Assembly (NCBI GenBank): GCA_036522835.1
Contig: DATDFB010000057.1
Location: 3,906 to 67,905 of the forward strand
DNA length: 64,000 nt
From: Thermoanaerobaculia bacterium
GTDB lineage: Bacteria; Acidobacteriota; Thermoanaerobaculia; Gp7-AA8
Direction: 5' to 3'
The stretch's first letter is position 1. Each line of letters starts with the position of its first letter. Shown here piece by piece: positions 1 to 64,000 of this stretch. A model generated the notes under the pieces. The model was given only the letters and a program-made list of their open reading frames with translations, was not told the origin of the DNA and made no database searches. Both the position numbers and the translations under genes were made by a program.

Positions 1-427
1 CCTGCGAGACGGTATTGAACACCGACTCCACTTCCTTCCGCTGCACGATCGTCCCCTGGTCGGCGTCGGTCGAGGTCTTGACCAGGCGGAGGTTCGAGTT
101 CACGGCGTTCTCGCGCGACTGCTTGTTGCGCATGAAGTCGATGGCCACGTTCGTCACCATGCGGTACAGCCAGGTGTCGAACGCGTATTGCGGATCGTAT
201 TTCTCGAGGTTCTCCCACAGCTTGATGAAGACGAGCTGGGAGATGTCCTTGGCGTCCTCGGAATTGCCGATGATGCGGTAGCAGAGGGAGTAGACCTTCG
301 ACGTTTTGCGCCGGACCAGCGCCTCGAACGCGTCGGGGTCGCCGCCCCGAATCGTTTCCACGAGCTGCCGGTCATCGGGTTCGACGGTCTCTTTGGTCGG
401 GATCATCAGGCGGAGTTCCGCTGCCAT
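1..427 (-). CDS. ECF (sigma-70 family) RNA polymerase sigma factor, 3' end truncated by the window edge
   Basis: Reverse translation from ATG at 425-427 gives MAAELRLMIPTKETVEPDDRQLVETIRGGDPDAFEALVRRKTSKVYSLCYRIIGNSEDAKDISQLVFIKLWENLEKYDPQYAFDTWLYRMVTNVAIDFMR, a typical sigma-70 region 2. It is not in the ORF track because it runs off the edge. Confidence 0.7.
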   Translation of the reverse strand, partial: MAAELRLMIPTKETVEPDDRQLVETIRGGDPDAFEALVRRKTSKVYSLCYRIIGNSEDAKDISQLVFIKLWENLEKYDPQYAFDTWLYRMVTNVAIDFMRNKQSRENAVNSNLRLVKTSTDADQGTIVQRKEVESVFNTVSQ

Positions 428-521
428 CGTAGACACAATTACGAGGGCCGTCGAGGAAACGTCTAGTCCGCCGCGAAACATTGCCGAAAATCGATTAGCC
501 CCTTAAAATCGAGGCACTTTC

Positions 522-1829
522 ATGCGGGTACTCATCGTCGGGCAAGGCGCGCGCGAGCACGCGATCGCCTGGAAACTCAAGCAATCCCCTCTGGTCAAAG
601 AGCTTTACGCCGCCCCGGGGAACGCCGGCATCGCCCAGGTGGCGGACTGCGTCAACATCGGCGTGGCCGACATCATCGAGCTGGCGGACTTCGCCGAGGG
701 GCTGAAGATCGACCTCACGGTCGTCGGCCCCGAGCTCCCCCTCACCCTAGGCATCGTCGACGAGTTCCAAAAGCGCGGCCTGGCCTGCTTCGGCCCCACC
801 CGGCTCGCCTCCGAGCTCGAAGGCTCGAAGATCTTCTCCAAGGAATTCATGCGCAAGTATTCGATCCCGACCGCCGAGGCCGTCACCTGCGCCTCGATGG
901 ACGAGGCGAAGAGCGCGCTGAAAAAGATGGGCTATCCGGCCGTGCTGAAGGTCGACGGCCTCGCCGCCGGCAAGGGCGTGGTCATCGTCAAGAAGCCGTC
1001 CGACGCCGACGAGTTCCTGCACACGGTCTTCGGCGAGAAGAAGTTCGGCAACGCGGCCGACCGCATCCTCGTCGAGGAGTTTCTGACCGGCGACGAAGTC
1101 TCGTTCATGGCCATCACCGACGGAAAGCGCACCGTGCCCCTCGCCGCGGCAAAGGATTACAAGACCGCGCTCGACGGCGACCTCGGGCCGAACACCGGCG
1201 GCATGGGGGCGCACTCGCCCGCGGTCGTGTTGAGCGGCGACATGGCCGGCGAGGTGATGAAGACCATCATCCTGCCGACCGTGGCGGGCATGGCCACCGA
1301 GGGGCGGCCATACACCGGCGTGCTCTACGCGGGGCTGATGCTGACGCCGAACGGCCCGAAAGTGCTCGAGTACAACTGCCGCTTCGGCGATCCGGAGACG
1401 CAGGTGCAGATGCTGCGGCTCGAGGATGACCTCGCCGACGTCTGCCTCAAATCCGCCCGCGGCAACCTCGGGGACACGAAGCTGGCGTGGCGCAAGGAAG
1501 CGGCGGCGTGCGTCGTCATCGCCGTCGAGGGCTACCCCGACGAGTTCGCGAAGGGGCAGGAAGTGGCCATCGATCCGGTCGACGACGAGGCTGTCGTGAT
1601 CTTCCACGGAGGCACGATCCCGCGCGGCGGGAAGATGATCAACGTGGCCGGCCGCGTGGCCAGCGTCTGCGCCCGCGGCGCGACGCTCACGGAGGCGCTG
1701 GTCAAGGCCTATCAGAACGTGTCGAAGGTGCGATTCGAGGGAGCGCGCTACCGCCGCGACATCGGCTACCGCGCGCTCGAGAACCGCGCGCGCATCTACA
1801 GCGGTACGTTCCCGAGCGTGACGACGTGA
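522..1829 (+). CDS. purD: phosphoribosylamine--glycine ligase
   Basis: 435 aa with full-length ATP-grasp PurD architecture. Starts MRVLIVGQGAREHAIAWKL. Confidence 0.93.
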   Translation: MRVLIVGQGAREHAIAWKLKQSPLVKELYAAPGNAGIAQVADCVNIGVADIIELADFAEGLKIDLTVVGPELPLTLGIVDEFQKRGLACFGPTRLASELEGSKIFSKEFMRKYSIPTAEAVTCASMDEAKSALKKMGYPAVLKVDGLAAGKGVVIVKKPSDADEFLHTVFGEKKFGNAADRILVEEFLTGDEVSFMAITDGKRTVPLAAAKDYKTALDGDLGPNTGGMGAHSPAVVLSGDMAGEVMKTIILPTVAGMATEGRPYTGVLYAGLMLTPNGPKVLEYNCRFGDPETQVQMLRLEDDLADVCLKSARGNLGDTKLAWRKEAAACVVIAVEGYPDEFAKGQEVAIDPVDDEAVVIFHGGTIPRGGKMINVAGRVASVCARGATLTEALVKAYQNVSKVRFEGARYRRDIGYRALENRARIYSGTFPSVTT

Positions 1830-2335
1830 CCGCGCCGTTCGTTTGCATCGTCATGGGCTCCGACTCCGACGCCGAGGTCATGGCGCAGGCGTGCGCGGCG
1901 CTCGACGAGCTGGGCGTCCAGTACGAGATGAAGGTGGCGTCGGCGCACCGTTCGCCGGAGCGGACGAAGCAGGTCATCGACGAGGCCGAGCGCGGCGGCG
2001 CGGCGGTCTTCATCGCCGGCGCCGGCATGGCCGCGCATCTGCCGGGCGTCGTGGCCAGCTTCACGACGAAGCCGGTCATCGGCGTGCCGCTCGCGGGAGG
2101 CGCGCTGCAGGGCTTCGACGCGCTGCTGGCGATCGTGCAGATGCCGCCGGGGATTCCGGTGGCGACGGTCGCGGTCGGCGGGGCGCGGAACGCGGGCGTG
2201 CTGGCGGCGCAGATCATGGCCGCGTCCGACGCGGCGCTGGCGGCGCGCTTGAAAGAACAGCGGGTCAAGATGGCCGAGGCGGTGGCGCAGAAGTCGAAGA
2301 AGGTGGAAAAGTCGACGCGTAGAGTGTCATCCTGA
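1826..2335 (+). CDS. purE: N5-carboxyaminoimidazole ribonucleotide mutase
   Basis: GTG start at 1826 overlaps the purD stop (GTGA). Product VTAPFVCIVMGSDSDAEVM...PVIGVPLAGGALQGFDALLAIVQMPPGIPVATVAVGG is a typical PurE. The last codons run into a family-A palindromic repeat. Confidence 0.88.
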   Translation: MTAPFVCIVMGSDSDAEVMAQACAALDELGVQYEMKVASAHRSPERTKQVIDEAERGGAAVFIAGAGMAAHLPGVVASFTTKPVIGVPLAGGALQGFDALLAIVQMPPGIPVATVAVGGARNAGVLAAQIMAASDAALAARLKEQRVKMAEAVAQKSKKVEKSTRRVSS

Positions 2336-2404
2336 GTCGCGCAGACGGCGAAGGATCCCCTCGGCGGGGGGTTCCTCACCGTCTGCGCGGCTCGGAATGA
2401 CACA
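2324..2404. repeat. Palindromic repeat family A (GTGTCAT(T/C)CCGAG...CTCGG(A/G)ATGACAC type), full copy
   Basis: Inverted termini gtgtcatcctgagtcgcgcagacggcg / cgccgtctgcgcggctcggaatgacac. Related copies at 18401, 37755 and 45109. Confidence 0.8.
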
Positions 2405-3308
2405 CGCACCGCACGCGCATGCCGACCTATCGCGCAAGCTCCTCATCGCCACGATCGCCACGGCCGTCTTCGTCGTCGTCGAGCTGATCGCCGGCATCGC
2501 CGCCAACTCCCTCGCGCTCATCGGCGACGCCTTCCACAACTTCACCGACTCGCTCGCGCTGGTCCTTGCGCTCGTGGCCGTGCGCATCGAGCGGCGGCCG
2601 GCAAACGCCACCAAGACCTACGGGTATCACCGCGCCGGCGTGCTCGCCGCGTTCATCAACTCCGGGACGCTCGTCGCCTTCACGATCTACATCTTCTACG
2701 AAGCGTGGCACCGGCTGCGCGTGCCGCACGCCGTCGACAGCCGGGCCATGCTCGTCGTCGCCGCGGTCGCGTTCGCGCTCAACGCCGCCATCACCTGGTG
2801 GCTGCACGACGAAGGGCGCGAAGACCTCAACGTCCGCAGCGCCGTGCTGCACATGCTCGGCGATGCGGCGTCGTCGGTCGGCATCGTCATCGCCGCGCTG
2901 CTCATCGCCCGCACCGGCCGGCCGTTCTGGGACCCGGCCATGTCGGTCTTGATCGGCATCCTGATTTTGTGGAGCAGCTTCGGCGTGCTGCGCGAGGCGG
3001 TGAATCTGTTGCTCGAAGGGACGCCGCCGGGCATCGATCCCGGCGCGGTCACGCGCGCCATCGAGTCGGTCGAGGGCATTCTCGGCGTGCACCACCTGCA
3101 CATCTGGGGGCTCGGCTCCGCGCGGCGCGCGCTCTCCGCGCACCTCATCGTCGGCGACGTGCCGCTCGCGGCCACGAGCCAGCTCCTCGGCCGCGTGAAC
3201 GCGCTGCTGCACGACCAGTACGGCATCGAGCACACCACCATTCAGTTCGAGCTCGCCGATTGCCCCGAGGAGGATCCGTACTGCTTGCCTATTTCGCGGG
3301 AGTCGTGA
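2397..3308 (+). CDS. cation diffusion facilitator (CDF) family metal efflux transporter
   Basis: 303 aa, six predicted TM helices. His-rich N-terminus (HAPHAH). Conserved CDF region SLALIGDAFHNFTDSLALVLAL. Confidence 0.85.
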   Translation: MTHAPHAHADLSRKLLIATIATAVFVVVELIAGIAANSLALIGDAFHNFTDSLALVLALVAVRIERRPANATKTYGYHRAGVLAAFINSGTLVAFTIYIFYEAWHRLRVPHAVDSRAMLVVAAVAFALNAAITWWLHDEGREDLNVRSAVLHMLGDAASSVGIVIAALLIARTGRPFWDPAMSVLIGILILWSSFGVLREAVNLLLEGTPPGIDPGAVTRAIESVEGILGVHHLHIWGLGSARRALSAHLIVGDVPLAATSQLLGRVNALLHDQYGIEHTTIQFELADCPEEDPYCLPISRES

Positions 3309-4806
3309 CCGTCACCTTCGTCACGCCGAACGGCAGCAGCATCGCGAAGTTCGGCGCGACGGCGTAGAACGGGCGGAGGTCGATCGGATTGCCGAGGAGC
3401 GCCGTGCCCGCTTTCGCACAGAGATCGCCCGTGCGGAGCATGTTCTCGATCGGGCGCTTCACGCGCATGGTCGGATAGAGCGCGTTCACCTCGTCGCGCA
3501 GGTTGCCTTGCGGCTTCTCTTTGTACTCCTTCGTGAACGACGTGACGGCGAGCTGATTGCCTTTCAGCTCCGCCTGCCAGGCCACGTGCGGCGCGCCCTC
3601 GGACGGGAAGCCGTCGTACCCGCCGTGGAAGAGAACCCCCGCCGGCGTCACCTCGGCGGCCATGTCGATGAGGTGTCCGCACGCGGCGGCGTTGACGTAT
3701 GACACATCCTGCCTGGCGATGCGATTCTGCGCGTCGTAGGTGTAGCGCGACGTGACGGCCTGCCCGTCGAGCACGAGCTCCTCGCGGTCGAGCAGCCACG
3801 CCTCGCCCGCTTTGTGCGCTCGGAAGTCGAGGAGGCCGGCGCGCTCGAGGTAGTCGGCGCCCTGCACGAGGCCCGGCCCGCTCAGGATCTCGCCGTCGTA
3901 CGTCCACCCCTCGCGCTTGCGCGCGTCCTGGATCTGCTTCTGCTTCACCGGCGTGTAGCGAAGGTCGTCGAACGGCACGCACGACAGCGTCTCGTTTCTG
4001 GCGACGCGGTCGTCGGCGTAGAACGACGTGCGCGTCGCGCCGTCGCTGCACGCGCGCGCATTCGCGTACGGCCCGTGCCAGCAGCGCGGGCACCACATCG
4101 CCCCCGTGGGGAGGCGGAGGCCGCAGAACGAGCAGACGATCTTCGTCTTCATGTCGTCGATCTCGCTCTCGAGCGCGAGGATGTGCGGCTCGATGTCCGC
4201 CTTTGACGCGGCGTCGAGGCCGGCGTAGCGGTGGAAGCGCTCCGCGGCCGTCGCCAAGTCGCCGCGCTTCTCGAAGATCACCGCCTCGTTGTAGACCGGC
4301 GCCGGGTCGTTCGGCCGCTTCTGCTCCGCGTCCTGAAAGAGCTTGAGCGCGGCGTCGTAGTCGCCCTTTTGGTAGAGGAAGCGGCCGCGCGTGAAGATCT
4401 CCGTGTACTCGTCCTCGGCCTGTTTCTTCTTCTGCAGCTCGCGCTGGAAGTCGAGCTCGAGCTGGAGCTTGGCGAGGTTCTCCTTTTCCGGTCCGGCCGG
4501 GTAGAGCTGGTTGTAGCGGTCGACTTTCTGCTGGGCCTCGGAGACGCGCCCGGCCTTGGCGAGCGTGAGGGCCATGTCGTACAGCACGCCGGCGACGTCG
4601 GGCTGCAACTGATCGGCCTTCGCGAACTGCGCGTAGGCCGCGGTGTAGTCCTTCATCGAATAGAACTTCTGGCCGAAGAAGACGGCCTTGGTGAACTCGT
4701 CCTCCGGCTGCTGCGCAAGACCGAATGCAGAATGCAGGATGCAGAATGCAGAAACGAGCAGCACCGCTCGCCATTCTGCATTTTGCATTCTGCATTCTGC
4801 ATTCAT
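3289..4806 (-). CDS. TPR-repeat protein with internal zinc-ribbon (CxxC...CxxC) and a C-terminal domain of unknown function
   Basis: The real protein is the C-terminal 505 aa of the 1115-aa ORF-track entry. The start ATG at 4804-4806 makes an ATGA overlap with the stop of the upstream gene. Motif IVCSFCGLRLPTGAMWCPRCW. The N-terminal 25 codons lie inside a family-D palindromic repeat. Confidence 0.55.
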   Translation of the reverse strand: MNAECRMQNAEWRAVLLVSAFCILHSAFGLAQQPEDEFTKAVFFGQKFYSMKDYTAAYAQFAKADQLQPDVAGVLYDMALTLAKAGRVSEAQQKVDRYNQLYPAGPEKENLAKLQLELDFQRELQKKKQAEDEYTEIFTRGRFLYQKGDYDAALKLFQDAEQKRPNDPAPVYNEAVIFEKRGDLATAAERFHRYAGLDAASKADIEPHILALESEIDDMKTKIVCSFCGLRLPTGAMWCPRCWHGPYANARACSDGATRTSFYADDRVARNETLSCVPFDDLRYTPVKQKQIQDARKREGWTYDGEILSGPGLVQGADYLERAGLLDFRAHKAGEAWLLDREELVLDGQAVTSRYTYDAQNRIARQDVSYVNAAACGHLIDMAAEVTPAGVLFHGGYDGFPSEGAPHVAWQAELKGNQLAVTSFTKEYKEKPQGNLRDEVNALYPTMRVKRPIENMLRTGDLCAKAGTALLGNPIDLRPFYAVAPNFAMLLPFGVTKVTVTTPAK

Positions 4807-4808
4807 TG
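4720..4808. repeat. Palindromic repeat family D (AGAATGCAGAATGC...GCATTCTGCATTCT), variant copy
   Basis: ccgaatgcagaatgcaggatgcagaatgcaga...ccattctgcattttgcattctgcattctgcattc. Related to the copies at 16331 and 19814. Confidence 0.75.
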
Positions 4809-5915
4809 CAGCAGCGCCTCCACCACCCCGCCCACCCAATCGTCGATCACCGGCGACGTTGCCAGATACGAGTAGAGTGCGTGGCGCTTCTGCTCCGACG
4901 GCGCGCTCGGGTTGCGCAGCACGCCCGCAGGATCGGGCATCAGGTCGACCACGACGTCGCGCGCGTCGCGCGGCGCCCAGTGCGAGGGCATGTCGCTGCC
5001 GAAGAGCTTCGACACGAGCGCAAGGCGGTCGCTTTCGCCGTGCGCGGCGCGCGCGGCGGCGGCGAGGCGGCCCTTCGAGCTCTCGATGAGCATGCGAAGA
5101 TTGGATAGCACCTGCAGCCGGCGCGTGCAGGCCTCGAGGATCTTGACGTCGGAGAGGGCCGTGCTGGCGGCGAGGATCTTCTGGATGCGGTCGGTCTCGA
5201 CGGAGATGAACGCGTCGGCCGGATCGTCGGCAGGGGGCGCCGGCTCGTCGACCTTCACCTCCGGCGTGGCCGGCGTGGCCACCGGCGCGGGCGGCATGGC
5301 CGGCGTCGGCACGATCTCGGCGAGCGGCAGATCGGAGATGGCCGGCGCATCGCCGATCTCGCTCTTCGGCATGCGCAGATCGGCCGGCTCGTTGGCGATC
5401 GCCGCCGGCGGCGGAGCGGGCGGCAGCGGCACGAGCTTCGCCGCACCGAACGGCGAGCCCGCCGGCGCGGCGGGGTCGCGCATCAAATCCGAATCCGTCG
5501 GCACTTCGGCGTCCATCAGCCGCTCGCGCACGCGCAGCCGCGTGTCGCCTGCCTGGCGCAGTTGAGCGTTGCGGGCCACGTCGTTGAGGTACGTCGCGCT
5601 CATGTCGCAGTGGCAGGGGCCGAAGTTGTCGGGCAGGTAGCGCTTGTCGTTGCGCTGGCGGTAGAAGTCGACGACCGCGGCGTTGTGGCGCATGGCCGCG
5701 TCGCGGGCGCGCTCGCAGGCGGCCTGCGAGGCGAACTGGTTGATGCCCGAAAACTCGTTGAAGCCGCGTAGTTCCGGGTTGTACATCTGCACGTGGTAGT
5801 GGAAGACGTCGCAGTGCGCCGGGGGCGTCGCAGAAGGCGGGCAGAGCAGCGCCTGCCCGAGGGCCGAGCCCGCCGTCACCGCCGCCACGAGAAAAACGCT
5901 TACGCGAAGCCGCAT
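4803..5915 (-). CDS. hypothetical secreted protein with Pro/Ala-rich linker
   Basis: Signal-peptide-like N-terminus MRLRVSVFLVAAVTAGSALGQA. Central PAPPPAAIANEP...PAMPPAPVATPATPE linker. The start ATG sits in the terminus of a family-B repeat. Confidence 0.5.
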   Translation of the reverse strand: MRLRVSVFLVAAVTAGSALGQALLCPPSATPPAHCDVFHYHVQMYNPELRGFNEFSGINQFASQAACERARDAAMRHNAAVVDFYRQRNDKRYLPDNFGPCHCDMSATYLNDVARNAQLRQAGDTRLRVRERLMDAEVPTDSDLMRDPAAPAGSPFGAAKLVPLPPAPPPAAIANEPADLRMPKSEIGDAPAISDLPLAEIVPTPAMPPAPVATPATPEVKVDEPAPPADDPADAFISVETDRIQKILAASTALSDVKILEACTRRLQVLSNLRMLIESSKGRLAAAARAAHGESDRLALVSKLFGSDMPSHWAPRDARDVVVDLMPDPAGVLRNPSAPSEQKRHALYSYLATSPVIDDWVGGVVEALLQ

Positions 5916-5977
5916 GTGGAGCGCGCCGGCCATGCCGGCGCCGTAAGAGCGGCGGCATGGCCGCCGCACTCCACAGA
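5911..5977. repeat. Palindromic repeat family B (CATGTGGAGTGCGGCGGCCATGCCGCCGC hairpin type), full copy
   Basis: tgtggagcgcgccggccatgccggcgc / gcggcggcatggccgccgcactccaca inverted arms with a small loop. Related copies at 11935, 39177, 48433, 50644 and 51916. Confidence 0.8.
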
Positions 5978-6039
5978 ATATACGACTTCAACACCGCGGC
6001 CCCTCTCGTCGTACCGCTGGCGACGAAAGGAGAACCTCC

Positions 6040-6507
6040 ATGAACAAGAAGCACCTCACCATCGCCGGAGTGATCGCGGCGCTCGTCCTCGTCGCGGCGC
6101 CCTTCGCGCTCGCCCAGCGGATGCACGGCGCGGCTCGCGGCGGCCCCGGCAGCGACCTCGGCGGCGTGATGTTCCTCGGGCACCTCCAGCGCGCCAAGCA
6201 CGCCCTCGGCCTCTCGGACCAGCAGGTCACCGACATCGAGACCATCTTCCGCGACCTGCGCACGCAGAACCAGACCTACCGCGACTCGCTTCACGGCGCG
6301 ATGGGCGAGATTGCCACCACGCTCATCAACAATCCGAACGATCTCGCGGCGGCGCAGGCGCTGCTCGACAAGCAGGAAGCGACCGAGCATCAGATGAAAG
6401 TCAACGCCCTGCAGGCGGCGTCGAAGGCGCTCAACGTCCTGACGCCCGATCAGCGCGCCAAGCTCGGCGACTTCATCAAGGAGCATCACGGCCCGATGGC
6501 GCGGTAA
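6040..6507 (+). CDS. periplasmic LTXXQ-motif protein (Spy/CpxP/ZraP family-like)
   Basis: Signal peptide MNKKHLTIAGVIAALVLVAAPFALA. LTPDQRAKL motif. Helical composition. Confidence 0.65.
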   Translation: MNKKHLTIAGVIAALVLVAAPFALAQRMHGAARGGPGSDLGGVMFLGHLQRAKHALGLSDQQVTDIETIFRDLRTQNQTYRDSLHGAMGEIATTLINNPNDLAAAQALLDKQEATEHQMKVNALQAASKALNVLTPDQRAKLGDFIKEHHGPMAR

Positions 6508-6511
6508 GACG

Positions 6512-7153
6512 ATGGAACTGGCGGCTGTCAACGGAGCCCTGCTCCTCGATCGTCTAAGCTGGGTAGTGACGGCAGGATTCGAGACACTGCAACAGCCCGG
6601 CGACACCTTCGAGCAGCGCGCGATCGACGCGGTCAAACGCGGCGACGCATCGGCGTACGACTATCTCGTGTCAAAATACATGAAACGAGTGGTGTCGATC
6701 GCCTGGGGAATCGTGCGCAACGCGCACGACGCGGAAGACCTCGCGCAGGAGGCTTTCGTGAAGGCCTACCAGACCATCGGCCGCTTCAAGACGGGACAAC
6801 CTTTCGGTCCGTGGATCTATCGAATCGTGACGAACCTTTCATTGGACGTGGTCAAGCATCGCAAGCGCTTCCGCCACGAAGAGCTGCGCGACGTCGAGCC
6901 GGCGGCCCGCCGCGACGAGGCCGATCTGCCGGCGCGCGCGAACGAGCTGTCGGCGCGCATCGACGAGGCCATCGAGTCGCTGCCGGAGATGCAGCGCATC
7001 GTGGCCCGGCTCTACCTGGTCGAGGAGTTCAGCCACACCGAGATCGCGGAGATGACCAATCTGAGCGAGGGGACGGTGCGCTCGCACCTCTCCCTCGCGC
7101 GCGGAAAGCTCAAAGAGCGATTGAGCGATTTGTACGGAGAAGACCATGAGTGA
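6512..7153 (+). CDS. ECF RNA polymerase sigma factor (sigma-E/RpoE-like)
   Basis: Region 2 (DAEDLAQEAFVKAYQTIGRF...PWIYRIVTNLSLDVVKHRKR) and region 4 (LPEMQRIVARLYLVEEFSHTEIAEMTNLSEGTVRSHLSLARGKLKERL). The true start may be internal. Confidence 0.85.
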   Translation: MELAAVNGALLLDRLSWVVTAGFETLQQPGDTFEQRAIDAVKRGDASAYDYLVSKYMKRVVSIAWGIVRNAHDAEDLAQEAFVKAYQTIGRFKTGQPFGPWIYRIVTNLSLDVVKHRKRFRHEELRDVEPAARRDEADLPARANELSARIDEAIESLPEMQRIVARLYLVEEFSHTEIAEMTNLSEGTVRSHLSLARGKLKERLSDLYGEDHE

Positions 7154-7448
7154 CGACAACTTCCTGGAGCGCCTCCGCGGCGACGCGCGGCAGCTTCGCT
7201 ACGAGCCCGGCGACTTCGCCTTCGCGCGCCTGCAGGCGCGCGTGCGCGAGCGCCTCACCCAGCCGACCGCGGCCCAGTTTCTGGCGTCGTGGTTCCGGCC
7301 GCTCTCCGCGTCGCTGGCGGCGCTGTCGCTGGTAGCGGCCCTCGGCACGGCCTACTATGTCGACACGCGCGACCAGGTGACGATGGACTCCATGGCATCG
7401 AACTCCGTCGAGATCACGGTGGACGGGGCCACGTACAGTGTCGACTAG
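7146..7448 (+). CDS. putative anti-sigma factor (small, single TM)
   Basis: Overlaps the sigma-factor stop. 100 aa with one hydrophobic segment (LSASLAALSLVAALGTAYYV). Position is typical for the cognate anti-sigma. Confidence 0.45.
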   Translation: MSDDNFLERLRGDARQLRYEPGDFAFARLQARVRERLTQPTAAQFLASWFRPLSASLAALSLVAALGTAYYVDTRDQVTMDSMASNSVEITVDGATYSVD

Positions 7449-7854
7449 CCCCCGCGCCGTGGCGGCGCTGCTGATCGTGGCGGCGCTCATCGCCGGCATC
7501 GTCGTCGGCGTGGCCGGCGACCGCCTCTACATGATGCGGCGCGTGCCGCATCCGCCGCGATTCATGTCCGACCGGTTCGTCGAGCACCTCGATCGCGAGC
7601 TGCAGCTCACGCCGCAACAGCGCGACGCGGTCAAGCAGATCAGCGAGCGCCACCGCCAGCGCATCCAGGCGCTCTCCGACAGCATCCGTCCGCAGATGCG
7701 CCAGGAGCTCGACGCCATGAACGCGGAGATCGAGAACGTGCTGAACCCCGATCAGCAGAAGAAGTTCCGCGAGCTGTCGTCGCGGATGCACCGCCGGCGC
7801 GGCTCGCGCAGCGGCATGCCGCCCGCGGGTAGTCCGCCGCCGCCGCAGCCCTAA
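7438..7854 (+). CDS. membrane-anchored periplasmic LTXXQ-motif protein (Spy/CpxP-like)
   Basis: N-terminal TM helix AVAALLIVAALIAGIVVGVA. Two LTXXQ-type motifs (LTPQQRDAV, LNPDQQKKF). Confidence 0.55.
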   Translation: MSTSPRAVAALLIVAALIAGIVVGVAGDRLYMMRRVPHPPRFMSDRFVEHLDRELQLTPQQRDAVKQISERHRQRIQALSDSIRPQMRQELDAMNAEIENVLNPDQQKKFRELSSRMHRRRGSRSGMPPAGSPPPPQP

Positions 7855-9077
7855 CGCGCTGAGTCCGGCCGCACGCGCAAAAAGAACGTGCAGGCCTTCC
7901 CCGTCTTCGACTCCACCCACACCGAGCCGGAGTGGGCCACGGCGAATTCGCGCACTTTGAAGAGGCCGCGGCCGGTGCGCTCGGCGGCGTTCGGGTTCCA
8001 GACGAACGACGGCTCGAAGATCGCCGCGCGCAGATCCTCGGGGACGACCGGGCCGTTGTCCATCACGAAGAACAGCAGCAGCGGACGCCCCTTGTGCTCC
8101 ATCCAGCGCACGCCGACGACGACCTGCCCGCCCGCCGGCACGTAGTGCAGCGAGTTGTCCATCAGAATGCCGAGGGTGTCGGCGAGCTGGTCGTGGTTGC
8201 GGAAGCGCTCTTCGAGATCGGGAACGTCGACCTGCAGGTGGATCCCTTTGAGATCGGCGAACTGCTGGAAGCGGTTGGCGACGGTATGCACGACGTCGAC
8301 GACTTTCGGGATGCGCGTCTCCGGCGCCGGCTCCTCGACCTCGGGGGCCATCTCCAGCGACGAGAGGACCTGATCGATCGTCCCGGCGGCGTCGTCGAGC
8401 AGCGGATCGCTGTTGCGCTTGCGCGACGCGGCGATCATGGAGTCGCGCAGGAAGCGCATCGGCATCAGCACGGTCTCGCGCACGAAGGCGACGAAGGAAG
8501 CGTGCGATTCGCTGGCCGAGTCCGCCGGACGGAAGACGAGCACCGCGCCGCTCGCGCCGCCGGAGAGCGGGACGAGCGAGTAGATGATGTTCTGGTTGCC
8601 GATGTGCAGCGCCGAGGTGGCCGGCACGGAAAGCTCGCCGATGTGCAGCCCCGCCAGCGCCTCGATCTGCTTGACCGTGCCGAGGTCCGACTGCGCGACG
8701 CCGAAGAGCTTCTTGGCCTGCGACGTGACGAACTTCACGCCGCGGTCGGGCCCGAGGACGATCGAGGCGACGCCGGCGGCGATCAGCACGTTGGCGACGC
8801 TGGTGATCGCCAGCGAAGCCGACTCGACGGGGAAGGGAACGACGGGGGCTTTCGGGAACGCATCGGGAGCCACCGCCGGCGCGGTCGCTTGCGCCGCCGA
8901 TCCCTCGCCTCGCGAGGCGGGGAGAGGGTGGCGCGAAGCGCCGGGGGAGGGGCCGACGTTCGGCACCGCGGTCGTACCGCTCTCCGTCTTCGCTTTCGGT
9001 TTCCGCGGCTTATCGCATTTCTCGCAGAGAATGCCTTCCGAGATCGCCGCGCCGCACATGAAGCACTTGGAGGCCAT
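7851..9077 (-). CDS. soluble histidine-kinase-like protein with N-terminal zinc ribbon and C-terminal HATPase_c domain
   Basis: CFMCGAAISEGILCEKCDKP zinc ribbon. N-box LMDNSLHYVPAGG, G1 VMDNGPVVPED, G2 RTGRGLFKVREF. Possible degenerate H-box SHASFVAFVRETV. Confidence 0.6.
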   Translation of the reverse strand: MASKCFMCGAAISEGILCEKCDKPRKPKAKTESGTTAVPNVGPSPGASRHPLPASRGEGSAAQATAPAVAPDAFPKAPVVPFPVESASLAITSVANVLIAAGVASIVLGPDRGVKFVTSQAKKLFGVAQSDLGTVKQIEALAGLHIGELSVPATSALHIGNQNIIYSLVPLSGGASGAVLVFRPADSASESHASFVAFVRETVLMPMRFLRDSMIAASRKRNSDPLLDDAAGTIDQVLSSLEMAPEVEEPAPETRIPKVVDVVHTVANRFQQFADLKGIHLQVDVPDLEERFRNHDQLADTLGILMDNSLHYVPAGGQVVVGVRWMEHKGRPLLLFFVMDNGPVVPEDLRAAIFEPSFVWNPNAAERTGRGLFKVREFAVAHSGSVWVESKTGKACTFFLRVRPDSAR

Positions 9078-9123
9078 TGAGGGTCACCGATCTTAGCAAA
9101 TCACGGTAGACTCCGCGCCCGCC

Positions 9124-9972
9124 ATGGAAAAAATCGTCGTCATCGGCGCCGGGACGATGGGCAACGGCATCGCCCACGTCGCCGCCGCCTCCGGGTTCCC
9201 CGTCACGCTCATCGACGTCGGCGACGAACTGCTCCGCCGCGCCGTCGACACCATCTCCGCAAACCTCCAGCGCGGCGTCGACAAAGGAAAAATGACCGCC
9301 GAGGAGAAGCAGGCGGTCCTAGGGCGGATCAACGCCGTCACCGGATTCGAGGCCGCCGCCGAGGCGGACATCGTCATCGAAGCCATCGTCGAGAACCTGG
9401 CCGCGAAAATCTCACTCTTCCAAAAGCTCGATAGCCTCGCCCCGCCGGAGTGCCTCCTGGCCTCGAACACGTCGTCGATCTCCATCACCAAGATCGCCGC
9501 GGCGACAAAGCGGCCGGAGAAGGTCATCGGCATGCACTTCATGAACCCGGTGCCGGTGATGACGCTCGTGGAGATCATCCGCGGCATCGCCACCTCGGAC
9601 GAGACCTACGCGAAAACCGAGGACCTCGCCAAGCGCATGGGGAAGACGCCGGTCGAAGCGAACGACTATCCCGGCTTCGTCTCCAACCGCGTCCTCATGC
9701 CGATGATCAACGAGGCCGTCTTCGCGCTGTACGAAGGCGTGGCCGGCAAGGAAGCGATCGACAGCGTGATGAAGCTGGGGATGAATCACCCGATGGGGCC
9801 GCTGACGCTCGCCGACTTCGTCGGCCTCGATGTCTGCCTGGCGGTCATGCGCGTGCTCGAGGAAGGCTTCGGCGATCCGAAATACCGCCCGTGCCCGTTA
9901 CTCGTAAAGATGGTGGATGCGGGGTGGCTGGGGAGGAAAACGGGAAGAGGGTTCTACGACTACCGAAAATGA
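9124..9972 (+). CDS. hbd: 3-hydroxybutyryl-CoA dehydrogenase (3-hydroxyacyl-CoA dehydrogenase family)
   Basis: [32 protein letters not shown] Rossmann N-terminus and the 3HCDH C-terminal domain. 282 aa. Confidence 0.9.
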
Positions 9973-10060
9973 CGGGAGGTCGATTTCTCGATTCTGAATT
10001 CGGAATTCCAAGTTTCGCAATTCCGGGGCCTGCCTCCCGTGTTTTAATCCGCACTCGAAC

Positions 10061-11929
10061 ATGCTCTGTCAATCCTGCAGCGCCTACAACGACGACGAAC
10101 GCGAGTTCTGCTACCGCTGCCAGAACAAGCTCATGGTCCTCTCCGGCGTCACCTCGTTCGAGGAAGACGAGATCGAGGACTACGAGGAAGAAGAGGATCT
10201 TTCCCTCGACGAGCACCTGCTCGAGCGCGTCTCGGCGATCGAGGAGATCGTCAAGCGCTCCGCCGAGACGCTGCGCACCGTCGTCGACGCCGTGCAGAAG
10301 CATGAGCGCGCCAACTTCATCAACCAAACGGGCCTGCTCTCGGTCAAGGAGCTCCTGGAGAAGAAGAACCTCGTCTCCTCCGACGAGCTCGTAGAGCTGT
10401 GGGAATCGAAGATGGGCGAGCAGATGCTCGCGCTGGAAAAGAAGCAGCGCTTCACCGAGCGCCGCGACCGCATGGTCTCGCTCTTCCGCAAGGGCGACAA
10501 GCGCGAGCGCTTCCTCCAGCACGTCGGCGAGGCCGCCGCGGCGTTCGACGGCTTCGATCCCGACCGCGGAATGAAGGCGCTCGAGGAGGCCTTCAAGCTC
10601 GACCGCGACAACTACGAGCTCTCCTTCTTCCTCGGCGAGATGTTCTTCAACGACGGCAACGTCGACCGCGCCAAGCACTACCTCGAGCGCACGCTCGAAG
10701 TGCAGCCCGACCACTTCGACGCCGCCGTCTTCTACGGCGTGCTGCTGCACGAACGGCAGGATCTCAAGGGCGCCGAGCGCTGGCTGCGCCGCGCCATCCA
10801 GATCTCCCAAGACTCGTTCCTCCCCTACTTCTCCCTCGGCGCGATCTACGCGCGCAAAGGAAAGCTGCTGCGCGCGCAGAAGTTCCTGGAGAAGGCCATC
10901 CAGATCGAGGCCATCCCGCAGGCCTACTTCCTCCTCGGTACGATCTTCTACGACAAGGGCCAGCTCGAGCGGGCCATCCGCTCGTTCCAGAACGCGCTGA
11001 AGCTCGATCCCGAGTACGAAGAGGCGATTTACCACCTCGGCCTCTGCTATCTCGACCGCAACTGGAACCGCAAGGCCATCCAGTGCTTCCAGGAGGCGCT
11101 GGAGCTCAATCCCAACAAGATGGAGTACCAGCAGGCGGTCAAGATCTACGAGGGGATCTCCGGCCACACGCCGCTCGAAGGGCCGGCCGCGACGGAGTTC
11201 GGCGAGGCGGAGACGCTGGTCACGCAGGGCAATTACATCGAGGCGCTCGATCATTACCGCCAGGCCGCGCAGGAAGAGCCGGAGAACGTCAACATCCTGA
11301 TGCCGTACGCGCTCCTCTGCTCGCACCTCGACATGAACGGCGAGGCCATCGCGGTGGCGCGGCGGATCCTCAAGCAGAAGCCGACCGAGGTCGTGGCCGC
11401 GGCCGCGTACACGACGCTCGTGGAAGCGCTGCGCGCCGAGGGGAATTACAAGGAAGCGAATCGAGCGCTCGAGGAGATGCTCGGCGAGTACACGTCGAAC
11501 TACGCGAAGTCGATCGCCTACTACGAGAAGGCTTACAACCTCGCCGAGATGGAAGAGAGCCTCGACGAAGCGCTGGAGAGCGCGCAACTGGCCCTGCGCT
11601 ACTCGCCGAAGGAGCTCAAACAGTTCCCCCTCGCCGCTCTCGGCTGGGTCTACTTCAAGCGCCGCGATTTCTCGAACGCCGTCGATTTCCTGACCAAGTC
11701 CGCTGACCTCGGTCCGACGGCGACGAATCTCATGCACCTCGGGATGGCGTTGCTCGAAAGCGGCCAGAAGGACCGCGCCCGCCAGGTCTTCCGCCGCGCC
11801 AAGAGCTTCAAGACGAAGGGCGCCGGCCTGGAGGAGAAGATCCTCGAGCAGGTGCGCTCGACGACGAAGCTGATCGACCGGTTGCACGCGCGGCGGCGGC
11901 GGGCGGCGGCGAAGCCGAGCGAGCGGTAA
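10061..11929 (+). CDS. TPR-repeat protein with N-terminal zinc ribbon
   Basis: MLCQSCSAYNDDEREFCYRCQNKL followed by at least 10 TPR-like units (YFLLGTIFYDKGQLERAIRSFQNALKLDP and similar). Confidence 0.75.
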   Translation: MLCQSCSAYNDDEREFCYRCQNKLMVLSGVTSFEEDEIEDYEEEEDLSLDEHLLERVSAIEEIVKRSAETLRTVVDAVQKHERANFINQTGLLSVKELLEKKNLVSSDELVELWESKMGEQMLALEKKQRFTERRDRMVSLFRKGDKRERFLQHVGEAAAAFDGFDPDRGMKALEEAFKLDRDNYELSFFLGEMFFNDGNVDRAKHYLERTLEVQPDHFDAAVFYGVLLHERQDLKGAERWLRRAIQISQDSFLPYFSLGAIYARKGKLLRAQKFLEKAIQIEAIPQAYFLLGTIFYDKGQLERAIRSFQNALKLDPEYEEAIYHLGLCYLDRNWNRKAIQCFQEALELNPNKMEYQQAVKIYEGISGHTPLEGPAATEFGEAETLVTQGNYIEALDHYRQAAQEEPENVNILMPYALLCSHLDMNGEAIAVARRILKQKPTEVVAAAAYTTLVEALRAEGNYKEANRALEEMLGEYTSNYAKSIAYYEKAYNLAEMEESLDEALESAQLALRYSPKELKQFPLAALGWVYFKRRDFSNAVDFLTKSADLGPTATNLMHLGMALLESGQKDRARQVFRRAKSFKTKGAGLEEKILEQVRSTTKLIDRLHARRRRAAAKPSER

Positions 11930-11934
11930 GCCCT

Positions 11935-11955
11935 GGAGTGCGGCGGCCGCACTCC
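11935..11955. repeat. Family-B-derived perfect 21-bp palindrome (GGAGTGCGGCGGCCGCACTCC) between convergent genes; likely also a terminator hairpin
   Basis: Perfect palindrome in the intergenic region between the TPR gene (+) and the DUF4097-like gene (-). Confidence 0.6.
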
Positions 11956-11978
11956 ACAAACCTTCGTCGTTCGCCGCG

Positions 11979-13505
11979 TCAGCGGTTCGACGAGAGCCGG
12001 ATCGTTCCCTCTTCCGCGTACAGCTCGAGCCTCTCGCCGCCGCCGTTGATCTTGCCGGTGGCGTGCACCTTCGTCCTCCCGCCAACCTGCTCCTTGCGGA
12101 TCTGCAGGCCGTTGAAGTCGGAGACGATCGGGTCGGCGTCGGCATCCGCGGTGAAGACCGTGGCGTCGACCTCGGCGCCGAAGCGCGAGGTGAGGTTGAG
12201 GATCACGTTGCCGCGCGCGGTGCGGGCGGTGATGCGCTGCGTGCGCTGCGTCGGGTCGGAGGTAATGGTGATGTCGCCCGAGCGCGTGTCGGCGTCGATC
12301 GGGCCGGCAGCCTGGCGGACGATGATGTCGCCGCCGAGCGATCTGAGCGTGGTCGGACCGCCGGTGTACTGCACCTCGACGATGCCGCCGTCGGTCGTGA
12401 TCGTGCCGCCGACGCGCGCGGCGCGCACGAGGATGCGCCCCACGCCGGTGTGCGCGGTCAGCCCCGCCATGGCCTCGGTGATGCTGATCGGGCCGCCGAC
12501 CGACGTGGCGTTCAGCTCCCCGTAGACCGTGCCGAGCTCGATCGCCCCCGCGCCGGTGAAGACGCGCAGCGCGCCGCGCGCTTCGCCGACCTGGATGTCG
12601 GCAACGCGCTGGGAGATCTCCATCGGCCCCTGCACGGTGGGGATCTGCACGCGCATCATCTGCGGGACCGCCGCCATCGGATCGCCGATCGTGCGCACCA
12701 GATCGCGCACCGAGCGCGCCGTCGACCCGTTCTCGCCGTTGGCCAGGATGGCCACACGGCCGAGCATCGTCCCCGTCACCAGGCGCGGCCCGCCGGGCGC
12801 GTTCACGCTGCCGTGGAAGACGCGTCCTTCCCAACGGCCGCGCAGCGGCAGCGTGGTCCAGAGGTCGCCGCGCAACGTGTCGGCAATCCAGTCGAAGTTC
12901 GAATCGAGCGGGAGATGCACCTCGATGTTGGCGTTGATGGCGTTGATCTGCGCGTGCGACACCGGCTTGGTCGTGTAGTTGTAGACGATGCGGCCGTTGG
13001 TCGAATCGACGATGGACGCGCCGGTGACGTTGTCGAACACGATCGTGCTGCTGAAGGCCTTCACCGTCACGTTGCCCATGATGTTGGAGACGTGGACCTG
13101 GTCGGCGCTCGTGGTCAGCACGCGCACGTGCACGGTCTTCGGCACGCGCACCGTGTATTTGACGCTGCTGCTCCAGCGCGGGCTGCGCAGCGGCGGCACG
13201 ACCGTCTTCACCACGCACTGGTGGGGGTTGTTGCAGTCGAAGTTGATGCTCGTGTTCTCGCGGGCCTCGTCGCGCGACTGGCGGTCGACGGCGATGATCG
13301 TCGTCACCGCGCTGATCGTCGCCTTGGCGCCGTCGACGCCGAAGATCTCGATCGTGCCGTCGGGATTGTCGATCCAGAACGTGCCGGCGATTTCGAGCGG
13401 ATACGTCTTGGTGACCGGGCCCTCGACGTACACATGGTTCGCGGCGCTGAGCGGGAGCGCGAGAGTCAGGAGCGCGGCGGCGAGTAGAGGGACCTGTCTC
13501 ATCAC
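11979..13505 (-). CDS. secreted beta-rich repeat protein, DUF4097-like putative adhesin
   Basis: Signal peptide MMRQVPLLAAALLTLALPLSAANHV. Repeated G-x-I/V-x-V strand motifs. Sits downstream of the anti-sigma gene, as is common for DUF4097 proteins. Confidence 0.55.
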   Translation of the reverse strand: MMRQVPLLAAALLTLALPLSAANHVYVEGPVTKTYPLEIAGTFWIDNPDGTIEIFGVDGAKATISAVTTIIAVDRQSRDEARENTSINFDCNNPHQCVVKTVVPPLRSPRWSSSVKYTVRVPKTVHVRVLTTSADQVHVSNIMGNVTVKAFSSTIVFDNVTGASIVDSTNGRIVYNYTTKPVSHAQINAINANIEVHLPLDSNFDWIADTLRGDLWTTLPLRGRWEGRVFHGSVNAPGGPRLVTGTMLGRVAILANGENGSTARSVRDLVRTIGDPMAAVPQMMRVQIPTVQGPMEISQRVADIQVGEARGALRVFTGAGAIELGTVYGELNATSVGGPISITEAMAGLTAHTGVGRILVRAARVGGTITTDGGIVEVQYTGGPTTLRSLGGDIIVRQAAGPIDADTRSGDITITSDPTQRTQRITARTARGNVILNLTSRFGAEVDATVFTADADADPIVSDFNGLQIRKEQVGGRTKVHATGKINGGGERLELYAEEGTIRLSSNR

Positions 13506-14542
13506 GGTTTGACGCTGCCGAGCGCCTCCGCCGCTTTGACTCGGACGTACATGTTCTCGTCGTCCTGCGCAGCCTTGGCGCGCAGCGTGTCGAGCGTGGC
13601 CGGGTCGGCCTGGCCGCCCTTCTTGAGCAGATTCGAGAGGGCCTCTACGGCTTTGAGGCGCACGGCGGGATTGGGATCGGTCTTCAGCGCCTGGATCAGC
13701 GCCTCCCGCGAGTCGCTCGTCGCGCCGCCCGCGGGCAGATTCGTCAGCGTCTCCACGGCCTTGATGCGCACGCCCTCGTGCGTGTCGTTGCGGAGGACGT
13801 TGGCCAGGGCGCGGGTGATCTCCGGATCGGCGTTGCCGGGCTGCGAGTACGTCGAGCGCACCCAGTCGATGGCCCGCGACTGCGACGGGGCCATGCGGTC
13901 CTCGTTCTCAAGGACGTAGCGCATCAGCCGCACCATGGTCTTGTCGGTTGGACGGCCGGTGACGGTCATGTGCGAGGTGATGTCGAACGAGACGCCGATC
14001 TGGTCGTCCGGCGCATTGAGCTGCGTGAAGCTCACGTTTTGGATGTCGGGACGCCCTTCGATCACCGGGCTGATGGAGTTGGCCGGCAGCACGCGCGATT
14101 CGGCGATGGAGAACGCGGCCGGCTGGTACGGCGTTGCGCTCGTGATCTTCGCCTCGGTCGTCGTCTGCGTTGCCGGCTTGTCGAAAACCGTCGTCGACGA
14201 CGTCGTCGTGCGATGTCCCGCCAAGTACGACCCGCCCGCGATCACGACGACCGCGGCGGCCTGCGCAAGCCAGCGGAACGCTGGCCGGCGACGAAACGGG
14301 ACGACGTCCGCCGATTCGACGGGAGGGTTCACGCGGTTGAGGAACTCCTGCTTCATGCGCGGCGGGACTTCGAGCTCGGGCAGTTGCTCGAGGAAGCTCC
14401 ACGTCTCGCGGTAGCCCGTCCACTCCTCGCCGCACGCCGCGCACTGCTCGATGTGCTGGTGCGTGGTCTCTCGCCGCACCGGGTCGAGCGACTCGGTCAA
14501 GAGCAGCGGCATCTGTTCGCGCATCAGAGTGCAGTCAGACAT
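13502..14542 (-). CDS. anti-sigma factor with N-terminal zf-HC2 zinc finger, one TM helix and C-terminal HEAT repeats
   Basis: HIEQCAACGEEW (zf-HC2). TM segment AVVVIAGGSYLAG. C-terminal repeats VRIKAVETLTNL / AVRLKAVEALSNL / VRVKAAEALGSV. Overlaps the upstream sigma gene. Confidence 0.7.
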   Translation of the reverse strand: MSDCTLMREQMPLLLTESLDPVRRETTHQHIEQCAACGEEWTGYRETWSFLEQLPELEVPPRMKQEFLNRVNPPVESADVVPFRRRPAFRWLAQAAAVVVIAGGSYLAGHRTTTSSTTVFDKPATQTTTEAKITSATPYQPAAFSIAESRVLPANSISPVIEGRPDIQNVSFTQLNAPDDQIGVSFDITSHMTVTGRPTDKTMVRLMRYVLENEDRMAPSQSRAIDWVRSTYSQPGNADPEITRALANVLRNDTHEGVRIKAVETLTNLPAGGATSDSREALIQALKTDPNPAVRLKAVEALSNLLKKGGQADPATLDTLRAKAAQDDENMYVRVKAAEALGSVKP

Positions 14543-15135
14543 CGTTCACCTCCGCTCGCCTCGCCGGTGAGCGCTTTCTTCAACACTTCCATGGCCCGGA
14601 ACACGCGCGTCTTCACCGCCCCCTCCGAGCATCCTGCGATCTGCGCGATCTCCGCGTACGACAGCCCCTGGTAGCGCGAGAGCAGGATGGCTTCGCGCTG
14701 GTCCGGAGTCAGGAACTGCAGCGCTTTCTGGATCCTCAGTTGGTTCTCGCGCTGCTCGAGCCGGTGATGGGGCGACTCGGACTGGCTGGCCGGCAGCGTC
14801 ACCAGAGCATCGTCCGAGTCCTTCGGCTTGTTGTCCCCTTTGCGCAGGTAGTCGCGGCACCAATTGGCCGCGATGGAAAAGAGCCAGGTGGAGAGCTTTG
14901 CCTCTCCATTGAACTGGTTGGCGTGCTTGAGCATCTTGACAAAGACTTCCTGGGTCGCGTCTTCCGCTGCCTCGCTGTTCCGGAGGAAGCGGTAGGTGAA
15001 GTTGTAAATCCGGCCTGAATAACGGTCGTAGATCTCCGAGGCGGGGGAGAAGTCGCCCGCCTGAACGATGCGCATGAGCTCCTGATCGCTCAGGGACTTC
15101 ATCTCCCTCGGTTCTCTCTGCTTCGACGCGGACAT
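14524..15135 (-). CDS. ECF RNA polymerase sigma factor
   Basis: Regions 2 and 4 present (ATQEVFVKMLKHANQF...STWLFSIAANWCRDYLRK; LTPDQREAILLSRYQGLSYAEIAQIAGCSEGAVKTRVFRAMEVLKK). The ORF extends to 15195, but that would overlap the upstream ligase gene, so I call an internal Met. Confidence 0.8.
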   Translation of the reverse strand: MSASKQREPREMKSLSDQELMRIVQAGDFSPASEIYDRYSGRIYNFTYRFLRNSEAAEDATQEVFVKMLKHANQFNGEAKLSTWLFSIAANWCRDYLRKGDNKPKDSDDALVTLPASQSESPHHRLEQRENQLRIQKALQFLTPDQREAILLSRYQGLSYAEIAQIAGCSEGAVKTRVFRAMEVLKKALTGEASGGERCLTAL

Positions 15136-15145
15136 GTCGGAAAGG

Positions 15146-16309
15146 TTACGGGCCGGCTGTTTGGAGTTGCGCAACAGCCGCCGGAGCGCCTTCATTGCGC
15201 TCGACCGAGGCGATCACCAGGGCGAAGAGGTCGAGCATGGCCAGAAAGACCTCGGTGTCGCCGAAGTTGAACTCGAACATCCCCGCGACGACGAGCCCGA
15301 CCGTAATGGCCACGCCGAGCTCGGCATATTTCGAGCCCCAGCCTCGGGCGCATTCCCTCAGAAAGAGCGCGATCAACACGACGTACGCGGCGAGCCCGAG
15401 AATGCCGCGCTCGGCCCAGAGCTGCACGAGGTTGTTGTGCAGGTGCGGGATGCGGAAGCGCGGCGCGTCGGGCTTGCGGTAGAGCGGATAGACCTCTTTC
15501 ATGTTGCCCGGGCCGACGCCGAGGACCGGAACGTCTTTGATGATCTCCACGCCGCCTTCGAACATGCGGATCCGGTCGAAGTTCGACGACTGCTTCGTGT
15601 CGAAGGCCGACAGGACCCGGGCGAAGTACGGCAGGGGGAGGAAAGTGATGACGAGGATGCCGGCCGGCACGGCCCAGGCAAGAAGGCGCGGCCGCTTCAG
15701 CGTGGCGAGCACGACGACGGCGACGAGCCAGCCGAGCCAGGCGCTGCGGGTGAAGGTCATGAGCAGCGTGAGCGTGGTCAGGATCGTGCCGCCCAGGAGC
15801 CAGAGGTTGCGGCGGTCGTGAATCCAGAGGACGAGGAAGATCAGCGCCACCGGCAGCATCAGCCCCGAATAGGTCATCACGTGCGCGGCCGGGCCGGTGA
15901 TGCGGTGCTCGAGATCGCGCTGGTGCAGTGCGAAATACTGCACAAAGCCGTAAAGCGAGGAGAAGACGCCGAAGGCGAGGAAGGTCTTCAGGGCCATCTC
16001 TTTGGTCCTCGGCACGTTCCTGAACAGGATGAGCGCGGCGGGAAAGAGCAGGCACTTCAACCACAGCGCGCTCTCGCCGAAGGCATGCTTCGACGCGCCG
16101 TTGGCGATGGAGGAGACCGAGGAGTCGAGCGCGTAGACGAAGAGCGGGAAGTAGAGGACGTGGAAGGAGGGTTTGATCTCGCCTTTCCAGATCAGCCAGG
16201 CGAGCGTGCCGATCATCAGAACGACGCCGAGCTCCGAGGAGGCGATCCAGCCGGCGCAGAAGATGTGGGCGAGGTAGAAGAAAGTCGCGAGTGCAACGCC
16301 GCGGGACAT
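15146..16309 (-). CDS. O-antigen ligase family (WaaL / O-antigen polymerase-like) membrane protein
   Basis: 387 aa with roughly 10-12 TM helices and a large periplasmic loop. O-antigen ligase-type motif region FTRSAWLGWLVAVVVLATL...HLHNNLVQLWAERGILGL. Confidence 0.75.
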   Translation of the reverse strand: MSRGVALATFFYLAHIFCAGWIASSELGVVLMIGTLAWLIWKGEIKPSFHVLYFPLFVYALDSSVSSIANGASKHAFGESALWLKCLLFPAALILFRNVPRTKEMALKTFLAFGVFSSLYGFVQYFALHQRDLEHRITGPAAHVMTYSGLMLPVALIFLVLWIHDRRNLWLLGGTILTTLTLLMTFTRSAWLGWLVAVVVLATLKRPRLLAWAVPAGILVITFLPLPYFARVLSAFDTKQSSNFDRIRMFEGGVEIIKDVPVLGVGPGNMKEVYPLYRKPDAPRFRIPHLHNNLVQLWAERGILGLAAYVVLIALFLRECARGWGSKYAELGVAITVGLVVAGMFEFNFGDTEVFLAMLDLFALVIASVERNEGAPAAVAQLQTAGP

Positions 16310-16330
16310 GGCGCGTTACGCCCGCATACC

Positions 16331-16427
16331 ACGGAAACTTAGAACGCAGAATGCGAATGCAGAATGAAGAAAGCTTCGCCGGCGATTTCTCAATTCTGCA
16401 TTCGCATTCTGCGTTCTGAATTTCCGT
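16331..16427. repeat. Palindromic repeat family D, full ~97-bp copy
   Basis: cacggaaacttagaacgcagaatgcgaatgcagaatgaagaaa...tttctcaattctgcattcgcattctgcgttctgaatttccgtg. Near-identical to the 19814 copy. Confidence 0.85.
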
Positions 16428-16446
16428 GGGCCGAAAGCAGGCGAGC

Positions 16447-16686
16447 TCACATCTCCTCGAATGCCTCGTCCACCAGCATCACCGGGATGTCACTGACGAT
16501 CGGGTAGATCCGGTGGCACTTGACGCACTGCAGGCCCTGCTCGACGACGGGCTCCTCGCCGCGGAACTTCTCCCGGAACTTGTCGCGCACGGCCGCGCTC
16601 CGCTCCGCCGACAGCGGCACCATGCGCACCTCTTCCTTGCACAGCGGGCAGGCGAGGATCTCGAGCAGTTCCGTGTCGATGGCCAT
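16447..16686 (-). CDS. Trm112-family small zinc-ribbon protein (DUF343/YcaR-like)
   Basis: MAIDTELLEILACPLCKEEV...LQCVKCHRIYPIVSDIPVMLVDEA has the typical Trm112 fold motifs. The alternative start at 16707 is rejected as it would abut the GT gene. Confidence 0.7.
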   Translation of the reverse strand: MAIDTELLEILACPLCKEEVRMVPLSAERSAAVRDKFREKFRGEEPVVEQGLQCVKCHRIYPIVSDIPVMLVDEAFEEM

Positions 16687-16717
16687 GGGCGGCGCGAAGT
16701 GTAGCATTCGCGGCGCA

Positions 16718-17776
16718 ATGCGAGTCCTGCACCTCGCCGCCGGAAACCGCTGGACCGGAGCCGCCGCGCCGGCGTTCGCCGAGGTGGCGGCGCTGCGCGA
16801 GGCGGGAGTCGATGCGCACTACGCCTACGTCGGCGGCTACAAGCTCGAGCAGAAGCTCGCCCACGTCGGCTTCGCCCACCCCGCGATCGCCAAGGCGCAG
16901 AATCCGCTGTCGTTCCTGCGCACAGCCACGAGGCTCGAGCACCTCATCGACCACCACGGCTTCGACGTCGTGCACGCGCACCTCACCTACGATCACGTGC
17001 TGGCGCGGTTCATCGCCAAGCGGGAGAAGGTGCGGATCGTGCGGACGTTCCACTCCCGGCGGGTGATCCGCGGCGACGTCTTCACGCGGGCGCTCGTCCG
17101 GCGCACCGACGCGATTTGCGTGATCAACGACGCGCTCGCCGAGGCGGCGCCGATCCGCGGCCGTTTCGCGCTCTACACACCGCCGCCGCTCGACACGCGG
17201 CAATTCACGCCCGAGGGGCCGGACTTGCGCGGGGCCTACGGCGTCGAGGGCGATGCGCTGCTCCTCGTCGCCATCGGCAAGCTCGATCCCGCGCGCGGCT
17301 TCGAGGACGTGCTGCGGACGTACGCACTGGTACGGCAGGCCATCGCCACGGCGCGGCTGATGATCATCGGCCACGGCCCGCACCGCCCGGCGCTCGAAGC
17401 GCTGGCGAGCTCGCTGCAAATCGAGCCGATCTGGGCCGGTTATCACGAGGACGATCTCGCCGAGCACTACCGCGCCGCCGACGTGCTGCTCTTCACCGCG
17501 CGCGGCTCCGACGAGGGCCACCGCGCCGTGATCGAGGCGATGGGCTGCGGCGTCGTGCCGGCGACGTATCGCCTCGACGGCATGCCCGCGATCCTCGGCG
17601 AGCTCGGCGCGGAGTCGCTGGCGGCGTCGCCGGCGCCGCAGGCGCTGGCCGAGCGCGTGATCGCCATCGCCCAAGGCGATCTCGCCGCATCGCGCCGCGC
17701 GGCGTTCGCACGGTCGGCGGAGTTTTCGTACGGGAAGGCCGCGGAGCGGCTGATGAAGCTGTACGAGTCGCTCTAA
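16718..17776 (+). CDS. glycosyltransferase family 1 (GT4-like)
   Basis: MRVLHLAAGNRWTGAAAPAFAEV N-terminus. C-terminal GT1 motif region ARGSDEGHRAVIEAMGCGVVPA. The ORF-track start at 16520 is an upstream artifact. Confidence 0.8.
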   Translation: MRVLHLAAGNRWTGAAAPAFAEVAALREAGVDAHYAYVGGYKLEQKLAHVGFAHPAIAKAQNPLSFLRTATRLEHLIDHHGFDVVHAHLTYDHVLARFIAKREKVRIVRTFHSRRVIRGDVFTRALVRRTDAICVINDALAEAAPIRGRFALYTPPPLDTRQFTPEGPDLRGAYGVEGDALLLVAIGKLDPARGFEDVLRTYALVRQAIATARLMIIGHGPHRPALEALASSLQIEPIWAGYHEDDLAEHYRAADVLLFTARGSDEGHRAVIEAMGCGVVPATYRLDGMPAILGELGAESLAASPAPQALAERVIAIAQGDLAASRRAAFARSAEFSYGKAAERLMKLYESL

Positions 17777-18396
17777 ATCGTTCGCAGCAGCGCCCGCACC
17801 GGACTGGCATCCCCACCCCGAATCCGCAGCGGCGCCGCGATCAGCTCGTACGCCCCCTCGGCCACGCCGTCGAGCACGAGCCCCTCGAGGTTGGCCATGT
17901 CGTGCTCCGCGAGCGCCTGGTGCGACTCCAGCGCCTTCGACTCGAACGGATCGACCGACGGCGTGTCGATGCCGACGAGGATCACGCCATGCTGGTGCAG
18001 CACGTCGATCACCGCGGGCGAGAGGCTGGCGAAATCGTCGTTCCAGTTGCGCGGATCGGGAAACGTGCCGGTGCGAAACAGCACGCGCGGCGCGGTGATG
18101 GCCTTGCCGGCGATGTGCATCGGGCGGATGCGGTCGCCGCGCTCGACGTTGACGTGCACGACGATGCACTGGCCGATGTAGTAATCGAGCGAGCGCGAGG
18201 CGATGTCGGCGCCGCCGGCGGCGTAATGGCTCGGCGCGTCGGCGTGCGCGCCGGCGTGGAGCGTGGTGCGGACGTCGGAGAGCGTCAGGTGCGCGCCGGC
18301 GTCGATGTCGAGGCTGACGTTGCGCGCGAACGGCGTGTCCCCGGGCCAGACTGCGACGCCCGCGTCGAGCACGGGCGAGATGTCGATGAGCGTCAT
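17773..18396 (-). CDS. kynB: cyclase-family protein / kynurenine formamidase (arylformamidase)
   Basis: 207 aa. Cyclase-family metal-binding motif region HAGAHADAPSHY...HVNVERG. Conserved length. Confidence 0.75.
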   Translation of the reverse strand: MTLIDISPVLDAGVAVWPGDTPFARNVSLDIDAGAHLTLSDVRTTLHAGAHADAPSHYAAGGADIASRSLDYYIGQCIVVHVNVERGDRIRPMHIAGKAITAPRVLFRTGTFPDPRNWNDDFASLSPAVIDVLHQHGVILVGIDTPSVDPFESKALESHQALAEHDMANLEGLVLDGVAEGAYELIAAPLRIRGGDASPVRALLRTI

Positions 18397-18400
18397 ATGA

Positions 18401-18479
18401 GTGTCATTCCGAGCCGCGAAGACGGCGAAGAATCCCGTGCCTGCCGGCAGGGGGTCCCTCGCTCCGCTCGGGATGACAC
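18401..18479. repeat. Palindromic repeat family A, full copy (intergenic)
   Basis: gtgtcattccgagccgcgaagacggcgaagaatcc...ctcgctccgctcgggatgacac. Confidence 0.8.
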
Positions 18480-18484
18480 GGCGG

Positions 18485-19816
18485 TCATGCCGAGGCGATC
18501 ACTTTCAACTCGACGAGGATCGGCGTCGGCAGGGAATCGACGCCGACCGTCGTCCGCGTCGGCTGGATCTTTCCGAGCGTCTCCGCGTAGACGCGGTTGA
18601 AGCGCTCGAAGTCGCGCTTCATGTCGGTGAGGTAGACGGTGACGTCGAGAACTTTGTCGAGCGAGCTGCCGGCCTCCTCGAGGATCGCCCTGACGTTCGC
18701 GATCGTCGCGCGCGTCTGCGTCTCGATGTCGGGCGCCGGCACCTCTCCCGTCCCCGGTTTGCGCGGGCCGACGCCGGAGAGGAAGAGGAGGTTGCCGACG
18801 CGGCGCGCGTGCGGGTATGGGCCGACCGGCGGCGGCGCCTTCGGCGTGACGAGCACCTCAGGCGTCTCTTCGCCGGGCGGCGGCGCGGCTGCGGCGAGAA
18901 CGTTGTGCGTCTCCAGTCCCGTGCCGCTCGACTGCGCGAAGGTGATCGGCGCCCCTTCGTCGAACTCCTTCTCCCACTCGATCTCTTTCTGCGGGTTCGG
19001 CGTCAGCTCGACGATGGCGTTGCCGGTGCCCCACACCGGCTGGTAGTCCCACACCTTGCCGTCGTAGCGGTTGTGCTCTCCCATCAGCGCGGCCAGCCAC
19101 CAGATGGCCTTGAAGCCCATGTCGGCGTTCGCTTCGCGGGCGAAGTCGCGCGCGACCTGGGCCACGTCCTCGAGCCGCCCCTCGCCGAGCATCTCCAGGA
19201 TCTTGCGGTTCCACTCGTCGTCCTTCGCCGAGGAGACGCGGTCGTGGGCCGGGTCGATGTCGCCGACTTCGTAGCGGTTGGAGAGGTTCGTGACGACGAC
19301 GACGACGGTTTTCTTGCCGTAGTGGTCGATGGCCGCGCGGCCGGCCATGCCGAGGGCGCGCGTCTCCTCGCGCTCCGCGTAGATGTTGCAGGACACGACG
19401 GAGGCGGGGACGGCGTTGTCCGGATTGAGGAGCTTCAGCGCCACGACGGTGCCGGTGTCGATCGGAAAGCCGTGATAGCTCACCTCCGCCGCCTGCATGC
19501 CGTTCTGTTTGCAGATCGCGCAGTAGAGTTTTCCGAATTCCGGATCGACGCGGAACTCGTAGGGGATCTCGCCGAACTGGTACCAGTTCTGATCGACGAG
19601 GATCCACTTCGGCGCGGGGTCGGTCTGGAAGAGGTGGCCGATGACGGAGAACCACTGCGTGGAGTAGACGAGGATCAGCTCCGCGCCCGACGCGGCGATC
19701 TCGCGGCCGACGGCCTCGTAGCTCGCACGCAGCGACGCCCAGCCGGGGCTCTTCTCCGGCGCGAGCAGGACGTGGGGTTGGCCGGGGACGAGATAAGCCT
19801 TCTGGATCATGGCCAC
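18485..19816 (-). CDS. fusion protein: LigB-family (class III extradiol dioxygenase-like) N-terminal domain plus RidA/YjgF (deaminase) C-terminal domain
   Basis: N-terminal ~300 aa are LigB/AmnB-like (YLVPGQPHVLLAPE..., HGFPIDTGTVVAL). C-terminal ~120 aa, VGNLLFLSGVGPRKPGTGEVPAPDIETQTRATIANVRAILEEAGSSLDKVLDVTVYLTDM...TRTTVGVDSLPTPILVELKVIA, are RidA-family. Confidence 0.65.
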   Translation of the reverse strand: MAMIQKAYLVPGQPHVLLAPEKSPGWASLRASYEAVGREIAASGAELILVYSTQWFSVIGHLFQTDPAPKWILVDQNWYQFGEIPYEFRVDPEFGKLYCAICKQNGMQAAEVSYHGFPIDTGTVVALKLLNPDNAVPASVVSCNIYAEREETRALGMAGRAAIDHYGKKTVVVVVTNLSNRYEVGDIDPAHDRVSSAKDDEWNRKILEMLGEGRLEDVAQVARDFAREANADMGFKAIWWLAALMGEHNRYDGKVWDYQPVWGTGNAIVELTPNPQKEIEWEKEFDEGAPITFAQSSGTGLETHNVLAAAAPPPGEETPEVLVTPKAPPPVGPYPHARRVGNLLFLSGVGPRKPGTGEVPAPDIETQTRATIANVRAILEEAGSSLDKVLDVTVYLTDMKRDFERFNRVYAETLGKIQPTRTTVGVDSLPTPILVELKVIASA

Positions 19817-19926
19817 GGAAAATTAGAACGCAGAATGCGAATGCAGAATGAAGAAAACGGAGTCCGTTGGCCAAGGCGCTCCGGTTTTCTCAATTCTGCA
19901 TTCGCATTCTGCGTTCTGAATTTCCT
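19814..19926. repeat. Palindromic repeat family D, full ~113-bp copy
   Basis: Same termini as the 16331 copy, with a longer central loop. Confidence 0.85.
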
Positions 19927-19930
19927 TGAT

Positions 19931-20611
19931 TTAGTGGACGTACGTCTCCCGCTCGACGACGTCTTTCCGCGACTGGATGATCGACGTCGCGAGCAGCGCG
20001 CGCCGGCCGATCTCGTCCCACTGCGCGGTGCGCACGAGGTCCGGTACGGCGAGCGACGAGCCGAGGTTGACGGCGACGCAGCCGGCGTCGAGGTAGGGCT
20101 CGATCATGTCGAGGGCCACGGGGCCGCCGGCGAGCATCTGCACGTCGCGGATGGGGCCGCGGATGGTGCGGATGTAATCGGGGCCGCCGAGGTGCGGTGC
20201 CGGGTAGACCTTGACGATGTCGGCGCCCGCTTCCCAGGCGCGGATGATCTCGGTCGGCGTGGCCGCGCCGGCGATGGAGAGGAGGTCGTTCTCCGTCGCG
20301 TACTCGATGATCTGGTAGTCGGTGTGCGGCGAGACGATCACGTGCGCGCCGGCGCGGCGGGCCAGCGCGGCGTCGTTGGCGCTGCGCACGGTGCCGGCGG
20401 CGATGACTACGTCGGCCGCGGCGTAGCGAGCGGCGAGCTTGGCGATGAGCTCGAAGGCGTCAGGCGTGGTGAGCGTGACCTCGATGATGCGCACGCCGTT
20501 GCGCGCGTACGCGTCCGCCACGGCCTCGGCCGCCTCGGCGGAGTTTTCACGGACGACGCCGATGATCTGCTCGGTGCGGGCTTTTTCGAAAAGTTCGGTG
20601 CGGAGGGACAT
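19931..20611 (-). CDS. eda: KDPG / 4-hydroxy-2-oxoglutarate aldolase
   Basis: 226 aa class I aldolase. IGVVRENSAEAA...RIIEVTLTTPDA...VIAAGTV pattern typical of Eda. Confidence 0.82.
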   Translation of the reverse strand: MSLRTELFEKARTEQIIGVVRENSAEAAEAVADAYARNGVRIIEVTLTTPDAFELIAKLAARYAAADVVIAAGTVRSANDAALARRAGAHVIVSPHTDYQIIEYATENDLLSIAGAATPTEIIRAWEAGADIVKVYPAPHLGGPDYIRTIRGPIRDVQMLAGGPVALDMIEPYLDAGCVAVNLGSSLAVPDLVRTAQWDEIGRRALLATSIIQSRKDVVERETYVH

Positions 20612-20620
20612 GGCCGAATT

Positions 20621-22939
20621 CTAGTTCAACCGCGCGGCCAGGTCCCTGAACTCCGTCTCCTCCCGCAACACATCCAGCCGCGGATCGACCTCGATGAACA
20701 CCAGCCACGCGCTCCGGTCCTCGTACGCCTCCCGCAGCTTCGCCAGCGCGGCCGCCTTCTCGCCCAACCCCGCATAAATGATCGCGATGTCGTACGGCGA
20801 GATGTAGCGCGTCTTGGCCTGCTCCGAGAGCATCGTCAGGATCAGCTCCGCCTCCCGCCGCTGACCGGCAATGGCGCGGGTGTGGCCGAGCATGGCCAGC
20901 AAGATCGGCACGCGGTCCGTCTCCAGCGCGCGCTGGAACGACTGCAACGCCTCCTCGTAGCGGCCCTGCTGCCCCAAGGCCATGCCGCGCCAGGCCTGGG
21001 CGGGGATGAACTTCTCGTCGAGCTCCAGCGCCTTCTCGAAGCGGCCGATGGCGGACTCGTAATCGCGCGCGAAATAGAACGGCCAGCCGCTGTGCACGAA
21101 GATGATGCGCGACAGCGGATCGAGCTCCACCGCCTTCTTCACCTGCTCGAGCGACGCGTCGAAGCGGCCGCGCGCGCAGAGGAGCATGGCGTAGCCGTCG
21201 TGCGCCGTCGCGTAGTTCGGATTCAGCTTGATGGCGCTCGTGTACGCCGCCTCCGCCCCCTCCCAATCCCACTCGTACCACCACTTCACCGCCGCCAGCG
21301 ACGCCCACGCCTCCGCGAGCGACCCGTCGATCTTCAGCGCCTGCTCGGCCGCCGCCTTCGCCTTCGGCATGGCCTCGCGCGGCGGCAGCGGGATGTTCGT
21401 CGCCAGCGTCATGAGGCTGTCGGCCAGCCCGGCGTACGCGCCGGCGAACGACGGATCGCTCTCGATGGCCTCCTGGAAGTGGACGATCCCCTTCTTCAGA
21501 CTCTCCTCGGTGCGCTTGTTCCACTGATAGCGCCCCTTGAGATAGAGCTGGTACGCCTCCGTGTTTTTCGTCGACGTCTTGCGCAGCCGCTTCTTCTCCG
21601 CGCCGGTGAGGCGGATGCGCAGCGCTTCGGCGATCTCCTGCGACATCTCTTCCTGCAGCGTGACGAGGTCGGCGATCTGGCGGTTGTACTGCTCGCCCCA
21701 GAGGTGCGCGCCATCGAGGGAGTCGACCAGCTCGACGTTGATGACGATGCGGTCGCCGACGTGCTTCACCCGCCCGCTCAACACCGCGCGCACGCGCAGG
21801 TCGCGGCCGACGGCGCGCGGGTCGACTTCGCGGCCTTTGTAGCGGAACACGGTGCTGCGCGCCATCACCTTGAGCTTCGGCAGTTGCGAGAGCTTGTTGA
21901 TGACACCCTCGGTCACGCCGTCGGAGAGATAGTCGGTCTCGGCGTCGGCGCCGCCGTTCTGGAACGGCAGGACGGCGATGGAGTCGATGGCTTTCGACTT
22001 CCGCGTGCGCGGGCGCGGCAGCAGGTCGATGCGCGTCGTGGAGCTCGACGAGATCGCGCGCAGCGTCAGCGCCAGGTCGCGCGCGGACTGAAACCGCTGC
22101 AGCGGGTTCTTTTCCACGCACCCTTCGATGACGCGCTGGAACTCCGGCGGCACGGCCTCGGCCAGCTCGTCACGCGAGACGTCTTCCTTGAGAATGGCCG
22201 CGATCGTGGCCGCGCCGGAGCCGCGCTGGAACGGCTTCTTCGACGTGACCATCTCGTAGAGGATGCAGCCGAGGGAAAAGATGTCCGCAGTGCCGTCGAC
22301 CGCCTCGCCCTTGAGCTGTTCCGGCGCCATGTAGGCGAGCGTCCCCACGATCGTCCCCGGATCGGTGCGGAACTTCCGCGTCGGCAGGTTGCCGGTGTCC
22401 TCGCCGGTGAGGTACGGGTCGGTCTGGGCGAGGCCGAAGTCGAGGATCTTGATGCGCCCTTCGCGCGTGAGGAAGACGTTCTCCGGCTTGAGATCGCGGT
22501 GGACCACGGCGCGCGAGTGCGCCGCCGCCAGGCCTTCGGCGATCTCCGCGCCGATGTCGACCGCGGCGCGCCATTCGATGATCGCGTTCGCGAGCCGGGC
22601 GCGCAGCGTCTCCCCTTCGAGCAGCTCCGTGACGACGAAGAAGGTGCCGTCCTGGTCGCCGTAGTCGAAGATGGAGAGGACGTTCGGGTGCGACAGCGAC
22701 GCGATGGCGCGCGCCTCGCGCTCGAAGCGCGCCAGGGCATCGGCGTCGCGCGCGGAATCGGGCAGCAGCACCTTGATGGCCACGTCGCGGCCGAGGCGGG
22801 GGTCGCGGCCGCGGTAGACCGCACCCATCCCTCCCTCGCCGAGGAGCGTAAGAACTTCGTACGGACCGACGCGGGAGCCTGAAGCCAGCATGCCGAGCGG
22901 TCCAATGCTAATCTTTTCCGCAATGGTCCTCATTAACAA
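20621..22939 (-). CDS. Ser/Thr protein kinase with C-terminal TPR domain
   Basis: Kinase subdomains: GEGGMGAVYRG, VAIKVL, HRDLKPENVFL, DFGLA, APE. C-terminal ~350 aa of TPR repeats. Met17 (22891) is an alternative start. Confidence 0.85.
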   Translation of the reverse strand: MLMRTIAEKISIGPLGMLASGSRVGPYEVLTLLGEGGMGAVYRGRDPRLGRDVAIKVLLPDSARDADALARFEREARAIASLSHPNVLSIFDYGDQDGTFFVVTELLEGETLRARLANAIIEWRAAVDIGAEIAEGLAAAHSRAVVHRDLKPENVFLTREGRIKILDFGLAQTDPYLTGEDTGNLPTRKFRTDPGTIVGTLAYMAPEQLKGEAVDGTADIFSLGCILYEMVTSKKPFQRGSGAATIAAILKEDVSRDELAEAVPPEFQRVIEGCVEKNPLQRFQSARDLALTLRAISSSSTTRIDLLPRPRTRKSKAIDSIAVLPFQNGGADAETDYLSDGVTEGVINKLSQLPKLKVMARSTVFRYKGREVDPRAVGRDLRVRAVLSGRVKHVGDRIVINVELVDSLDGAHLWGEQYNRQIADLVTLQEEMSQEIAEALRIRLTGAEKKRLRKTSTKNTEAYQLYLKGRYQWNKRTEESLKKGIVHFQEAIESDPSFAGAYAGLADSLMTLATNIPLPPREAMPKAKAAAEQALKIDGSLAEAWASLAAVKWWYEWDWEGAEAAYTSAIKLNPNYATAHDGYAMLLCARGRFDASLEQVKKAVELDPLSRIIFVHSGWPFYFARDYESAIGRFEKALELDEKFIPAQAWRGMALGQQGRYEEALQSFQRALETDRVPILLAMLGHTRAIAGQRREAELILTMLSEQAKTRYISPYDIAIIYAGLGEKAAALAKLREAYEDRSAWLVFIEVDPRLDVLREETEFRDLAARLN

Positions 22940-23822
22940 AGCGATTAACGAAGTGACGGTGAAGCTCGTCTATTACGGACCCGGTCTGTGCGGGAAGACG
23001 ACCAACCTGGAGAAGATCTACGGAAACCCGAAGCTCGAGAACAAAGGGAAGATGATCTCGATGTCGACGGAGACGGACCGAACGCTCTTTTTCGACTTCA
23101 TGCCGATGGAGCTCGGCACGATCGGCGGCCAGAAAGTGCGCGTGCAGCTCTACACCGTGCCGGGGCAGGTGTTCTACGACGCCACGCGCAAGCTCGTGCT
23201 GCGCGGCGCGGACGGCGTGGTCTTCGTGGCCGACTCGCAGTCGTCGATGCGGGAGTCGAACCTCCAATCGCTCGAGAACCTGATCACGAACCTGCGCCTC
23301 AACCGCATCGATCCGCAGAAAATCGCGCTCGTCTTTCAGTACAACAAGCGCGACCTGCCGAACGTCGACAGCGTCGAGGACATGAACGGATACCTGCATC
23401 CCGACGGCATTCCGGTCGTCGAGGCGGCGGCGATCAACGGCACCGGAGTGACGGCCACGCTGCGCACGGCGGTGGCGCGGATCCTCGACAACCTGAAGAA
23501 GGGCGTCGACACGACGCTGCACGAGGAGCCGGAGCTGGCGCCGCCGGACTTGAGCGTGGGGCTGTCGGGAAAACCTGTCGATCCGTTCGCACCAGTCGAC
23601 GAAGAGCCATTCGAGGCCGATGTCGCCGTGGCGGTGGCCGAGGAGGAGACGGAGGACCCGTTCGCGGCGCCGGCGGCGGAGATCCACGACACGGGCGCCG
23701 AGCGCGCCGAGCTCGAGGCCATGCTGGCGGGGGCGCGCGAGGTCGTGGCCTCGCTCGAAGCCGCGCTCGAGAAAGCGCGCCACCAGGAACGGCGGCTCGC
23801 GGATAAACTCGGCGCGCTTTGA
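22923..23822 (+). CDS. mglA: MglA-like Ras-superfamily small GTPase with ~115-aa acidic/coiled-coil C-terminal extension
   Basis: MVLINKAINEVTVKLVYYGPGLCGKTTNLEKIY...MSTETDRTLFFDFMP...YTVPGQVFYDATRKLVLRGADGVVFVADSQ...QYNKRDLP matches Myxococcus MglA nearly motif for motif. Extra C-terminal tail EEPELAPPDL...EAALEKARHQERRLADKLGAL. Confidence 0.85.
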   Translation: MVLINKAINEVTVKLVYYGPGLCGKTTNLEKIYGNPKLENKGKMISMSTETDRTLFFDFMPMELGTIGGQKVRVQLYTVPGQVFYDATRKLVLRGADGVVFVADSQSSMRESNLQSLENLITNLRLNRIDPQKIALVFQYNKRDLPNVDSVEDMNGYLHPDGIPVVEAAAINGTGVTATLRTAVARILDNLKKGVDTTLHEEPELAPPDLSVGLSGKPVDPFAPVDEEPFEADVAVAVAEEETEDPFAAPAAEIHDTGAERAELEAMLAGAREVVASLEAALEKARHQERRLADKLGAL

Positions 23823-24520
23823 CCTGGTTCCACGAATGGTTCGGCGAGGAGTACCTCGCGCTCTACTCGCATCGTGACGACGACGAGGCGAGGCAGCAGG
23901 TCGTCTTCTTCAAAGAGCATTGCGGCGCCGTGCGCGGGCCGCTCCTCGACCTCGCCTGCGGCAAGGGGCGGCACATCGCCGAGCTGCGCGCCGCCGGCTA
24001 TGGCGCGGTCGGCTGCGACCTCTCCTTCACGCTGCTGCGCACCGGCCGCGCCGAGTACGGGCCGCTCCCGGTGGCGCGCGCGGACATGCGCGCGCTGCCG
24101 TTCTGCACGGCGGGCTTCGCCGGCCTGGTGAGCTTCTTCACCTCGTTCGGGTACTTCTCGGTTGAGGAGGAAAACGTGGCCGTCGTACGCGAGATGGCGC
24201 GCGTGCTGGAAAAGGGGGCGGTGTTCCTCTTCGACTACCTGAATCTGCACCGGGAGCTGGAGAAACTGGTGCAGCGCGAGACGCGCGGCGACGTCACGAT
24301 CGAGCGCTGGTTCGACTCGCAGGACCGCTCGTTCAACAAACGGATAACAATCGGACAAAAGCGCTACCTGGAGCGCGTTCGCGGATACGATCTCGACGAG
24401 ATCTCGATGATGTTCACGACGGCGGGCCTGACGATTCGCGCCGCGTTCGGCGATTTCCTCGGTGCGCCGTTCGAAATGAGCTCGCCGCGGCTGATCGTGC
24501 TGGGGACGAAGAATCGATGA
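23819..24520 (+). CDS. class I SAM-dependent methyltransferase
   Basis: SAM motif I LLDLACGKGRH. Post-I acidic residue. TTG start overlapping the mglA stop. Confidence 0.7.
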   Translation: MTWFHEWFGEEYLALYSHRDDDEARQQVVFFKEHCGAVRGPLLDLACGKGRHIAELRAAGYGAVGCDLSFTLLRTGRAEYGPLPVARADMRALPFCTAGFAGLVSFFTSFGYFSVEEENVAVVREMARVLEKGAVFLFDYLNLHRELEKLVQRETRGDVTIERWFDSQDRSFNKRITIGQKRYLERVRGYDLDEISMMFTTAGLTIRAAFGDFLGAPFEMSSPRLIVLGTKNR

Positions 24521-26004
24521 CGATTCAGTTCCCGCTGGACTGTTATCCCGGGTTCAACCGATTCGTCCTCGACTGGCTCGGCGGCGATGCGAGGTTTCTT
24601 TGTCGCGGTGCCCACTCGGTAGGGGCGCACGGCGTGCGCCCGCGGCAACTTGCCGACGCGCTGATCGAATCCAACAAACGCTGGGGCCTCTTCGTCGACG
24701 ACGACGTCCGCCGCTGGCAACGCGGTGAAGGCATGACCGTCATCGCCGGCCAGCAAACCGGCTTCGCCGGCGGCCCTCTCTACACGCTCGTCAAGATCGC
24801 CACGCTCGTGCGGATGAAGCGCGACAACGAAGCGCGCGGCATCCCCACCACCGTCTTTTTCTGGCTGGCAACCGAGGATCACGACTTCGCCGAGGTGGCA
24901 AGCGTTGCCTTTCCAGCGGGCGACGCGCGCGCGCAGCGCGACCTCGTCTACCTCCGCGCCGCGCGCGCCGTGGAGACGCGCGACGTCGTCGGCCCGCAGC
25001 CCGTCCCGCCGGTGCTGATCGACGAGCTCCTTGCGTTTTTCAACATGCCGCGGCCGCCGTGGCTGCGCGAAGGGATCTCGTTCCGCGACTCCTTCGCGGA
25101 GCTGATCGCCGGCGTCTTTCCGCGCGACGTCGTGCTCGTCGATGCGCTGCTGCCGGAGCTGCGGCGCGCGGGAGCGCCGCTCTTCGCATCGATCGTGTCG
25201 ACGTGGGACGCGATTCAGAGCGCGCTCGCCACGCGCGCCGCCGAGCTGACCGCCGCCGGCTACACGCCGCAAGTCGCGCCGCGCGAGAACGGGCAGTACA
25301 CGCTGCTCTACGAGATCGGCGAGCGCGGCAACCGCGAAATCACCGACAAAGCGGCCGTGCCGGAATGGACATCCACGTCGGCGCTCACGCGGCCTTTGCT
25401 GCAGGACTCCGTGCTGCAACCTGACGTCTTCGTCGGCGGGCCGGCCGAGGTCGCGTACTACGCGCAGATCGCGCCGCTGCACGAAATGCTCGGCATTGCC
25501 ATGCCGCGCGTTGCGCTGCGCGCGCACGCGCTCATCGCGCCGAAGCGCATCGCCCGCGCGATCGAGCGCTACGACATCAAACCGGAGGACATCTTCACGA
25601 GCGCGGATGAACTGCTGGCCACGCGCGAGCCGGAAGGCGTCGCCACGATTCGCGAAGCGGCGGAAAAGGGCCGCAAAGAGCTGACGGACGTTTTCACGCA
25701 GATCGGCGACGTCGCATTTCCCGCCGATCACGCCATTGCCAGAAGAGTCAGCCGCTCCATCGGCCACATCGAGTACCACTTCGACAAGCTCGCCGAGCGG
25801 GCCACGCGCTCGCTCGTGCGCAAGGACCGCGAGCGCTACGCCGCGGTGCGCGAGCTCGTGGCCGCGCTCTTCCCCGACCGCCAGGTGCAGGACCGCGTCG
25901 CCGGCTGGTTTGCCTACTGGAGCGAATCCGGCAACCATCTCGTCGAGCGCTTGATCGAGGAGATCGAGCCGGACAGCGACGTCTGCAGGATCGTGACGCT
26001 ATGA
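24517..26004 (+). CDS. bshC: bacillithiol biosynthesis cysteine-adding enzyme BshC
   Basis: Hallmark VIAGQQTGFAGGPLYTLVKIATLV (BshC GQQxG...GPLY motif). ~495 aa. ATGA overlap with the upstream gene. Carries an in-frame family-C repeat near the N-terminus. Confidence 0.78.
   Translation: MTIQFPLDCYPGFNRFVLDWLGGDARFLCRGAHSVGAHGVRPRQLADALIESNKRWGLFVDDDVRRWQRGEGMTVIAGQQTGFAGGPLYTLVKIATLVRMKRDNEARGIPTTVFFWLATEDHDFAEVASVAFPAGDARAQRDLVYLRAARAVETRDVVGPQPVPPVLIDELLAFFNMPRPPWLREGISFRDSFAELIAGVFPRDVVLVDALLPELRRAGAPLFASIVSTWDAIQSALATRAAELTAAGYTPQVAPRENGQYTLLYEIGERGNREITDKAAVPEWTSTSALTRPLLQDSVLQPDVFVGGPAEVAYYAQIAPLHEMLGIAMPRVALRAHALIAPKRIARAIERYDIKPEDIFTSADELLATREPEGVATIREAAEKGRKELTDVFTQIGDVAFPADHAIARRVSRSIGHIEYHFDKLAERATRSLVRKDRERYAAVRELVAALFPDRQVQDRVAGWFAYWSESGNHLVERLIEEIEPDSDVCRIVTL
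24615..24645. repeat. Palindromic repeat family C (GGTAGGGGCGCACGGCGTGCGCCC), single-arm copy inside bshC
   Basis: ctcggtaggggcgcacggcgtgcgcccgcgg, encoding RGAHSVGAHGVRPR in frame. Confidence 0.75.
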
Positions 26005-26720
26005 AACCCGTCGACGCCATCTTCTTCGACGCCCATCCCGACGACATCGAGCTCTCCTGCGGCGGCACGATCGTCGACTTCGTCAGCCGCGGCCTCAGGG
26101 TCGGCATCATTGACCTCACCAGCGGCGAGATGGGGACGCGCGGCACGCCCGAGACGCGCCGCCGCGAGGCCTCCGCCTCCGCCGAGATCCTCGGCGCGTC
26201 CTTCCGCGAGCAGCTCGACTTCGGCGACGGCGCCCTCCGCACCGGCCGCGAGGAAGAGCTGCAGATCATCGGCGTCATCCGCAAGTACCGCCCGAAAATC
26301 ATCTTCGCGCCGTGGCCCGACGAGCGCCATCCCGACCACGCCCGTGCCGGGCGCCTCATCACCGAGGCGTCGTTCTACGCGGGGCTGCGCGCGCTGGAGA
26401 CGGCGCTGCCCGCGCACCGCCCGCAGGTCACGATCTACTACCTGCAGAACTACCTTCCGCCGATCAGCTTCGTCGTCGACGTGTCGAAGGCGTGGCCGAC
26501 GAAGATGCGCGCCATCGGCGCCTTCGAGTCGCAGTTCTACAAACCGAATTCGACCGAGCCGGAGACGTTCATCGCCAAGAAGTCGTTTCTCGACATGATC
26601 GAGGCGCGCGGCCGCCACTTCGGCGCGCTCATCGGCGCGGAGTACGGCGAGGCCTACGTGACGAAGCAGCCGCCGAAGATCGAGGACGTGATCGCGGCGT
26701 ACAGCGGGAGGGAACCGTGA
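26001..26720 (+). CDS. bshB: LmbE/PIG-L family deacetylase, N-acetylglucosaminyl-malate deacetylase BshB
   Basis: DAIFFDAHPDDIELSCGGTIV and HPDHARAG motifs of the LmbE family. ATGA overlap with bshC. Confidence 0.83.
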   Translation: MKPVDAIFFDAHPDDIELSCGGTIVDFVSRGLRVGIIDLTSGEMGTRGTPETRRREASASAEILGASFREQLDFGDGALRTGREEELQIIGVIRKYRPKIIFAPWPDERHPDHARAGRLITEASFYAGLRALETALPAHRPQVTIYYLQNYLPPISFVVDVSKAWPTKMRAIGAFESQFYKPNSTEPETFIAKKSFLDMIEARGRHFGALIGAEYGEAYVTKQPPKIEDVIAAYSGREP

Positions 26721-27841
26721 GAATCGGCATCACCTGCTACCCCACCTTCGGCGGCTCCGGCGTGGTAGCCACGGAGCTCGGCATCGCTCTGGCCAAGATG
26801 GGCGACGACGTCCACTTCATCAGCTACGCGCCGCCGTCGCGGCTCAACATCCTCCACGAGCGCGTGCGCTTCCACGAAGTCACGGTCACGCCGTATCCGC
26901 TCTTCGATCCGTTCCCGCCGTACACGCTGGCGCTGGCGACGAAGATGGCGGAGATCGCCGAGTACGAGCGCCTCGACGTGCTGCACGTGCACTACGCGAT
27001 CCCGCACGCCATCAGCGCCCACCTCGCCCGCGAGATCCTCGGCGACAAGATGCGCTTCGTCACCACCCTGCACGGCACCGACATCACCCTCGTCGGGCGC
27101 GACGCGTCGTATCTGCCGATCACGAAGTTCGGCATCGAAGTCTCCGACGGCGTCACGGCCGTGTCGCATTGGCTGCGCGACGAGACGGAGAAGAACTTCG
27201 GCACGAAGAAGGAGATCGCCGTCATCCCGAACTTCGTCGATCCGCTGCGCTTCCAGCGCCACGAGAGCGCGTTCTGCCACCTCTTCGGCGACGCCGGCGA
27301 CCGCCTCCTCTGCCACGTCTCGAACTTCCGTCCCGTGAAGCGGATCATGGACGTGCTGGCCGTCTTCGAGCGCGTGCTGCGCGTGATCCCGAGCCGCCTG
27401 GTGATGATCGGCGACGGCCCCGACCGTTCCAAGGCCGAGGCGTTCTGCCGTCAACATCATTTGAAGGACCGCGTCTTTTTCCTCGGCAATGTTCCGAATC
27501 TCGAAGAGATCGTCGGCGCCAGCGACGTGTTCCTCCTGCCCAGCGAGCACGAGTCGTTCGGCATGGCCGCGCTGGAGGCGATGGCCTCGGAAGTCCCGGT
27601 CATCGCCACGCGCGCGGGCGGACTGCCCGAGGTCGTGGTCGACGGCGAGACCGGATACCTCCTGCCGGTCGGCGACGTCGACGCCATGGCCGAGCGCGCC
27701 ATCGCCATCCTCACCGACAAGGTCCTGCAGCGCCGCCTCGGGCGCGCCGGACGCGCGCTGGCGGAGGAGCAGTTCAACGTGAACCGCGTCGTGCCGATGT
27801 ACCGCGAGTTCTATGAGAAGTTCCTGGTTCTTCGTTCTTAG
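26717..27841 (+). CDS. bshA: N-acetyl-alpha-D-glucosaminyl L-malate synthase BshA (GT4)
   Basis: GTG start overlapping the bshB stop. VRIGITCYPTFGGSGVVATELGIALAKMGDDVHFISYAPPSRL matches the BshA N-terminus. C-terminal GT4 EHESFGMAALEAMA motif. Confidence 0.85.
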   Translation: MRIGITCYPTFGGSGVVATELGIALAKMGDDVHFISYAPPSRLNILHERVRFHEVTVTPYPLFDPFPPYTLALATKMAEIAEYERLDVLHVHYAIPHAISAHLAREILGDKMRFVTTLHGTDITLVGRDASYLPITKFGIEVSDGVTAVSHWLRDETEKNFGTKKEIAVIPNFVDPLRFQRHESAFCHLFGDAGDRLLCHVSNFRPVKRIMDVLAVFERVLRVIPSRLVMIGDGPDRSKAEAFCRQHHLKDRVFFLGNVPNLEEIVGASDVFLLPSEHESFGMAALEAMASEVPVIATRAGGLPEVVVDGETGYLLPVGDVDAMAERAIAILTDKVLQRRLGRAGRALAEEQFNVNRVVPMYREFYEKFLVLRS

Positions 27842-29892
27842 TTCTTGGTTGGTCGGGCGTAGATCTCCGCGTAGTTCTCGTACGAATTCAGCACCTTGCG
27901 CACGTAGTCCTTCGTCTCGTCGAAGCTGACGGCGGTGAGGAAGAAGTCGTCGCCGGGGCCGGCGGCGAGGCGCGACCAGAGCGCGGCCTGCTTCGGGCCG
28001 GCGTTGTAGGCGGCGGCGATCTTGTAGCGGTCGCCGCCGAGCTCTTTCGACAGCGTGGCCACGTACTTCGCGCCCAGGCGGATGACGACGCGCGGGTCGT
28101 AGAGATCGTCTTCGTCGACGTCGACGAGGCCGATGTCGCGGCCGATCTGCCGCGCCGTGGTGATGATGAGCTGCAGGAGACCTCGCGCCGCCGCCTCCGA
28201 CTTCGCGCGCGGATCGAAGCGCGACTCCTCGCGCATGATGGCGAAAAGCAGCGTCGGATCGGCGCTGTAGCTCTTCGCGTCGGCCTCGATGAAGCTCGCG
28301 AAGTAGCGCGGATAGAGCAGCTCGCGGACGACGCGCGGGAGGAGCTGCGGGACGAAGTCGTCGGGCACGCCGTTCATCACCGTCTCGATGGCGCGGATCG
28401 ACTCGTGCGAGGCATTGCCGAGGTTCAGGGCGAGCGATTGCGTGAGGCCGCTCTGCATGGGGTGCAGCGGCCAGATCTTCGGGATGTCGTCGGCCGCCTC
28501 GTCGAAGAGGCCCATGGCCATGAGCTGTTCGGCGCGCGAGGCATCGGGCGGGAGAGGGACGTGCGGGAAGGGGAGCGGCTTCAGGTCGAGGACGGCCTTG
28601 TACGGCGGCTTCTGTTGGTAGCTCGCGGCAATTTGCTTCAGGTCCGGCTGGAAATGCAGCCGCTGCCGCGCGAAGTAGGCGAAGTGCGTCGGCACGGTGG
28701 CGTGGATGACCCGGAGATAGGCCTCGCGCGACGCCTGCGGATTCGACGACTCCAGCGCGCGGCCGCGCCAGTAGTCGATCTCGTACGGATCGAATTTGTC
28801 GAGCAGGTTCCGCGGGATGGCGTTCAGCGTGACGACGCACGCGCCGGCGTTCCCCGCGCCGAGCATGCCGACGGCGTAGGCGAGCGAGGCGTCGACGAGC
28901 GCGCGGTCCTTCGGGAAGAGCTTGCGCATCGCCGCCAGATCCGCCGCCGCATCGGCAAAGCGCCGCTGCTTAAGGCGCGTGCGCAAACGCTGCGTCAACG
29001 CGGCGGCGGTCGAGGCCGTGCGCGCCGGCACGGCGATGGCCTGCGTCATGAGCTGCTCCGCGCCGGCGTCATTCCCCTGCAGTTGCGCGGCGCGCGCGGC
29101 ATGCCAGAGGAAGGTAATCTTCATTGCCGCGCTCTTCGTCTGCTGCGCGCCGCGGAGGTACGTCGCCTGCGCCTGCGCAAACTTTTCGTCGCCGTAGTAG
29201 GCGCGGCCGATCGAAAAGGTGATGTCGTCGCTCGGCGGCACGGAACCGAGCAGCGCCACGGCGCGGTCGAAGTGGCGGTGGTTGAGCATGGCCGTGCCGA
29301 GGAGAATTCTCTGTGGCGGCGTGAGCCGCGCGCGCAGCTCCGCCGTGTCGAGAGCGCGCGCGACGTGCTCCGCGGCGTCGTCCATCGTGCCGCCGGCGAG
29401 GATGGCCAGACACGCCGCGCCGTTCCGCGACGCTTCGGCGAGGCGCGCCTGAATGTCGCGTGACGGCGGAAGCCGCTGCGCGAACGCCGACAGCCGCTGC
29501 GGGTCCTTCATGAGGTATTCGACTTCGTCCTCGATGGCTTGCTGGCGATAGAACGCGTGCGGGTACTCGAAGATCAGCGTTTGCCGGTCGCGGCTCGCCG
29601 CCTCGCCGTCCTCGATCTCGGCCTTGTGGTAGAGCGCAAGGTCGCGGAAGGGATTCCCCGGCGCGAGGAACGGCGCCAGCTCTTTCGCCGCGGCAGCGCG
29701 CTCATTGCGGTCGACGAGAAGCCGGGCACGGAGGTACGAGGGCGCCGGCGCAGCCGGCAGCGCCGTCCTCTCGACACGAAAGACCCGCCGGCGCGCCACG
29801 CGCTGCCGCGCGGCGACGATCCCGAGAATGACGACGATCAGGATGAGGGCAGCAAGGGCGGAAAGGAGAAGGACGAGTCGTTTCTTCGTCAA
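27838..29892 (-). CDS. lytic murein transglycosylase (Slt family) with N-terminal membrane anchor
   Basis: C-terminal SLT domain LLFAIMREESRFDPRAKSEAAARGLLQLI...AAYNAGP. N-terminal TM LVLLLSALAALILIVVILGIVAA. Long superhelical region. Confidence 0.8.
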   Translation of the reverse strand: MTKKRLVLLLSALAALILIVVILGIVAARQRVARRRVFRVERTALPAAPAPSYLRARLLVDRNERAAAAKELAPFLAPGNPFRDLALYHKAEIEDGEAASRDRQTLIFEYPHAFYRQQAIEDEVEYLMKDPQRLSAFAQRLPPSRDIQARLAEASRNGAACLAILAGGTMDDAAEHVARALDTAELRARLTPPQRILLGTAMLNHRHFDRAVALLGSVPPSDDITFSIGRAYYGDEKFAQAQATYLRGAQQTKSAAMKITFLWHAARAAQLQGNDAGAEQLMTQAIAVPARTASTAAALTQRLRTRLKQRRFADAAADLAAMRKLFPKDRALVDASLAYAVGMLGAGNAGACVVTLNAIPRNLLDKFDPYEIDYWRGRALESSNPQASREAYLRVIHATVPTHFAYFARQRLHFQPDLKQIAASYQQKPPYKAVLDLKPLPFPHVPLPPDASRAEQLMAMGLFDEAADDIPKIWPLHPMQSGLTQSLALNLGNASHESIRAIETVMNGVPDDFVPQLLPRVVRELLYPRYFASFIEADAKSYSADPTLLFAIMREESRFDPRAKSEAAARGLLQLIITTARQIGRDIGLVDVDEDDLYDPRVVIRLGAKYVATLSKELGGDRYKIAAAYNAGPKQAALWSRLAAGPGDDFFLTAVSFDETKDYVRKVLNSYENYAEIYARPTKN

Positions 29893-30338
29893 ACGTCATC
29901 TCGGGCCAGCGTTCCCGACAGAACTGCGTGCGGGGCGCGCCTGAGAATCTCGTTCTTAGCAATCGCGTAGCCAAGGATCGCGTCGACCAGCACCCGCCGC
30001 CCGTCCGCGGAGAGCAGCACCAGAATCTTCCGCTTGATCTCGCGGATCTCCACGATCTCCTCCCAGCGCAGCCACCGCCCCGGCTTCCCGAGCCACGACA
30101 GCACGCGGTTCTCGTACATCACGCCGTCGTCGCTGAAATAGATGTGGTCGCCGTACTGCACCGCCGCCGCGGCGAGCGTGCCGAGGAAGAGGAGCACCAG
30201 CACCGTCAGCGTGAACGGCTCGATCTCCTTCGCGCCGTGCGAGAGGTAGTCGAACACCAGCGCCGCCGAGGCGAACGTCGCCGCGCAGGAGATGAGCCGC
30301 GCGATGGGCGTTCGGTCGAAGCGGAGGATACGGTTCAT
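29889..30338 (-). CDS. hypothetical small membrane protein
   Basis: 149 aa with two TM helices. Stop overlaps the slt start. Confidence 0.45.
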   Translation of the reverse strand: MNRILRFDRTPIARLISCAATFASAALVFDYLSHGAKEIEPFTLTVLVLLFLGTLAAAAVQYGDHIYFSDDGVMYENRVLSWLGKPGRWLRWEEIVEIREIKRKILVLLSADGRRVLVDAILGYAIAKNEILRRAPHAVLSGTLARDDV

Positions 30339-30360
30339 GTATGGCGTAGAACGAATTGTG

Positions 30361-30445
30361 CGGGGTTCTTAGTTCTTAGTTCTTGGTTCTTAAGTTTTGC
30401 CGAAACCCAAGAACCTAACAACATAAGAACCTAAGAACCACTACA
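30361..30445. repeat. AAGAAC-rich palindromic element (GGTTCTTAGTTCTTAGTTCTTGGTTCTTAAG...CCAAGAACCTAACAACATAAGAACCTAAGAACC) in divergent promoter region
   Basis: Imperfect inverted repeat of TTCTTAG/CTAAGAA units. Related short motifs at 27838-27860 and flanking the 56447 tandem array. Confidence 0.6.
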
Positions 30446-30456
30446 ATCCCCCGCCC

Positions 30457-32157
30457 ATGCGCTGGAGCCAGTCCTTCATTCACACCCTGCGCGAAGTTCC
30501 GGCCGACGCGGACGTCGTCAGCCAGAGACTGATGATGCGCGCCGGCATGATCCGCAAAGTAGCCGCCGGAATTTACACCTATCTCCCCCTCGGCCTCCGT
30601 TCGATGCAGAAGCTCGAGGCCATCATCCGCGAGGAGATGAACCGCGCCGGCGCGGTGGAGCTCCTCGGGCCGACCATCCACCCGGGCGAGTTGTGGATGG
30701 AGTCGGGACGCTGGCAGCGCTACGGCAAGGAGCTCCTGCGCATCAAAGACCGCCACGAGCGCGACTTCGTCTACGGCCCCACGGCCGAGGAGGTCGTGAC
30801 CGACGCCGTGCGGAACACGCTCAACTCCTATCGACAGCTCCCGATCAACCTCTATCAGATCCAGACCAAGTTTCGCGACGAAGTGCGGCCCCGCTTCGGC
30901 CTCATGCGCGGGCGCGAGTTCACCATGAAGGACGCGTACTCCTTCCACGCCACGGCATCGTCGCTCGACGAGACGTACGAGAAGATGCGCGACGCCTACA
31001 GCGCCATCTTCCGCCGCTGCGCGCTCGACCACGTGCCGGTCGAGGCCGACACCGGCAACATCGGCGGCAGCGCCTCGCACGAGTTCATGGTGCTGGCGCA
31101 GTCGGGCGAGGACGCGGTCGTGTCGTGCCCCAACTGCCGCTACGGCGCGAACGTGGAGAAGGCCACGTCGAAGTTCTTCCTCGACGAGCCGGAGCCCGCG
31201 CCGATGGAAGCGATGGCCGAATTGCACACGCCGGGAACGCAGACGATCGACGACGTCGGCCGCTTCCTCGGCAAGCCGACCTCGCAGCTCGTCAAGACCC
31301 TCGTCTTCGACACCGACAAAGGGTGTCTGATGGTCCTCGTGCGCGGCGACCGCGAGGGGAACGAGGTCAAGATCAAGAACGTCTCCGGCGCCGAGTGGAT
31401 GGAGATGATGCCCGACGCGCGCTTCGAGGAGGCCACGGGCGGCCCGGTCGGCTATTGCGGTCCGGTCGGGACGAAGGCGGCACGCGTGATCGCCGACGTA
31501 TCGCTCAAAGGCCACGTCAACTGGATCGTCGGTGGCAATAAGAAGGACTACCACCTCGGCGGCGCGAATCCCGGCCGCGACTTCCCCGAGCCGGAGTACG
31601 CCGACGTCACGACCGTCTTCGCCGGCGATCCCTGTCCGCGCTGCGGCACGCCGCTGGAGATCAACCGCGGCATCGAGGTCGGCCATGTGTTCAAGCTCGG
31701 AACGAAGTACTCCGAGCCGATGGGCTGCACGTTCCTCGATGAGAACGGCGAGCGCAAGCCGATGATCATGGGCTGCTACGGCTTGGGCGTCGGCCGCACG
31801 GTCGCCGCCGCGGTGGAGCAGAGCCACGACGACGACGGCATCATCTGGCCGATCCCGATCGCGCCGTACACCGTCGTCGTGACCGCGCTCGGCAAAGAGG
31901 AGAGCGTGCGCGCGACGGCCGAGGAGGTCTACGCGAAGCTCCTGGCCGCCGGCGTCGACGTGCTCTTCGACGACCGCGACGAGCGCCCCGGCGTGAAGTT
32001 CAAGGACGCGGATCTGATCGGTTTTCCGCTGCGCATCGCCGTCGGCGCGAAGAGCCTGGCGAACGGCGTCATCGAGTGGAGCTGGCGCAAGGATCGCGCG
32101 AAGCAGCTCGGGCCGCCGGGCGAGGTGGTGGAGACGGTCATAACGGCCGCTCGGTAG
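30457..32157 (+). CDS. proS: proline--tRNA ligase
   Basis: 566 aa, bacterial-type ProRS. Starts MRWSQSFIHTLREVPADADVVSQRLMMRAGMIRK. Confidence 0.95.
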   Translation: MRWSQSFIHTLREVPADADVVSQRLMMRAGMIRKVAAGIYTYLPLGLRSMQKLEAIIREEMNRAGAVELLGPTIHPGELWMESGRWQRYGKELLRIKDRHERDFVYGPTAEEVVTDAVRNTLNSYRQLPINLYQIQTKFRDEVRPRFGLMRGREFTMKDAYSFHATASSLDETYEKMRDAYSAIFRRCALDHVPVEADTGNIGGSASHEFMVLAQSGEDAVVSCPNCRYGANVEKATSKFFLDEPEPAPMEAMAELHTPGTQTIDDVGRFLGKPTSQLVKTLVFDTDKGCLMVLVRGDREGNEVKIKNVSGAEWMEMMPDARFEEATGGPVGYCGPVGTKAARVIADVSLKGHVNWIVGGNKKDYHLGGANPGRDFPEPEYADVTTVFAGDPCPRCGTPLEINRGIEVGHVFKLGTKYSEPMGCTFLDENGERKPMIMGCYGLGVGRTVAAAVEQSHDDDGIIWPIPIAPYTVVVTALGKEESVRATAEEVYAKLLAAGVDVLFDDRDERPGVKFKDADLIGFPLRIAVGAKSLANGVIEWSWRKDRAKQLGPPGEVVETVITAAR

Positions 32158-32211
32158 GGGCGCACGGCGTGCGCCCTCAGCGTCCGGGCGCACGCCGTGC
32201 GCCCCTACCTG
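32153..32211. repeat. Palindromic repeat family C, full two-arm copy
   Basis: cggtaggggcgcacggcgtgcgccc...gggcgcacgccgtgcgcccctacctg. Confidence 0.8.
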
Positions 32212-32224
32212 TTATCCTTTTCCT

Positions 32225-33607
32225 ATGCGCAAGACCTTTCTTTTGCTCGCGTTAACTGCGGCTCTGCCCGCCTTTGCCCAGAACACCGACATCGAGTCCC
32301 TCTCCGGCCTGCAATTCAATTTCGGCAACCCCGGCGCCCGCTCCCTCGGCATGGGCGGCGCGTTCCTCGGCCTCGCCGACGACGCCTCGGCCGCCGAGGC
32401 GAACCCGGCCGGGCTCACCATCCTGCGCAAGCCCGAGGTCTCCATCGAGATCCGCAACTACGTCGAGCAGCAGACCTTCACCACCACCGGCACCTATCCG
32501 GACATCAGCCGCACCGACTTCAACCATTACAGCCAGCGCGTCCCCATCACCTTCGCCAGCGCGGTTTACCCGTACAAGAACGCCACCTTCGGCCTCTACT
32601 ACCACGAGGCGCTGCGCAATCAAGGCTCGGGGCAGGTCATCCCCATCCGCAACGAATTCAGCGGCGCGGTGACGGCCGACGTCCCGAACTTCTACCTCGC
32701 CAAGGGCGGGACCGCTCCGGTCACGCGCGATCAGTGCATCGCCATCAACGTCGCGGCGAAGGACGACTTCGCCTGCCTGCAGTACACCATCCTTCCGTTC
32801 CTCAGCGCGCTCGACGTCACCGAGCGCACGTTCGGCCTGGCCGGCGCGTACAAGATCGGCAAGTTCTCCTTCGGCGGCACCGTGCGCTACCAGCGCTTCA
32901 ACGAGACCGCGTTCACCTTCCGCGTCACGCCGGACTTCGATTTCTCGTCGATCTCCGTGCAGGCCACGAGTGACATCCGTGAGAACAGCGACAAGGCGAA
33001 GGACGTCAGCGACGTCACCTTCACCGCGGGCGTGAAGTGGACGCCGAACGACCGCTTCAGCGCCGGCGCGGTCTACAAGCAGGGGGCGCGCTACAAGGCC
33101 CCCACCTTCGCCGCGAACGAGGATACAAACTTCGACTTCGTCAAAGTCTCCGACACGACCTTCCACATCCCCGACATCTTCGGCGCCGGCGTTTCCGTCC
33201 GGCCCATCCCGGTGCTGACGGTCAACGTCGACGCCGTGCGGGTGAAGTACTCGAACCTCGTCGACAACTTCGTCTCCATCAACGAGTCGGTGCGCGAGAT
33301 CGACCAAGCCTACAAGGCTCCCGACGTCACGGAGCTCCACGCCGGCGCGGAGTACTTCTTCGCGACGAAGATTCCGCTGGCGCTGCGCGTCGGCTGGTGG
33401 CACGACCCGGCGCACTCGATCGAATACCGCGGACCGCTGAGCACGCCCGACCGCGTCGCCGCGGCGATCCTCTACCCGCGCGGCGAGTCGCAGAACCACC
33501 GCTCCATCGGCGCGGGATTAGCGTGGCCGCGATTCCAGGTTGATGCCGCGTATGACACCTCACCGCACTACAAGGTCGCCTCGGTTTCGATGGTTGCTCG
33601 TTTCTAG
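32225..33607 (+). CDS. outer-membrane transport protein of the OMPP1/FadL/TodX family
   Basis: Signal peptide MRKTFLLLALTAALPAFA. N-terminal SLGMGGAFLGLADDASAAEANPAGLT motif typical of FadL/TodX. Beta-barrel composition. C-terminal aromatic residue. Confidence 0.68.
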   Translation: MRKTFLLLALTAALPAFAQNTDIESLSGLQFNFGNPGARSLGMGGAFLGLADDASAAEANPAGLTILRKPEVSIEIRNYVEQQTFTTTGTYPDISRTDFNHYSQRVPITFASAVYPYKNATFGLYYHEALRNQGSGQVIPIRNEFSGAVTADVPNFYLAKGGTAPVTRDQCIAINVAAKDDFACLQYTILPFLSALDVTERTFGLAGAYKIGKFSFGGTVRYQRFNETAFTFRVTPDFDFSSISVQATSDIRENSDKAKDVSDVTFTAGVKWTPNDRFSAGAVYKQGARYKAPTFAANEDTNFDFVKVSDTTFHIPDIFGAGVSVRPIPVLTVNVDAVRVKYSNLVDNFVSINESVREIDQAYKAPDVTELHAGAEYFFATKIPLALRVGWWHDPAHSIEYRGPLSTPDRVAAAILYPRGESQNHRSIGAGLAWPRFQVDAAYDTSPHYKVASVSMVARF

Positions 33608-35519
33608 CGCGCTGCTCGTCTGCGCGCTCGCGGCGAGCGCGCAGGTGCAGGAATCGATCACCGTCAACCTCATCGAAGTGCCGGTGACGGTCGTCGACTC
33701 GAGCGGCAACCCGGTCCGCGGGCTCACCGCCGCGAACTTCAAGCTCTACGACCAGGGGAAAGAGGTCGCCGTCAGCTCGGTCGACACAATCGACTTCGCC
33801 TCGAAGGAGTCGATGAGCGCGGTCTCGCCGCTGAATCCGGCGGCGCGGCGCAAGTTCCTCGTCCTCTTCGATCTTTCCTTCTCGAAGCCGTCGTCGCTGG
33901 CGCGCGCGCAGGAGGCGGCGCGGGCGTTCGTGACCAAGTCGGTGCAGCCGCGCGACCTCGTCGGCGTCGGCACGGTCGACAAGCGCGGCTTCCGCCTCGT
34001 TGCCTCGTTCACCACGGACCGCAAGCTCGTCGCCGACGCGATCGCCAATCCGGCGCAGATGAAGACGGACGATCCGCTGCACCTCGGCCGCAGCGGCATC
34101 GCCTTCGAGCTCTCCGACCATTCGAGCGAGACCGGGAAAGGGAGAGCGGCGATGGGCGACGAGAACGTCGCCGCGCTCATGGCCGACTCCATGCGCCAGA
34201 ACCGCGAGACCGCGCGCGCCGAGGCCGAGAAGGAGATGGACTTCCTCGGCGACCTGGCCAAAACGCTGCGCAGCATCCCGGGGAAGAAGCAGGTCGTCTT
34301 CCTCTCCGAGGGCTTCGACCCGCGCTTCATTTCCGGAAGCGACGCGCGCGAGGACCTCACCTACCAGGCCAGCGTCTTCGATACGAGCGACGACAAACGC
34401 TTCGGCTCGAACAGCGCCTCCACGACACTGCGGCGGATGGCCGACGCCTTCCGCGGCTCCGACGTCGTTCTGCACGCGCTCGACATCCAGGGTCTGCGCG
34501 TCGACAACAGCATCGAGGGCGGCTTCGTCAACAGCAACGACTCGCTGCGCCTCCTGGCCCAGCCGACCGGCGGCATGGTCTTCAAGAACGCGAACAAGAT
34601 CGAGACCGACTTCGAGCGCCTCATGAAGACGGAGGAAGTCGTCTACGTGCTGTCGTTTCAGGCGCCGGCGTCGAAGCCCGGCAAGTTCCACGACCTGAAG
34701 GTGAAGCTCGTCAACGTCCCGGGCGGCGCGAAGGCCTTCGCGCGCGCCGGCTACTACGAGAGCGGCAGCGAGACGCAGCAGGAGCGCACGATGACGAATG
34801 CCGAGATCGTGATGAACGACGTGGAGCAGAAGGACTTCCGCACCGCGTCGCTCGCCGCGGCGTTCCCGACGATGACGGATGCGGCGCAGGTGCCGGTCAT
34901 CGTCGAGATCAGCGGCACCGACCTCGAGAAACAGAACGCCGTCGACTTCTACGTCTACGCATTCGATGAAGAGGGGACGGTGCGCGACCGCCTCTACCAG
35001 CGCGTGACGCTCGACCTAGGCAAGGTCGGCGCGAAGCTGCGCGCGAACGGCCTGAAGTACTGGGCCACGCTGTCGCTGCCGCCGGGCAAGTACGCGGTGA
35101 AGACGCTCGTCCTGGCCGGAGCGAAGAAAGGCTTCGCGCGCGCCGACGTCGTCGTCCCCGCGTCCAACCAGCTCACCGCCGCGCCGATCTTCGTCGACGA
35201 CAGCTCGGCCAATTGGGTGCTGGTGAAGGGAACGTCGCACGCGCAGGCGGCGGCGTATCCGTTCGACCTCAGCGGCGAGCATTTCATCCCCGCCGCCACG
35301 GCGCGCACGAAGCGCTTCGCCGTCTTCGTGCCGAACGCGAAGCCGGAGGACGTCACCTTCGAGACGACGCCGAAGGTGAAGTTCCTCGGCGCGGCAAAGA
35401 GCGGGGGGGCGACGGCGCTGGTGATGGAGCTCGACCAGGCGGTAAAGGACGTGGAGCTGACGATCCGCAAGAAGGGCGTGGCCACGCCGGAGAAGATTCC
35501 GCTGCACATCGTGCAGTAA
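33552..35519 (+). CDS. secreted VWA-domain protein (VWFA-related Acidobacterial domain, TIGR03436-like)
   Basis: Signal peptide, then ITVNLIEVPVTVVDSSGNPVRGLTAANFKLYDQGKEVAV and RKFLVLFDLSFS (VWA MIDAS region). Start chosen at ATG 33552; the ORF track starts at TTG 33540. Confidence 0.72.
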   Translation: MTPHRTTRSPRFRWLLVSSALLVCALAASAQVQESITVNLIEVPVTVVDSSGNPVRGLTAANFKLYDQGKEVAVSSVDTIDFASKESMSAVSPLNPAARRKFLVLFDLSFSKPSSLARAQEAARAFVTKSVQPRDLVGVGTVDKRGFRLVASFTTDRKLVADAIANPAQMKTDDPLHLGRSGIAFELSDHSSETGKGRAAMGDENVAALMADSMRQNRETARAEAEKEMDFLGDLAKTLRSIPGKKQVVFLSEGFDPRFISGSDAREDLTYQASVFDTSDDKRFGSNSASTTLRRMADAFRGSDVVLHALDIQGLRVDNSIEGGFVNSNDSLRLLAQPTGGMVFKNANKIETDFERLMKTEEVVYVLSFQAPASKPGKFHDLKVKLVNVPGGAKAFARAGYYESGSETQQERTMTNAEIVMNDVEQKDFRTASLAAAFPTMTDAAQVPVIVEISGTDLEKQNAVDFYVYAFDEEGTVRDRLYQRVTLDLGKVGAKLRANGLKYWATLSLPPGKYAVKTLVLAGAKKGFARADVVVPASNQLTAAPIFVDDSSANWVLVKGTSHAQAAAYPFDLSGEHFIPAATARTKRFAVFVPNAKPEDVTFETTPKVKFLGAAKSGGATALVMELDQAVKDVELTIRKKGVATPEKIPLHIVQ

Positions 35520-35521
35520 CG

Positions 35522-36145
35522 TCACCGTGCGGCGGCGAGCGAATCCAGCGGAACGTCGAGGAGCTCGAATTTCTCCCAACCCTTGAAGTCGTAGTGCCAC
35601 CACTCCGACGGCAACGGCTCGAAGCCGTGTCGCGTCATGACCTCGCGCAACCTGGCGCGGTTGGCGATGGCCTCGGCGGGGAGATCGTTGAAGTCGTTCC
35701 GCGCGCGCGGCGTGAAGTCGTCGAAGCCGGTCGGCATCAGGAGCTCCTTGCCGGTCTCGAGGTCGATGAGCGTCAGATCGACGGCCGCGCCGCGGTTGTG
35801 CCGCGAGCCCTTCTTCGGGTCGGCGACATAGTCGGGATTCTTGATCGGCTCCCACATCGCCACCGTCACGCGGTAGGGGCGGTAGGCGTCCCAGACTTTC
35901 AGCCCGAGGCGTTGCGGCGCGAGCTCGCGCTCGACATCGGCGAGCGCCGCGGCCACCGGCGCGCGGAGGTAGGCCTTCGCCACCGGATACAGCTGCGTGT
36001 GCATGAAGTTGTTCGTCGTGGCGTAGCGGAGGTCGAGGGCGACGCCGGTGGTGGAAAGGTCGATCATCTCCCGCGGGTCGACGCTGCGCGCCACGCGCGG
36101 GCCGGTGGCGCAGGCGATCAGCAGGAGCAGCAGAAGCCGCTTCAT
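35522..36145 (-). CDS. ddpX: D-alanyl-D-alanine dipeptidase (VanX/DdpX, peptidase M15D)
   Basis: SRHNRGAAVDLTL and EWWHYD zinc-binding motifs. Signal peptide. Confidence 0.85.
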   Translation of the reverse strand: MKRLLLLLLIACATGPRVARSVDPREMIDLSTTGVALDLRYATTNNFMHTQLYPVAKAYLRAPVAAALADVERELAPQRLGLKVWDAYRPYRVTVAMWEPIKNPDYVADPKKGSRHNRGAAVDLTLIDLETGKELLMPTGFDDFTPRARNDFNDLPAEAIANRARLREVMTRHGFEPLPSEWWHYDFKGWEKFELLDVPLDSLAAAR

Positions 36146-36165
36146 TCGAAGACATAATACCGGCC

Positions 36166-37332
36166 GTGGAATTCGACATCTTCTTCTCGATCTGCCAGAC
36201 GGAGGTCGACGGGTATCTGCCCGACGAGCGAACGATGTTCGCGAATTTCTTCGAGCAGGTCGAGCTCGCCGACCGTCTCGGCTTCGGCACGGCGTGGGTG
36301 GCGGAGAGCCATCTTTCGACCGAGGTGCAGAAGACCAATCCCGGCGCGGTCATTCCGCACTTCGTCGGGGAGATCGGGCTCAACACCGACATCCTGCAGC
36401 TCGCGCACCGCGTCTTCGCGCGCACGAAGCGGATCGGCGTCGGCTCAGCGATCCTGAACATCCTCTGCAACGGCGGGCCGATTGCGCATGCGGAGCGGAT
36501 CAAGACGTTCCTGGCTTTGCACGGGCTCGACCCCGAGGAGCGGCGCACGCTGACGATCGGCTTCGCCTCGGGGCGCTTCCCGTTCATCAACGTGCCGTAC
36601 GGCGTCGTGCCGCGGAATCCGGTCGAGAGCGCGGCGTGGCCCGTGGTCAAGAACAAGATTTTCGAAGAGGCGACGGAGATTTTTCTCCGCCTGCTCAAAG
36701 GGGAGACGCTCAACTCGACGATGATCGCCCCGCGCGTGCTGCGGCGCGGCGACTTCCGCTCCGAGGAGGACTGGCAGCGCGTGCTCGAAGCGCACGGGCA
36801 GTACGTCGACGACGTGCCGCTCGCGCCACGCTGGACGTTCCCGAACCTGAAGATCGTTCCGCAGGAGTCGCGCATGGACCTCCTGCGACTCTCCATCGGG
36901 TCGCACGACCCGGCGCTGCAGGCGTTCGCGAACACGTTCCTGCCGGTCGGCGTCTTCAATCTCTCCATCACGCCGGGAAAAGAGATCGAGGAGACGAACC
37001 GTCGGATGCTGACGCAGTACCACGGCGGCGGATGGGAGCGGCGCCTCATGCCGCGCACGGTGCTCGTTTTTCCGAACGAGGCGGAGGCGACGACGGCGCT
37101 CTCGAACTACTGGCGCGCGCTGGAGGGGACGCTCGACGAGGAAAAGGTGCGCCGGGCCACGAACAACGCGCTCGTCGGCGACGCCGGGACGATCGCGCGG
37201 CAGATGCGGGAACGCTTCGATCCCGCGGACCGTTTGATGCTCTGGTTCGACTTCAACAACCACGACTCCAAGCGCGTGATGCAGAGCATGGACGACTTCA
37301 TGACCAAGGTGGCGCCGAGCTTCGCCGGATGA
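36166..37332 (+). CDS. LLM-class (luciferase-like) flavin-dependent oxidoreductase
   Basis: MEFDIFFSICQ...LGFGTAWVAESHL typical LLM N-terminus. 388 aa. Confidence 0.78.
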   Translation: MEFDIFFSICQTEVDGYLPDERTMFANFFEQVELADRLGFGTAWVAESHLSTEVQKTNPGAVIPHFVGEIGLNTDILQLAHRVFARTKRIGVGSAILNILCNGGPIAHAERIKTFLALHGLDPEERRTLTIGFASGRFPFINVPYGVVPRNPVESAAWPVVKNKIFEEATEIFLRLLKGETLNSTMIAPRVLRRGDFRSEEDWQRVLEAHGQYVDDVPLAPRWTFPNLKIVPQESRMDLLRLSIGSHDPALQAFANTFLPVGVFNLSITPGKEIEETNRRMLTQYHGGGWERRLMPRTVLVFPNEAEATTALSNYWRALEGTLDEEKVRRATNNALVGDAGTIARQMRERFDPADRLMLWFDFNNHDSKRVMQSMDDFMTKVAPSFAG

Positions 37333-39167
37333 TCCGCCGCACGCTGCTGCTCTTCGCCGCCAATCTCGTGCTCTTCACGCTGCTGCGGGTGGCGTTTCTC
37401 CTGGTCTTCGGCCATCGCCTGGCCGGGAACGATCTTCTGCGCGCCTTTTACCTCGGATTGAAATTCGACGCGCGGCTGGCGGCGCTGGTCGTCGCGCCGA
37501 TCGCGATTTTCGGCACGCGCCGCGCGGCGACGATCGTCTTCGCAATCTTCGAGCTCATCGTCCTCCTCTGCTACGCCATCGACTTCGGCTCGTACGCGTA
37601 CGTCCACCAGCGCGTGAACGCCAGCGAGCTGGAGTTCCTCCGCAATCCGCTGATCTCGCTGCACATGGTGTGGGAGTCGTACCACGTCGTCTGGTTCGGG
37701 CTGGGCATCCTGCTGTTCCTCGCGGCGCTCGTGTTCGCGCTGCGCGGCGGCGACGTGTCATCCCGAGCGCAGCGAGGGATCCCCCGCGACCCGCTCTGGC
37801 AGCGCATCGCCCTCATCGTCTTTCTTCTGGCGTGCATCTACGGCAAGGCCTCGCGCTACCCGCTGCGCTGGAGCGACGCCTACGTCGCACGCGATCCCTT
37901 CGCCGCGGAGCTCGCGCTCAACCCGCCGCAGTTCCTCTTCGAGACGATGCGCGAGGAGCCGGTGAAGCTCGACGAGAACCGCGTGCGGCGGCTCTACCCG
38001 GTCATGGCCGCGTATGCCGGAGTCGATCGCCCCGATCCGAAATCGCTGTCGCTGGCGCGCACGCCGAGGCTCTTTCCGCAGACCACCGGGGCGCCCAACG
38101 TCGTCGTCATCCAGCTCGAGTCCTTCGCGGCGTTCAAGAGCGGCGCGTTCGGCAACCGCGCCAACGGCTGCCCGAACGTCGACCGCCTGGCGCGCGAGGG
38201 GCTGCTCTTCACGAACTACTACTCCCCCTCGGAGAAGACCGCGCGCGCGCTCTATGCCGCCGTCTTCGGCATGGCCGACGTGAGCCCGTGGCAGGCCGCC
38301 GGCAACAACCCCATGGCGGTCGACCAGTACACGATCATCAACGCCTTCCGCGGCTACGAGAAGTATTTCTTCCTCGGCGGGAGCGCGAACTGGTCGAACA
38401 TCCGCGGGATGCTCGCGCACAATATCGACGGACTGAAGATCTTCGAGGAAGGCTCGTACAAAGCGAAGCCGGTCGACGTCTGGGGCGTGACGGACGAAGA
38501 GGTGTTCCTCACGGCGAGCGACGAGCTCTCGAAACAGCGCAAGCCATTCTTCGCGCTGATCCTGACCTCCGGCAATCACCGCCCCTACACCGTGCCGAAG
38601 GAGACGCACGGCTACGCGCGCGAGATCCTGTCGAACGAAGACCTGCGCGCGAACGGCTTCGAGTCGAACGACGAGTACAACTCCTTCCGCTACCTCGACC
38701 ACGCCGTCGGCCTCTTTTTCGAGAAGGCCGAGAAGGAGCCGTGGTTCAAGAACACCGTCTTTGTTCTCTACGGCGACCACGGCACGCGCACCGGCGCGCC
38801 CGGCGAAGCGCTCACGCTCGGCGACCTCTCGCTCATCGTCTACCACGTGCCGATGATCATCTACGCGCCCGGCTTCAACGTGCCGCCGCGCAGGATCGAC
38901 ATCGCCGCGAGCCACATGGACCTGATGCCGACGATCGCGAGCTTTTGCGGAGTGCCGTACCGCAATCAGACGCTGGGCATCGATCTCTTCGATCCGAATT
39001 CCGCCGGACACTCGGCAGCGTTCGTTTTTACAACGTTTCGCCAGCCGCCCACCCTCGGCCTGGTCGAAGGCGCGCGCTACACGATCGTAAAATCGGGGAC
39101 GAGCAACACCCTTCCGGAAGCGTTTTATGAGTTTTCTCGTTGGCTGATGCTGCACAATAAACCGTAA
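37329..39167 (+). CDS. LTA-synthase / sulfatase-family (alkaline-phosphatase superfamily) polytopic membrane enzyme
   Basis: ATGA overlap with the LLM gene. N-terminal 5 TM helices, then sulfatase-domain motifs VVVIQLESF...YSPSEKTARALYAAV...GDHG. Contains an in-frame family-A repeat arm. Confidence 0.78.
   Translation: MIRRTLLLFAANLVLFTLLRVAFLLVFGHRLAGNDLLRAFYLGLKFDARLAALVVAPIAIFGTRRAATIVFAIFELIVLLCYAIDFGSYAYVHQRVNASELEFLRNPLISLHMVWESYHVVWFGLGILLFLAALVFALRGGDVSSRAQRGIPRDPLWQRIALIVFLLACIYGKASRYPLRWSDAYVARDPFAAELALNPPQFLFETMREEPVKLDENRVRRLYPVMAAYAGVDRPDPKSLSLARTPRLFPQTTGAPNVVVIQLESFAAFKSGAFGNRANGCPNVDRLAREGLLFTNYYSPSEKTARALYAAVFGMADVSPWQAAGNNPMAVDQYTIINAFRGYEKYFFLGGSANWSNIRGMLAHNIDGLKIFEEGSYKAKPVDVWGVTDEEVFLTASDELSKQRKPFFALILTSGNHRPYTVPKETHGYAREILSNEDLRANGFESNDEYNSFRYLDHAVGLFFEKAEKEPWFKNTVFVLYGDHGTRTGAPGEALTLGDLSLIVYHVPMIIYAPGFNVPPRRIDIAASHMDLMPTIASFCGVPYRNQTLGIDLFDPNSAGHSAAFVFTTFRQPPTLGLVEGARYTIVKSGTSNTLPEAFYEFSRWLMLHNKP
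37755..37790. repeat. Palindromic repeat family A, single-arm (solo) copy inside the sulfatase-family gene
   Basis: gtgtcatcccgagcgcagcgagggatcccccgcgac, encoding VSSRAQRGIPRD in frame. Confidence 0.7.
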
Positions 39168-39176
39168 TCGCAAACG

Positions 39177-39206
39177 ACAGCGGCGGCATGGCCGCCGCAC
39201 TCCACA
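39177..39206. repeat. Palindromic repeat family B, single-arm copy immediately upstream of the hflX start codon
   Basis: acagcggcggcatggccgccgcactccaca, followed directly by ATG. Confidence 0.75.
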
Positions 39207-40460
39207 ATGCCTGAAACTGCCATCGCCGTAGGACTTCTCCTGCCGGACACATCGCGTACCGTCGCCGACGAGCACCTCGACGAGCTCGAGAAACTGATCG
39301 AGACGGCCGGCGGCAACGTCGTCGCCAAAATGCTGGCCCGCCGCCCCGCGCCCGATCCCGCCACCTTCGTCGGCAAGGGGAAGGCGGAAGAGATCAAGGT
39401 CATCGCCGAGAATCACGGCGCGCAGCTCGTGGTCTTCGACGACGACTTGAGCCCCGCGCAGGTGCGCAACCTCGAGAAGATCACGGGCGTCAAGGTCATC
39501 GACCGCAGCGGCCTCATTCTCGACATCTTCGCCGGCCGCGCGCGCAGCCGCGAGGCGCGCACGCAGGTGGAGCTGGCGCAGCTCGAGTACACGCTGCCGC
39601 GCCTCACCCGCGCCTGGACGCACCTGGAGCGGCAGGCCGGCGGCATCGGCACGCGCGGCGTCGGCGAGACGCAGATCGAGCTCGACCGCCGCATCATCCG
39701 CAACCGCATCGCCCACCTCAAAGAAGAGCTGCGCAAGATCGAGCGGACGCGCGTCACGCAGCGCAAGGCGCGCAGCAGCGCCTTCACCGTCGCGCTGGTC
39801 GGCTACACGAATGCCGGGAAGTCGACGCTCTTCAACCAGCTCACGCGCGGCGGCGCCGAGGCGGTCGACAAGCTGTTCGCCACGCTCGATGCGAAGTCGC
39901 AGCGCGCCGCGTTCGAGATGCCGCGCGAGACCGTCGTCATCGACACCGTCGGCTTCATCCGCAAGCTGCCGCACAACCTCGTGGCCTCGTTCCGCTCGAC
40001 GATGGAGGAGGCGGTCGCCGCCGACCTCGTGCTGCACGTCATCGATGTGAGCCATCCACAGTACGAAGAGCAGCGCACCGTCGCCGAGGAAGTGTTGAAA
40101 GAGCTCGGCGTGCCGGCGGAGCGGGTCATGGAGGTCTACAACAAAGTCGACCGCGCCGAGACCATGATCCGCCGCAAGGGCGCCGTCGGCGTGTCCGCGC
40201 TGACGGGGCGGAACATCGACAAGCTGGTCGATGCCATCCGGCAGCGCGAGCTCGAAGGCGGCGAGGTCGTGCAGCTCGAGATCCCGCACTCCGAGCCGAA
40301 GCTCCTGGCGGAGCTGCACGAGACCGCGGTGGTGTACGCGCAGACGGCATCCGACGACATCACGGCCGTCACGGCGTGGCTGCCGTTCGAGGTCCTGCCG
40401 CGATTCACCGAGTACCGGCGGCCCGACGTGGCCGCCGCCGCGCGCGCGACGCTCAGGTGA
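39207..40460 (+). CDS. hflX: GTPase HflX
   Basis: HflX N-terminal domain, then G-domain motifs GYTNAGKSTL, DTVGF, NKVD. Confidence 0.9.
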   Translation: MPETAIAVGLLLPDTSRTVADEHLDELEKLIETAGGNVVAKMLARRPAPDPATFVGKGKAEEIKVIAENHGAQLVVFDDDLSPAQVRNLEKITGVKVIDRSGLILDIFAGRARSREARTQVELAQLEYTLPRLTRAWTHLERQAGGIGTRGVGETQIELDRRIIRNRIAHLKEELRKIERTRVTQRKARSSAFTVALVGYTNAGKSTLFNQLTRGGAEAVDKLFATLDAKSQRAAFEMPRETVVIDTVGFIRKLPHNLVASFRSTMEEAVAADLVLHVIDVSHPQYEEQRTVAEEVLKELGVPAERVMEVYNKVDRAETMIRRKGAVGVSALTGRNIDKLVDAIRQRELEGGEVVQLEIPHSEPKLLAELHETAVVYAQTASDDITAVTAWLPFEVLPRFTEYRRPDVAAAARATLR

Positions 40461-41577
40461 TCGTGCGCAAGCGGTCGTTGATGACGCGCGTCCGCCCGCC
40501 GGCGTTGATGCGCAGCTCGAGACCCGGCTTGCCGTCCAGATCGGACGCGCCGAGGTACGTCCATGCCGCGCCGGCCGTGTAGGTGAAGCTCGATCCGTCG
40601 GCATCGTGGTAGATGTCGATGGCGCTTCCCACGTTGAACACGAGATCGTTGCCGGGCCGCCCATCGGTGTCGACGGCGTCGACCAGCGTCCACCCTTTCG
40701 TGCTGACGAGGTGGCTCGTCACGGTGCCGCCGGCGTCGTGAATGATGCGAACGGCCGATCCGATGTTGAGAATCAGCTCCGCGCCCGCCTTGCCGTCGAG
40801 ATCGGCGGCGCGCATGAACTTCCACGAGCTGCCGCCGTCGTAGTCCCTCGACGCGCCCGTGCCGGCGTGAACGATCCGGATTTTGGAGCCGAGATTCAGC
40901 ACCAACTCCGCGCCCGGCAGTCCGTCGAGCTCCGCCGAGGTGACCAACGCCCACGCCGGCCCGAGAGCCGGAAAATCGACGACGCTGTTGCTGCCGTCGC
41001 GGATCACGCGGAGCGTCGATCCGAGATTCACCGCCAGCTCGGCGCCCGGCTTCCCGTCGAGCTCCGCGATCGTGACGACCGTCCAGACCGGGCCGAGATT
41101 CGCAGTATCGCTCGAGGTGCCGGCCGCGTCGTGAATGATGCGGATCGTCGAGCCGAGGTTCAGCACGAGCTCCGCGCCGGCTTTGCCGTCGGTATCCACC
41201 GTGGCGATCAGCTTCCACGCCGCCGCCGCGTTGTAGTCCTGCATCTTGCCGGTCGCGTCGCGGATCACGCGGATCTTCGCGCCGAGATTGAGCACGAGCT
41301 CCAGGCCGGGTCGGCCGTCGAGATCGGCCGCGCCCGCGAAGGCCCACCCGGCGCCGGCGGCGTACGTGTTCGACGTTCCGTTCGCGCGCTGCACGCGGAT
41401 CGTGGCGCCCTCGTTGAAGACCTTCTCGGCCGCACCGTCGCCGTTCGTGTCCCAACTGCCCATCAGGATGCTGCCGGCAGCCATGGCATCCGAGGCGAGG
41501 AGAAAGAGGGTCAGGAGCCGGAGAAACCGCATCGAAACTCCTGTCGTTTCGTACAGATGACGTCGCGCGCGGCCCAA
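40453..41577 (-). CDS. secreted beta-propeller-like protein with ~8 tandem FG-GAP-like repeats
   Basis: Repeating DLDGKPGAELVLNLGSxIRIIHDAxGT unit of ~37 aa (111 nt at DNA level). Signal peptide MRFLRLLTLFLLASDAMAAG. The true start is possibly Met16. Confidence 0.6.
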   Translation of the reverse strand: MGRARRHLYETTGVSMRFLRLLTLFLLASDAMAAGSILMGSWDTNGDGAAEKVFNEGATIRVQRANGTSNTYAAGAGWAFAGAADLDGRPGLELVLNLGAKIRVIRDATGKMQDYNAAAAWKLIATVDTDGKAGAELVLNLGSTIRIIHDAAGTSSDTANLGPVWTVVTIAELDGKPGAELAVNLGSTLRVIRDGSNSVVDFPALGPAWALVTSAELDGLPGAELVLNLGSKIRIVHAGTGASRDYDGGSSWKFMRAADLDGKAGAELILNIGSAVRIIHDAGGTVTSHLVSTKGWTLVDAVDTDGRPGNDLVFNVGSAIDIYHDADGSSFTYTAGAAWTYLGASDLDGKPGLELRINAGGRTRVINDRLRTIT

Positions 41578-41599
41578 ACGTGATAGGAATCAGGAAGCG

Positions 41600-42088
41600 A
41601 TGAAAATCCGTCCAGCCGAGGCGAAGGACCGCCCGCGCATCCGCGAGATCCTCGTTGCCACGGCGCGATTCACGGACGACGAGATCCGCGCCGCGGTCGA
41701 GCTCGTCGACCACTACCTCGACCATCCCGCCCGCTCCGAATACCTCACCTTCGTTCTCGAGTCGCCCGAGAGCGGCCCCAGCCGCCAGGTGCAGGGCTAC
41801 GTCACTTACGGCGCTACGCCGAAGACCGAGGGCGTGTTCGATCTCTACTGGATCGCCGTCGACCCGCGGCACCAGGGGCAGGGCTTCGGACAGCTTCTTC
41901 TACGCTTCGTAGAGAACGAAGTGCGCCGGCACCGAGGCAGAATGTTGCTCATCGAGACCTCGTCGAAGGAAAGTTATTCGTCGACGTTGCGCTTTTACCA
42001 ACGCAGCGGTTACGACGAGATCTCGCGAATTAAAGACTTCTACCGCATCGAGTGCGACAAAATCGTCTTCTGTAAGAAATTCGCATGA
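41600..42088 (+). CDS. GNAT family N-acetyltransferase
   Basis: Acetyl-CoA binding motif HQGQGFGQLLL. 162 aa. Confidence 0.8.
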   Translation: MKIRPAEAKDRPRIREILVATARFTDDEIRAAVELVDHYLDHPARSEYLTFVLESPESGPSRQVQGYVTYGATPKTEGVFDLYWIAVDPRHQGQGFGQLLLRFVENEVRRHRGRMLLIETSSKESYSSTLRFYQRSGYDEISRIKDFYRIECDKIVFCKKFA

Positions 42089-42873
42089 GCCCGAACCTGA
42101 CCCTTTACGCCGCACTCGGCCTCTACGCCGCCGGCACGCTGATGGCCTTGGCGTCGCTGTTCGGGCGGCGTTTGCAGACGCCGGCGCTGGTGCTGATGCT
42201 GGCCGGGTTCGTCAGCCACACGGTCTGGATCGGGACGATTTGCGTGCGCACGCACCACCCGCCGCTCACGAACCTGCCGGAGATCGCGGCGTTCCTGTCG
42301 TGGACGGTGTTCGTCGTGGAGCTGGTGCTGCTGTTCAAGTACCGCGTGCACGCGGCGTCGTTCTTCGTCTACCCGCTCGTGCTGATGCTCCTGACCGTCT
42401 CGGCCGTCGTGCACGAGCCGTTCGCGCTGGCCGGCCCGACGGCGCAGTCGAAGCTCTTCACGACGCACATCCTCCTCTCGACGGTCGGCGTGGCCGCACT
42501 GCTCATCGGCGTCGCGTTCAATGCGCTGGCCTGGATGCAAGACCGGTCGCTCAAGTCGAAGCACCGCGGGCGGACGTGGGAGTGGATCCCGAGCCTCAAC
42601 GTCTGCAAGACGCTGAGTTACCGGGCGCTGGCCGTCGGCTTCAGCATCTACACGCTCGGGATTCTGACGGGGATTCTCTGGTCCTACCGCACGACTTCGG
42701 AGCTGCTCGACCTGCGCGTCAAGCAGGTCGGCGCGATCGTGGCGTGGGTGCTCTTCGCAACGCTCCTGCAGTCGTACGTCAGCGGCGCGTATCGCGCGCG
42801 GAGGGCCATGGTGATCTCGGCCTGCGCGCTCGTGGCGGTGCTCGTGGCCATTTTGGGGATCCGGCATGTCTGA
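42085..42873 (+). CDS. cytochrome c assembly protein (CcsA/HemX-like) associated with hemA
   Basis: 8 TM helices, W-rich region. Conserved position immediately upstream of hemA. Confidence 0.72.
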   Translation: MSPNLTLYAALGLYAAGTLMALASLFGRRLQTPALVLMLAGFVSHTVWIGTICVRTHHPPLTNLPEIAAFLSWTVFVVELVLLFKYRVHAASFFVYPLVLMLLTVSAVVHEPFALAGPTAQSKLFTTHILLSTVGVAALLIGVAFNALAWMQDRSLKSKHRGRTWEWIPSLNVCKTLSYRALAVGFSIYTLGILTGILWSYRTTSELLDLRVKQVGAIVAWVLFATLLQSYVSGAYRARRAMVISACALVAVLVAILGIRHV

Positions 42874-43070
42874 GCAGAACGCTCGCACTCTGCCAACGCT
42901 CGGGAGAACGACCGGGAGGCCTCCGGCGGGCGGGCACGGCCCGCAGCGTTTGTTGGCGCGCAAATCATGTTTCCTGCGAAACCCGTACGTTCGGCCGGAG
43001 GCAACCAGCGCTGCGGGCCGCGCCCGCCCGCCGGAGGCCCTTCGTCGTCCCCTGCGTTGGCAGAGTGCGA
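42867..43070. repeat. ~205-bp nested inverted repeat (MITE-like element or structured leader) filling the intergenic region upstream of hemA
   Basis: Outer 26-bp perfect inverted repeat gcagaacgctcgcactctgccaacgc (42867-42892) / gcgttggcagagtgcgagcgttctgc (43045-43070). Inner inverted pairs ggcctccggcgggcgggc / gcccgcccgccggaggcc and cggcccgcagcg / cgctgcgggccg. Confidence 0.8.
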
Positions 43071-43092
43071 GCGTTCTGCACGGGAGGGCGAC

Positions 43093-44355
43093 ATGGCCCT
43101 GATCGCCATCGGCCTCAACCACCGCACTGCCCCCGTGGACGTGCGCGAGCGGCTCAGCGTGGCCGAGTCGAAGCTGCCGGAGTTGATCGCGAGCCTCACG
43201 GCCATGAGCGGCGTCGACGGCGGCGCCATCGTCTCGACCTGCAACCGCGTCGAGACCTACGTCTCCGCCTCGAGCGAAGACATCATCGAAGCGGTCGTCG
43301 ACTGGCTCGCCGAGCGCGCCGGCGCCGACCGGGCCGAGATCGAGAAGCACCTCTACATCCTTCGCCACGGCGACGTGGTCAAGCACCTCTTCCGCGTGGC
43401 CGCGGGGCTCGACTCGATGATTGTCGGCGAGCCGCAGATCCACGGCCAGGTGCGCGCGGCGTTCCTGGAGTCGCAGCGCTGCGGCGCGCTCGACGCACTG
43501 CTGATGCACGTCTTCGAGCAGACCATGCGCGTGGCCAAGAAGATCCGCACCGACACCGGCATCGGCGAGCACGCCGTCTCCGTGCCGTACGCCGCGGTGG
43601 AGCTGGCGAAGAAGATCTTCGGCGAGCTCGACGGCCTGCAGGCGCTGCTCCTCGGCGCGGGCGACATCGGCGAGCTAACGGCGGAGCACCTCGCGGGCTC
43701 GGGTGTGCGCCAGATCTTCGTGGCCAACCGCGCCTACGAGCGCGGCGTGCAGCTCGCCGAGCGCTTCGGCGGCGCGGCCATCCAGTTCAGCGCTGTCGAG
43801 CCGTACCTGGCCACGTGCGACATCGTCATCGCCTCGACCGCAGCGCCGCACTTCGTCATCGAGCGCGGCCAGGTCGCGCGCGCGCTGGAGTCGCGGAAGA
43901 TGAAGAACCTCTTCCTCATCGACCTGAGCGTGCCGCGCAACATCGACCCGGCCATCGCCAAGGTCGAGGGCGCCTATCTCTACAACATCGACGACCTCCA
44001 GCTCGTGGCCGAGTCGAACCGCGAGCTGCGCATGAAGAAGGCCCAGCAGGCGGAGGAGATCGTGGCGCGCGAGGTGGAGTCGTTCCGCCGCCGCATCGCC
44101 GCCATGGACGCGGTGCCGACGATCGTCGAGCTGCAGCAGCGCCTCGAGGAGATCCGCGCCACGGAGCTGGAACGGTGCCTCCGCCGCGTCGGCCCGATCA
44201 CCGCCGAGCAGCGCGAGGCCATCGAGATGATGACCACGCAGATGGTCAACAAGATCCTCCACTACCCGATCCTCCAGCTCAAGGAAGCCGACGAGCCGCA
44301 GGAGCAGCGCGAGTCGCTCCGCAAGACGATTCGAAAGATCTTCGGGCTGCGATGA
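43093..44355 (+). CDS. hemA: glutamyl-tRNA reductase
   Basis: MALIAIGLNHRTAPVDVRERL...GEPQIHGQV canonical HemA. The ORF-track start at 42967 lies inside the inverted repeat and is unlikely. Confidence 0.9.
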   Translation: MALIAIGLNHRTAPVDVRERLSVAESKLPELIASLTAMSGVDGGAIVSTCNRVETYVSASSEDIIEAVVDWLAERAGADRAEIEKHLYILRHGDVVKHLFRVAAGLDSMIVGEPQIHGQVRAAFLESQRCGALDALLMHVFEQTMRVAKKIRTDTGIGEHAVSVPYAAVELAKKIFGELDGLQALLLGAGDIGELTAEHLAGSGVRQIFVANRAYERGVQLAERFGGAAIQFSAVEPYLATCDIVIASTAAPHFVIERGQVARALESRKMKNLFLIDLSVPRNIDPAIAKVEGAYLYNIDDLQLVAESNRELRMKKAQQAEEIVAREVESFRRRIAAMDAVPTIVELQQRLEEIRATELERCLRRVGPITAEQREAIEMMTTQMVNKILHYPILQLKEADEPQEQRESLRKTIRKIFGLR

Positions 44356-45356
44356 GCGAGACAATCCGCATCGGCACGCGCGGCAGCCAACTCGCGCTCT
44401 GGCAAGCCAACGAAGTGTCGAACCGGCTCAGCGAAATCGGCTACCGGCCGGAGATCGCGGTCATCAAGACGACGGGCGACAAGCGCACCGACGTGCCGCT
44501 GTCGTCGGTCGGCGGCAAGGGCCTCTTCATCAAGGAGCTCGAGGAGGCGCTGGCGCGGCGCGAGATCGATGTGGCCGTGCACTCGCTCAAGGACGTGCCG
44601 TCGCTCGTCCCCGAGCCGTTCGTGCTGGCCGGCTTCCTCGAGCGCGCCGACGCCCGCGACGCCTGGGTGCAGCTCGACGGCACGCGCATCGAGGAGCTGG
44701 CTGCAGGCGCGGTCGTCGGCACGAGCGCGCCGCGGCGGCGCGCGCAACTGCGGCTGCTCTTTCCGTCGCTCACGCTCGAGGAGATGCGCGGCAACGTCGA
44801 CACGCGCATCAATAAACTGCGCGCCGGCTTGTACGACGGCGCGGTGCTGGCGTCGGCCGGACTCATTCGACTCGGCCGTTCCAGCGAGATCACCGCGCAG
44901 TTCGACGTCGACCAGATGGTGCCGGCCGCGGGGCAGGGCATCGTCACGATCGAGTGCAACAAAGACGACGATCGCGCGCGCCAGGCCGCCGCGGCGATCA
45001 ACCACCATCCCAGCGAGGCCGCGGCGCGCGCCGAGCGCGGCGTGCTGCAGAAGTTCGGCGAGGCGCTCGACTGCTACTCCGCCGTGGCCGTGCATGCGAC
45101 GTGGGCCCGTGTCATTCCGCGTCGCGAAGACGGCGAGGAGTCCCGTGCACACGACGACGGCGATGCTCCGTCGGCAGGAGATCCTTCGCCGTCTTCGCGG
45201 CTCGGGATGACACGTCTCAAGATCCGCGCGTTCTTCGGCGAGCTCGAAGGCGAGCGCCATTTGCACGTCACGCGCGAAGGCGACGAGGCCGACGCCGTCG
45301 TGCAGCAAGTCTTCGACGAGCTCGTCGACCGCGGAGCCATGGAGCTGCTCAAGTGA
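44352..45356 (+). CDS. hemC: porphobilinogen deaminase (hydroxymethylbilane synthase) carrying an in-frame repeat insertion
   Basis: ATGA overlap with hemA. IRIGTRGSQLALWQA N-terminus. Contains a ~35-aa insertion (RVIPRREDGEESRAHDDGDAPSAGDPSPSSRLGMT) encoded by a family-A repeat. Confidence 0.88.
   Translation: MSETIRIGTRGSQLALWQANEVSNRLSEIGYRPEIAVIKTTGDKRTDVPLSSVGGKGLFIKELEEALARREIDVAVHSLKDVPSLVPEPFVLAGFLERADARDAWVQLDGTRIEELAAGAVVGTSAPRRRAQLRLLFPSLTLEEMRGNVDTRINKLRAGLYDGAVLASAGLIRLGRSSEITAQFDVDQMVPAAGQGIVTIECNKDDDRARQAAAAINHHPSEAAARAERGVLQKFGEALDCYSAVAVHATWARVIPRREDGEESRAHDDGDAPSAGDPSPSSRLGMTRLKIRAFFGELEGERHLHVTREGDEADAVVQQVFDELVDRGAMELLK
45109..45214. repeat. Palindromic repeat family A, full copy inserted in-frame within hemC domain 3
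   Basis: gtgtcattccgcgtcgcgaagacggcgaggagtcc...cgccgtcttcgcggctcgggatgacacg. Confidence 0.8.
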
Positions 45357-46810
45357 AGAGCGGAAAAGTCTTTCTCACCGGCGCCGGCCCGGGCGATCCG
45401 GGGCTCCTGACGACGCTCGCCGCGCAGTTGATCGCGACGGCCGATCTCATCGCCACCGACGCGCTGGTCTCGCGCGAGATCGTGGCGCTCTTTCCGAAAA
45501 CGGCGCAGGTCGTCTACGTCGGCAAACGCGCCAGCGCGCACACGCTGCCGCAGGACCAGATCAATCAGCTCCTCATCGACGAGGCGAAGAAGGGGAAGCG
45601 CGTCGTGCGGCTCAAGGGCGGCGATCCGTTCGTCTTCGGCCGCGGCGGGGAGGAGGCGGAGGAGCTCGCCGCCGCCGGCGTGGAGTTCGAGATCGTCCCC
45701 GGCATCTCCTCGGCGATCGCCGGCCCCGCCTACGCCGGCATTCCGGTCACGCACCGCGCCCACGCCACGTCGGTGACGCTCGTGACCGGCCACGAATCGG
45801 AAGAGTCGACGGGAATCCAATGGGCCGCGCTCGCGCAGCTCAACGGCACGATCGTCTTCATGATGGGTCTCGCCAATCTGCCGCTCATCGCGCGCAAGCT
45901 GCGCGAGCACGGCGTTCCCGGCACGCGCCGCGCCGCGGTGATCTCGCACGCTACGCGTCCCGAGCAGCGCACCGTGGCCGGCACGCTCGACGACATCGAG
46001 TCGCGCGCGGCGGAGGCGAAGATCGAGCCGCCGGCGCTCATCGTGGTGGGCGAGGTCGTGCAGCTCCACGACACGATCGATTGGTTCGAGTCGAAGCCGC
46101 TCTTCGGCCGCCGCGTCGTCGTCACGCGCGCCCGCGAGCAAGCCTCGGATCTGAAGCGCCTCTTCGAGGAGAGCGGCGCGCAGGTCGTGCAGTTTCCGAC
46201 GATCGAGATCGTGCCGCCGGAGTCGTGGGATTCGCTCGACCGCGCCGTCGACGAGGCGTGGGACTGGCTGATCTTCACCTCGACGAACGGCGTGGGCGCC
46301 TTCTTCGAGCGCCTCTTCGCCCGCGGCAAAGACGTGCGGGCGATTGCGCCGAAGATCGCCGCCGTCGGCGAGGCTACGGCCGCGTCGCTGCGCGCGCGCG
46401 GCATCGCGCCCGACGTCGTTCCCGACAAGTTCCTGTCCTCCGCCCTGATTCCGTTGCTGCCCGAGAATCCCGGCCGCACGGCGATCGTCCGCGCGCAGGA
46501 AGGGCGCGACGATCTCCTCGACGCGCTGCGCGGGCGCGGCGCCGAGGTGCATCTGGCGGTGGCGTACCGCAACGTTCCAGTCGTGCACGACAAGGACGAG
46601 CTTCACGACATCGACGTCGTCACGTTCACCAGCGCCTCGACCGTCGACAACTTCTTCGCCAGCGGCGGCAACGCCAACGGCGCGCTCGTGGCCTCGATCG
46701 GCCCGATCACCAGCGAGGCGATCCGGAAGCACGGGCGCGCCGTCGACGTCGAGGCGCCGGCGGCGACGATTCAGGCGCTGCACGACGCGGTGGTGGCGCG
46801 GCTGCGCTAG
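45353..46810 (+). CDS. cobA: bifunctional uroporphyrinogen-III C-methyltransferase / uroporphyrinogen-III synthase (CobA-HemD fusion)
   Basis: GTGA overlap with hemC. N-terminal CobA/SUMT motifs VFLTGAGPGDPGLLT, RLKGGDPFVFGRGGEE. C-terminal ~230 aa HemD-like. Confidence 0.85.
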   Translation: MKSGKVFLTGAGPGDPGLLTTLAAQLIATADLIATDALVSREIVALFPKTAQVVYVGKRASAHTLPQDQINQLLIDEAKKGKRVVRLKGGDPFVFGRGGEEAEELAAAGVEFEIVPGISSAIAGPAYAGIPVTHRAHATSVTLVTGHESEESTGIQWAALAQLNGTIVFMMGLANLPLIARKLREHGVPGTRRAAVISHATRPEQRTVAGTLDDIESRAAEAKIEPPALIVVGEVVQLHDTIDWFESKPLFGRRVVVTRAREQASDLKRLFEESGAQVVQFPTIEIVPPESWDSLDRAVDEAWDWLIFTSTNGVGAFFERLFARGKDVRAIAPKIAAVGEATAASLRARGIAPDVVPDKFLSSALIPLLPENPGRTAIVRAQEGRDDLLDALRGRGAEVHLAVAYRNVPVVHDKDELHDIDVVTFTSASTVDNFFASGGNANGALVASIGPITSEAIRKHGRAVDVEAPAATIQALHDAVVARLR

Positions 46811-47062
46811 CGCCTCGTCAGCCGCAGTACGGCGGGCACTCGCCAGAGGTTGCGCAGCAGCAACAGACCGCGCAGTGAATGTGCTGATGCTCGCACGTAA
46901 ATCGTCACCGTTGTAGTGCGACTCGCACTCGCTCCGTCCCGGTCTCGTTCCAGGTGCCGAACGCGAAGGCAAAACCGGCGCGCCCGTTCAACTTCGCCAA
47001 GGACGGCCGGCGACGCATGGACACATCAGCGGCGCGGCCGCCTGCGCGGTTGGCGGTGTGGC

Positions 47063-50000
47063 ATGCCATACGAATGCCAGTCAGGCTTGGACGCCGCCGC
47101 CCTCAGCTACACTCCGCGCGTGCCGCGCGTCCTCAAAGCCTCGCTCTGGCTGGCCGCCTTCTTTTTCGCCTGCGGTATTTTCCTCGGCACGACGCAACTG
47201 CTTCGGGCCGTGCCGCCGACGCCGCACGTGGCCGTGGGGCGGGTGACGGTCGAGAACGCGTCGAAGCTGCGCGAGTACCTCACGGCGCTCCTCTTTTTCG
47301 TCCTCGTCCCGCCGCTGACGATCGGCCTCTATCGGCTCGGCTCCCGGCAGCTCGAGCGGTTTCCCGGCACCCTTCCCTCGGCACTCTTCGTCGCGCCATT
47401 TTTCCTCGCGCCGTTCCTTTATCTGACGACGTTCAAGTGGGGCTGGCCGCTCATCATCCCGCTCGCGGCGTCGCAGCTCGGCCCGCGCGCGCTGCTGCTC
47501 TTCCGGCGCACGCGCTGGCTGCGACAGCTCCTGGCGATGAAAGCGTTCAACGCCCTCATCGCCGCCGAGGCGCTGGCGTGGATCCTCTTCTTCTACATCG
47601 GCACGTGGCACCGCATCGCCCACATCGCCACGCTCTTTCTCGAGATCGTCTTCGTCGGCTTCTTCATCGCCCTCTTCTGGTGCGCCTTCGCCCTGATCGC
47701 GCGGATCGCCTCGTTCACCGGCGGCATCGACATCGAGGTCGCGTTCCAGAGAGTCGCCGCCGGCGCGCTGCCGCTGATCATCCTGCCGGCGCTCGGCCTT
47801 CGCTTCGTCCCGGCGCACATCGCCATCTCCACGGTCATGGCCGTGACGTTCGCGACGATCGCGATGGTTCTGCAAGGCAAGGAGCCGGTCGATGCGAGGC
47901 GCGTCCGCAACGTCACCGCGTACGTCATCTTCCCGCTCCTCCTCTATTGCGTCAGCTACGCCTCGACCGCGGCGCTCTCGCAGTGGATCGACCTCTTCCA
48001 CCGCGGCGAGTCGCTCGGCCCAGCCTTCGACTACCTCCGCGGCAAAGTCCCGTACCGCGACGTCTTCGTCCTGCACGGCCTGCTCGAGGACGGCCAGCTC
48101 GACGCCTGGCTCTTCCAGCTCTTCGGCCGCAATGCCGGCATCGCCCTGGCGCGGCCCGTGATCCTAGGCTCGTTCGCCGTGCCGGCGCTCTGGTACGTCG
48201 GCATGGCCATCTTCGACTCGATCCCGCTCGCGGCGCTGGTGATGCTCCTCGGGGCCGTGACAACGGTCGACAACGAGCGCGAGTTGTGGGAGATCCTCGT
48301 CCTGGCGCTGCTCCTCGGCGCGCTGCGGCGGAAATCGAAAATGCTCTATGTCCTCAGCGGCGTCGCCGCCGGCGTCACGCTCTTCTTCAGCTTCGACATC
48401 GGCCTCTACTCGATCGCCGGCGGCTTGATCGTTTGTGGAGTGCGGTGGCCACGCCACCGCTCTGACAGCGGCGGCATGGCCGCCGCACTCCAGATCTTCG
48501 GCATCGCGATCGGCACCGCACCGTTCATCGCATATCTGGCGAGCAAAGGTGCCGTTAAAGCCTTCTTCGAAACCTCCTTCGTCACGATCCCGCGAATCAT
48601 CGACGCCGTCTGGTCGCTCCCCTTTCCCGACCTCACCTCCACGTTCCGCAGCAAGAATCTCAACCTCCACACACTCTCCGACTTTTTCCTCTACGAGCAC
48701 TTCCGCTACATCCTCAATCCGCTCGTCATCTGCCTGGCCATTCTGGTGCTGCTGTGGCGGCGCAAGCGGTGGGAGTGGATCGACACCGCCCTCTTCGCGC
48801 TCACGATCTTCGCCGTCCTCACCCAGCGCAGCGCGTTGGGCCGCGCCGACTTCCCGCATCAATACTTCTCCGCGTTTCTCATCGGCCCGATGATCCTCAT
48901 CCTCCTCGTGCTTCTCGCGCGGGCGGGGCAGTGGTCGGTGGCGCTGCTCGTGCCGCTGCTCGCCGTCGTGCTGTGGGTGCCGGACATCGCCAACGGCCGC
49001 ATCGACGACACCTGCCACTACCAGGGCCGCGTCAGCGGCACCATTCGCGACCCGAAGGCGGAGGAGGTGCGCAACCGCATCGACGCCGTGCGCTACTGGG
49101 TCTGGCAGCACAGCAAGCCGAATCAGCCGATCTTCGACTTCTCGAACCAGCCGGCGCTCTACTTCTTCTGCGAGCGGCCGAATCCGACGCGCTTCTACCA
49201 GGTGCCGATCCTCTCGCCGCCGGCGCTGCAGCGCGAGACGATTCTGGCGCTCGAGCGCGCGAAGCCGCCCGTCGTCATCCGGCGCTCGCCGCAGGAGTTC
49301 GACGTCTTCGACGGCATCGACAACGCCATCCGCGCGCAGGCCGTGGCCGCGTATCTCGACGACTTCTACGTCTTCGCCCACACCACGCGCGGCGTCGAGG
49401 TGTGGGTGCGCAAGGCGCCGGCGCCGCAGCTCAATCTCGCCGGTTACATGCGCCGCTACCGCATCCCCACGCTCGAGGAGCTCGGCACGATCGGCGGGCG
49501 CTCGCGCGTCGTCTTCCCGACCGTCGGCACCGTGCCGGGCGTCGGCGGTGCGTACTGGCGCTCCGATTTGATGCTGCACAACCCGTGGAAGGAGACGATC
49601 TCGCTCGACCTCCGTTACGTCGCCGGCGACGTCCGCGCGCACCGCAACGTCATCCTAGGCGCCGGGCAGAGCATCGTCTGGCCCGACGTCGTACGCACGT
49701 TCTTCGGCGCGCCGGAGAGCCGCGGGGTGCTGTGGATCGAGTACCGCGGCACGAACGCGCCCGTCGCGCGGGTGAAGACGTCCGATGTCGCGCACGAGGC
49801 GAAGGCGACGATCGACGCGCCGCTGACGCTCGCCGGCTCCGCGACGGCCGGGACGCCGAGCGACGACCTGACGATTTTCGGCCTCCCCTCGACGAAGGAC
49901 CGGCGGATCAACATCGGCATCGTGAACGTCGGCGCGATTCCGGCCACGTTCCGCATCACGGCGCGCTCGCGCACCGGGCAGCCGATCGGCAGGCCGATCG

Positions 50001-50188
50001 AGGAAGGGCTGGCCGAGGACGAGTCGTACACGCTGACCGACCTCGAGTCGCAGTTGCGCGCGCGGCTCGATGAGACGACGAGCGTGCACGTCGGCGTCGT
50101 GGCCGGGACGTGCATCGCCTACGCGACGGTCGTCGACATCAACGGCGACACGCAGTTCATCGCCGCGCTGCCGTCGCAGCAGCCATGA
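47063..50188 (+). CDS. large polytopic membrane protein (~1041 aa) with C-terminal extracytoplasmic beta-rich domain; function unknown
   Basis: At least 12 TM helices in the first ~650 aa. Soluble C-terminal ~400 aa. Start at first plausible ATG (47063); a downstream GTG is an alternative. Contains an in-frame family-B repeat. Confidence 0.5.
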   Translation: MPYECQSGLDAAALSYTPRVPRVLKASLWLAAFFFACGIFLGTTQLLRAVPPTPHVAVGRVTVENASKLREYLTALLFFVLVPPLTIGLYRLGSRQLERFPGTLPSALFVAPFFLAPFLYLTTFKWGWPLIIPLAASQLGPRALLLFRRTRWLRQLLAMKAFNALIAAEALAWILFFYIGTWHRIAHIATLFLEIVFVGFFIALFWCAFALIARIASFTGGIDIEVAFQRVAAGALPLIILPALGLRFVPAHIAISTVMAVTFATIAMVLQGKEPVDARRVRNVTAYVIFPLLLYCVSYASTAALSQWIDLFHRGESLGPAFDYLRGKVPYRDVFVLHGLLEDGQLDAWLFQLFGRNAGIALARPVILGSFAVPALWYVGMAIFDSIPLAALVMLLGAVTTVDNERELWEILVLALLLGALRRKSKMLYVLSGVAAGVTLFFSFDIGLYSIAGGLIVCGVRWPRHRSDSGGMAAALQIFGIAIGTAPFIAYLASKGAVKAFFETSFVTIPRIIDAVWSLPFPDLTSTFRSKNLNLHTLSDFFLYEHFRYILNPLVICLAILVLLWRRKRWEWIDTALFALTIFAVLTQRSALGRADFPHQYFSAFLIGPMILILLVLLARAGQWSVALLVPLLAVVLWVPDIANGRIDDTCHYQGRVSGTIRDPKAEEVRNRIDAVRYWVWQHSKPNQPIFDFSNQPALYFFCERPNPTRFYQVPILSPPALQRETILALERAKPPVVIRRSPQEFDVFDGIDNAIRAQAVAAYLDDFYVFAHTTRGVEVWVRKAPAPQLNLAGYMRRYRIPTLEELGTIGGRSRVVFPTVGTVPGVGGAYWRSDLMLHNPWKETISLDLRYVAGDVRAHRNVILGAGQSIVWPDVVRTFFGAPESRGVLWIEYRGTNAPVARVKTSDVAHEAKATIDAPLTLAGSATAGTPSDDLTIFGLPSTKDRRINIGIVNVGAIPATFRITARSRTGQPIGRPIEEGLAEDESYTLTDLESQLRARLDETTSVHVGVVAGTCIAYATVVDINGDTQFIAALPSQQP
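48433..48493. repeat. Palindromic repeat family B, full two-arm copy in-frame inside the large membrane-protein gene
   Basis: tgtggagtgcggtggccacgccaccgct...agcggcggcatggccgccgcactccaga, encoding CGVRWPRHRSDSGGMAAALQ. Confidence 0.8.
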
Positions 50189-50736
50189 TCGAGCTCGCGT
50201 TGCCCTGGGGCGATCGCGCCATCGCCATCCGCGACGTCGACGATCCGGAATCGTGGCTGCGCGGAGACGAGCTCGCGGTCGCGCGCGCCTTCCCGCGCGA
50301 GAAGCGCAGACAGGAGTGGATGCTCGCCCGCGCCGCTGCGAAAGTGCTCGCGCGCCGCCGCGGCCTCGGCGACATCGCCGTCGAGCGCCCGCTCGTGTCG
50401 GTCTCGCACTCAGGCCCGTGGGCCGCGGCGGCGATCGACACGATGCCGGTCGGCATCGACATCGAAGTCGTGCGCGACGTCAGCGAGCGCGCCGCGCGGC
50501 ACTTCCTTACCGAGGAGCAGATCGCGCAGATGGAGTCATGCACGATTCCGCATCGCCTGCTGCACTTCTGGTGCGCAAAGGAGGCGGCATGGAAGCGGCT
50601 GTGCGGCTCGATTCCGTTTCTGAAAGGCGTCCCGCTGACGCTTCTGGAGTGCGGCGGCCATGCCGCCGCTTTCGATTCCGTGGAGACGATCGAGCTCGGC
50701 GGCGTCGTCGTCGCCCTCACGCGCCCCACTTCTTGA
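50185..50736 (+). CDS. 4'-phosphopantetheinyl transferase (Sfp/EntD type)
   Basis: ATGA overlap with the upstream membrane-protein gene. GIDIE and FWCAKEAAWK PPTase motifs. In-frame family-B repeat arm near the C-terminus. Confidence 0.7.
   Translation: MIELALPWGDRAIAIRDVDDPESWLRGDELAVARAFPREKRRQEWMLARAAAKVLARRRGLGDIAVERPLVSVSHSGPWAAAAIDTMPVGIDIEVVRDVSERAARHFLTEEQIAQMESCTIPHRLLHFWCAKEAAWKRLCGSIPFLKGVPLTLLECGGHAAAFDSVETIELGGVVVALTRPTS
50644..50670. repeat. Palindromic repeat family B, single-arm copy in-frame inside the PPTase gene
   Basis: ctggagtgcggcggccatgccgccgct, encoding LECGGHAAA. Confidence 0.75.
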
Positions 50737-51571
50737 GCAGCGCCCGCGCGTCGTCCACCGCCGCGGCGTTCTCCACCTCGAACTCCGGCGGGTTCGGCGC
50801 GGCGATGGTCTCCTTCAGCATCTGCACCGCCTGCGGCCCAGTGTGGCTGTCGTTGCTCACCATCGCCTCCGCCAGGAACACCTTCGTGATCTTGTTCGTC
50901 GGGTCGACTTTCAGCGACTCGTTGAGAAACCGCACCGCCTCCTTCGACGACGCCCAGCCGGTGAGGAAGGGGATGCGCGGCGTCTGATCGTGCAGGCGGC
51001 CCAGGACGCGCTGGGGAGAGCCGCCGTCCATCCGCGGATCGACGAGCATCGCGATCGTCGCCTCCCGTTTGATGCGGTCGGCGGCGCCCTCGCGCGCGGC
51101 GGCCATCTTGCCGTAGGCAAGCGCCCACTCGCCCCAGTTGATCGCGTCCCAGAGGAACGTTTCGCCGGCGCCGGGGATGGTGCGCGCGACGTCGGCGACG
51201 CGCTTCTCCGTCGCCTTCGCCACCGAGGTCACGCCTTTCGCTTTCAGCAGATTGTCGACAACGGCGAGCGCGCCTTCGCCGGCCTTCTTCGCGTCACCGT
51301 AAATTTTCTTCTTCTCGTCGTTCGACGCGGCGACGTACGCGCCCTTGAAGCGGTACGCGCGCAGCAGCTTCCAGCGCGCCTCGACGTCGTTCGGGCTCGC
51401 GGCGACGGCGCGCTGGTACGCGGCGATGGCGGCATCGATCTGCGCCGCCTTGGCCCTCCCGCCCACGTGCCCCTCGGCGCGCGCATTCCAATGCTGGTCG
51501 CCCTCCGCAACCTGCGCCAGCGCGGCGACGGGCATCGTGAGAGCGAGGAGCGCGATGAAGATGTTTCGCAT
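50717..51571 (-). CDS. hypothetical secreted alpha-helical protein
   Basis: Signal peptide MRNIFIALLALTMPVAALAQ. 284 aa. The ORF-track upstream extension is an artifact running into a repeat. Confidence 0.5.
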   Translation of the reverse strand: MRNIFIALLALTMPVAALAQVAEGDQHWNARAEGHVGGRAKAAQIDAAIAAYQRAVAASPNDVEARWKLLRAYRFKGAYVAASNDEKKKIYGDAKKAGEGALAVVDNLLKAKGVTSVAKATEKRVADVARTIPGAGETFLWDAINWGEWALAYGKMAAAREGAADRIKREATIAMLVDPRMDGGSPQRVLGRLHDQTPRIPFLTGWASSKEAVRFLNESLKVDPTNKITKVFLAEAMVSNDSHTGPQAVQMLKETIAAPNPPEFEVENAAAVDDARALLKKWGA

Positions 51572-51612
51572 ACGTGCGATTTTATGGCACACCGCTTGAA
51601 CCGGCTTCAGCC

Positions 51613-51915
51613 ATGCGCAGCATTGTTTGTCTCGCCGCCGTCCTCGCACTCGCGGCTTGCCGCGGCGAGAAGATTCCGCGCGACTACCAGAACAACCCGC
51701 CGGCGATGACGCACCCGGTGACGAAGTCGTCCGATACGCCGACCGCGCACGGCATGCCCGGCCCGGCGCCGGAGCCGAGCAAGGGCGCCGAGGGGAAGAA
51801 CGTGAGCCGGCAGCCGACGTCGCCGACCTCGACAACGTACACCCTCGGCGATCAGGCGCCGACGCAGACGACCAGCACCTCCGCGACGGGGACGCAGTTG
51901 AAGGTGAAGCCATAA
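51613..51915 (+). CDS. small low-complexity lipoprotein
   Basis: MRSIVCLAAVLALAAC lipobox, followed by a Pro/Thr/Ser-rich tail. Confidence 0.4.
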   Translation: MRSIVCLAAVLALAACRGEKIPRDYQNNPPAMTHPVTKSSDTPTAHGMPGPAPEPSKGAEGKNVSRQPTSPTSTTYTLGDQAPTQTTSTSATGTQLKVKP

Positions 51916-51980
51916 TGCGGAGTGCGGCGGCCATGCCGCCGCTGTAACAGCGCCGGCATGGCCGGCGCACTCCACATGCG
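51916..51980. repeat. Palindromic repeat family B, full copy; its right terminus contains the fmt start codon
   Basis: tgcggagtgcggcggccatgccgccgctgtaacagcgccggcatggccggcgcactccacATGcg. Confidence 0.8.
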
Positions 51981-52836
51981 CCTGCTTTTTTTCGGAACCC
52001 CGCAATTCGCCGTGCCGACACTCGAGGCCATCGCGCGCGAGCACGAGGTCGTGCTCGTCGTCGCGCAGCCCGACAAGCCCGCGGGCCGCGGCATGCATCT
52101 GCAGGCTCCCGCGGTGGTCGTGCGCGCGCGCGAGCTTGGGCTGCCGGTGGCGCAGCCGCCGAAGATCCGCGACTTCGCGCCGCCCGCGGCCGAGGCGGCG
52201 ATCGTCGTCGCGTACGGAAAGATCCTGCCGGCGGCGCTGCTCGCCACGATGCCGTTCTACAACGTGCACGCGTCGCTGCTGCCGAAGTACCGCGGCGCGG
52301 CGCCGATCCAGCGTTCCATCGAGCACGGCGAAGCGGAAACGGGCGTGACGATCATGCGCATCGACGAGCAGCTCGATCATGGGCCGACGCTGCTGGCTGC
52401 GTCGACGGCAATCGACCCCGATGAGCATTCGCCGGGGCTCGGCTCCCGGCTTTCGGCTCTCGGCGCGGATTTGATGCGGCGGGTGCTGCGCGAGCGGCCG
52501 GCCGAGGTCGAGCAGGACCACGCGCGGGCCACGCTCGCGCCGAAGATCGACAAGGAGGAGGGACTCGTCGACTGGAGCGCCCCGGCGCGGGCGATCTACG
52601 ACAAGTTCCGCGCCTTCGATCCATGGCCCGGGATTTTCACGGACACGATGAAGTTGATCGACGTCGCGCCGGCTTCCGGCCAGGGCGCGCCGGAAAGCAT
52701 CCTCGCCATCGACGACGGCGTCGTCGTCGCTTGCGGCGAGGGCGCGCTGCGCGTGCGCACGATCCAGCGCGCGGGAAAGCCGCGCGTGAACGCCGCCGAC
52801 GTGGCGCGCGCGGAACGCTGGCGCGTCTTCCCATGA
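51976..52836 (+). CDS. fmt: methionyl-tRNA formyltransferase
   Basis: MRLLFFGTPQFAVPTLEAI...NVHASLLPKYRGAAPIQRSI canonical Fmt. Confidence 0.9.
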   Translation: MRLLFFGTPQFAVPTLEAIAREHEVVLVVAQPDKPAGRGMHLQAPAVVVRARELGLPVAQPPKIRDFAPPAAEAAIVVAYGKILPAALLATMPFYNVHASLLPKYRGAAPIQRSIEHGEAETGVTIMRIDEQLDHGPTLLAASTAIDPDEHSPGLGSRLSALGADLMRRVLRERPAEVEQDHARATLAPKIDKEEGLVDWSAPARAIYDKFRAFDPWPGIFTDTMKLIDVAPASGQGAPESILAIDDGVVVACGEGALRVRTIQRAGKPRVNAADVARAERWRVFP

Positions 52837-53984
52837 ACGAGCGCCAGCGCGCGCTGCACCTCCTCCGCCGCATCGAGCGCGAGCAGGCGTTTGCCGCGCC
52901 GCTTCTGGCCCAGGAATCCGGCTTCGTCCGCACGCTCGTCCTCGGCGTGCTGCGCTGGCGCTCGCGTCTCGACTTCGCCGTGTCGGCACACGCGAAACGA
53001 AAAATCGACGATCAAGTCCTCGATGTCCTCCGCCTCGGCGCGTACCAACTGCTCTTCATGGACATCGCCAAGTACGCCGCCGTCGCGGAGACAGTGGAGC
53101 TCGCGCCAAAGCATGCGCGCGGCTTCGTCAACGCGATGCTGCGGCGCGTGACGGACGTCGAGCCCAAAGATCTCGCCACCCGCACCGCCCACCCCCCCTG
53201 GCTGATCGCGCGCTGGGTGCGCCACTACGGCGAGGAGCGCGCCGCGCGCATCGCCGCCGCGAATCAGGAGCTGTCGTATCCGGACGTGATCGCGAACGAG
53301 CCGCCGCCCGAGGCCACGCCGTCCGAGCTCGTCCCCGGCATGTGGAAGCTGCATGGATCCTCCGCCGACGTCGAAGGCATCGTTCTCGACGAAGGAAGCG
53401 CGGTCATCGGCGACCTCGCCGCGGCGACGTCAAACGACATTCTCGACCTCGCCGCCGCGCCGGGCGGGAAGAGCATCGTCGCGGCGCTGCGCGGGGCGCA
53501 TGTGGTGAGCAACGATGTCTCGATTGGACGGCTGCTCGGCGGGCGCATGCTATGCGCCCCTACCGGTAGGGGCGCACGGCGTGCGCCCCTCGTTGTCTCC
53601 GACGCGCGGCAACCGCCGTTCCGAAGAACGTTCGACACCGTCCTCCTCGATGCGCCGTGCAGTGCCACCGGCACGATCCGCAAGAATCCGGAGCTGAAGT
53701 GGCGTCTGCGCGAGGAGGACCTGCCGTCGTTCGCGAAACTGCAGCGCGAGATGCTGGAAAGCGCCGTGCGCCTCGCAAAACGCTACGTCGTCTACTCCAC
53801 CTGCTCTCTCGAGCCCGAAGAAAACGACGAAGTCGTGAACGGATTCGAACGGGAAGACGCGGCGGGCTTCGTCAACGATAACGTCCGCCGCTGGGTCGAA
53901 GACGGCGTGCTCCGCCTCACGCCCGAGTCGGGCGCGGACGGCTTCACCGCGTTTGTGCTAAGAATTCCGCCCCATGCCGCGTGA
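52833..53984 (+). CDS. rsmB: 16S rRNA (cytosine-C5)-methyltransferase RsmB/Sun family, with in-frame repeat insertion
   Basis: ATGA overlap with fmt. NusB-like N-terminus. ILDLAAAPGGKS SAM motif, DAPCSATG catalytic motif. Family-C repeat encodes MLCAPTGRGARRAPL between the motifs. Confidence 0.82.
   Translation: MNERQRALHLLRRIEREQAFAAPLLAQESGFVRTLVLGVLRWRSRLDFAVSAHAKRKIDDQVLDVLRLGAYQLLFMDIAKYAAVAETVELAPKHARGFVNAMLRRVTDVEPKDLATRTAHPPWLIARWVRHYGEERAARIAAANQELSYPDVIANEPPPEATPSELVPGMWKLHGSSADVEGIVLDEGSAVIGDLAAATSNDILDLAAAPGGKSIVAALRGAHVVSNDVSIGRLLGGRMLCAPTGRGARRAPLVVSDARQPPFRRTFDTVLLDAPCSATGTIRKNPELKWRLREEDLPSFAKLQREMLESAVRLAKRYVVYSTCSLEPEENDEVVNGFEREDAAGFVNDNVRRWVEDGVLRLTPESGADGFTAFVLRIPPHAA
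53546..53593. repeat. Palindromic repeat family C copy in-frame inside rsmB
   Basis: gcatgctatgcgcccctaccggtaggggcgcacggcgtgcgcccctcg. Confidence 0.78.
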
Positions 53985-56016
53985 CATCCCTGTTGGCAAC
54001 GGCTCGTTGCTCGTTGCCTTCGATGCCAAGTACCGCCTCGCCGACATCTACTTCCCCCATGTCGGCCACGAGAACCACAGCGGCGCGCGCTTCCGCTTCG
54101 GCATCTTCGCCGACGGCGTTTGCAGTTGGATCGAGGACGACCGCTGGCAGCGCACGCTCGGGTACCTGCGCGACACGATCGTCAGCGACGTGGTGGCCGA
54201 GAACGCCGAGCTGGGCCTGCGCCTGCGCTGCCACGACGCCGTCGATGCCGACGCCAACGTCTACGTCCGCAAAATCGTGGTGCGCAACACGCGCGACGAC
54301 GCCCGCACGGTGAAGTTCTTCTTCCACCACGACTTCAACCTCTACGGCAACCCGAACGGCGACACGGCCATGTTCGATCCCGACTCGGCGAGCGTCATCC
54401 ACTACAAGATGAAGCGCTACTTCCTCGTCAGCGCCGGCACGGATGCGCGCAGCGGCATCGACGAGTACGCATGCGGGCGGAGCGGCATCGGCGGCGAGGA
54501 GGGGACGTGGCGCGACGCCGAGGATGGCGCGCTGTCGATGAATGCCATTCAGCAGGGGTCGGTCGACTCGACGATCGCCATCAGCGTCGACATCGAAGCG
54601 CACGGCAGCGCCACCGTCTACTACTGGATCTGCGCCGGCGCGCGCTACGGCGAAGTGCGCGAGCTCGACCGCTACGTGCGCGAGGAGACGCCGGCGCGCA
54701 TCATCGCCCGCACCGCGTCGCTTTGGTACACGTGGGTCAACAAGAACGGCGAGGATCTCTCCGACCTGCCCGAGGAGATCGGCGATCTCTACCGGCGCTC
54801 GCTCCTGGTCGTGCAGACGCAGTGCGACCACGAGGGCGGCATCACCGCCGCGAACGACTCCGACATCGAGTGGAGCCACAACGATCACTACTCGTACGTC
54901 TGGCCGCGCGACGGCGCCTTCGTCGCCGACGCCATGGACCGCGCCGGCTTCCACGCCCTGGCGCGGCGCTTCCTACAGTTCGCGCACGACTCGATCTCCA
55001 GCGAAGGCTACTTCCTGCACAAGTACGCGCCCGACGGCTCGGTGGCGTCGGCGTGGAACCCGTGGGTACGCCGCGGCAAGAAACAACTCCCCATTCAGGA
55101 AGACGAGACCGCGCTGATCCTCTGGCTCGTGGCGCGGCACTACGAGCGGACGCGCGACCTCGAGTTCGTCCGGGCCGTCTACCGGCGCCTGGTCGTGCAG
55201 CCGGCGGAGTTCATGATCGACTTCCGCGATCCGCTCACGCATCTGCCGCAGCCGTCGTTCGACATCTGGGAGGAGCGGCAGGGCGTCTTCACCTTCACCT
55301 GCGCCGCGGTCTCCGCGGGGTTGCGCGCCGCCTCGGAGCTCGCCAACCTGTTCAACGAGCAGGAGCGGCGCAACCGCTACGCGCGCGCGGCGGCCGAGGT
55401 GCGCGATGCCATCGTGCGGCATCTGTGGCTCGAACAGGAGGGGCGCTTCGCGCGCGGCCTGGCGCTGCGCGACGACGACACGCTCGAGCTCGACGCCACG
55501 ATCGACGCCTCGGCGTTCGGTACGTTCTACCTCGACGTCTTTCCGGCGGAGAGCGCCATGGTGGAGGGCACGATGCGCGCCGTGCGCGAGGCGCTGTGGA
55601 TCTCGACGGAGACCGGCGGCGTGGCCCGTTACGAGCGCGACCGCTACCAGCGCACGAGCAACGATGACGAGAGCATCGCCGGGAACCCGTGGCTGATCTG
55701 CACGCTCTGGCTGGCCGAGCACGCCGTGGCGCGGGCGACGTCCGTGGCGGAGCTGCAATCGGCGCTCGACCTGGTGCGCTGGGCGCGCTCGAAGGCGCGG
55801 CCGTCGCTGGTGTTGCCCGAGCAGATCGATCCGTCGACGGGCGCGCCGCTCTCCGTCGCGCCGTTCACGTGGAGTCACGCGCAGGTGATCTCGGTCGTGC
55901 GCGGCTACCTCGACGCGCTTCGTTTTCTGCGCCGCGAATCGCGCGACAACGCCGCGCGCGGCGAGGAAAAAATCGCGCGCGATCATCCCGTTGACAAACC
56001 GAAATGGTTTCCATAG
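53974..56016 (+). CDS. glycoside hydrolase family 15 (glucoamylase / glucodextranase / trehalase-like)
   Basis: 680 aa. N-terminal beta-sandwich domain plus (alpha/alpha)6 catalytic domain with GH15 motifs (WPRDGAFVADAM, TFTCAAVSAGL). Confidence 0.78.
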   Translation: MPRDIPVGNGSLLVAFDAKYRLADIYFPHVGHENHSGARFRFGIFADGVCSWIEDDRWQRTLGYLRDTIVSDVVAENAELGLRLRCHDAVDADANVYVRKIVVRNTRDDARTVKFFFHHDFNLYGNPNGDTAMFDPDSASVIHYKMKRYFLVSAGTDARSGIDEYACGRSGIGGEEGTWRDAEDGALSMNAIQQGSVDSTIAISVDIEAHGSATVYYWICAGARYGEVRELDRYVREETPARIIARTASLWYTWVNKNGEDLSDLPEEIGDLYRRSLLVVQTQCDHEGGITAANDSDIEWSHNDHYSYVWPRDGAFVADAMDRAGFHALARRFLQFAHDSISSEGYFLHKYAPDGSVASAWNPWVRRGKKQLPIQEDETALILWLVARHYERTRDLEFVRAVYRRLVVQPAEFMIDFRDPLTHLPQPSFDIWEERQGVFTFTCAAVSAGLRAASELANLFNEQERRNRYARAAAEVRDAIVRHLWLEQEGRFARGLALRDDDTLELDATIDASAFGTFYLDVFPAESAMVEGTMRAVREALWISTETGGVARYERDRYQRTSNDDESIAGNPWLICTLWLAEHAVARATSVAELQSALDLVRWARSKARPSLVLPEQIDPSTGAPLSVAPFTWSHAQVISVVRGYLDALRFLRRESRDNAARGEEKIARDHPVDKPKWFP

Positions 56017-56067
56017 ATTGTCGAAACCGGCTTAAAACAAGGGGTTTCGCACAGGAGGAAGGCGTAT

Positions 56068-56373
56068 ATGGCAGGAAAAGGTGACGTCATCAACGAGATC
56101 GCCGACCAGGCTGGGATCTCGAAGAAGGAAGCGGCCGCAGCGTTCGACGCATTCGTCAGCTACATCTCCGGCTCGTGCCAGCGAGGCGAGCGCTGCTCGA
56201 TCCCAGGGCTCGGCAGCTTCTCCGTCTCGCAGCGCAAGGCGCGCGAGGGCCGCAACCCCCGCACGAACGAAAAGATCACCATCCCGGCATCGAAGAACGT
56301 CCGCTTCAAGGCCGGCAAGGACCTCAAGGACGCCGTAAACGTTTCCGGTAAGCGGGGGTCGAAGAAGAAGTAG
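56068..56373 (+). CDS. HU family DNA-binding protein with Lys-rich tail
   Basis: MAGKGDVINEIADQAGISKKEAAAAFDAF...RNPRTNEKITIPASKNVRFKAGKDLKD, the typical HU/IHF fold sequence. Confidence 0.85.
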   Translation: MAGKGDVINEIADQAGISKKEAAAAFDAFVSYISGSCQRGERCSIPGLGSFSVSQRKAREGRNPRTNEKITIPASKNVRFKAGKDLKDAVNVSGKRGSKKK

Positions 56374-56446
56374 CCCGTCACCTGCCAGAAGCCTGCGATG
56401 AACGAGCGCTCCGGGAAGCCGGAGCGTTTTTCGTTTAAGTTGTTAG

Positions 56447-56690
56447 GTTCGCAGGTTGTTACGTTCTTCACCGATCGAAGAGCGCACGCTTCCGATCGAA
56501 GAACGAACGCTTCAATCGGAATCGTGCGCTCTTCGATTTTAATCGTACGCTCTTCGATCTTTATCGCGCGCTCTTCGATCTTTATCGCGCGCTCTTCGAT
56601 CGGAATCGCGCGCTCTTCGATCGGAATGGCGCACTCTTCGATCGGAATCGTGCGTTCTTCGGTTGCAAGCGTGCGTTCTTCGAAAACAAC
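56447..56690. repeat. Tandem repeat array, ~21-23 bp unit (GCTCTTCGATCGGAATCGCGC consensus), ~9-10 copies; first two units in inverted orientation
   Basis: Successive units gctcttcgattttaatcgtac / gctcttcgatctttatcgcgc (x2) / gctcttcgatcggaatcgcgc / gctcttcgatcggaatggcgca / ctcttcgatcggaatcgtgcgt and so on. Preceded by inverted units gatcgaagagcgc. Flanked by AAGAAC-type motifs. No unique spacers, so not CRISPR. Confidence 0.8.
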
Positions 56691-56723
56691 CTAAGAACTC
56701 AACAACTTAACAACCGGATCACC

Positions 56724-57749
56724 TCAAACCCACGCCCGCGGTACGAACAACGTCTCATACAACTTGATCGCGTACCGATCCGTCATCCCGGCCACGAAGT
56801 CGATGGCCAGCCGCTCGGTCGTCTCTTCGCTGTTCACCGGCAGGTACTCCTCGGGGTGGGCGACGACGTACTCGAAGAGCGCGGTGACGATGCGCTTCGC
56901 TTTTTCCAATTCGTCGCGCACGGCGGGGATGAGGTACATGTGCTCGAACATGTAGCGGCGTAGCTCTTCGAGCGCCTCCAGCACCTCGGCCGACATGCGG
57001 ATCGCCTCGTAGCCGCAGGCGAGCGTCTGGGCGACGACGTCGCGCACCATGCGGTCGATGCGCTGGCTGCCGGTGGGGCCGAGCGTGTCGCGGATCGCCT
57101 TCGGGATGTCGTCCTCGGTCAAGAGGCCGGCGCGGATGCCGTCGTCGATGTCGTGGTTCACGTAGGCGACGATGTCGGAGATGCGCACGATGTCGCCCTC
57201 GAGCGTGAGCGCCCGGGAGCGCGGCCGCGAGCGCAGCAACTCTCCCTTCTCGCCCTTCGAATGTTTGAGGATGCCGTCGCGCACTTCGATCGTGAGGTTG
57301 AGGCCGCGGCCGTCGTTCTCCAGCACCTCCACGACGCGCACCGACTGCCGGTAGTGATCGAAGCCGCCGCGCACGAGCTTATTGAGCGCCGCCTCGCCGG
57401 CGTGCCCGAACGCGGAGTGCCCGAGGTCGTGGCCGAGACCGATGGCCTCGGTGAGCACTTCGTTGAGGCGCAGCGACTTCGCGATCGTGCGCGCGATCTG
57501 CGTCACCTCCAGCACGTGCGTCAGGCGCGTGCGGTAGTGGTCGCCCTCGGGTGCGAGGAACACCTGCGTCTTGTGCTTGAGGCGCCGGAAGGCCTTGCAG
57601 TGAATGATGCGGTCGCGGTCGCGCTGGTAGGAGGGGCGGAGGTCGTCCTCCGGCTCGGCGCGGTCGCGGCCGCGCGTGCCGGCGCTCTTCGCGGCGCGCG
57701 GGTGAAACGTCTCGGCTTCGATTTGCTCGAGGGTCTCGCGGATCGTCAC
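56724..57749 (-). CDS. dgt: dGTPase-like HD-domain triphosphohydrolase
   Basis: HD motif region RLTHVLEVTQIARTIAKSL...GHDLGHSAFGH. 341 aa. Confidence 0.85.
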   Translation of the reverse strand: MTIRETLEQIEAETFHPRAAKSAGTRGRDRAEPEDDLRPSYQRDRDRIIHCKAFRRLKHKTQVFLAPEGDHYRTRLTHVLEVTQIARTIAKSLRLNEVLTEAIGLGHDLGHSAFGHAGEAALNKLVRGGFDHYRQSVRVVEVLENDGRGLNLTIEVRDGILKHSKGEKGELLRSRPRSRALTLEGDIVRISDIVAYVNHDIDDGIRAGLLTEDDIPKAIRDTLGPTGSQRIDRMVRDVVAQTLACGYEAIRMSAEVLEALEELRRYMFEHMYLIPAVRDELEKAKRIVTALFEYVVAHPEEYLPVNSEETTERLAIDFVAGMTDRYAIKLYETLFVPRAWV

Positions 57750-57762
57750 CGCGGCAATCGTA

Positions 57763-59337
57763 TCAGTGCCGCGCCGCGCGGCGGCGCACGTTCGGCGCCG
57801 GCGGGATCACCAGCAGCGTCACGCTCTTCGCCGGCAGCGTGAGCGAGAGCGCGCCGCCGCTGACGGCGACGTCGGCTAGGCGCGCGACGTGAGTGCCGGA
57901 GGCGAGCTGCCACCGCTGCGCGTTCGCGGCGGCGTTGAAGTTCGACAACTTGACGGCTGCCGCCGTCGTGCCGCTGAGGACTTTCACGATCATCACCGTG
58001 AGCGCGTTGTCGGACGAGCGCTGCGCGGCGAAGACGGCGACATCGTCCGGATTCGGGCCGCCGGCGCCGACCGAGGTGTCGCCGAACGCCGACTTCGCGC
58101 CGTCGTAGTTGCGATAGATCTTGATCGCGTCGTACGCCGGCGAGCCGGCAGCGGGCGTCGTCCAGCGCGCGGCGAGGTCGAGGCCCTCGCGGCCGAAGAT
58201 GCCGAGGACGTCCGCCTGCGCCGTGGCGCCGTTCATGTTCCCCTCGGCGCCCCAGTTGTACTCGGTGATCCCGATCGGCAGTCCCGCCGCCCACTCGCGC
58301 ATGCGCGGAATCAGCCGCACCGTGTCGCCGATCCACGACTCATCGACGTACTTCGGGTCCCACAGCGAGCGCGTGGAGCGGTTGCGGCGGAGCTGCATGG
58401 CCGTGGAGAGGTCGTCGCTGAGCTCGCCGCTTTGCGGGTAATAGTGCACGGTGACGACGTCGAGCAGCCCGCGCAACTGCGAGACGAGCCACGGCACGGA
58501 CTCCGCGCCGCCGTGCGCCGTGCGGTCGGGAAAGCTCGACCAGTCGTGCGCCGCGGCCCACTGCTGGTCGTAGCCGCTGTAGAAGTACCCGGCCCAGCCC
58601 CACTCCTCGGGGCCGCAGATCAGCGCATTCGGGTCGGTGGCGCGGATGCGCTGGGCGTGATCGCGCATCTTCGCCAGCACTTCGTCCATCGTTGCGCCGG
58701 CCGGGTGCACGTCGCGGTGCGTGGCGTGCCAGATCGACGGCTCGTTGTCGAGCAGGTACCAGCGCACGCCGCCCCACTGCGTGACGAGATGTTGCACCCA
58801 GGCCTGCTGGAAGAGCGCGTCGACCGGCATGTTCGCGTCGTTTGGATCGTTGCCGCCGATCTCGCTGCCGTTCGCGCGCACGCCGTTGCCGGCGTCAGGC
58901 ATGTATGGGTCGGTGGACTGCTGCGCGCCGTACTTCGCCACGGAGAAGCTCGCCAGCTTGGCGCGGTTCGGACCGAGCTTCGCCGTCCAGCCGATCATGG
59001 GGATGGTGATCATCGGCTGCGCGCCGGCCGACTTCGTGTCGCGGATGAACGCGTCGGCGCTCTCGCCGGCGAGCGCGCTGGTCTCGCCGATCGACTCGTA
59101 GAACCAGTCGGCGGCGCGGTTGGCGGCGTTGAGCTGCCAGTTGTAGCGCGTCGCGGCGTTGCCGCCGGAGCGGTTCAGCGGGACGTTGAGGTCGGCCAGT
59201 TGCGCCGCCGTGGCGAAGGCGACCCCGTAGACGTTCGGATTGATCGGATGGCGATTCGCGGCCGCGTCGACGTTGATGGCGATCTGCGCGAAAAGCGCCG
59301 GCGCGAAGAAGAGCGCGGCGAGCACACTCCAGCCCAA
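57763..59337 (-). CDS. secreted glycoside hydrolase (GH44-like TIM-barrel plus beta-sandwich)
   Basis: Signal peptide MGWSVLAALFFAPALFAQ. 524 aa. Conserved acidic/aromatic pattern (ITEYNWGAEG) resembling GH44 endoglucanases. Family assignment is tentative. Confidence 0.5.
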   Translation of the reverse strand: MGWSVLAALFFAPALFAQIAINVDAAANRHPINPNVYGVAFATAAQLADLNVPLNRSGGNAATRYNWQLNAANRAADWFYESIGETSALAGESADAFIRDTKSAGAQPMITIPMIGWTAKLGPNRAKLASFSVAKYGAQQSTDPYMPDAGNGVRANGSEIGGNDPNDANMPVDALFQQAWVQHLVTQWGGVRWYLLDNEPSIWHATHRDVHPAGATMDEVLAKMRDHAQRIRATDPNALICGPEEWGWAGYFYSGYDQQWAAAHDWSSFPDRTAHGGAESVPWLVSQLRGLLDVVTVHYYPQSGELSDDLSTAMQLRRNRSTRSLWDPKYVDESWIGDTVRLIPRMREWAAGLPIGITEYNWGAEGNMNGATAQADVLGIFGREGLDLAARWTTPAAGSPAYDAIKIYRNYDGAKSAFGDTSVGAGGPNPDDVAVFAAQRSSDNALTVMIVKVLSGTTAAAVKLSNFNAAANAQRWQLASGTHVARLADVAVSGGALSLTLPAKSVTLLVIPPAPNVRRRAARH

Positions 59338-59423
59338 GTACGCCGGCCAGTGCGTGTGAGCGTTCGCGCCGTGAAGGATTGGGGCAATCTAGGCTTCCGT
59401 CGCTGGAGAAGAGGTGAGCCAGC

Positions 59424-59855
59424 TCACAAACGGAGCTCCAGGAAGCGCGAGCCCTCGACGGGATTGAAGCGATACGGCGCGATGTCGGTGAAGCCGAGCT
59501 CCTCGTACAGCGCCATGGCCGCGCGCATCTGCGGCAGCGTATCGAGGCGCATCCGCTCGTAGCCGCGGCGCCGCGCCTCGGCGATGACGGCCTCCGCCAG
59601 CGCGCGGCCGAGGCCGCGGCCGCGGGCGGTGGGGCGGACGTAGAGGCGCTTCATCTCGCAGATGCGCTCGTCAATCCGGCGCAGCGCCACACAGCCGCCG
59701 GCGTCGCCGGCGACGAAGATGCACTCGTAAAACTCGCCGAGATGCGCGAGCTCGTCGTCGAAGTTCTGGAATCCGAGGTCGACGCCGAGCGACGCCGCGT
59801 ACTCGAGGAAGAGCTCGCGGACGACGCCGAGATCGCGCGCGGGAGCGATGGTCAT
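59424..59855 (-). CDS. GNAT family N-acetyltransferase
   Basis: 143 aa. [13 protein letters not shown] acetyl-CoA motif. The ORF-track upstream extension to 60752 is antisense to the methyltransferase gene. Confidence 0.72.
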
Positions 59856-59864
59856 TCGCCGATA

Positions 59865-60854
59865 ATGCGCAGCGCTTCGATGCGACGCAAGCTGATGGAG
59901 ATCCTCGCGGAGCCCGGCACGGGCGCGCCGCTGCGGCTGGAGGTGACGCGCGGCTCCGGCGACGTCGTCGAGGAAGGCGCGCTCGTCTCCGAGACGAAGC
60001 GCTATCCGATCGCCGGCGGCATTCCGCGCTTCGTCGAGCCCGACAACTACGCGGCGTCGTTCGGCCAGCAGTGGAACGCCTTCCGCGAAGTGCAGCTCGA
60101 CTCGGCGAACGGCGCGTCGTATTCGCGGCGGCGCTTCGACGCCGAGGTTGGGTGGGCGGAGGATGAGCTGCGCGGGAAGTGGCTGCTCGACGCCGGCTGC
60201 GGCGCCGGACGCTTCGCCGAGGTGAGCGCGGCGCGCGGGGCGAACCTCGTCGCGCTCGATCTCTCCTCGGCCGTCGATGCCGCGGCCAAAACGCTCGCGC
60301 GCTTTCCGAACGCCGACGTCGTGCAGGGGAGCATCCTCGATCCGCCGTTCCGCCGCGGCGCGTTCGACTTCTGCTATTGCATCGGCGTCATCCAGCACAC
60401 CCCCGACCCGCCGCGGGCCATCCGCACGCTCGCCGGCGCCGTGCGCCCCGGCGGAAAGTTCGCGTTCACGATGTACGGGCGGCGCTGGTACACGAAGCTC
60501 TATGCGAAGTACCTGGTGCGCCCGCTGACGAAGCGGATGCGGCCGGCCACGCTGCTGGCGGCGATCGAGACGACGATGCCGTTCTTCTTCCCGCTGACCG
60601 ACGCCTTGTTCCGCGCGCCGCTCATCGGAAAGCTCGCCGGCTTCACCATTCCGATCGCGAACGATCCGTCGATGACGGAGCTCACGCGCGAGCAGCGCTA
60701 CCGCCTGGCCATCCTCGACACCTTCGACATGCTCGCGCCGCAGCACGACCACCCGATGACGTGGCAGGAGATGGAGCGCGAGCTGCGCGCGGCGGGAGCG
60801 GCGCGGTGGGAGTTCAGGAGCCGGGTGCCGGTGGTCGTGTCAGGAGTCCGCTAG
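59865..60854 (+). CDS. class I SAM-dependent methyltransferase with N-terminal Trm112-like segment
   Basis: SAM motif [11 protein letters not shown] and motif II/III region. Start chosen at the first Met outside the divergent GNAT gene. Confidence 0.68.
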
Positions 60855-61631
60855 CTCGCCCCGCAGCGTCGTCACCGCCTGGCCGCCGAGCTTGACCCGG
60901 TCGCCGGCGAGCCGCACGCGCAGCTCGCCGCCGCGCCGGGAAACCTGCAGCGCGCGCATTTCCGTCTTGCCGAGACGCGCGGACCAGAACGGCGCGAGGC
61001 AGCAGTGCGCGCTGCCGGTGACCGGATCCTCGGGGACGCCGGCGGCTGGGGCGAAGAAGCGCGAGACGAAGTCGGCGCCGTCCGTCGACGCCTTGCTCGT
61101 CACCATCACGCCGCGCGCCTGGATCTGCGCCAGCCGCGCGAAGTCGGGCTGCAGGGCACGCACCTCGTCCTCGGAATCGACTTCGACGAGGTAGTCGAGC
61201 TCGTTGCGGCCGACGTAGGCCGCGCGTTGCACGCCGAGCGACGGCAGCAGGCCATCCGGCGGCGCGGTCTCTCGTTCCCTCAACGCGGGGAAGTCGAGCT
61301 CGATCCACTCCCCGTCGCGCGATGCCGTCAACGCGCCGCTCAGCGTGTAGAAGCGCGCAACGTCGTTCGCGCCGAGCCGCCCCTCCTCCCACAGCGCGTG
61401 CGCGCTGCCGAGCGTGGCGTGGCCGCAGAGCTTCACCTCGACCGAGGGGGTGAACCAGCGCAGCGACCAGCCGTCGCCGCGCGGGAGGAGGAACGCCGTC
61501 TCGGAGAGATTCATCTCCGCGGCGACGTTCCTCATCCACTCATCGCCGCGCTCGCGGTCGAGAAAGCAGACCGCCGCGGGGTTGCCGCGGAACGGCTCGG
61601 ACGTGAACGCGTCGACCTGGATCAGGCGCAT
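60840..61631 (-). CDS. PhzF-family (phenazine biosynthesis-like) isomerase
   Basis: MRLIQVDAFTSEPFRGNPAAVCFL and PVTGSAHCCLAPFW motifs typical of PhzF/DAP-epimerase-like fold. Confidence 0.85.
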   Translation of the reverse strand: MRLIQVDAFTSEPFRGNPAAVCFLDRERGDEWMRNVAAEMNLSETAFLLPRGDGWSLRWFTPSVEVKLCGHATLGSAHALWEEGRLGANDVARFYTLSGALTASRDGEWIELDFPALRERETAPPDGLLPSLGVQRAAYVGRNELDYLVEVDSEDEVRALQPDFARLAQIQARGVMVTSKASTDGADFVSRFFAPAAGVPEDPVTGSAHCCLAPFWSARLGKTEMRALQVSRRGGELRVRLAGDRVKLGGQAVTTLRGELADS

Positions 61632-62420
61632 CTAGAACCCCGGAACCTTCGCCGCTTTCTTGTACAGCAGCCAGACCACGAAAAAGCCGAGAACGATCAC
61701 GCCGGCGGCGTATGCGTCGCGCGCGGCATTGCTGAACATCGGGAAGTAGTGGTTGCTGAGCATGAACAGCACCAGCGGCACCGACATGTACGTGTTGTGC
61801 CGCGAGCGCAGCCCGGCGATCTTCACCTCGGCCGAGTCGGCCGGCAGCGGCGTCCCCGCCTTCGTCGCGGCGATGATCTTTTTCTGGTACGGCCAGATCA
61901 GCATCCAGACATTGAGCGCCATCGTCGTGCCGAAGGTCATGCCGCCGTGGATGTAGAGCGCGCGGCCGCCGTAATGGCCGACGCACTCCAGGAGAGCCCA
62001 AACGCCGGCATAGAGCACCAGACAGATCGCCGCGCCGACGACCTTGTTCGGAAGCGCCTTCATGATCGCGTTGTAGACCACGAAGCCGACGGCGAGCGTG
62101 ACCAGGTAGATGGCCAGCCAGAGCCAGGGGTTGTTGTCGGCGTGGTTGTCGTCGAAGAGCTGCTTCCGTTCGGAGTAGTAGACAAGTCCAGCCAGGACGA
62201 AGCCGGTGATCCAGGTCCAGGCCGCGCCCCAGCGGAACCAGAACAGCGCGCGCGGCATTAGCTCGGGGTTGACGGCGCGCTTGGTCGGGCCGTCGATCTT
62301 GCCCTGGAACGGGCCGTTGACCCAGTTGAAGAACCAGAGATGGCCGATCCAGGCGATGGCGGCGATCACGTGAGCCCAGCGAAAGAAGAGGTTGAGTAGC
62401 GTGTTCAGCGGTTCATTCAT
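61632..62420 (-). CDS. DUF989-family integral membrane protein (urate hydroxylase PuuD N-terminal domain-like)
   Basis: N-terminal FRWAHVIAAIAWIGHLWFFNWVN motif and about 6 TM helices. Confidence 0.5.
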   Translation of the reverse strand: MNEPLNTLLNLFFRWAHVIAAIAWIGHLWFFNWVNGPFQGKIDGPTKRAVNPELMPRALFWFRWGAAWTWITGFVLAGLVYYSERKQLFDDNHADNNPWLWLAIYLVTLAVGFVVYNAIMKALPNKVVGAAICLVLYAGVWALLECVGHYGGRALYIHGGMTFGTTMALNVWMLIWPYQKKIIAATKAGTPLPADSAEVKIAGLRSRHNTYMSVPLVLFMLSNHYFPMFSNAARDAYAAGVIVLGFFVVWLLYKKAAKVPGF

Positions 62421-62468
62421 GCGCCCTCCTCAAAGATCTGTCGTTTGGAGTAGCCTGCCGCCGATTAT

Positions 62469-63158
62469 ATGGAATTCCAAGAACGCATCGCCGTCATCAC
62501 CGGCGCGTCGAGCGGCATCGGCGCCAGTTGCGCGCGGAAACTCGCCGAGCGCGGCGCCCGCGTCGTCCTCTTCGCCCGCTCGCTCGACAAGCTGCGCGAG
62601 ATCGCCGCGCGGCACGAAGACCGCATGCTCGCCGTCTCCGGCGACGTGGCCGAGGAAGCCGACATCGAGCGTCTCTTCGCGGAGACGGAGTCGCGCTTCG
62701 GCGCGTGCGACCTCCTGATCAACAACGCCGGCATGATCGATCCGAAGCCGATGGAAGCGACGAGCGCGGACGACTGGGACCGCATGTTCGCGGTGAACGT
62801 CCGCGGCGCGTTCCTCTGCGCGCGGCGCGCGCTGCGGGCGATGCCGGGCGGCGCGGCGATCGTCAACGTCGCCTCGATCTCCGGCGTGGCCGGCCCGGAG
62901 AAGTTCCCCGGCTGGATCTCCTACTGCGCGAGCAAGGGGGCGGTGATCTCCATGACCGAGGCGATGGCGGTGGAGCTGAAGGGGCGTGGCGTGCGCGTGA
63001 ACTGCGTGAGCCCCGGCTCGGTCGACACGAAGATGTGGGCGGAGGCGAGCGGAGGCGCGCCCGCGGACATGACGCCGGACGAGGTCGCGGAAACGATTCT
63101 CTTTCTGGCCTCGGAGCGCTCGCGGCCGATGAACGGACAGAACGTCAATGTGTGGTGA
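62469..63158 (+). CDS. SDR family short-chain dehydrogenase/reductase
   Basis: TGASSGIG cofactor motif, NNAG, catalytic S...YxxxK (YCASK). Confidence 0.85.
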   Translation: MEFQERIAVITGASSGIGASCARKLAERGARVVLFARSLDKLREIAARHEDRMLAVSGDVAEEADIERLFAETESRFGACDLLINNAGMIDPKPMEATSADDWDRMFAVNVRGAFLCARRALRAMPGGAAIVNVASISGVAGPEKFPGWISYCASKGAVISMTEAMAVELKGRGVRVNCVSPGSVDTKMWAEASGGAPADMTPDEVAETILFLASERSRPMNGQNVNVW

Positions 63159-63170
63159 CGGGCGCAGATC

Positions 63171-64000
63171 GTGACGTCGCAAGAACACCACCTGCGCCCG
63201 ACCTGGGCCGAGGTCGACCTCGGCGCGTTCCGCCGCAACGTCGACGCCGTCGCGCGCATGCTGCCGGAGCGCTCGCGCCTCATCGCCGTGCTGAAGGCAA
63301 ACGCGTACGGCCACGGCGCGGTGGAGGTGGCGCGCGCGTGCCACCACGACCGCGTGGCCATGATCGCCGTGGCGTTGCTCGAGGAGGCGCTACAGCTGCG
63401 CGCCGCCGGCATCGCGCTGCCGATCCTCGTGCTCGGAGCGCTGACGCGCGAGCAGATCGCCGTGGCCACGGACAAGAGCATTGTCCCCGGCGTCATCGGC
63501 CCCGAGGAGCTCGCCTACGCGTGCGACGTGGCGCGGGACCGCGACGTCACCGTGCACCTCAAGCTCGACAGCGGCATGGGGCGGATGGGGATTCTCGAAG
63601 CGGAGCTCCCGCGGGCGATCGAGATGATCCGCTCCGCGCCGCGGCTGCGCATCGACGCGATCTACACCCACTACGCGAACGCGGACGATCCGCTCGACGC
63701 ATTCACGCAGACGCAGACGGAGAATTTTCAGCGCCTGCTGGCCAAGCTGCGCGAGGCGGGCATCGACGCGCCGGCGCACCACGCCGCGAACAGCGCGGCC
63801 ACGATGCGGGGATTGGTCGCGCCGGGAGACTACGCGCGAACGGGAATCGTGCTGTACGGCGTCAAGCCGCTGGAGCCTGTCCTCCGCTGGCGCACGGAGA
63901 TCGTGCGCTTGAAAACGCTCCCCCCCGGCTACGCCATCGGCTACGGCACGACCTTCCACACCGCGCGCGAAAGCCGCATCGCCACGCTGCCCGTCGGTTA
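63171..64000 (+). CDS. alr: alanine racemase (3' end beyond window)
   Basis: GTG start. AVLKANAYGHG PLP-lysine motif. Continues to the window end without a stop. Confidence 0.85.
   Translation, partial: MTSQEHHLRPTWAEVDLGAFRRNVDAVARMLPERSRLIAVLKANAYGHGAVEVARACHHDRVAMIAVALLEEALQLRAAGIALPILVLGALTREQIAVATDKSIVPGVIGPEELAYACDVARDRDVTVHLKLDSGMGRMGILEAELPRAIEMIRSAPRLRIDAIYTHYANADDPLDAFTQTQTENFQRLLAKLREAGIDAPAHHAANSAATMRGLVAPGDYARTGIVLYGVKPLEPVLRWRTEIVRLKTLPPGYAIGYGTTFHTARESRIATLPVG

Follow-up and report, generated by a model that had tools for sequence, protein, structure and literature searches.

In-frame palindromic repeats within intact genes of a free-living soil Acidobacteriota

Introduction

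Rickettsia palindromic elements (RPEs), designated RPE-1 to RPE-10, were reportedly described by Ogata et al. in 2000. RPEs are dispersed palindromes belonging to several families, and a sizeable fraction of the copies is found in frame within unrelated, otherwise intact metabolic genes (PMC10969869, PMC3733652). In the portion of the survey by Di Nocera et al. (2013, PMC3733652) considered here, REPs with a GTAG or CGTC tag are intragenic in several phyla, Verrucomicrobia included, and reach their highest numbers in Opitutus terrae (Verrucomicrobia) and R. conorii. Within that portion, Acidobacteria appear solely through the TIRYT genes of Koribacter versatilis. According to Bertels and Rainey (2011, PMC3116915), REPINs lie outside genes and are inherited vertically. 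Bacterial MITEs with intragenic, in-frame copies include ERIC, Correia, QMITE1, and cyanobacterial MITEs (reviewed in PMC10969869).

Here we have analyzed a 64-kb stretch of DNA (the window) from a soil MAG assigned to Thermoanaerobaculia (Acidobacteriota), in which GC-rich palindromic repeats of at least four families, named A to D, are present. An earlier note, made from the sequence of the window, had proposed that such repeats behave like RPEs. Our results support this RPE-like behavior, i.e. dispersed palindromes are found in frame in intact conserved genes, where they make lineage-specific segments. The likeness is one of behavioral class and is independent of sequence homology to the RPE-1 to RPE-10 consensus. 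Because intragenic REPs are already documented in several phyla, the lineage is new but the kind of event is not, Rickettsia being one precedent. Its novelty is therefore lower than the earlier note implied, intragenic GTAG/CGTC REPs having been described in 2013 (PMC3733652).

Like RPEs, the inserts in the window are lineage-specific with respect to orthologues and occupy positions compatible with the protein fold. Whereas the RPE host is a reduced, AT-rich, intracellular alphaproteobacterium, the host here is a free-living soil Acidobacteriota with 67% GC. The elements also differ, measuring 24-105 nt versus about 100-150 nt for RPEs, being GC-rich and including single REP units, and some copies are, unlike RPEs, length-neutral patches. 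When compared with the same portion of the Di Nocera survey, family D is similar in that it is a GTAG-tagged hairpin of 23-25 nt occurring as singlets and dimers, and intragenic dimers likewise encode about 15-20 aa in known proteins, presumably in loops or linkers. In addition, a family A copy in mfd of another genome echoes the repair-gene bias reported there. In contrast, families A and B have neither a GTAG nor a CGTC tag, and that portion describes neither the reuse of one loop by different families nor length-neutral patches (PMC3733652).

The window shares with the REPIN/RAYT system inverted REP doublets with a short spacer, which are non-autonomous and show no target-site duplication (PMC3116915). 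Unlike REPINs, copies are intragenic and family A occurs in more than one phylum. Furthermore, no RAYT or transposase gene was found among the ~50 window ORFs scanned against Pfam, which represent 64 kb of the genome. Family A resembles bacterial MITEs by its long terminal inverted arms, its non-coding nature, and its occasional in-frame fusions, and differs from classical MITEs in having no target-site duplication (100 copies) and no parent IS (118 loci).

Results

Families A, B, and D are multi-copy dispersed palindromic repeats. Family A (GTGTCATYCCGAGCCGCGAAGACGGCGA...) is represented by five arms at ≤3 mismatches versus 0.00 expected (100 shuffles), family B (GGAGTGCGGCGGCCATGCCGCCGC) by eight copies versus 0.02 expected by chance, and family D (GTAGGGGCGCACGGCGTGCGCCC) by seven copies versus 0.00 expected by chance. 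Family D is probably what was previously called family C. Its unit, G-GTAG-GGGCGCA-CGGCG-TGCGCCCC, has a 9-bp stem and a 5' GTAG tag, and a single unit folds as a ssDNA hairpin (z = -3.7). Single family B units form a ssDNA hairpin as well (z = -4.4), and their tag is GGAG, which is neither GTAG nor CGTC. Family A elements are about 80-175 nt long and have no coding capacity of their own. They possess terminal inverted arms of 36-46 nt with the termini GTCAT...ATGAC and no GTAG/CGTC tag. As ssDNA, these arms alone do not have a fold of their own (z = -0.7), versus z = -6.5 for the whole element. Their richness in GC leaves 4-6 of the six reading frames open in families A, B, and D. Inverted doublets are formed by both family D (two) and family B (three). 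Family C consists of long hairpins, and none of its three window copies is in a CDS; there are stops in four of six frames in two of them and none in the copy at 4723-4804. No Rfam family was matched in the whole window at gathering thresholds.

Table 1. Coordinates in the window of hemC and of the palindromic repeat copies
Feature	Coordinates	Strand	Basis or description
hemC (hydroxymethylbilane synthase)	44352-45356	+	Intact 334-aa CDS; Pfam Porphobil_deam, E = 1.9e-77; PDB HemC matches, E = 1e-57
Family A element in hemC	45109-45213	+	105 nt; inverted repeat I4; termini GTGTCAT...ATGACAC
Family D doublet, units back to back, in rsmB (CDS 52833-53984)	53541-53593	+	ssDNA fold; syntenic alignment
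Family B doublet, two inverted REP-like hairpin units, in gene of 1041-aa membrane protein (CDS 47063-50188)	48436-48492	+	Read (C)GVRWPRHRSDSGGMAAALQ
Family A variant (GTGTCATCCCGAGCGCAGCGAGGGATCCCC), left arm only, in sulfatase-family gene (CDS 37329-39167)	37755-37790	+	Pfam Sulfatase; read VSSRAQRGIP
Single family B unit in PPTase gene (CDS 50185-50736)	50645-50670	+	26/26 match to reference arm; Pfam ACPS
Single family D unit in bshC (CDS 24517-26004)	24618-24641	+	GTAG tag, 9-bp-stem hairpin; homologue alignment
Family A element, 81 nt, between purE and CDF transporter gene	2324-2404	+	Pfam AIRC, Cation_efflux
Family A, 79 nt, long left/short right arm, intergenic	18401-18479	+	Between cyclase gene (- strand, 17773-18396) and LigB/L-PSP gene (- strand, 18485-19816)
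Family D inverted doublet (REPIN-like), intergenic	32153-32209	+	I17, 24-nt arms 100% complementary; between proS and FadL-type gene
Family B doublet, intergenic	5915-5975	+	Inverted-repeat and family searches
Single family B unit, intergenic	39179-39204	-	Between sulfatase stop (39167) and hflX start (39207)
Family B doublet adjoining fmt start codon (ATG 51976)	51918-51974	+	Inverted-repeat and family searches
Family C (GAATGCAGAATGC-type) long hairpin, intergenic	4723-4804; also 16329-16429 and 19814-19928	.	Inverted repeat
206-nt palindrome filling ccsA-hemA spacer, outside families A-D	42874-43079	.	I1/I5

Six of the 16 repeat copies catalogued in the window are inside intact CDSs (Table 1). 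At all seven sites listed in the earlier note a repeat copy is indeed present in an open host frame, and the presence of short palindromic repeats in frame within several intact genes is confirmed. The in-frame, stop-free copies in intact CDSs are those in hemC, rsmB, the membrane-protein gene, the sulfatase-family gene, bshC, and the PPTase gene. These host frames are open end to end, and their GC3 periodicity is strong both before and after each insert. Within a syntenic stretch of 20 kb, the repeats affect five of the 14 genes. Comparison with orthologues identifies lineage-specific indels in hemC (+35 aa), rsmB (+15 aa), and the membrane protein (+14 aa), as well as in the sulfatase, in which the segment is variable among three relatives. 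The copies in the PPTase (0 aa) and BshC (+1 aa), on the other hand, are replacements. Altogether, the copies add or exchange 8-35 residues. The claim of RPE-like in-frame insertions thus holds for the first four genes, and fails for the PPTase gene and bshC, which harbor patches, and for purE.

In hemC, the element reads in frame as 35 aa (RVIPRREDGEESRAHDDGDAPSAGDPSPSSRLGMT, about residues 253-287), between the segments ...VAVHATWA and RLKIRAFFG. It is a near-perfect hairpin, with a RNA MFE of -78 kcal/mol (z = -8.0). HemC homologues are typically 298-303 aa long, and those in the 22 nearest clusters (P0002-P0023), which display 82-87% identity for those aligned, have 300 aa (306 in P0015) versus 334 here. 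The insert is missing in the syntenic loci L001, L003, L004, and L129, the three closest syntenic relatives among them, and in 104 of 110 scorable homologue clusters, all the nearest ones included. For this comparison, the DNA junction was aligned by eye on codons, the gap having been misplaced by MAFFT. GC3 is 0.60 in the insert versus 0.91 in the remaining hemC, and this lack of amelioration suggests that the insert is recent and unselected. Three other metagenome assemblies carry the hemC insert, with 99.90-99.98% identity and zero indels. Considering that the four assemblies represent one population (99.9% identical), their identity is uninformative on constraint.

A scan for promoters and terminators around hemC found no T tract and no promoter-like site at the element, and the possibility that it is an intrinsic terminator is ruled out by the missing terminator-like T tract. 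The gene is part of a hemA-hemC-cobA/hemD operon, in which the overlaps between stop and start codons are intact.

As assessed by AlphaFold modeling (pLDDT 87 and pTM 0.83 for the whole model), the HemC insert is predicted to occupy the tip of a β-hairpin in domain 3, flanked by strands 245-254 and 286-296, and its residues 263-279 have a pLDDT <50. In E. coli HemC, PDB matches place the corresponding site in a hairpin, between ...AELIDGE and IWLRALVG. Conceptual translation, orthologue alignment, and model bear out the claim of ~35 extra in-frame residues in domain 3. The expected location in a surface loop agrees with the model, in which a low-confidence insert lies at a hairpin tip of an otherwise confident fold. 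The cofactor Cys241 and the other invariant catalytic columns of HemC are kept. Although there is no match to the C-terminal HemC Pfam domain at E ≤ 0.001, all listed HemC homologues, insert-free ones included, also display PF01379 alone in precomputed Pfam annotation, so the missing C-terminal match is a feature of the lineage and not damage.

The other net insertions were compared with the syntenic loci L129, with an aa identity of ~92% across the membrane protein, and L001/L003 (~83-85%). In rsmB, the CDS bounds had to be corrected (Table 1), which gives a protein of 383 aa, and the claimed insertion upstream of the DAPCS motif stands. It introduces LGGRMLCAPTGRGAR... between the NDVS and VVSDA segments, and is missing in L001, whereas in L129 the site is occupied by the start of a family B element. 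The rsmB and hemC segments are lineage-specific, both being missing in the syntenic orthologues of L129, L001, and L003. The Pfam Methyltr_RsmB-F match (residues 196-341) is uninterrupted across the insert and, with the HemC invariants kept, the disruption of essential motifs that would have spoken against functional host genes is not seen. In the membrane protein, the insert is common to the window and L129 and missing in L003, and in L001 its place is taken by another palindrome, ~100 nt long. The repeat copy in the sulfatase-family gene is present as had been reported, not as a complete element but as its left arm alone. At the same codon position, L003 has a full 75-nt element with an identical left arm, and L001 has none. 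Judging from alignments, the inserts other than that of HemC probably lie in loops as well.

The copies in the PPTase gene and bshC are in frame, as had been claimed, but are not net insertions. In the 183-aa PPTase ORF, the family B unit is read (L)ECGGHAAA(F), whereas orthologues of equal length have an AETPASLLF-type sequence. The unit is found in L003, P0241, and P0242, and is missing in L129. This patch is incongruent with relatedness, since the window and L003 have it and the closer L129 does not. The family D unit in bshC is read (S)VGAHGVRP and lies in a hypervariable linker, in which other relatives carry other repeat-like peptides; homologue alignment shows that it is about length-neutral. 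As simple insertions, these two copies would need an exactly compensating deletion. For purE, the last codons are within a repeat as had been noted, but this is a trivial overlap of 12 nt at the 3' end rather than an insertion. It comprises the last three codons and the TGA at 2333-2335, and the remainder of the element is intergenic and also supplies the ATG (2397) of the CDF transporter gene.

Outside genes, the family D doublet between proS and the FadL-type gene has a fold of -61 kcal/mol. Because of the repeats, the starts of hemA and fmt were mis-called. HemA has 420 aa in relatives, which indicates that the true hemA start is at 43093.

The loops that harbor inserts in the window hold different palindromes in other lineages. 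As these same-loop inserts are wholly different between lineages, no peptide is conserved outside the element arms. Four independent in-CDS copies of family A (hemC, P0033, L068, and L109) are nevertheless read in the same hydrophilic VIPSREDGEGS-type frame, from which the frame of the sulfatase copy differs.

In other genomes, an identical family A 26-mer was found in at least 118 stretches, and it occurs in both Acidobacteriota and Verrucomicrobiota. Two of 108 usable copies are deep inside a CDS. This 2% figure concerns exact-match (young) family A copies only and was obtained with a conservative classifier, which misses copies within ~240 nt of a gene end (e.g. of the bshC or PPTase type); the intragenic share in the window (6/16) is far above it. 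Two family A copies elsewhere fall between protein domains, one in Mfd and the other in a double-GNAT protein. No target-site duplication flanks 100 family A copies, and some flanks extend the palindrome instead. In the 118 family A loci, there is no internal ORF, no long autonomous copy, and no parent IS with the same ends. One arm pair is 488 nt apart, and no ORF-enclosing pair 0.4-4 kb apart was found.

Discussion

The findings above are likely to be explained by non-autonomous, GC-rich palindromic mobile repeats of the REP/MITE type, which survive within genes only in permissive loops. Families B and D would be REP-type hairpin units, occurring as singlets and as REPIN-like inverted doublets, and family A would be a MITE-like element of 80-105 nt with long inverted arms. 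Most new copies would end up in intergenic DNA. The enzyme that moves them would most likely act in trans from a gene elsewhere in the genome, the candidate being a Y1/HUH transposase (RAYT or IS200/IS605 type) with single-stranded hairpins as its substrate. A minority would land in a permissive place, such as the tip of a β-hairpin, an inter-domain linker, or a loop joining membrane segments, and would leave the gene active when the net change in length is a multiple of three. Such copies would persist as passengers with little or no effect on fitness, their translation adding residues to the loop, and might later decay by in-frame deletion, as suggested by the half element in the sulfatase-family gene, or by overwriting. 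A purifying filter of this sort would fit the scarcity of family A copies deep inside a CDS in other genomes (2 of 108 usable copies) and the absence of intragenic copies in family C, two of whose three window copies have stops in four of six frames. The long TIR-like arms of family A would also fit a MITE mobilized by a DDE transposase. DDE-transposase MITEs normally leave target-site duplications.

A bolder reading, which we regard as tentative and rather doubtful, holds jointly that certain protein loops in Thermoanaerobaculia are perpetual landing pads for later palindromes and that family A crossed phyla with its mobilizing enzyme. Once a first hairpin is in a permissive loop, copies from other REP/MITE families would be drawn to it or would replace it, in some cases as length-neutral patches resembling gene conversion. 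The domain-3 hairpin of HemC, the connector between motifs II and III of RsmB, the BshC linker, and the membrane-protein loop would be examples. If true, selfish palindromes would be a systematic generator of loop diversity in the housekeeping enzymes of soil bacteria.

It is unlikely, although worth weighing, that at least the length-neutral copies in the PPTase gene and bshC, and perhaps also the switch from one family to another at a given site, arose by templated patching instead of transposition. The route could be gene conversion or microhomology-mediated repair from a repeat unit elsewhere in the genome, or homologous recombination through which a patched allele spreads between related lineages. 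Patching would readily account for a perfect (26/26) family B unit that replaces 8-9 codons in the PPTase gene with zero length change, and for the distribution of that unit (window, L003, P0241, and P0242, but not the closer L129), which conflicts with genome relatedness. It would also fit the bshC unit, which adds only one residue in a linker with other repeat-like peptides in relatives, and the single rsmB codon position at which the window has a family D doublet and L129 a family B start. However, no donor tract or flanking homology was identified, the sample comprises only two cases, and insertion followed by a selected compensating deletion would yield the same end state. Moreover, the copies in hemC, rsmB, and the membrane-protein gene are clear net insertions with complete element termini.

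Another explanation, which we find quite improbable, is that the intragenic hairpins are kept for a function at the RNA or protein level, such as translational pausing, an RNase site, differential stability within the hemA-hemC-cobA/hemD operon, or a functional surface loop. The hemC hairpin is certainly very stable (-78 kcal/mol) and lies in an operon with overlapping stop and start codons, but the element has no terminator-like T tract or promoter-like site, and the centre of the encoded insert is predicted to be disordered. Identity of the insert in four assemblies might be taken as a sign of constraint, on which one population is silent, and its unameliorated GC3 suggests a recent, unselected insert. 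Similarly, the same loops are struck repeatedly in different lineages and four independent in-CDS family A copies share the VIPSREDGEGS-type frame, yet the sequences inserted in the same loop are completely different between lineages, and most close relatives fare well without the hemC insert (104/110 scorable clusters).

We reject as very improbable the notion that the host genes are decaying pseudogenes with tolerated inserts. The undetected C-terminal HemC Pfam domain (E ≤ 0.001) would be in its favor, but insert-free homologues also show PF01379 alone. In addition, the host frames are open with strong GC3 periodicity flanking each insert, invariant catalytic and cofactor residues are retained, the RsmB Pfam match is continuous, the AlphaFold model is confident outside the HemC insert, and the operon overlaps are intact. 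Least credible of all, and also rejected, is that relatives have lost segments which were present ancestrally, or that the segments are assembly chimeras: repeats do break assemblies (e.g. the L129 contig ends within a repeat), but the hemC segment reproduces a dispersed repeat, complete termini included, it is compositionally foreign to hemC, it is missing in 104/110 scorable homologue clusters with all the nearest included, and four independent assemblies agree with zero indels.

Mobile palindromic repeats tolerated in permissive loops would mean that RPE-like behavior is not confined to reduced intracellular bacteria but reaches the uncultured, free-living Acidobacteriota that abound in soil. 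They would account for many of the odd low-complexity peptides (VIPSREDGEGS, CAPTGRGA, and WSAAAMPPL-type) predicted from soil metagenomes, which appear in proteins, spurious ORFs, and N-terminal extensions. Their intragenic copies amount to natural "loop-insertion scans", from which the permissive sites of HemC, RsmB, BshC, and other proteins can be read. With recurrent inserts in the same loops, it becomes testable whether targets are chosen or filtered by selection and, with an element common to two phyla, horizontal movement becomes testable as well. If the inserts are translated, the expected tryptic peptides are EDGEESR, AHDDGDAPSAGDPSPSSR, and LGMTR for the junction and insert of HemC, and MLCAPTGR for RsmB.

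Palindromic repeat families in the window

The window has a GC content of 64-70%, and its HemC is identical to a MAG protein labelled Thermoanaerobaculia bacterium at NCBI, so the source is an uncultured acidobacterium from soil. Repeat searches identified four families (A, B, C, and D). Family A has arms GTGTCATYCCGAGCCGCGAAGACGGCGARGAATCCC and termini GTCAT...ATGAC, the whole element measuring 79-105 nt. Family B, which occurs both singly and as inverted doublets (57-61 nt), consists of a unit TGGAGT-GCGGCGGC-CAT-GCCGCCGC-T, whereas family C is a long hairpin with the core GAATGCAGAATGC. Family D, whose unit G-GTAG-GGGCGCA-CGGCG-TGCGCCCC occurs as singlets and doublets, has the classical GTAG tag and is probably what an earlier note on this DNA called C. 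When ≤3 mismatches are allowed, there are five, eight, and seven arm matches for A, B, and D, respectively, versus 0.00, 0.02, and 0.00 in shuffled sequence. As assessed by ssDNA folding, single units of B (z = -4.4) and D (z = -3.7) form hairpins unaided, and we therefore regard both as REP-type units. In family A, the whole element folds (z = -6.5) but an isolated arm does not (z = -0.7); this family is MITE-like, with long inverted arms.

Sixteen copies were catalogued, i.e. six within CDSs (hemC, rsmB, bshC, and the genes for a sulfatase-family protein, a membrane protein, and a PPTase), one over the 3' end of purE, and nine in intergenic DNA. In families A, B, and D, four to six of the six reading frames are open. 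For family C, two of the three copies in the window have stops in four of six frames, and none of the three lies inside a CDS. Pfam scans found no transposase among window ORFs. Gene limits were taken from a coding map built from codon-position GC, Pfam scans (∼60 ORFs), and gene calls on public copies of the contig.

Coordinates of genes and repeat features in the window
Feature	Position	Length	Remark
purE 3' end, family A element	2324-2404		right arm GGAATGACAC
Sulfatase-family gene	37329-39167	612 aa	corrected by coding map
ORF with tandem repeats	40453-41532 (-)	359 aa	
ccsA-hemA palindrome	42874-43079	206 nt	
hemA	43093 (start)	420 aa	corrected by coding map
hemC	44352-45356	334 aa	
hemC family A element	45109-45213	105 nt	
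Membrane-protein gene	47063-50188	1041 aa	corrected by coding map
PPTase	50185-50736	183 aa	corrected by coding map
PPTase family B unit	50645-50670	26 nt	
fmt family B doublet	51918-51974		
rsmB	52833-53984	383 aa	corrected by coding map
rsmB family D doublet	53541-53593		
HU-family gene	56068-56373		
21-nt tandem array	56471-56698		

A family A element lies in frame in a HemC surface loop

As the earlier note had claimed, hemC contains an in-frame repeat copy. The gene is intact upon translation (Pfam E = 1.9e-77), and the family A element (RNA MFE -78 kcal/mol, z = -8.0) accounts for 35 residues flanked by HATWA and RLKIRAFFG; no terminator-like or promoter-like site was found at this element. 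The 22 nearest HemC homologue clusters (P0002-P0023) are 300 aa long (306 aa for P0015), share 82-87% identity with the window protein where included in our hemC alignment, and read HATVNG[HR]V[KT]IRAFFG at this position. Comparison with orthologues, proposed in the same note, shows that the segment is lineage-specific, the site being empty in the DNA of the syntenic loci L001/L002, L003/L004, and L129, the last from the closest relative (92% identity over the membrane protein). The composition of the insert is foreign, with a GC3 of 0.60 versus 0.91 for the remaining gene. Because three other metagenome assemblies of the contig agree without a single indel (99.90-99.98% identity over 7.8-18.3 kb), the insert is not an assembly artefact.

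The predicted surface-loop location also held. When the protein is aligned with solved HemC structures, the insert falls at the turn of the domain-3 hairpin (between AELIDGE and IWLRALVG in Escherichia coli). In an AlphaFold model built from 62 sequences (mean pLDDT 87, pTM 0.83), it lies between strands 245-254 and 286-296, with residues 263-279 at pLDDT <50.

Of the 120 HemC homologue clusters listed, the hairpin segment was scorable in 110, with a length of 13-14 residues in 104 and 19-75 residues in six. DNA from three of these six (L005, L006, and L007) has a palindrome at the loop in each case, two being family A variants and one an unrelated double hairpin. Together with the window, this makes at least four independent events in the same loop. 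The hemC of L006 (1309-1560) has two family A left arms, and between them stands a second copy of a 21-aa stretch of the host protein (AVLRKFGAPLDLYSGAGVNAS, copied from GVLQKFGTLLDCYSAVGVHAV), an arrangement suggesting that the repeat may have mediated the duplication.

Repeats in other coding sequences

In rsmB, an in-frame copy between the SAM motif and DAPCS was borne out. Where L001 has 4 residues between SIGRL and VVSDA, the window has 19, owing to a family D doublet (units back to back) translated LGGRMLCAPTGRGAR... A single unbroken Pfam domain match (residues 196-341) spans the insert. At this site in L129 (13310-13334), a family B element begins (…TTCCTGTGGAGTGC; TGTGGAGTGC) before the contig ends, whereas the window has family D, i.e. 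the same site is used by a different repeat family. The family B doublet in the membrane protein, translated CGVRWPRHRSDSGGMAAALQ, is common to L129 and missing in L003, and L001 has at the identical spot another palindrome of ∼100 nt with similar termini. The sulfatase-family gene keeps only a left arm (VSSRAQRGIP). At this codon, L001 has no element, and in L003 the element is complete (75 nt) and its left arm identical; the half element is an older insertion later trimmed in frame.

For PPTase and bshC, the repeats reported earlier are present and the frame is open, but these are not net insertions, since protein length changes by 0 and ∼+1 aa, respectively. In PPTase, the family B unit perfectly matches the reference arm and encodes ECGGHAAAF in place of the AETPASLLF-type sequence of most homologues, including L129 (10460-10486). 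This patch is also found in L003, P0241, and P0242, and its presence in the more distant L003 but not in L129 conflicts with genome relatedness. Parallel gain, reversal, or recombination may underlie this distribution. In bshC, a single family D unit (VGAHGVRP), common to four near relatives, occupies a hypervariable linker, in which other relatives have different repeat-like peptides, e.g. TLCAPTGRGAQ and GGQALLPVP.

Repeats at gene boundaries

The family A element does reach the last codons of purE, as previously noted, but the overlap is limited to the last 12 nt, so that the repeat contributes only VSS and TGA. The sole in-frame ATG (2397) of the downstream CDF (Cation_efflux) transporter gene lies in the right arm of the element, and the repeat may therefore supply the start codon and 5' leader of that gene. 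A family B doublet abuts ATG 51976, the start codon of fmt (MRLLFFGTPQFAV). Public annotations begin the gene at 51958, inside the repeat, and the mechanical ORF begins at 51922, which illustrates how repeats cause N-terminal mis-annotation. A palindrome with arms of 59 nt (78% complementary) and 38 nt (92%) occupies the whole ccsA-hemA spacer and adds 42 spurious residues to the N terminus of the hemA ORF; in relatives, this spacer is 9-156 nt long and has other repeats.

Family A is shared by two phyla

GTDB representative genomes contain the exact family A 26-mer GTCATYCCGAGCCGCGAAGACGGCGA in at least 118 stretches. The matches listed include Thermoanaerobaculia, Acidobacteria gp7, and many Verrucomicrobiota (Chthoniobacterales, Udaeobacter, and Spartobacteria), some on contigs >1 Mb, and one Hyphomicrobiales bin that may be a binning error. 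That the 26-mer is identical in MAGs of Acidobacteriota and Verrucomicrobiota implies either that it spread horizontally or that the arm is very strongly constrained. Subfamilies differ in size. Elements are typically ∼70-105 nt in Thermoanaerobaculia and mostly ∼85-180 nt in Verrucomicrobiota, where copies extend the arm as GGGACCTC. None of the 100 copies having both ends shows a target-site duplication, and a search of 118 loci gave no long copy enclosing a gene.

A conservative CDS classifier, validated on the window, places only two of 108 usable family A copies deep inside a CDS. These two are in frame and belong to other Thermoanaerobaculia-type genomes (L068, 2556-2676; L109, 3423-3525). 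One separates the UvrB-interaction domain from the RID domain in mfd, and the other separates the two GNAT domains in an acetyltransferase of 618 aa. Both use the VIPSREDGEGS frame, as in hemC.

Origin and novelty

The best-supported reading is that these repeats are non-autonomous palindromic mobile elements, mainly in intergenic DNA. When the net length is a multiple of three, copies landing in a permissive loop or linker would survive as translated, presumably neutral passengers, and would later decay through in-frame deletion. The GTAG-hairpin architecture of family D, the doublets, and the lack of target-site duplications suggest mobilisation by a Y1/HUH enzyme (RAYT or IS200/IS605-like). 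An extra templated or recombinational route is suggested by the PPTase and bshC patches, the PPTase distribution, and family replacement at a site.

In-frame palindromic insertion is the hallmark of Rickettsia palindromic elements (RPEs). A survey published in 2013 recorded intragenic GTAG/CGTC REPs in several phyla, most of them in Opitutus terrae (Verrucomicrobia) and R. conorii, and its authors argued, as we do for the window, for loops and linkers (PMC3733652). For other bacteria, in-frame MITE fusions are compiled in a review from 2024 (PMC10969869). The finding is genuine and well documented here, but the kind of event is already known from these precedents. What is new is the lineage (Thermoanaerobaculia), the particular repeat families, the density (five of 14 genes in one 20-kb syntenic block), the recurrence of different families in identical loops, and the occurrence of family A in two phyla.

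Other repeat-rich features of the window

The 359-aa ORF is made of 129-132-nt (43-44 aa) tandem repeats and gave no convincing Pfam match. It is missing in the otherwise syntenic L001, L003, and L129, where the acetyltransferase gene comes straight after hflX. In the spacer 3' of the HU-family gene, a 21-nt unit (CTCTTCGATCGGAATCGCGCG and variants) is repeated ∼ten times in tandem; inverted partners lie at the 5' end, and the arrangement resembles a putative binding-site array.
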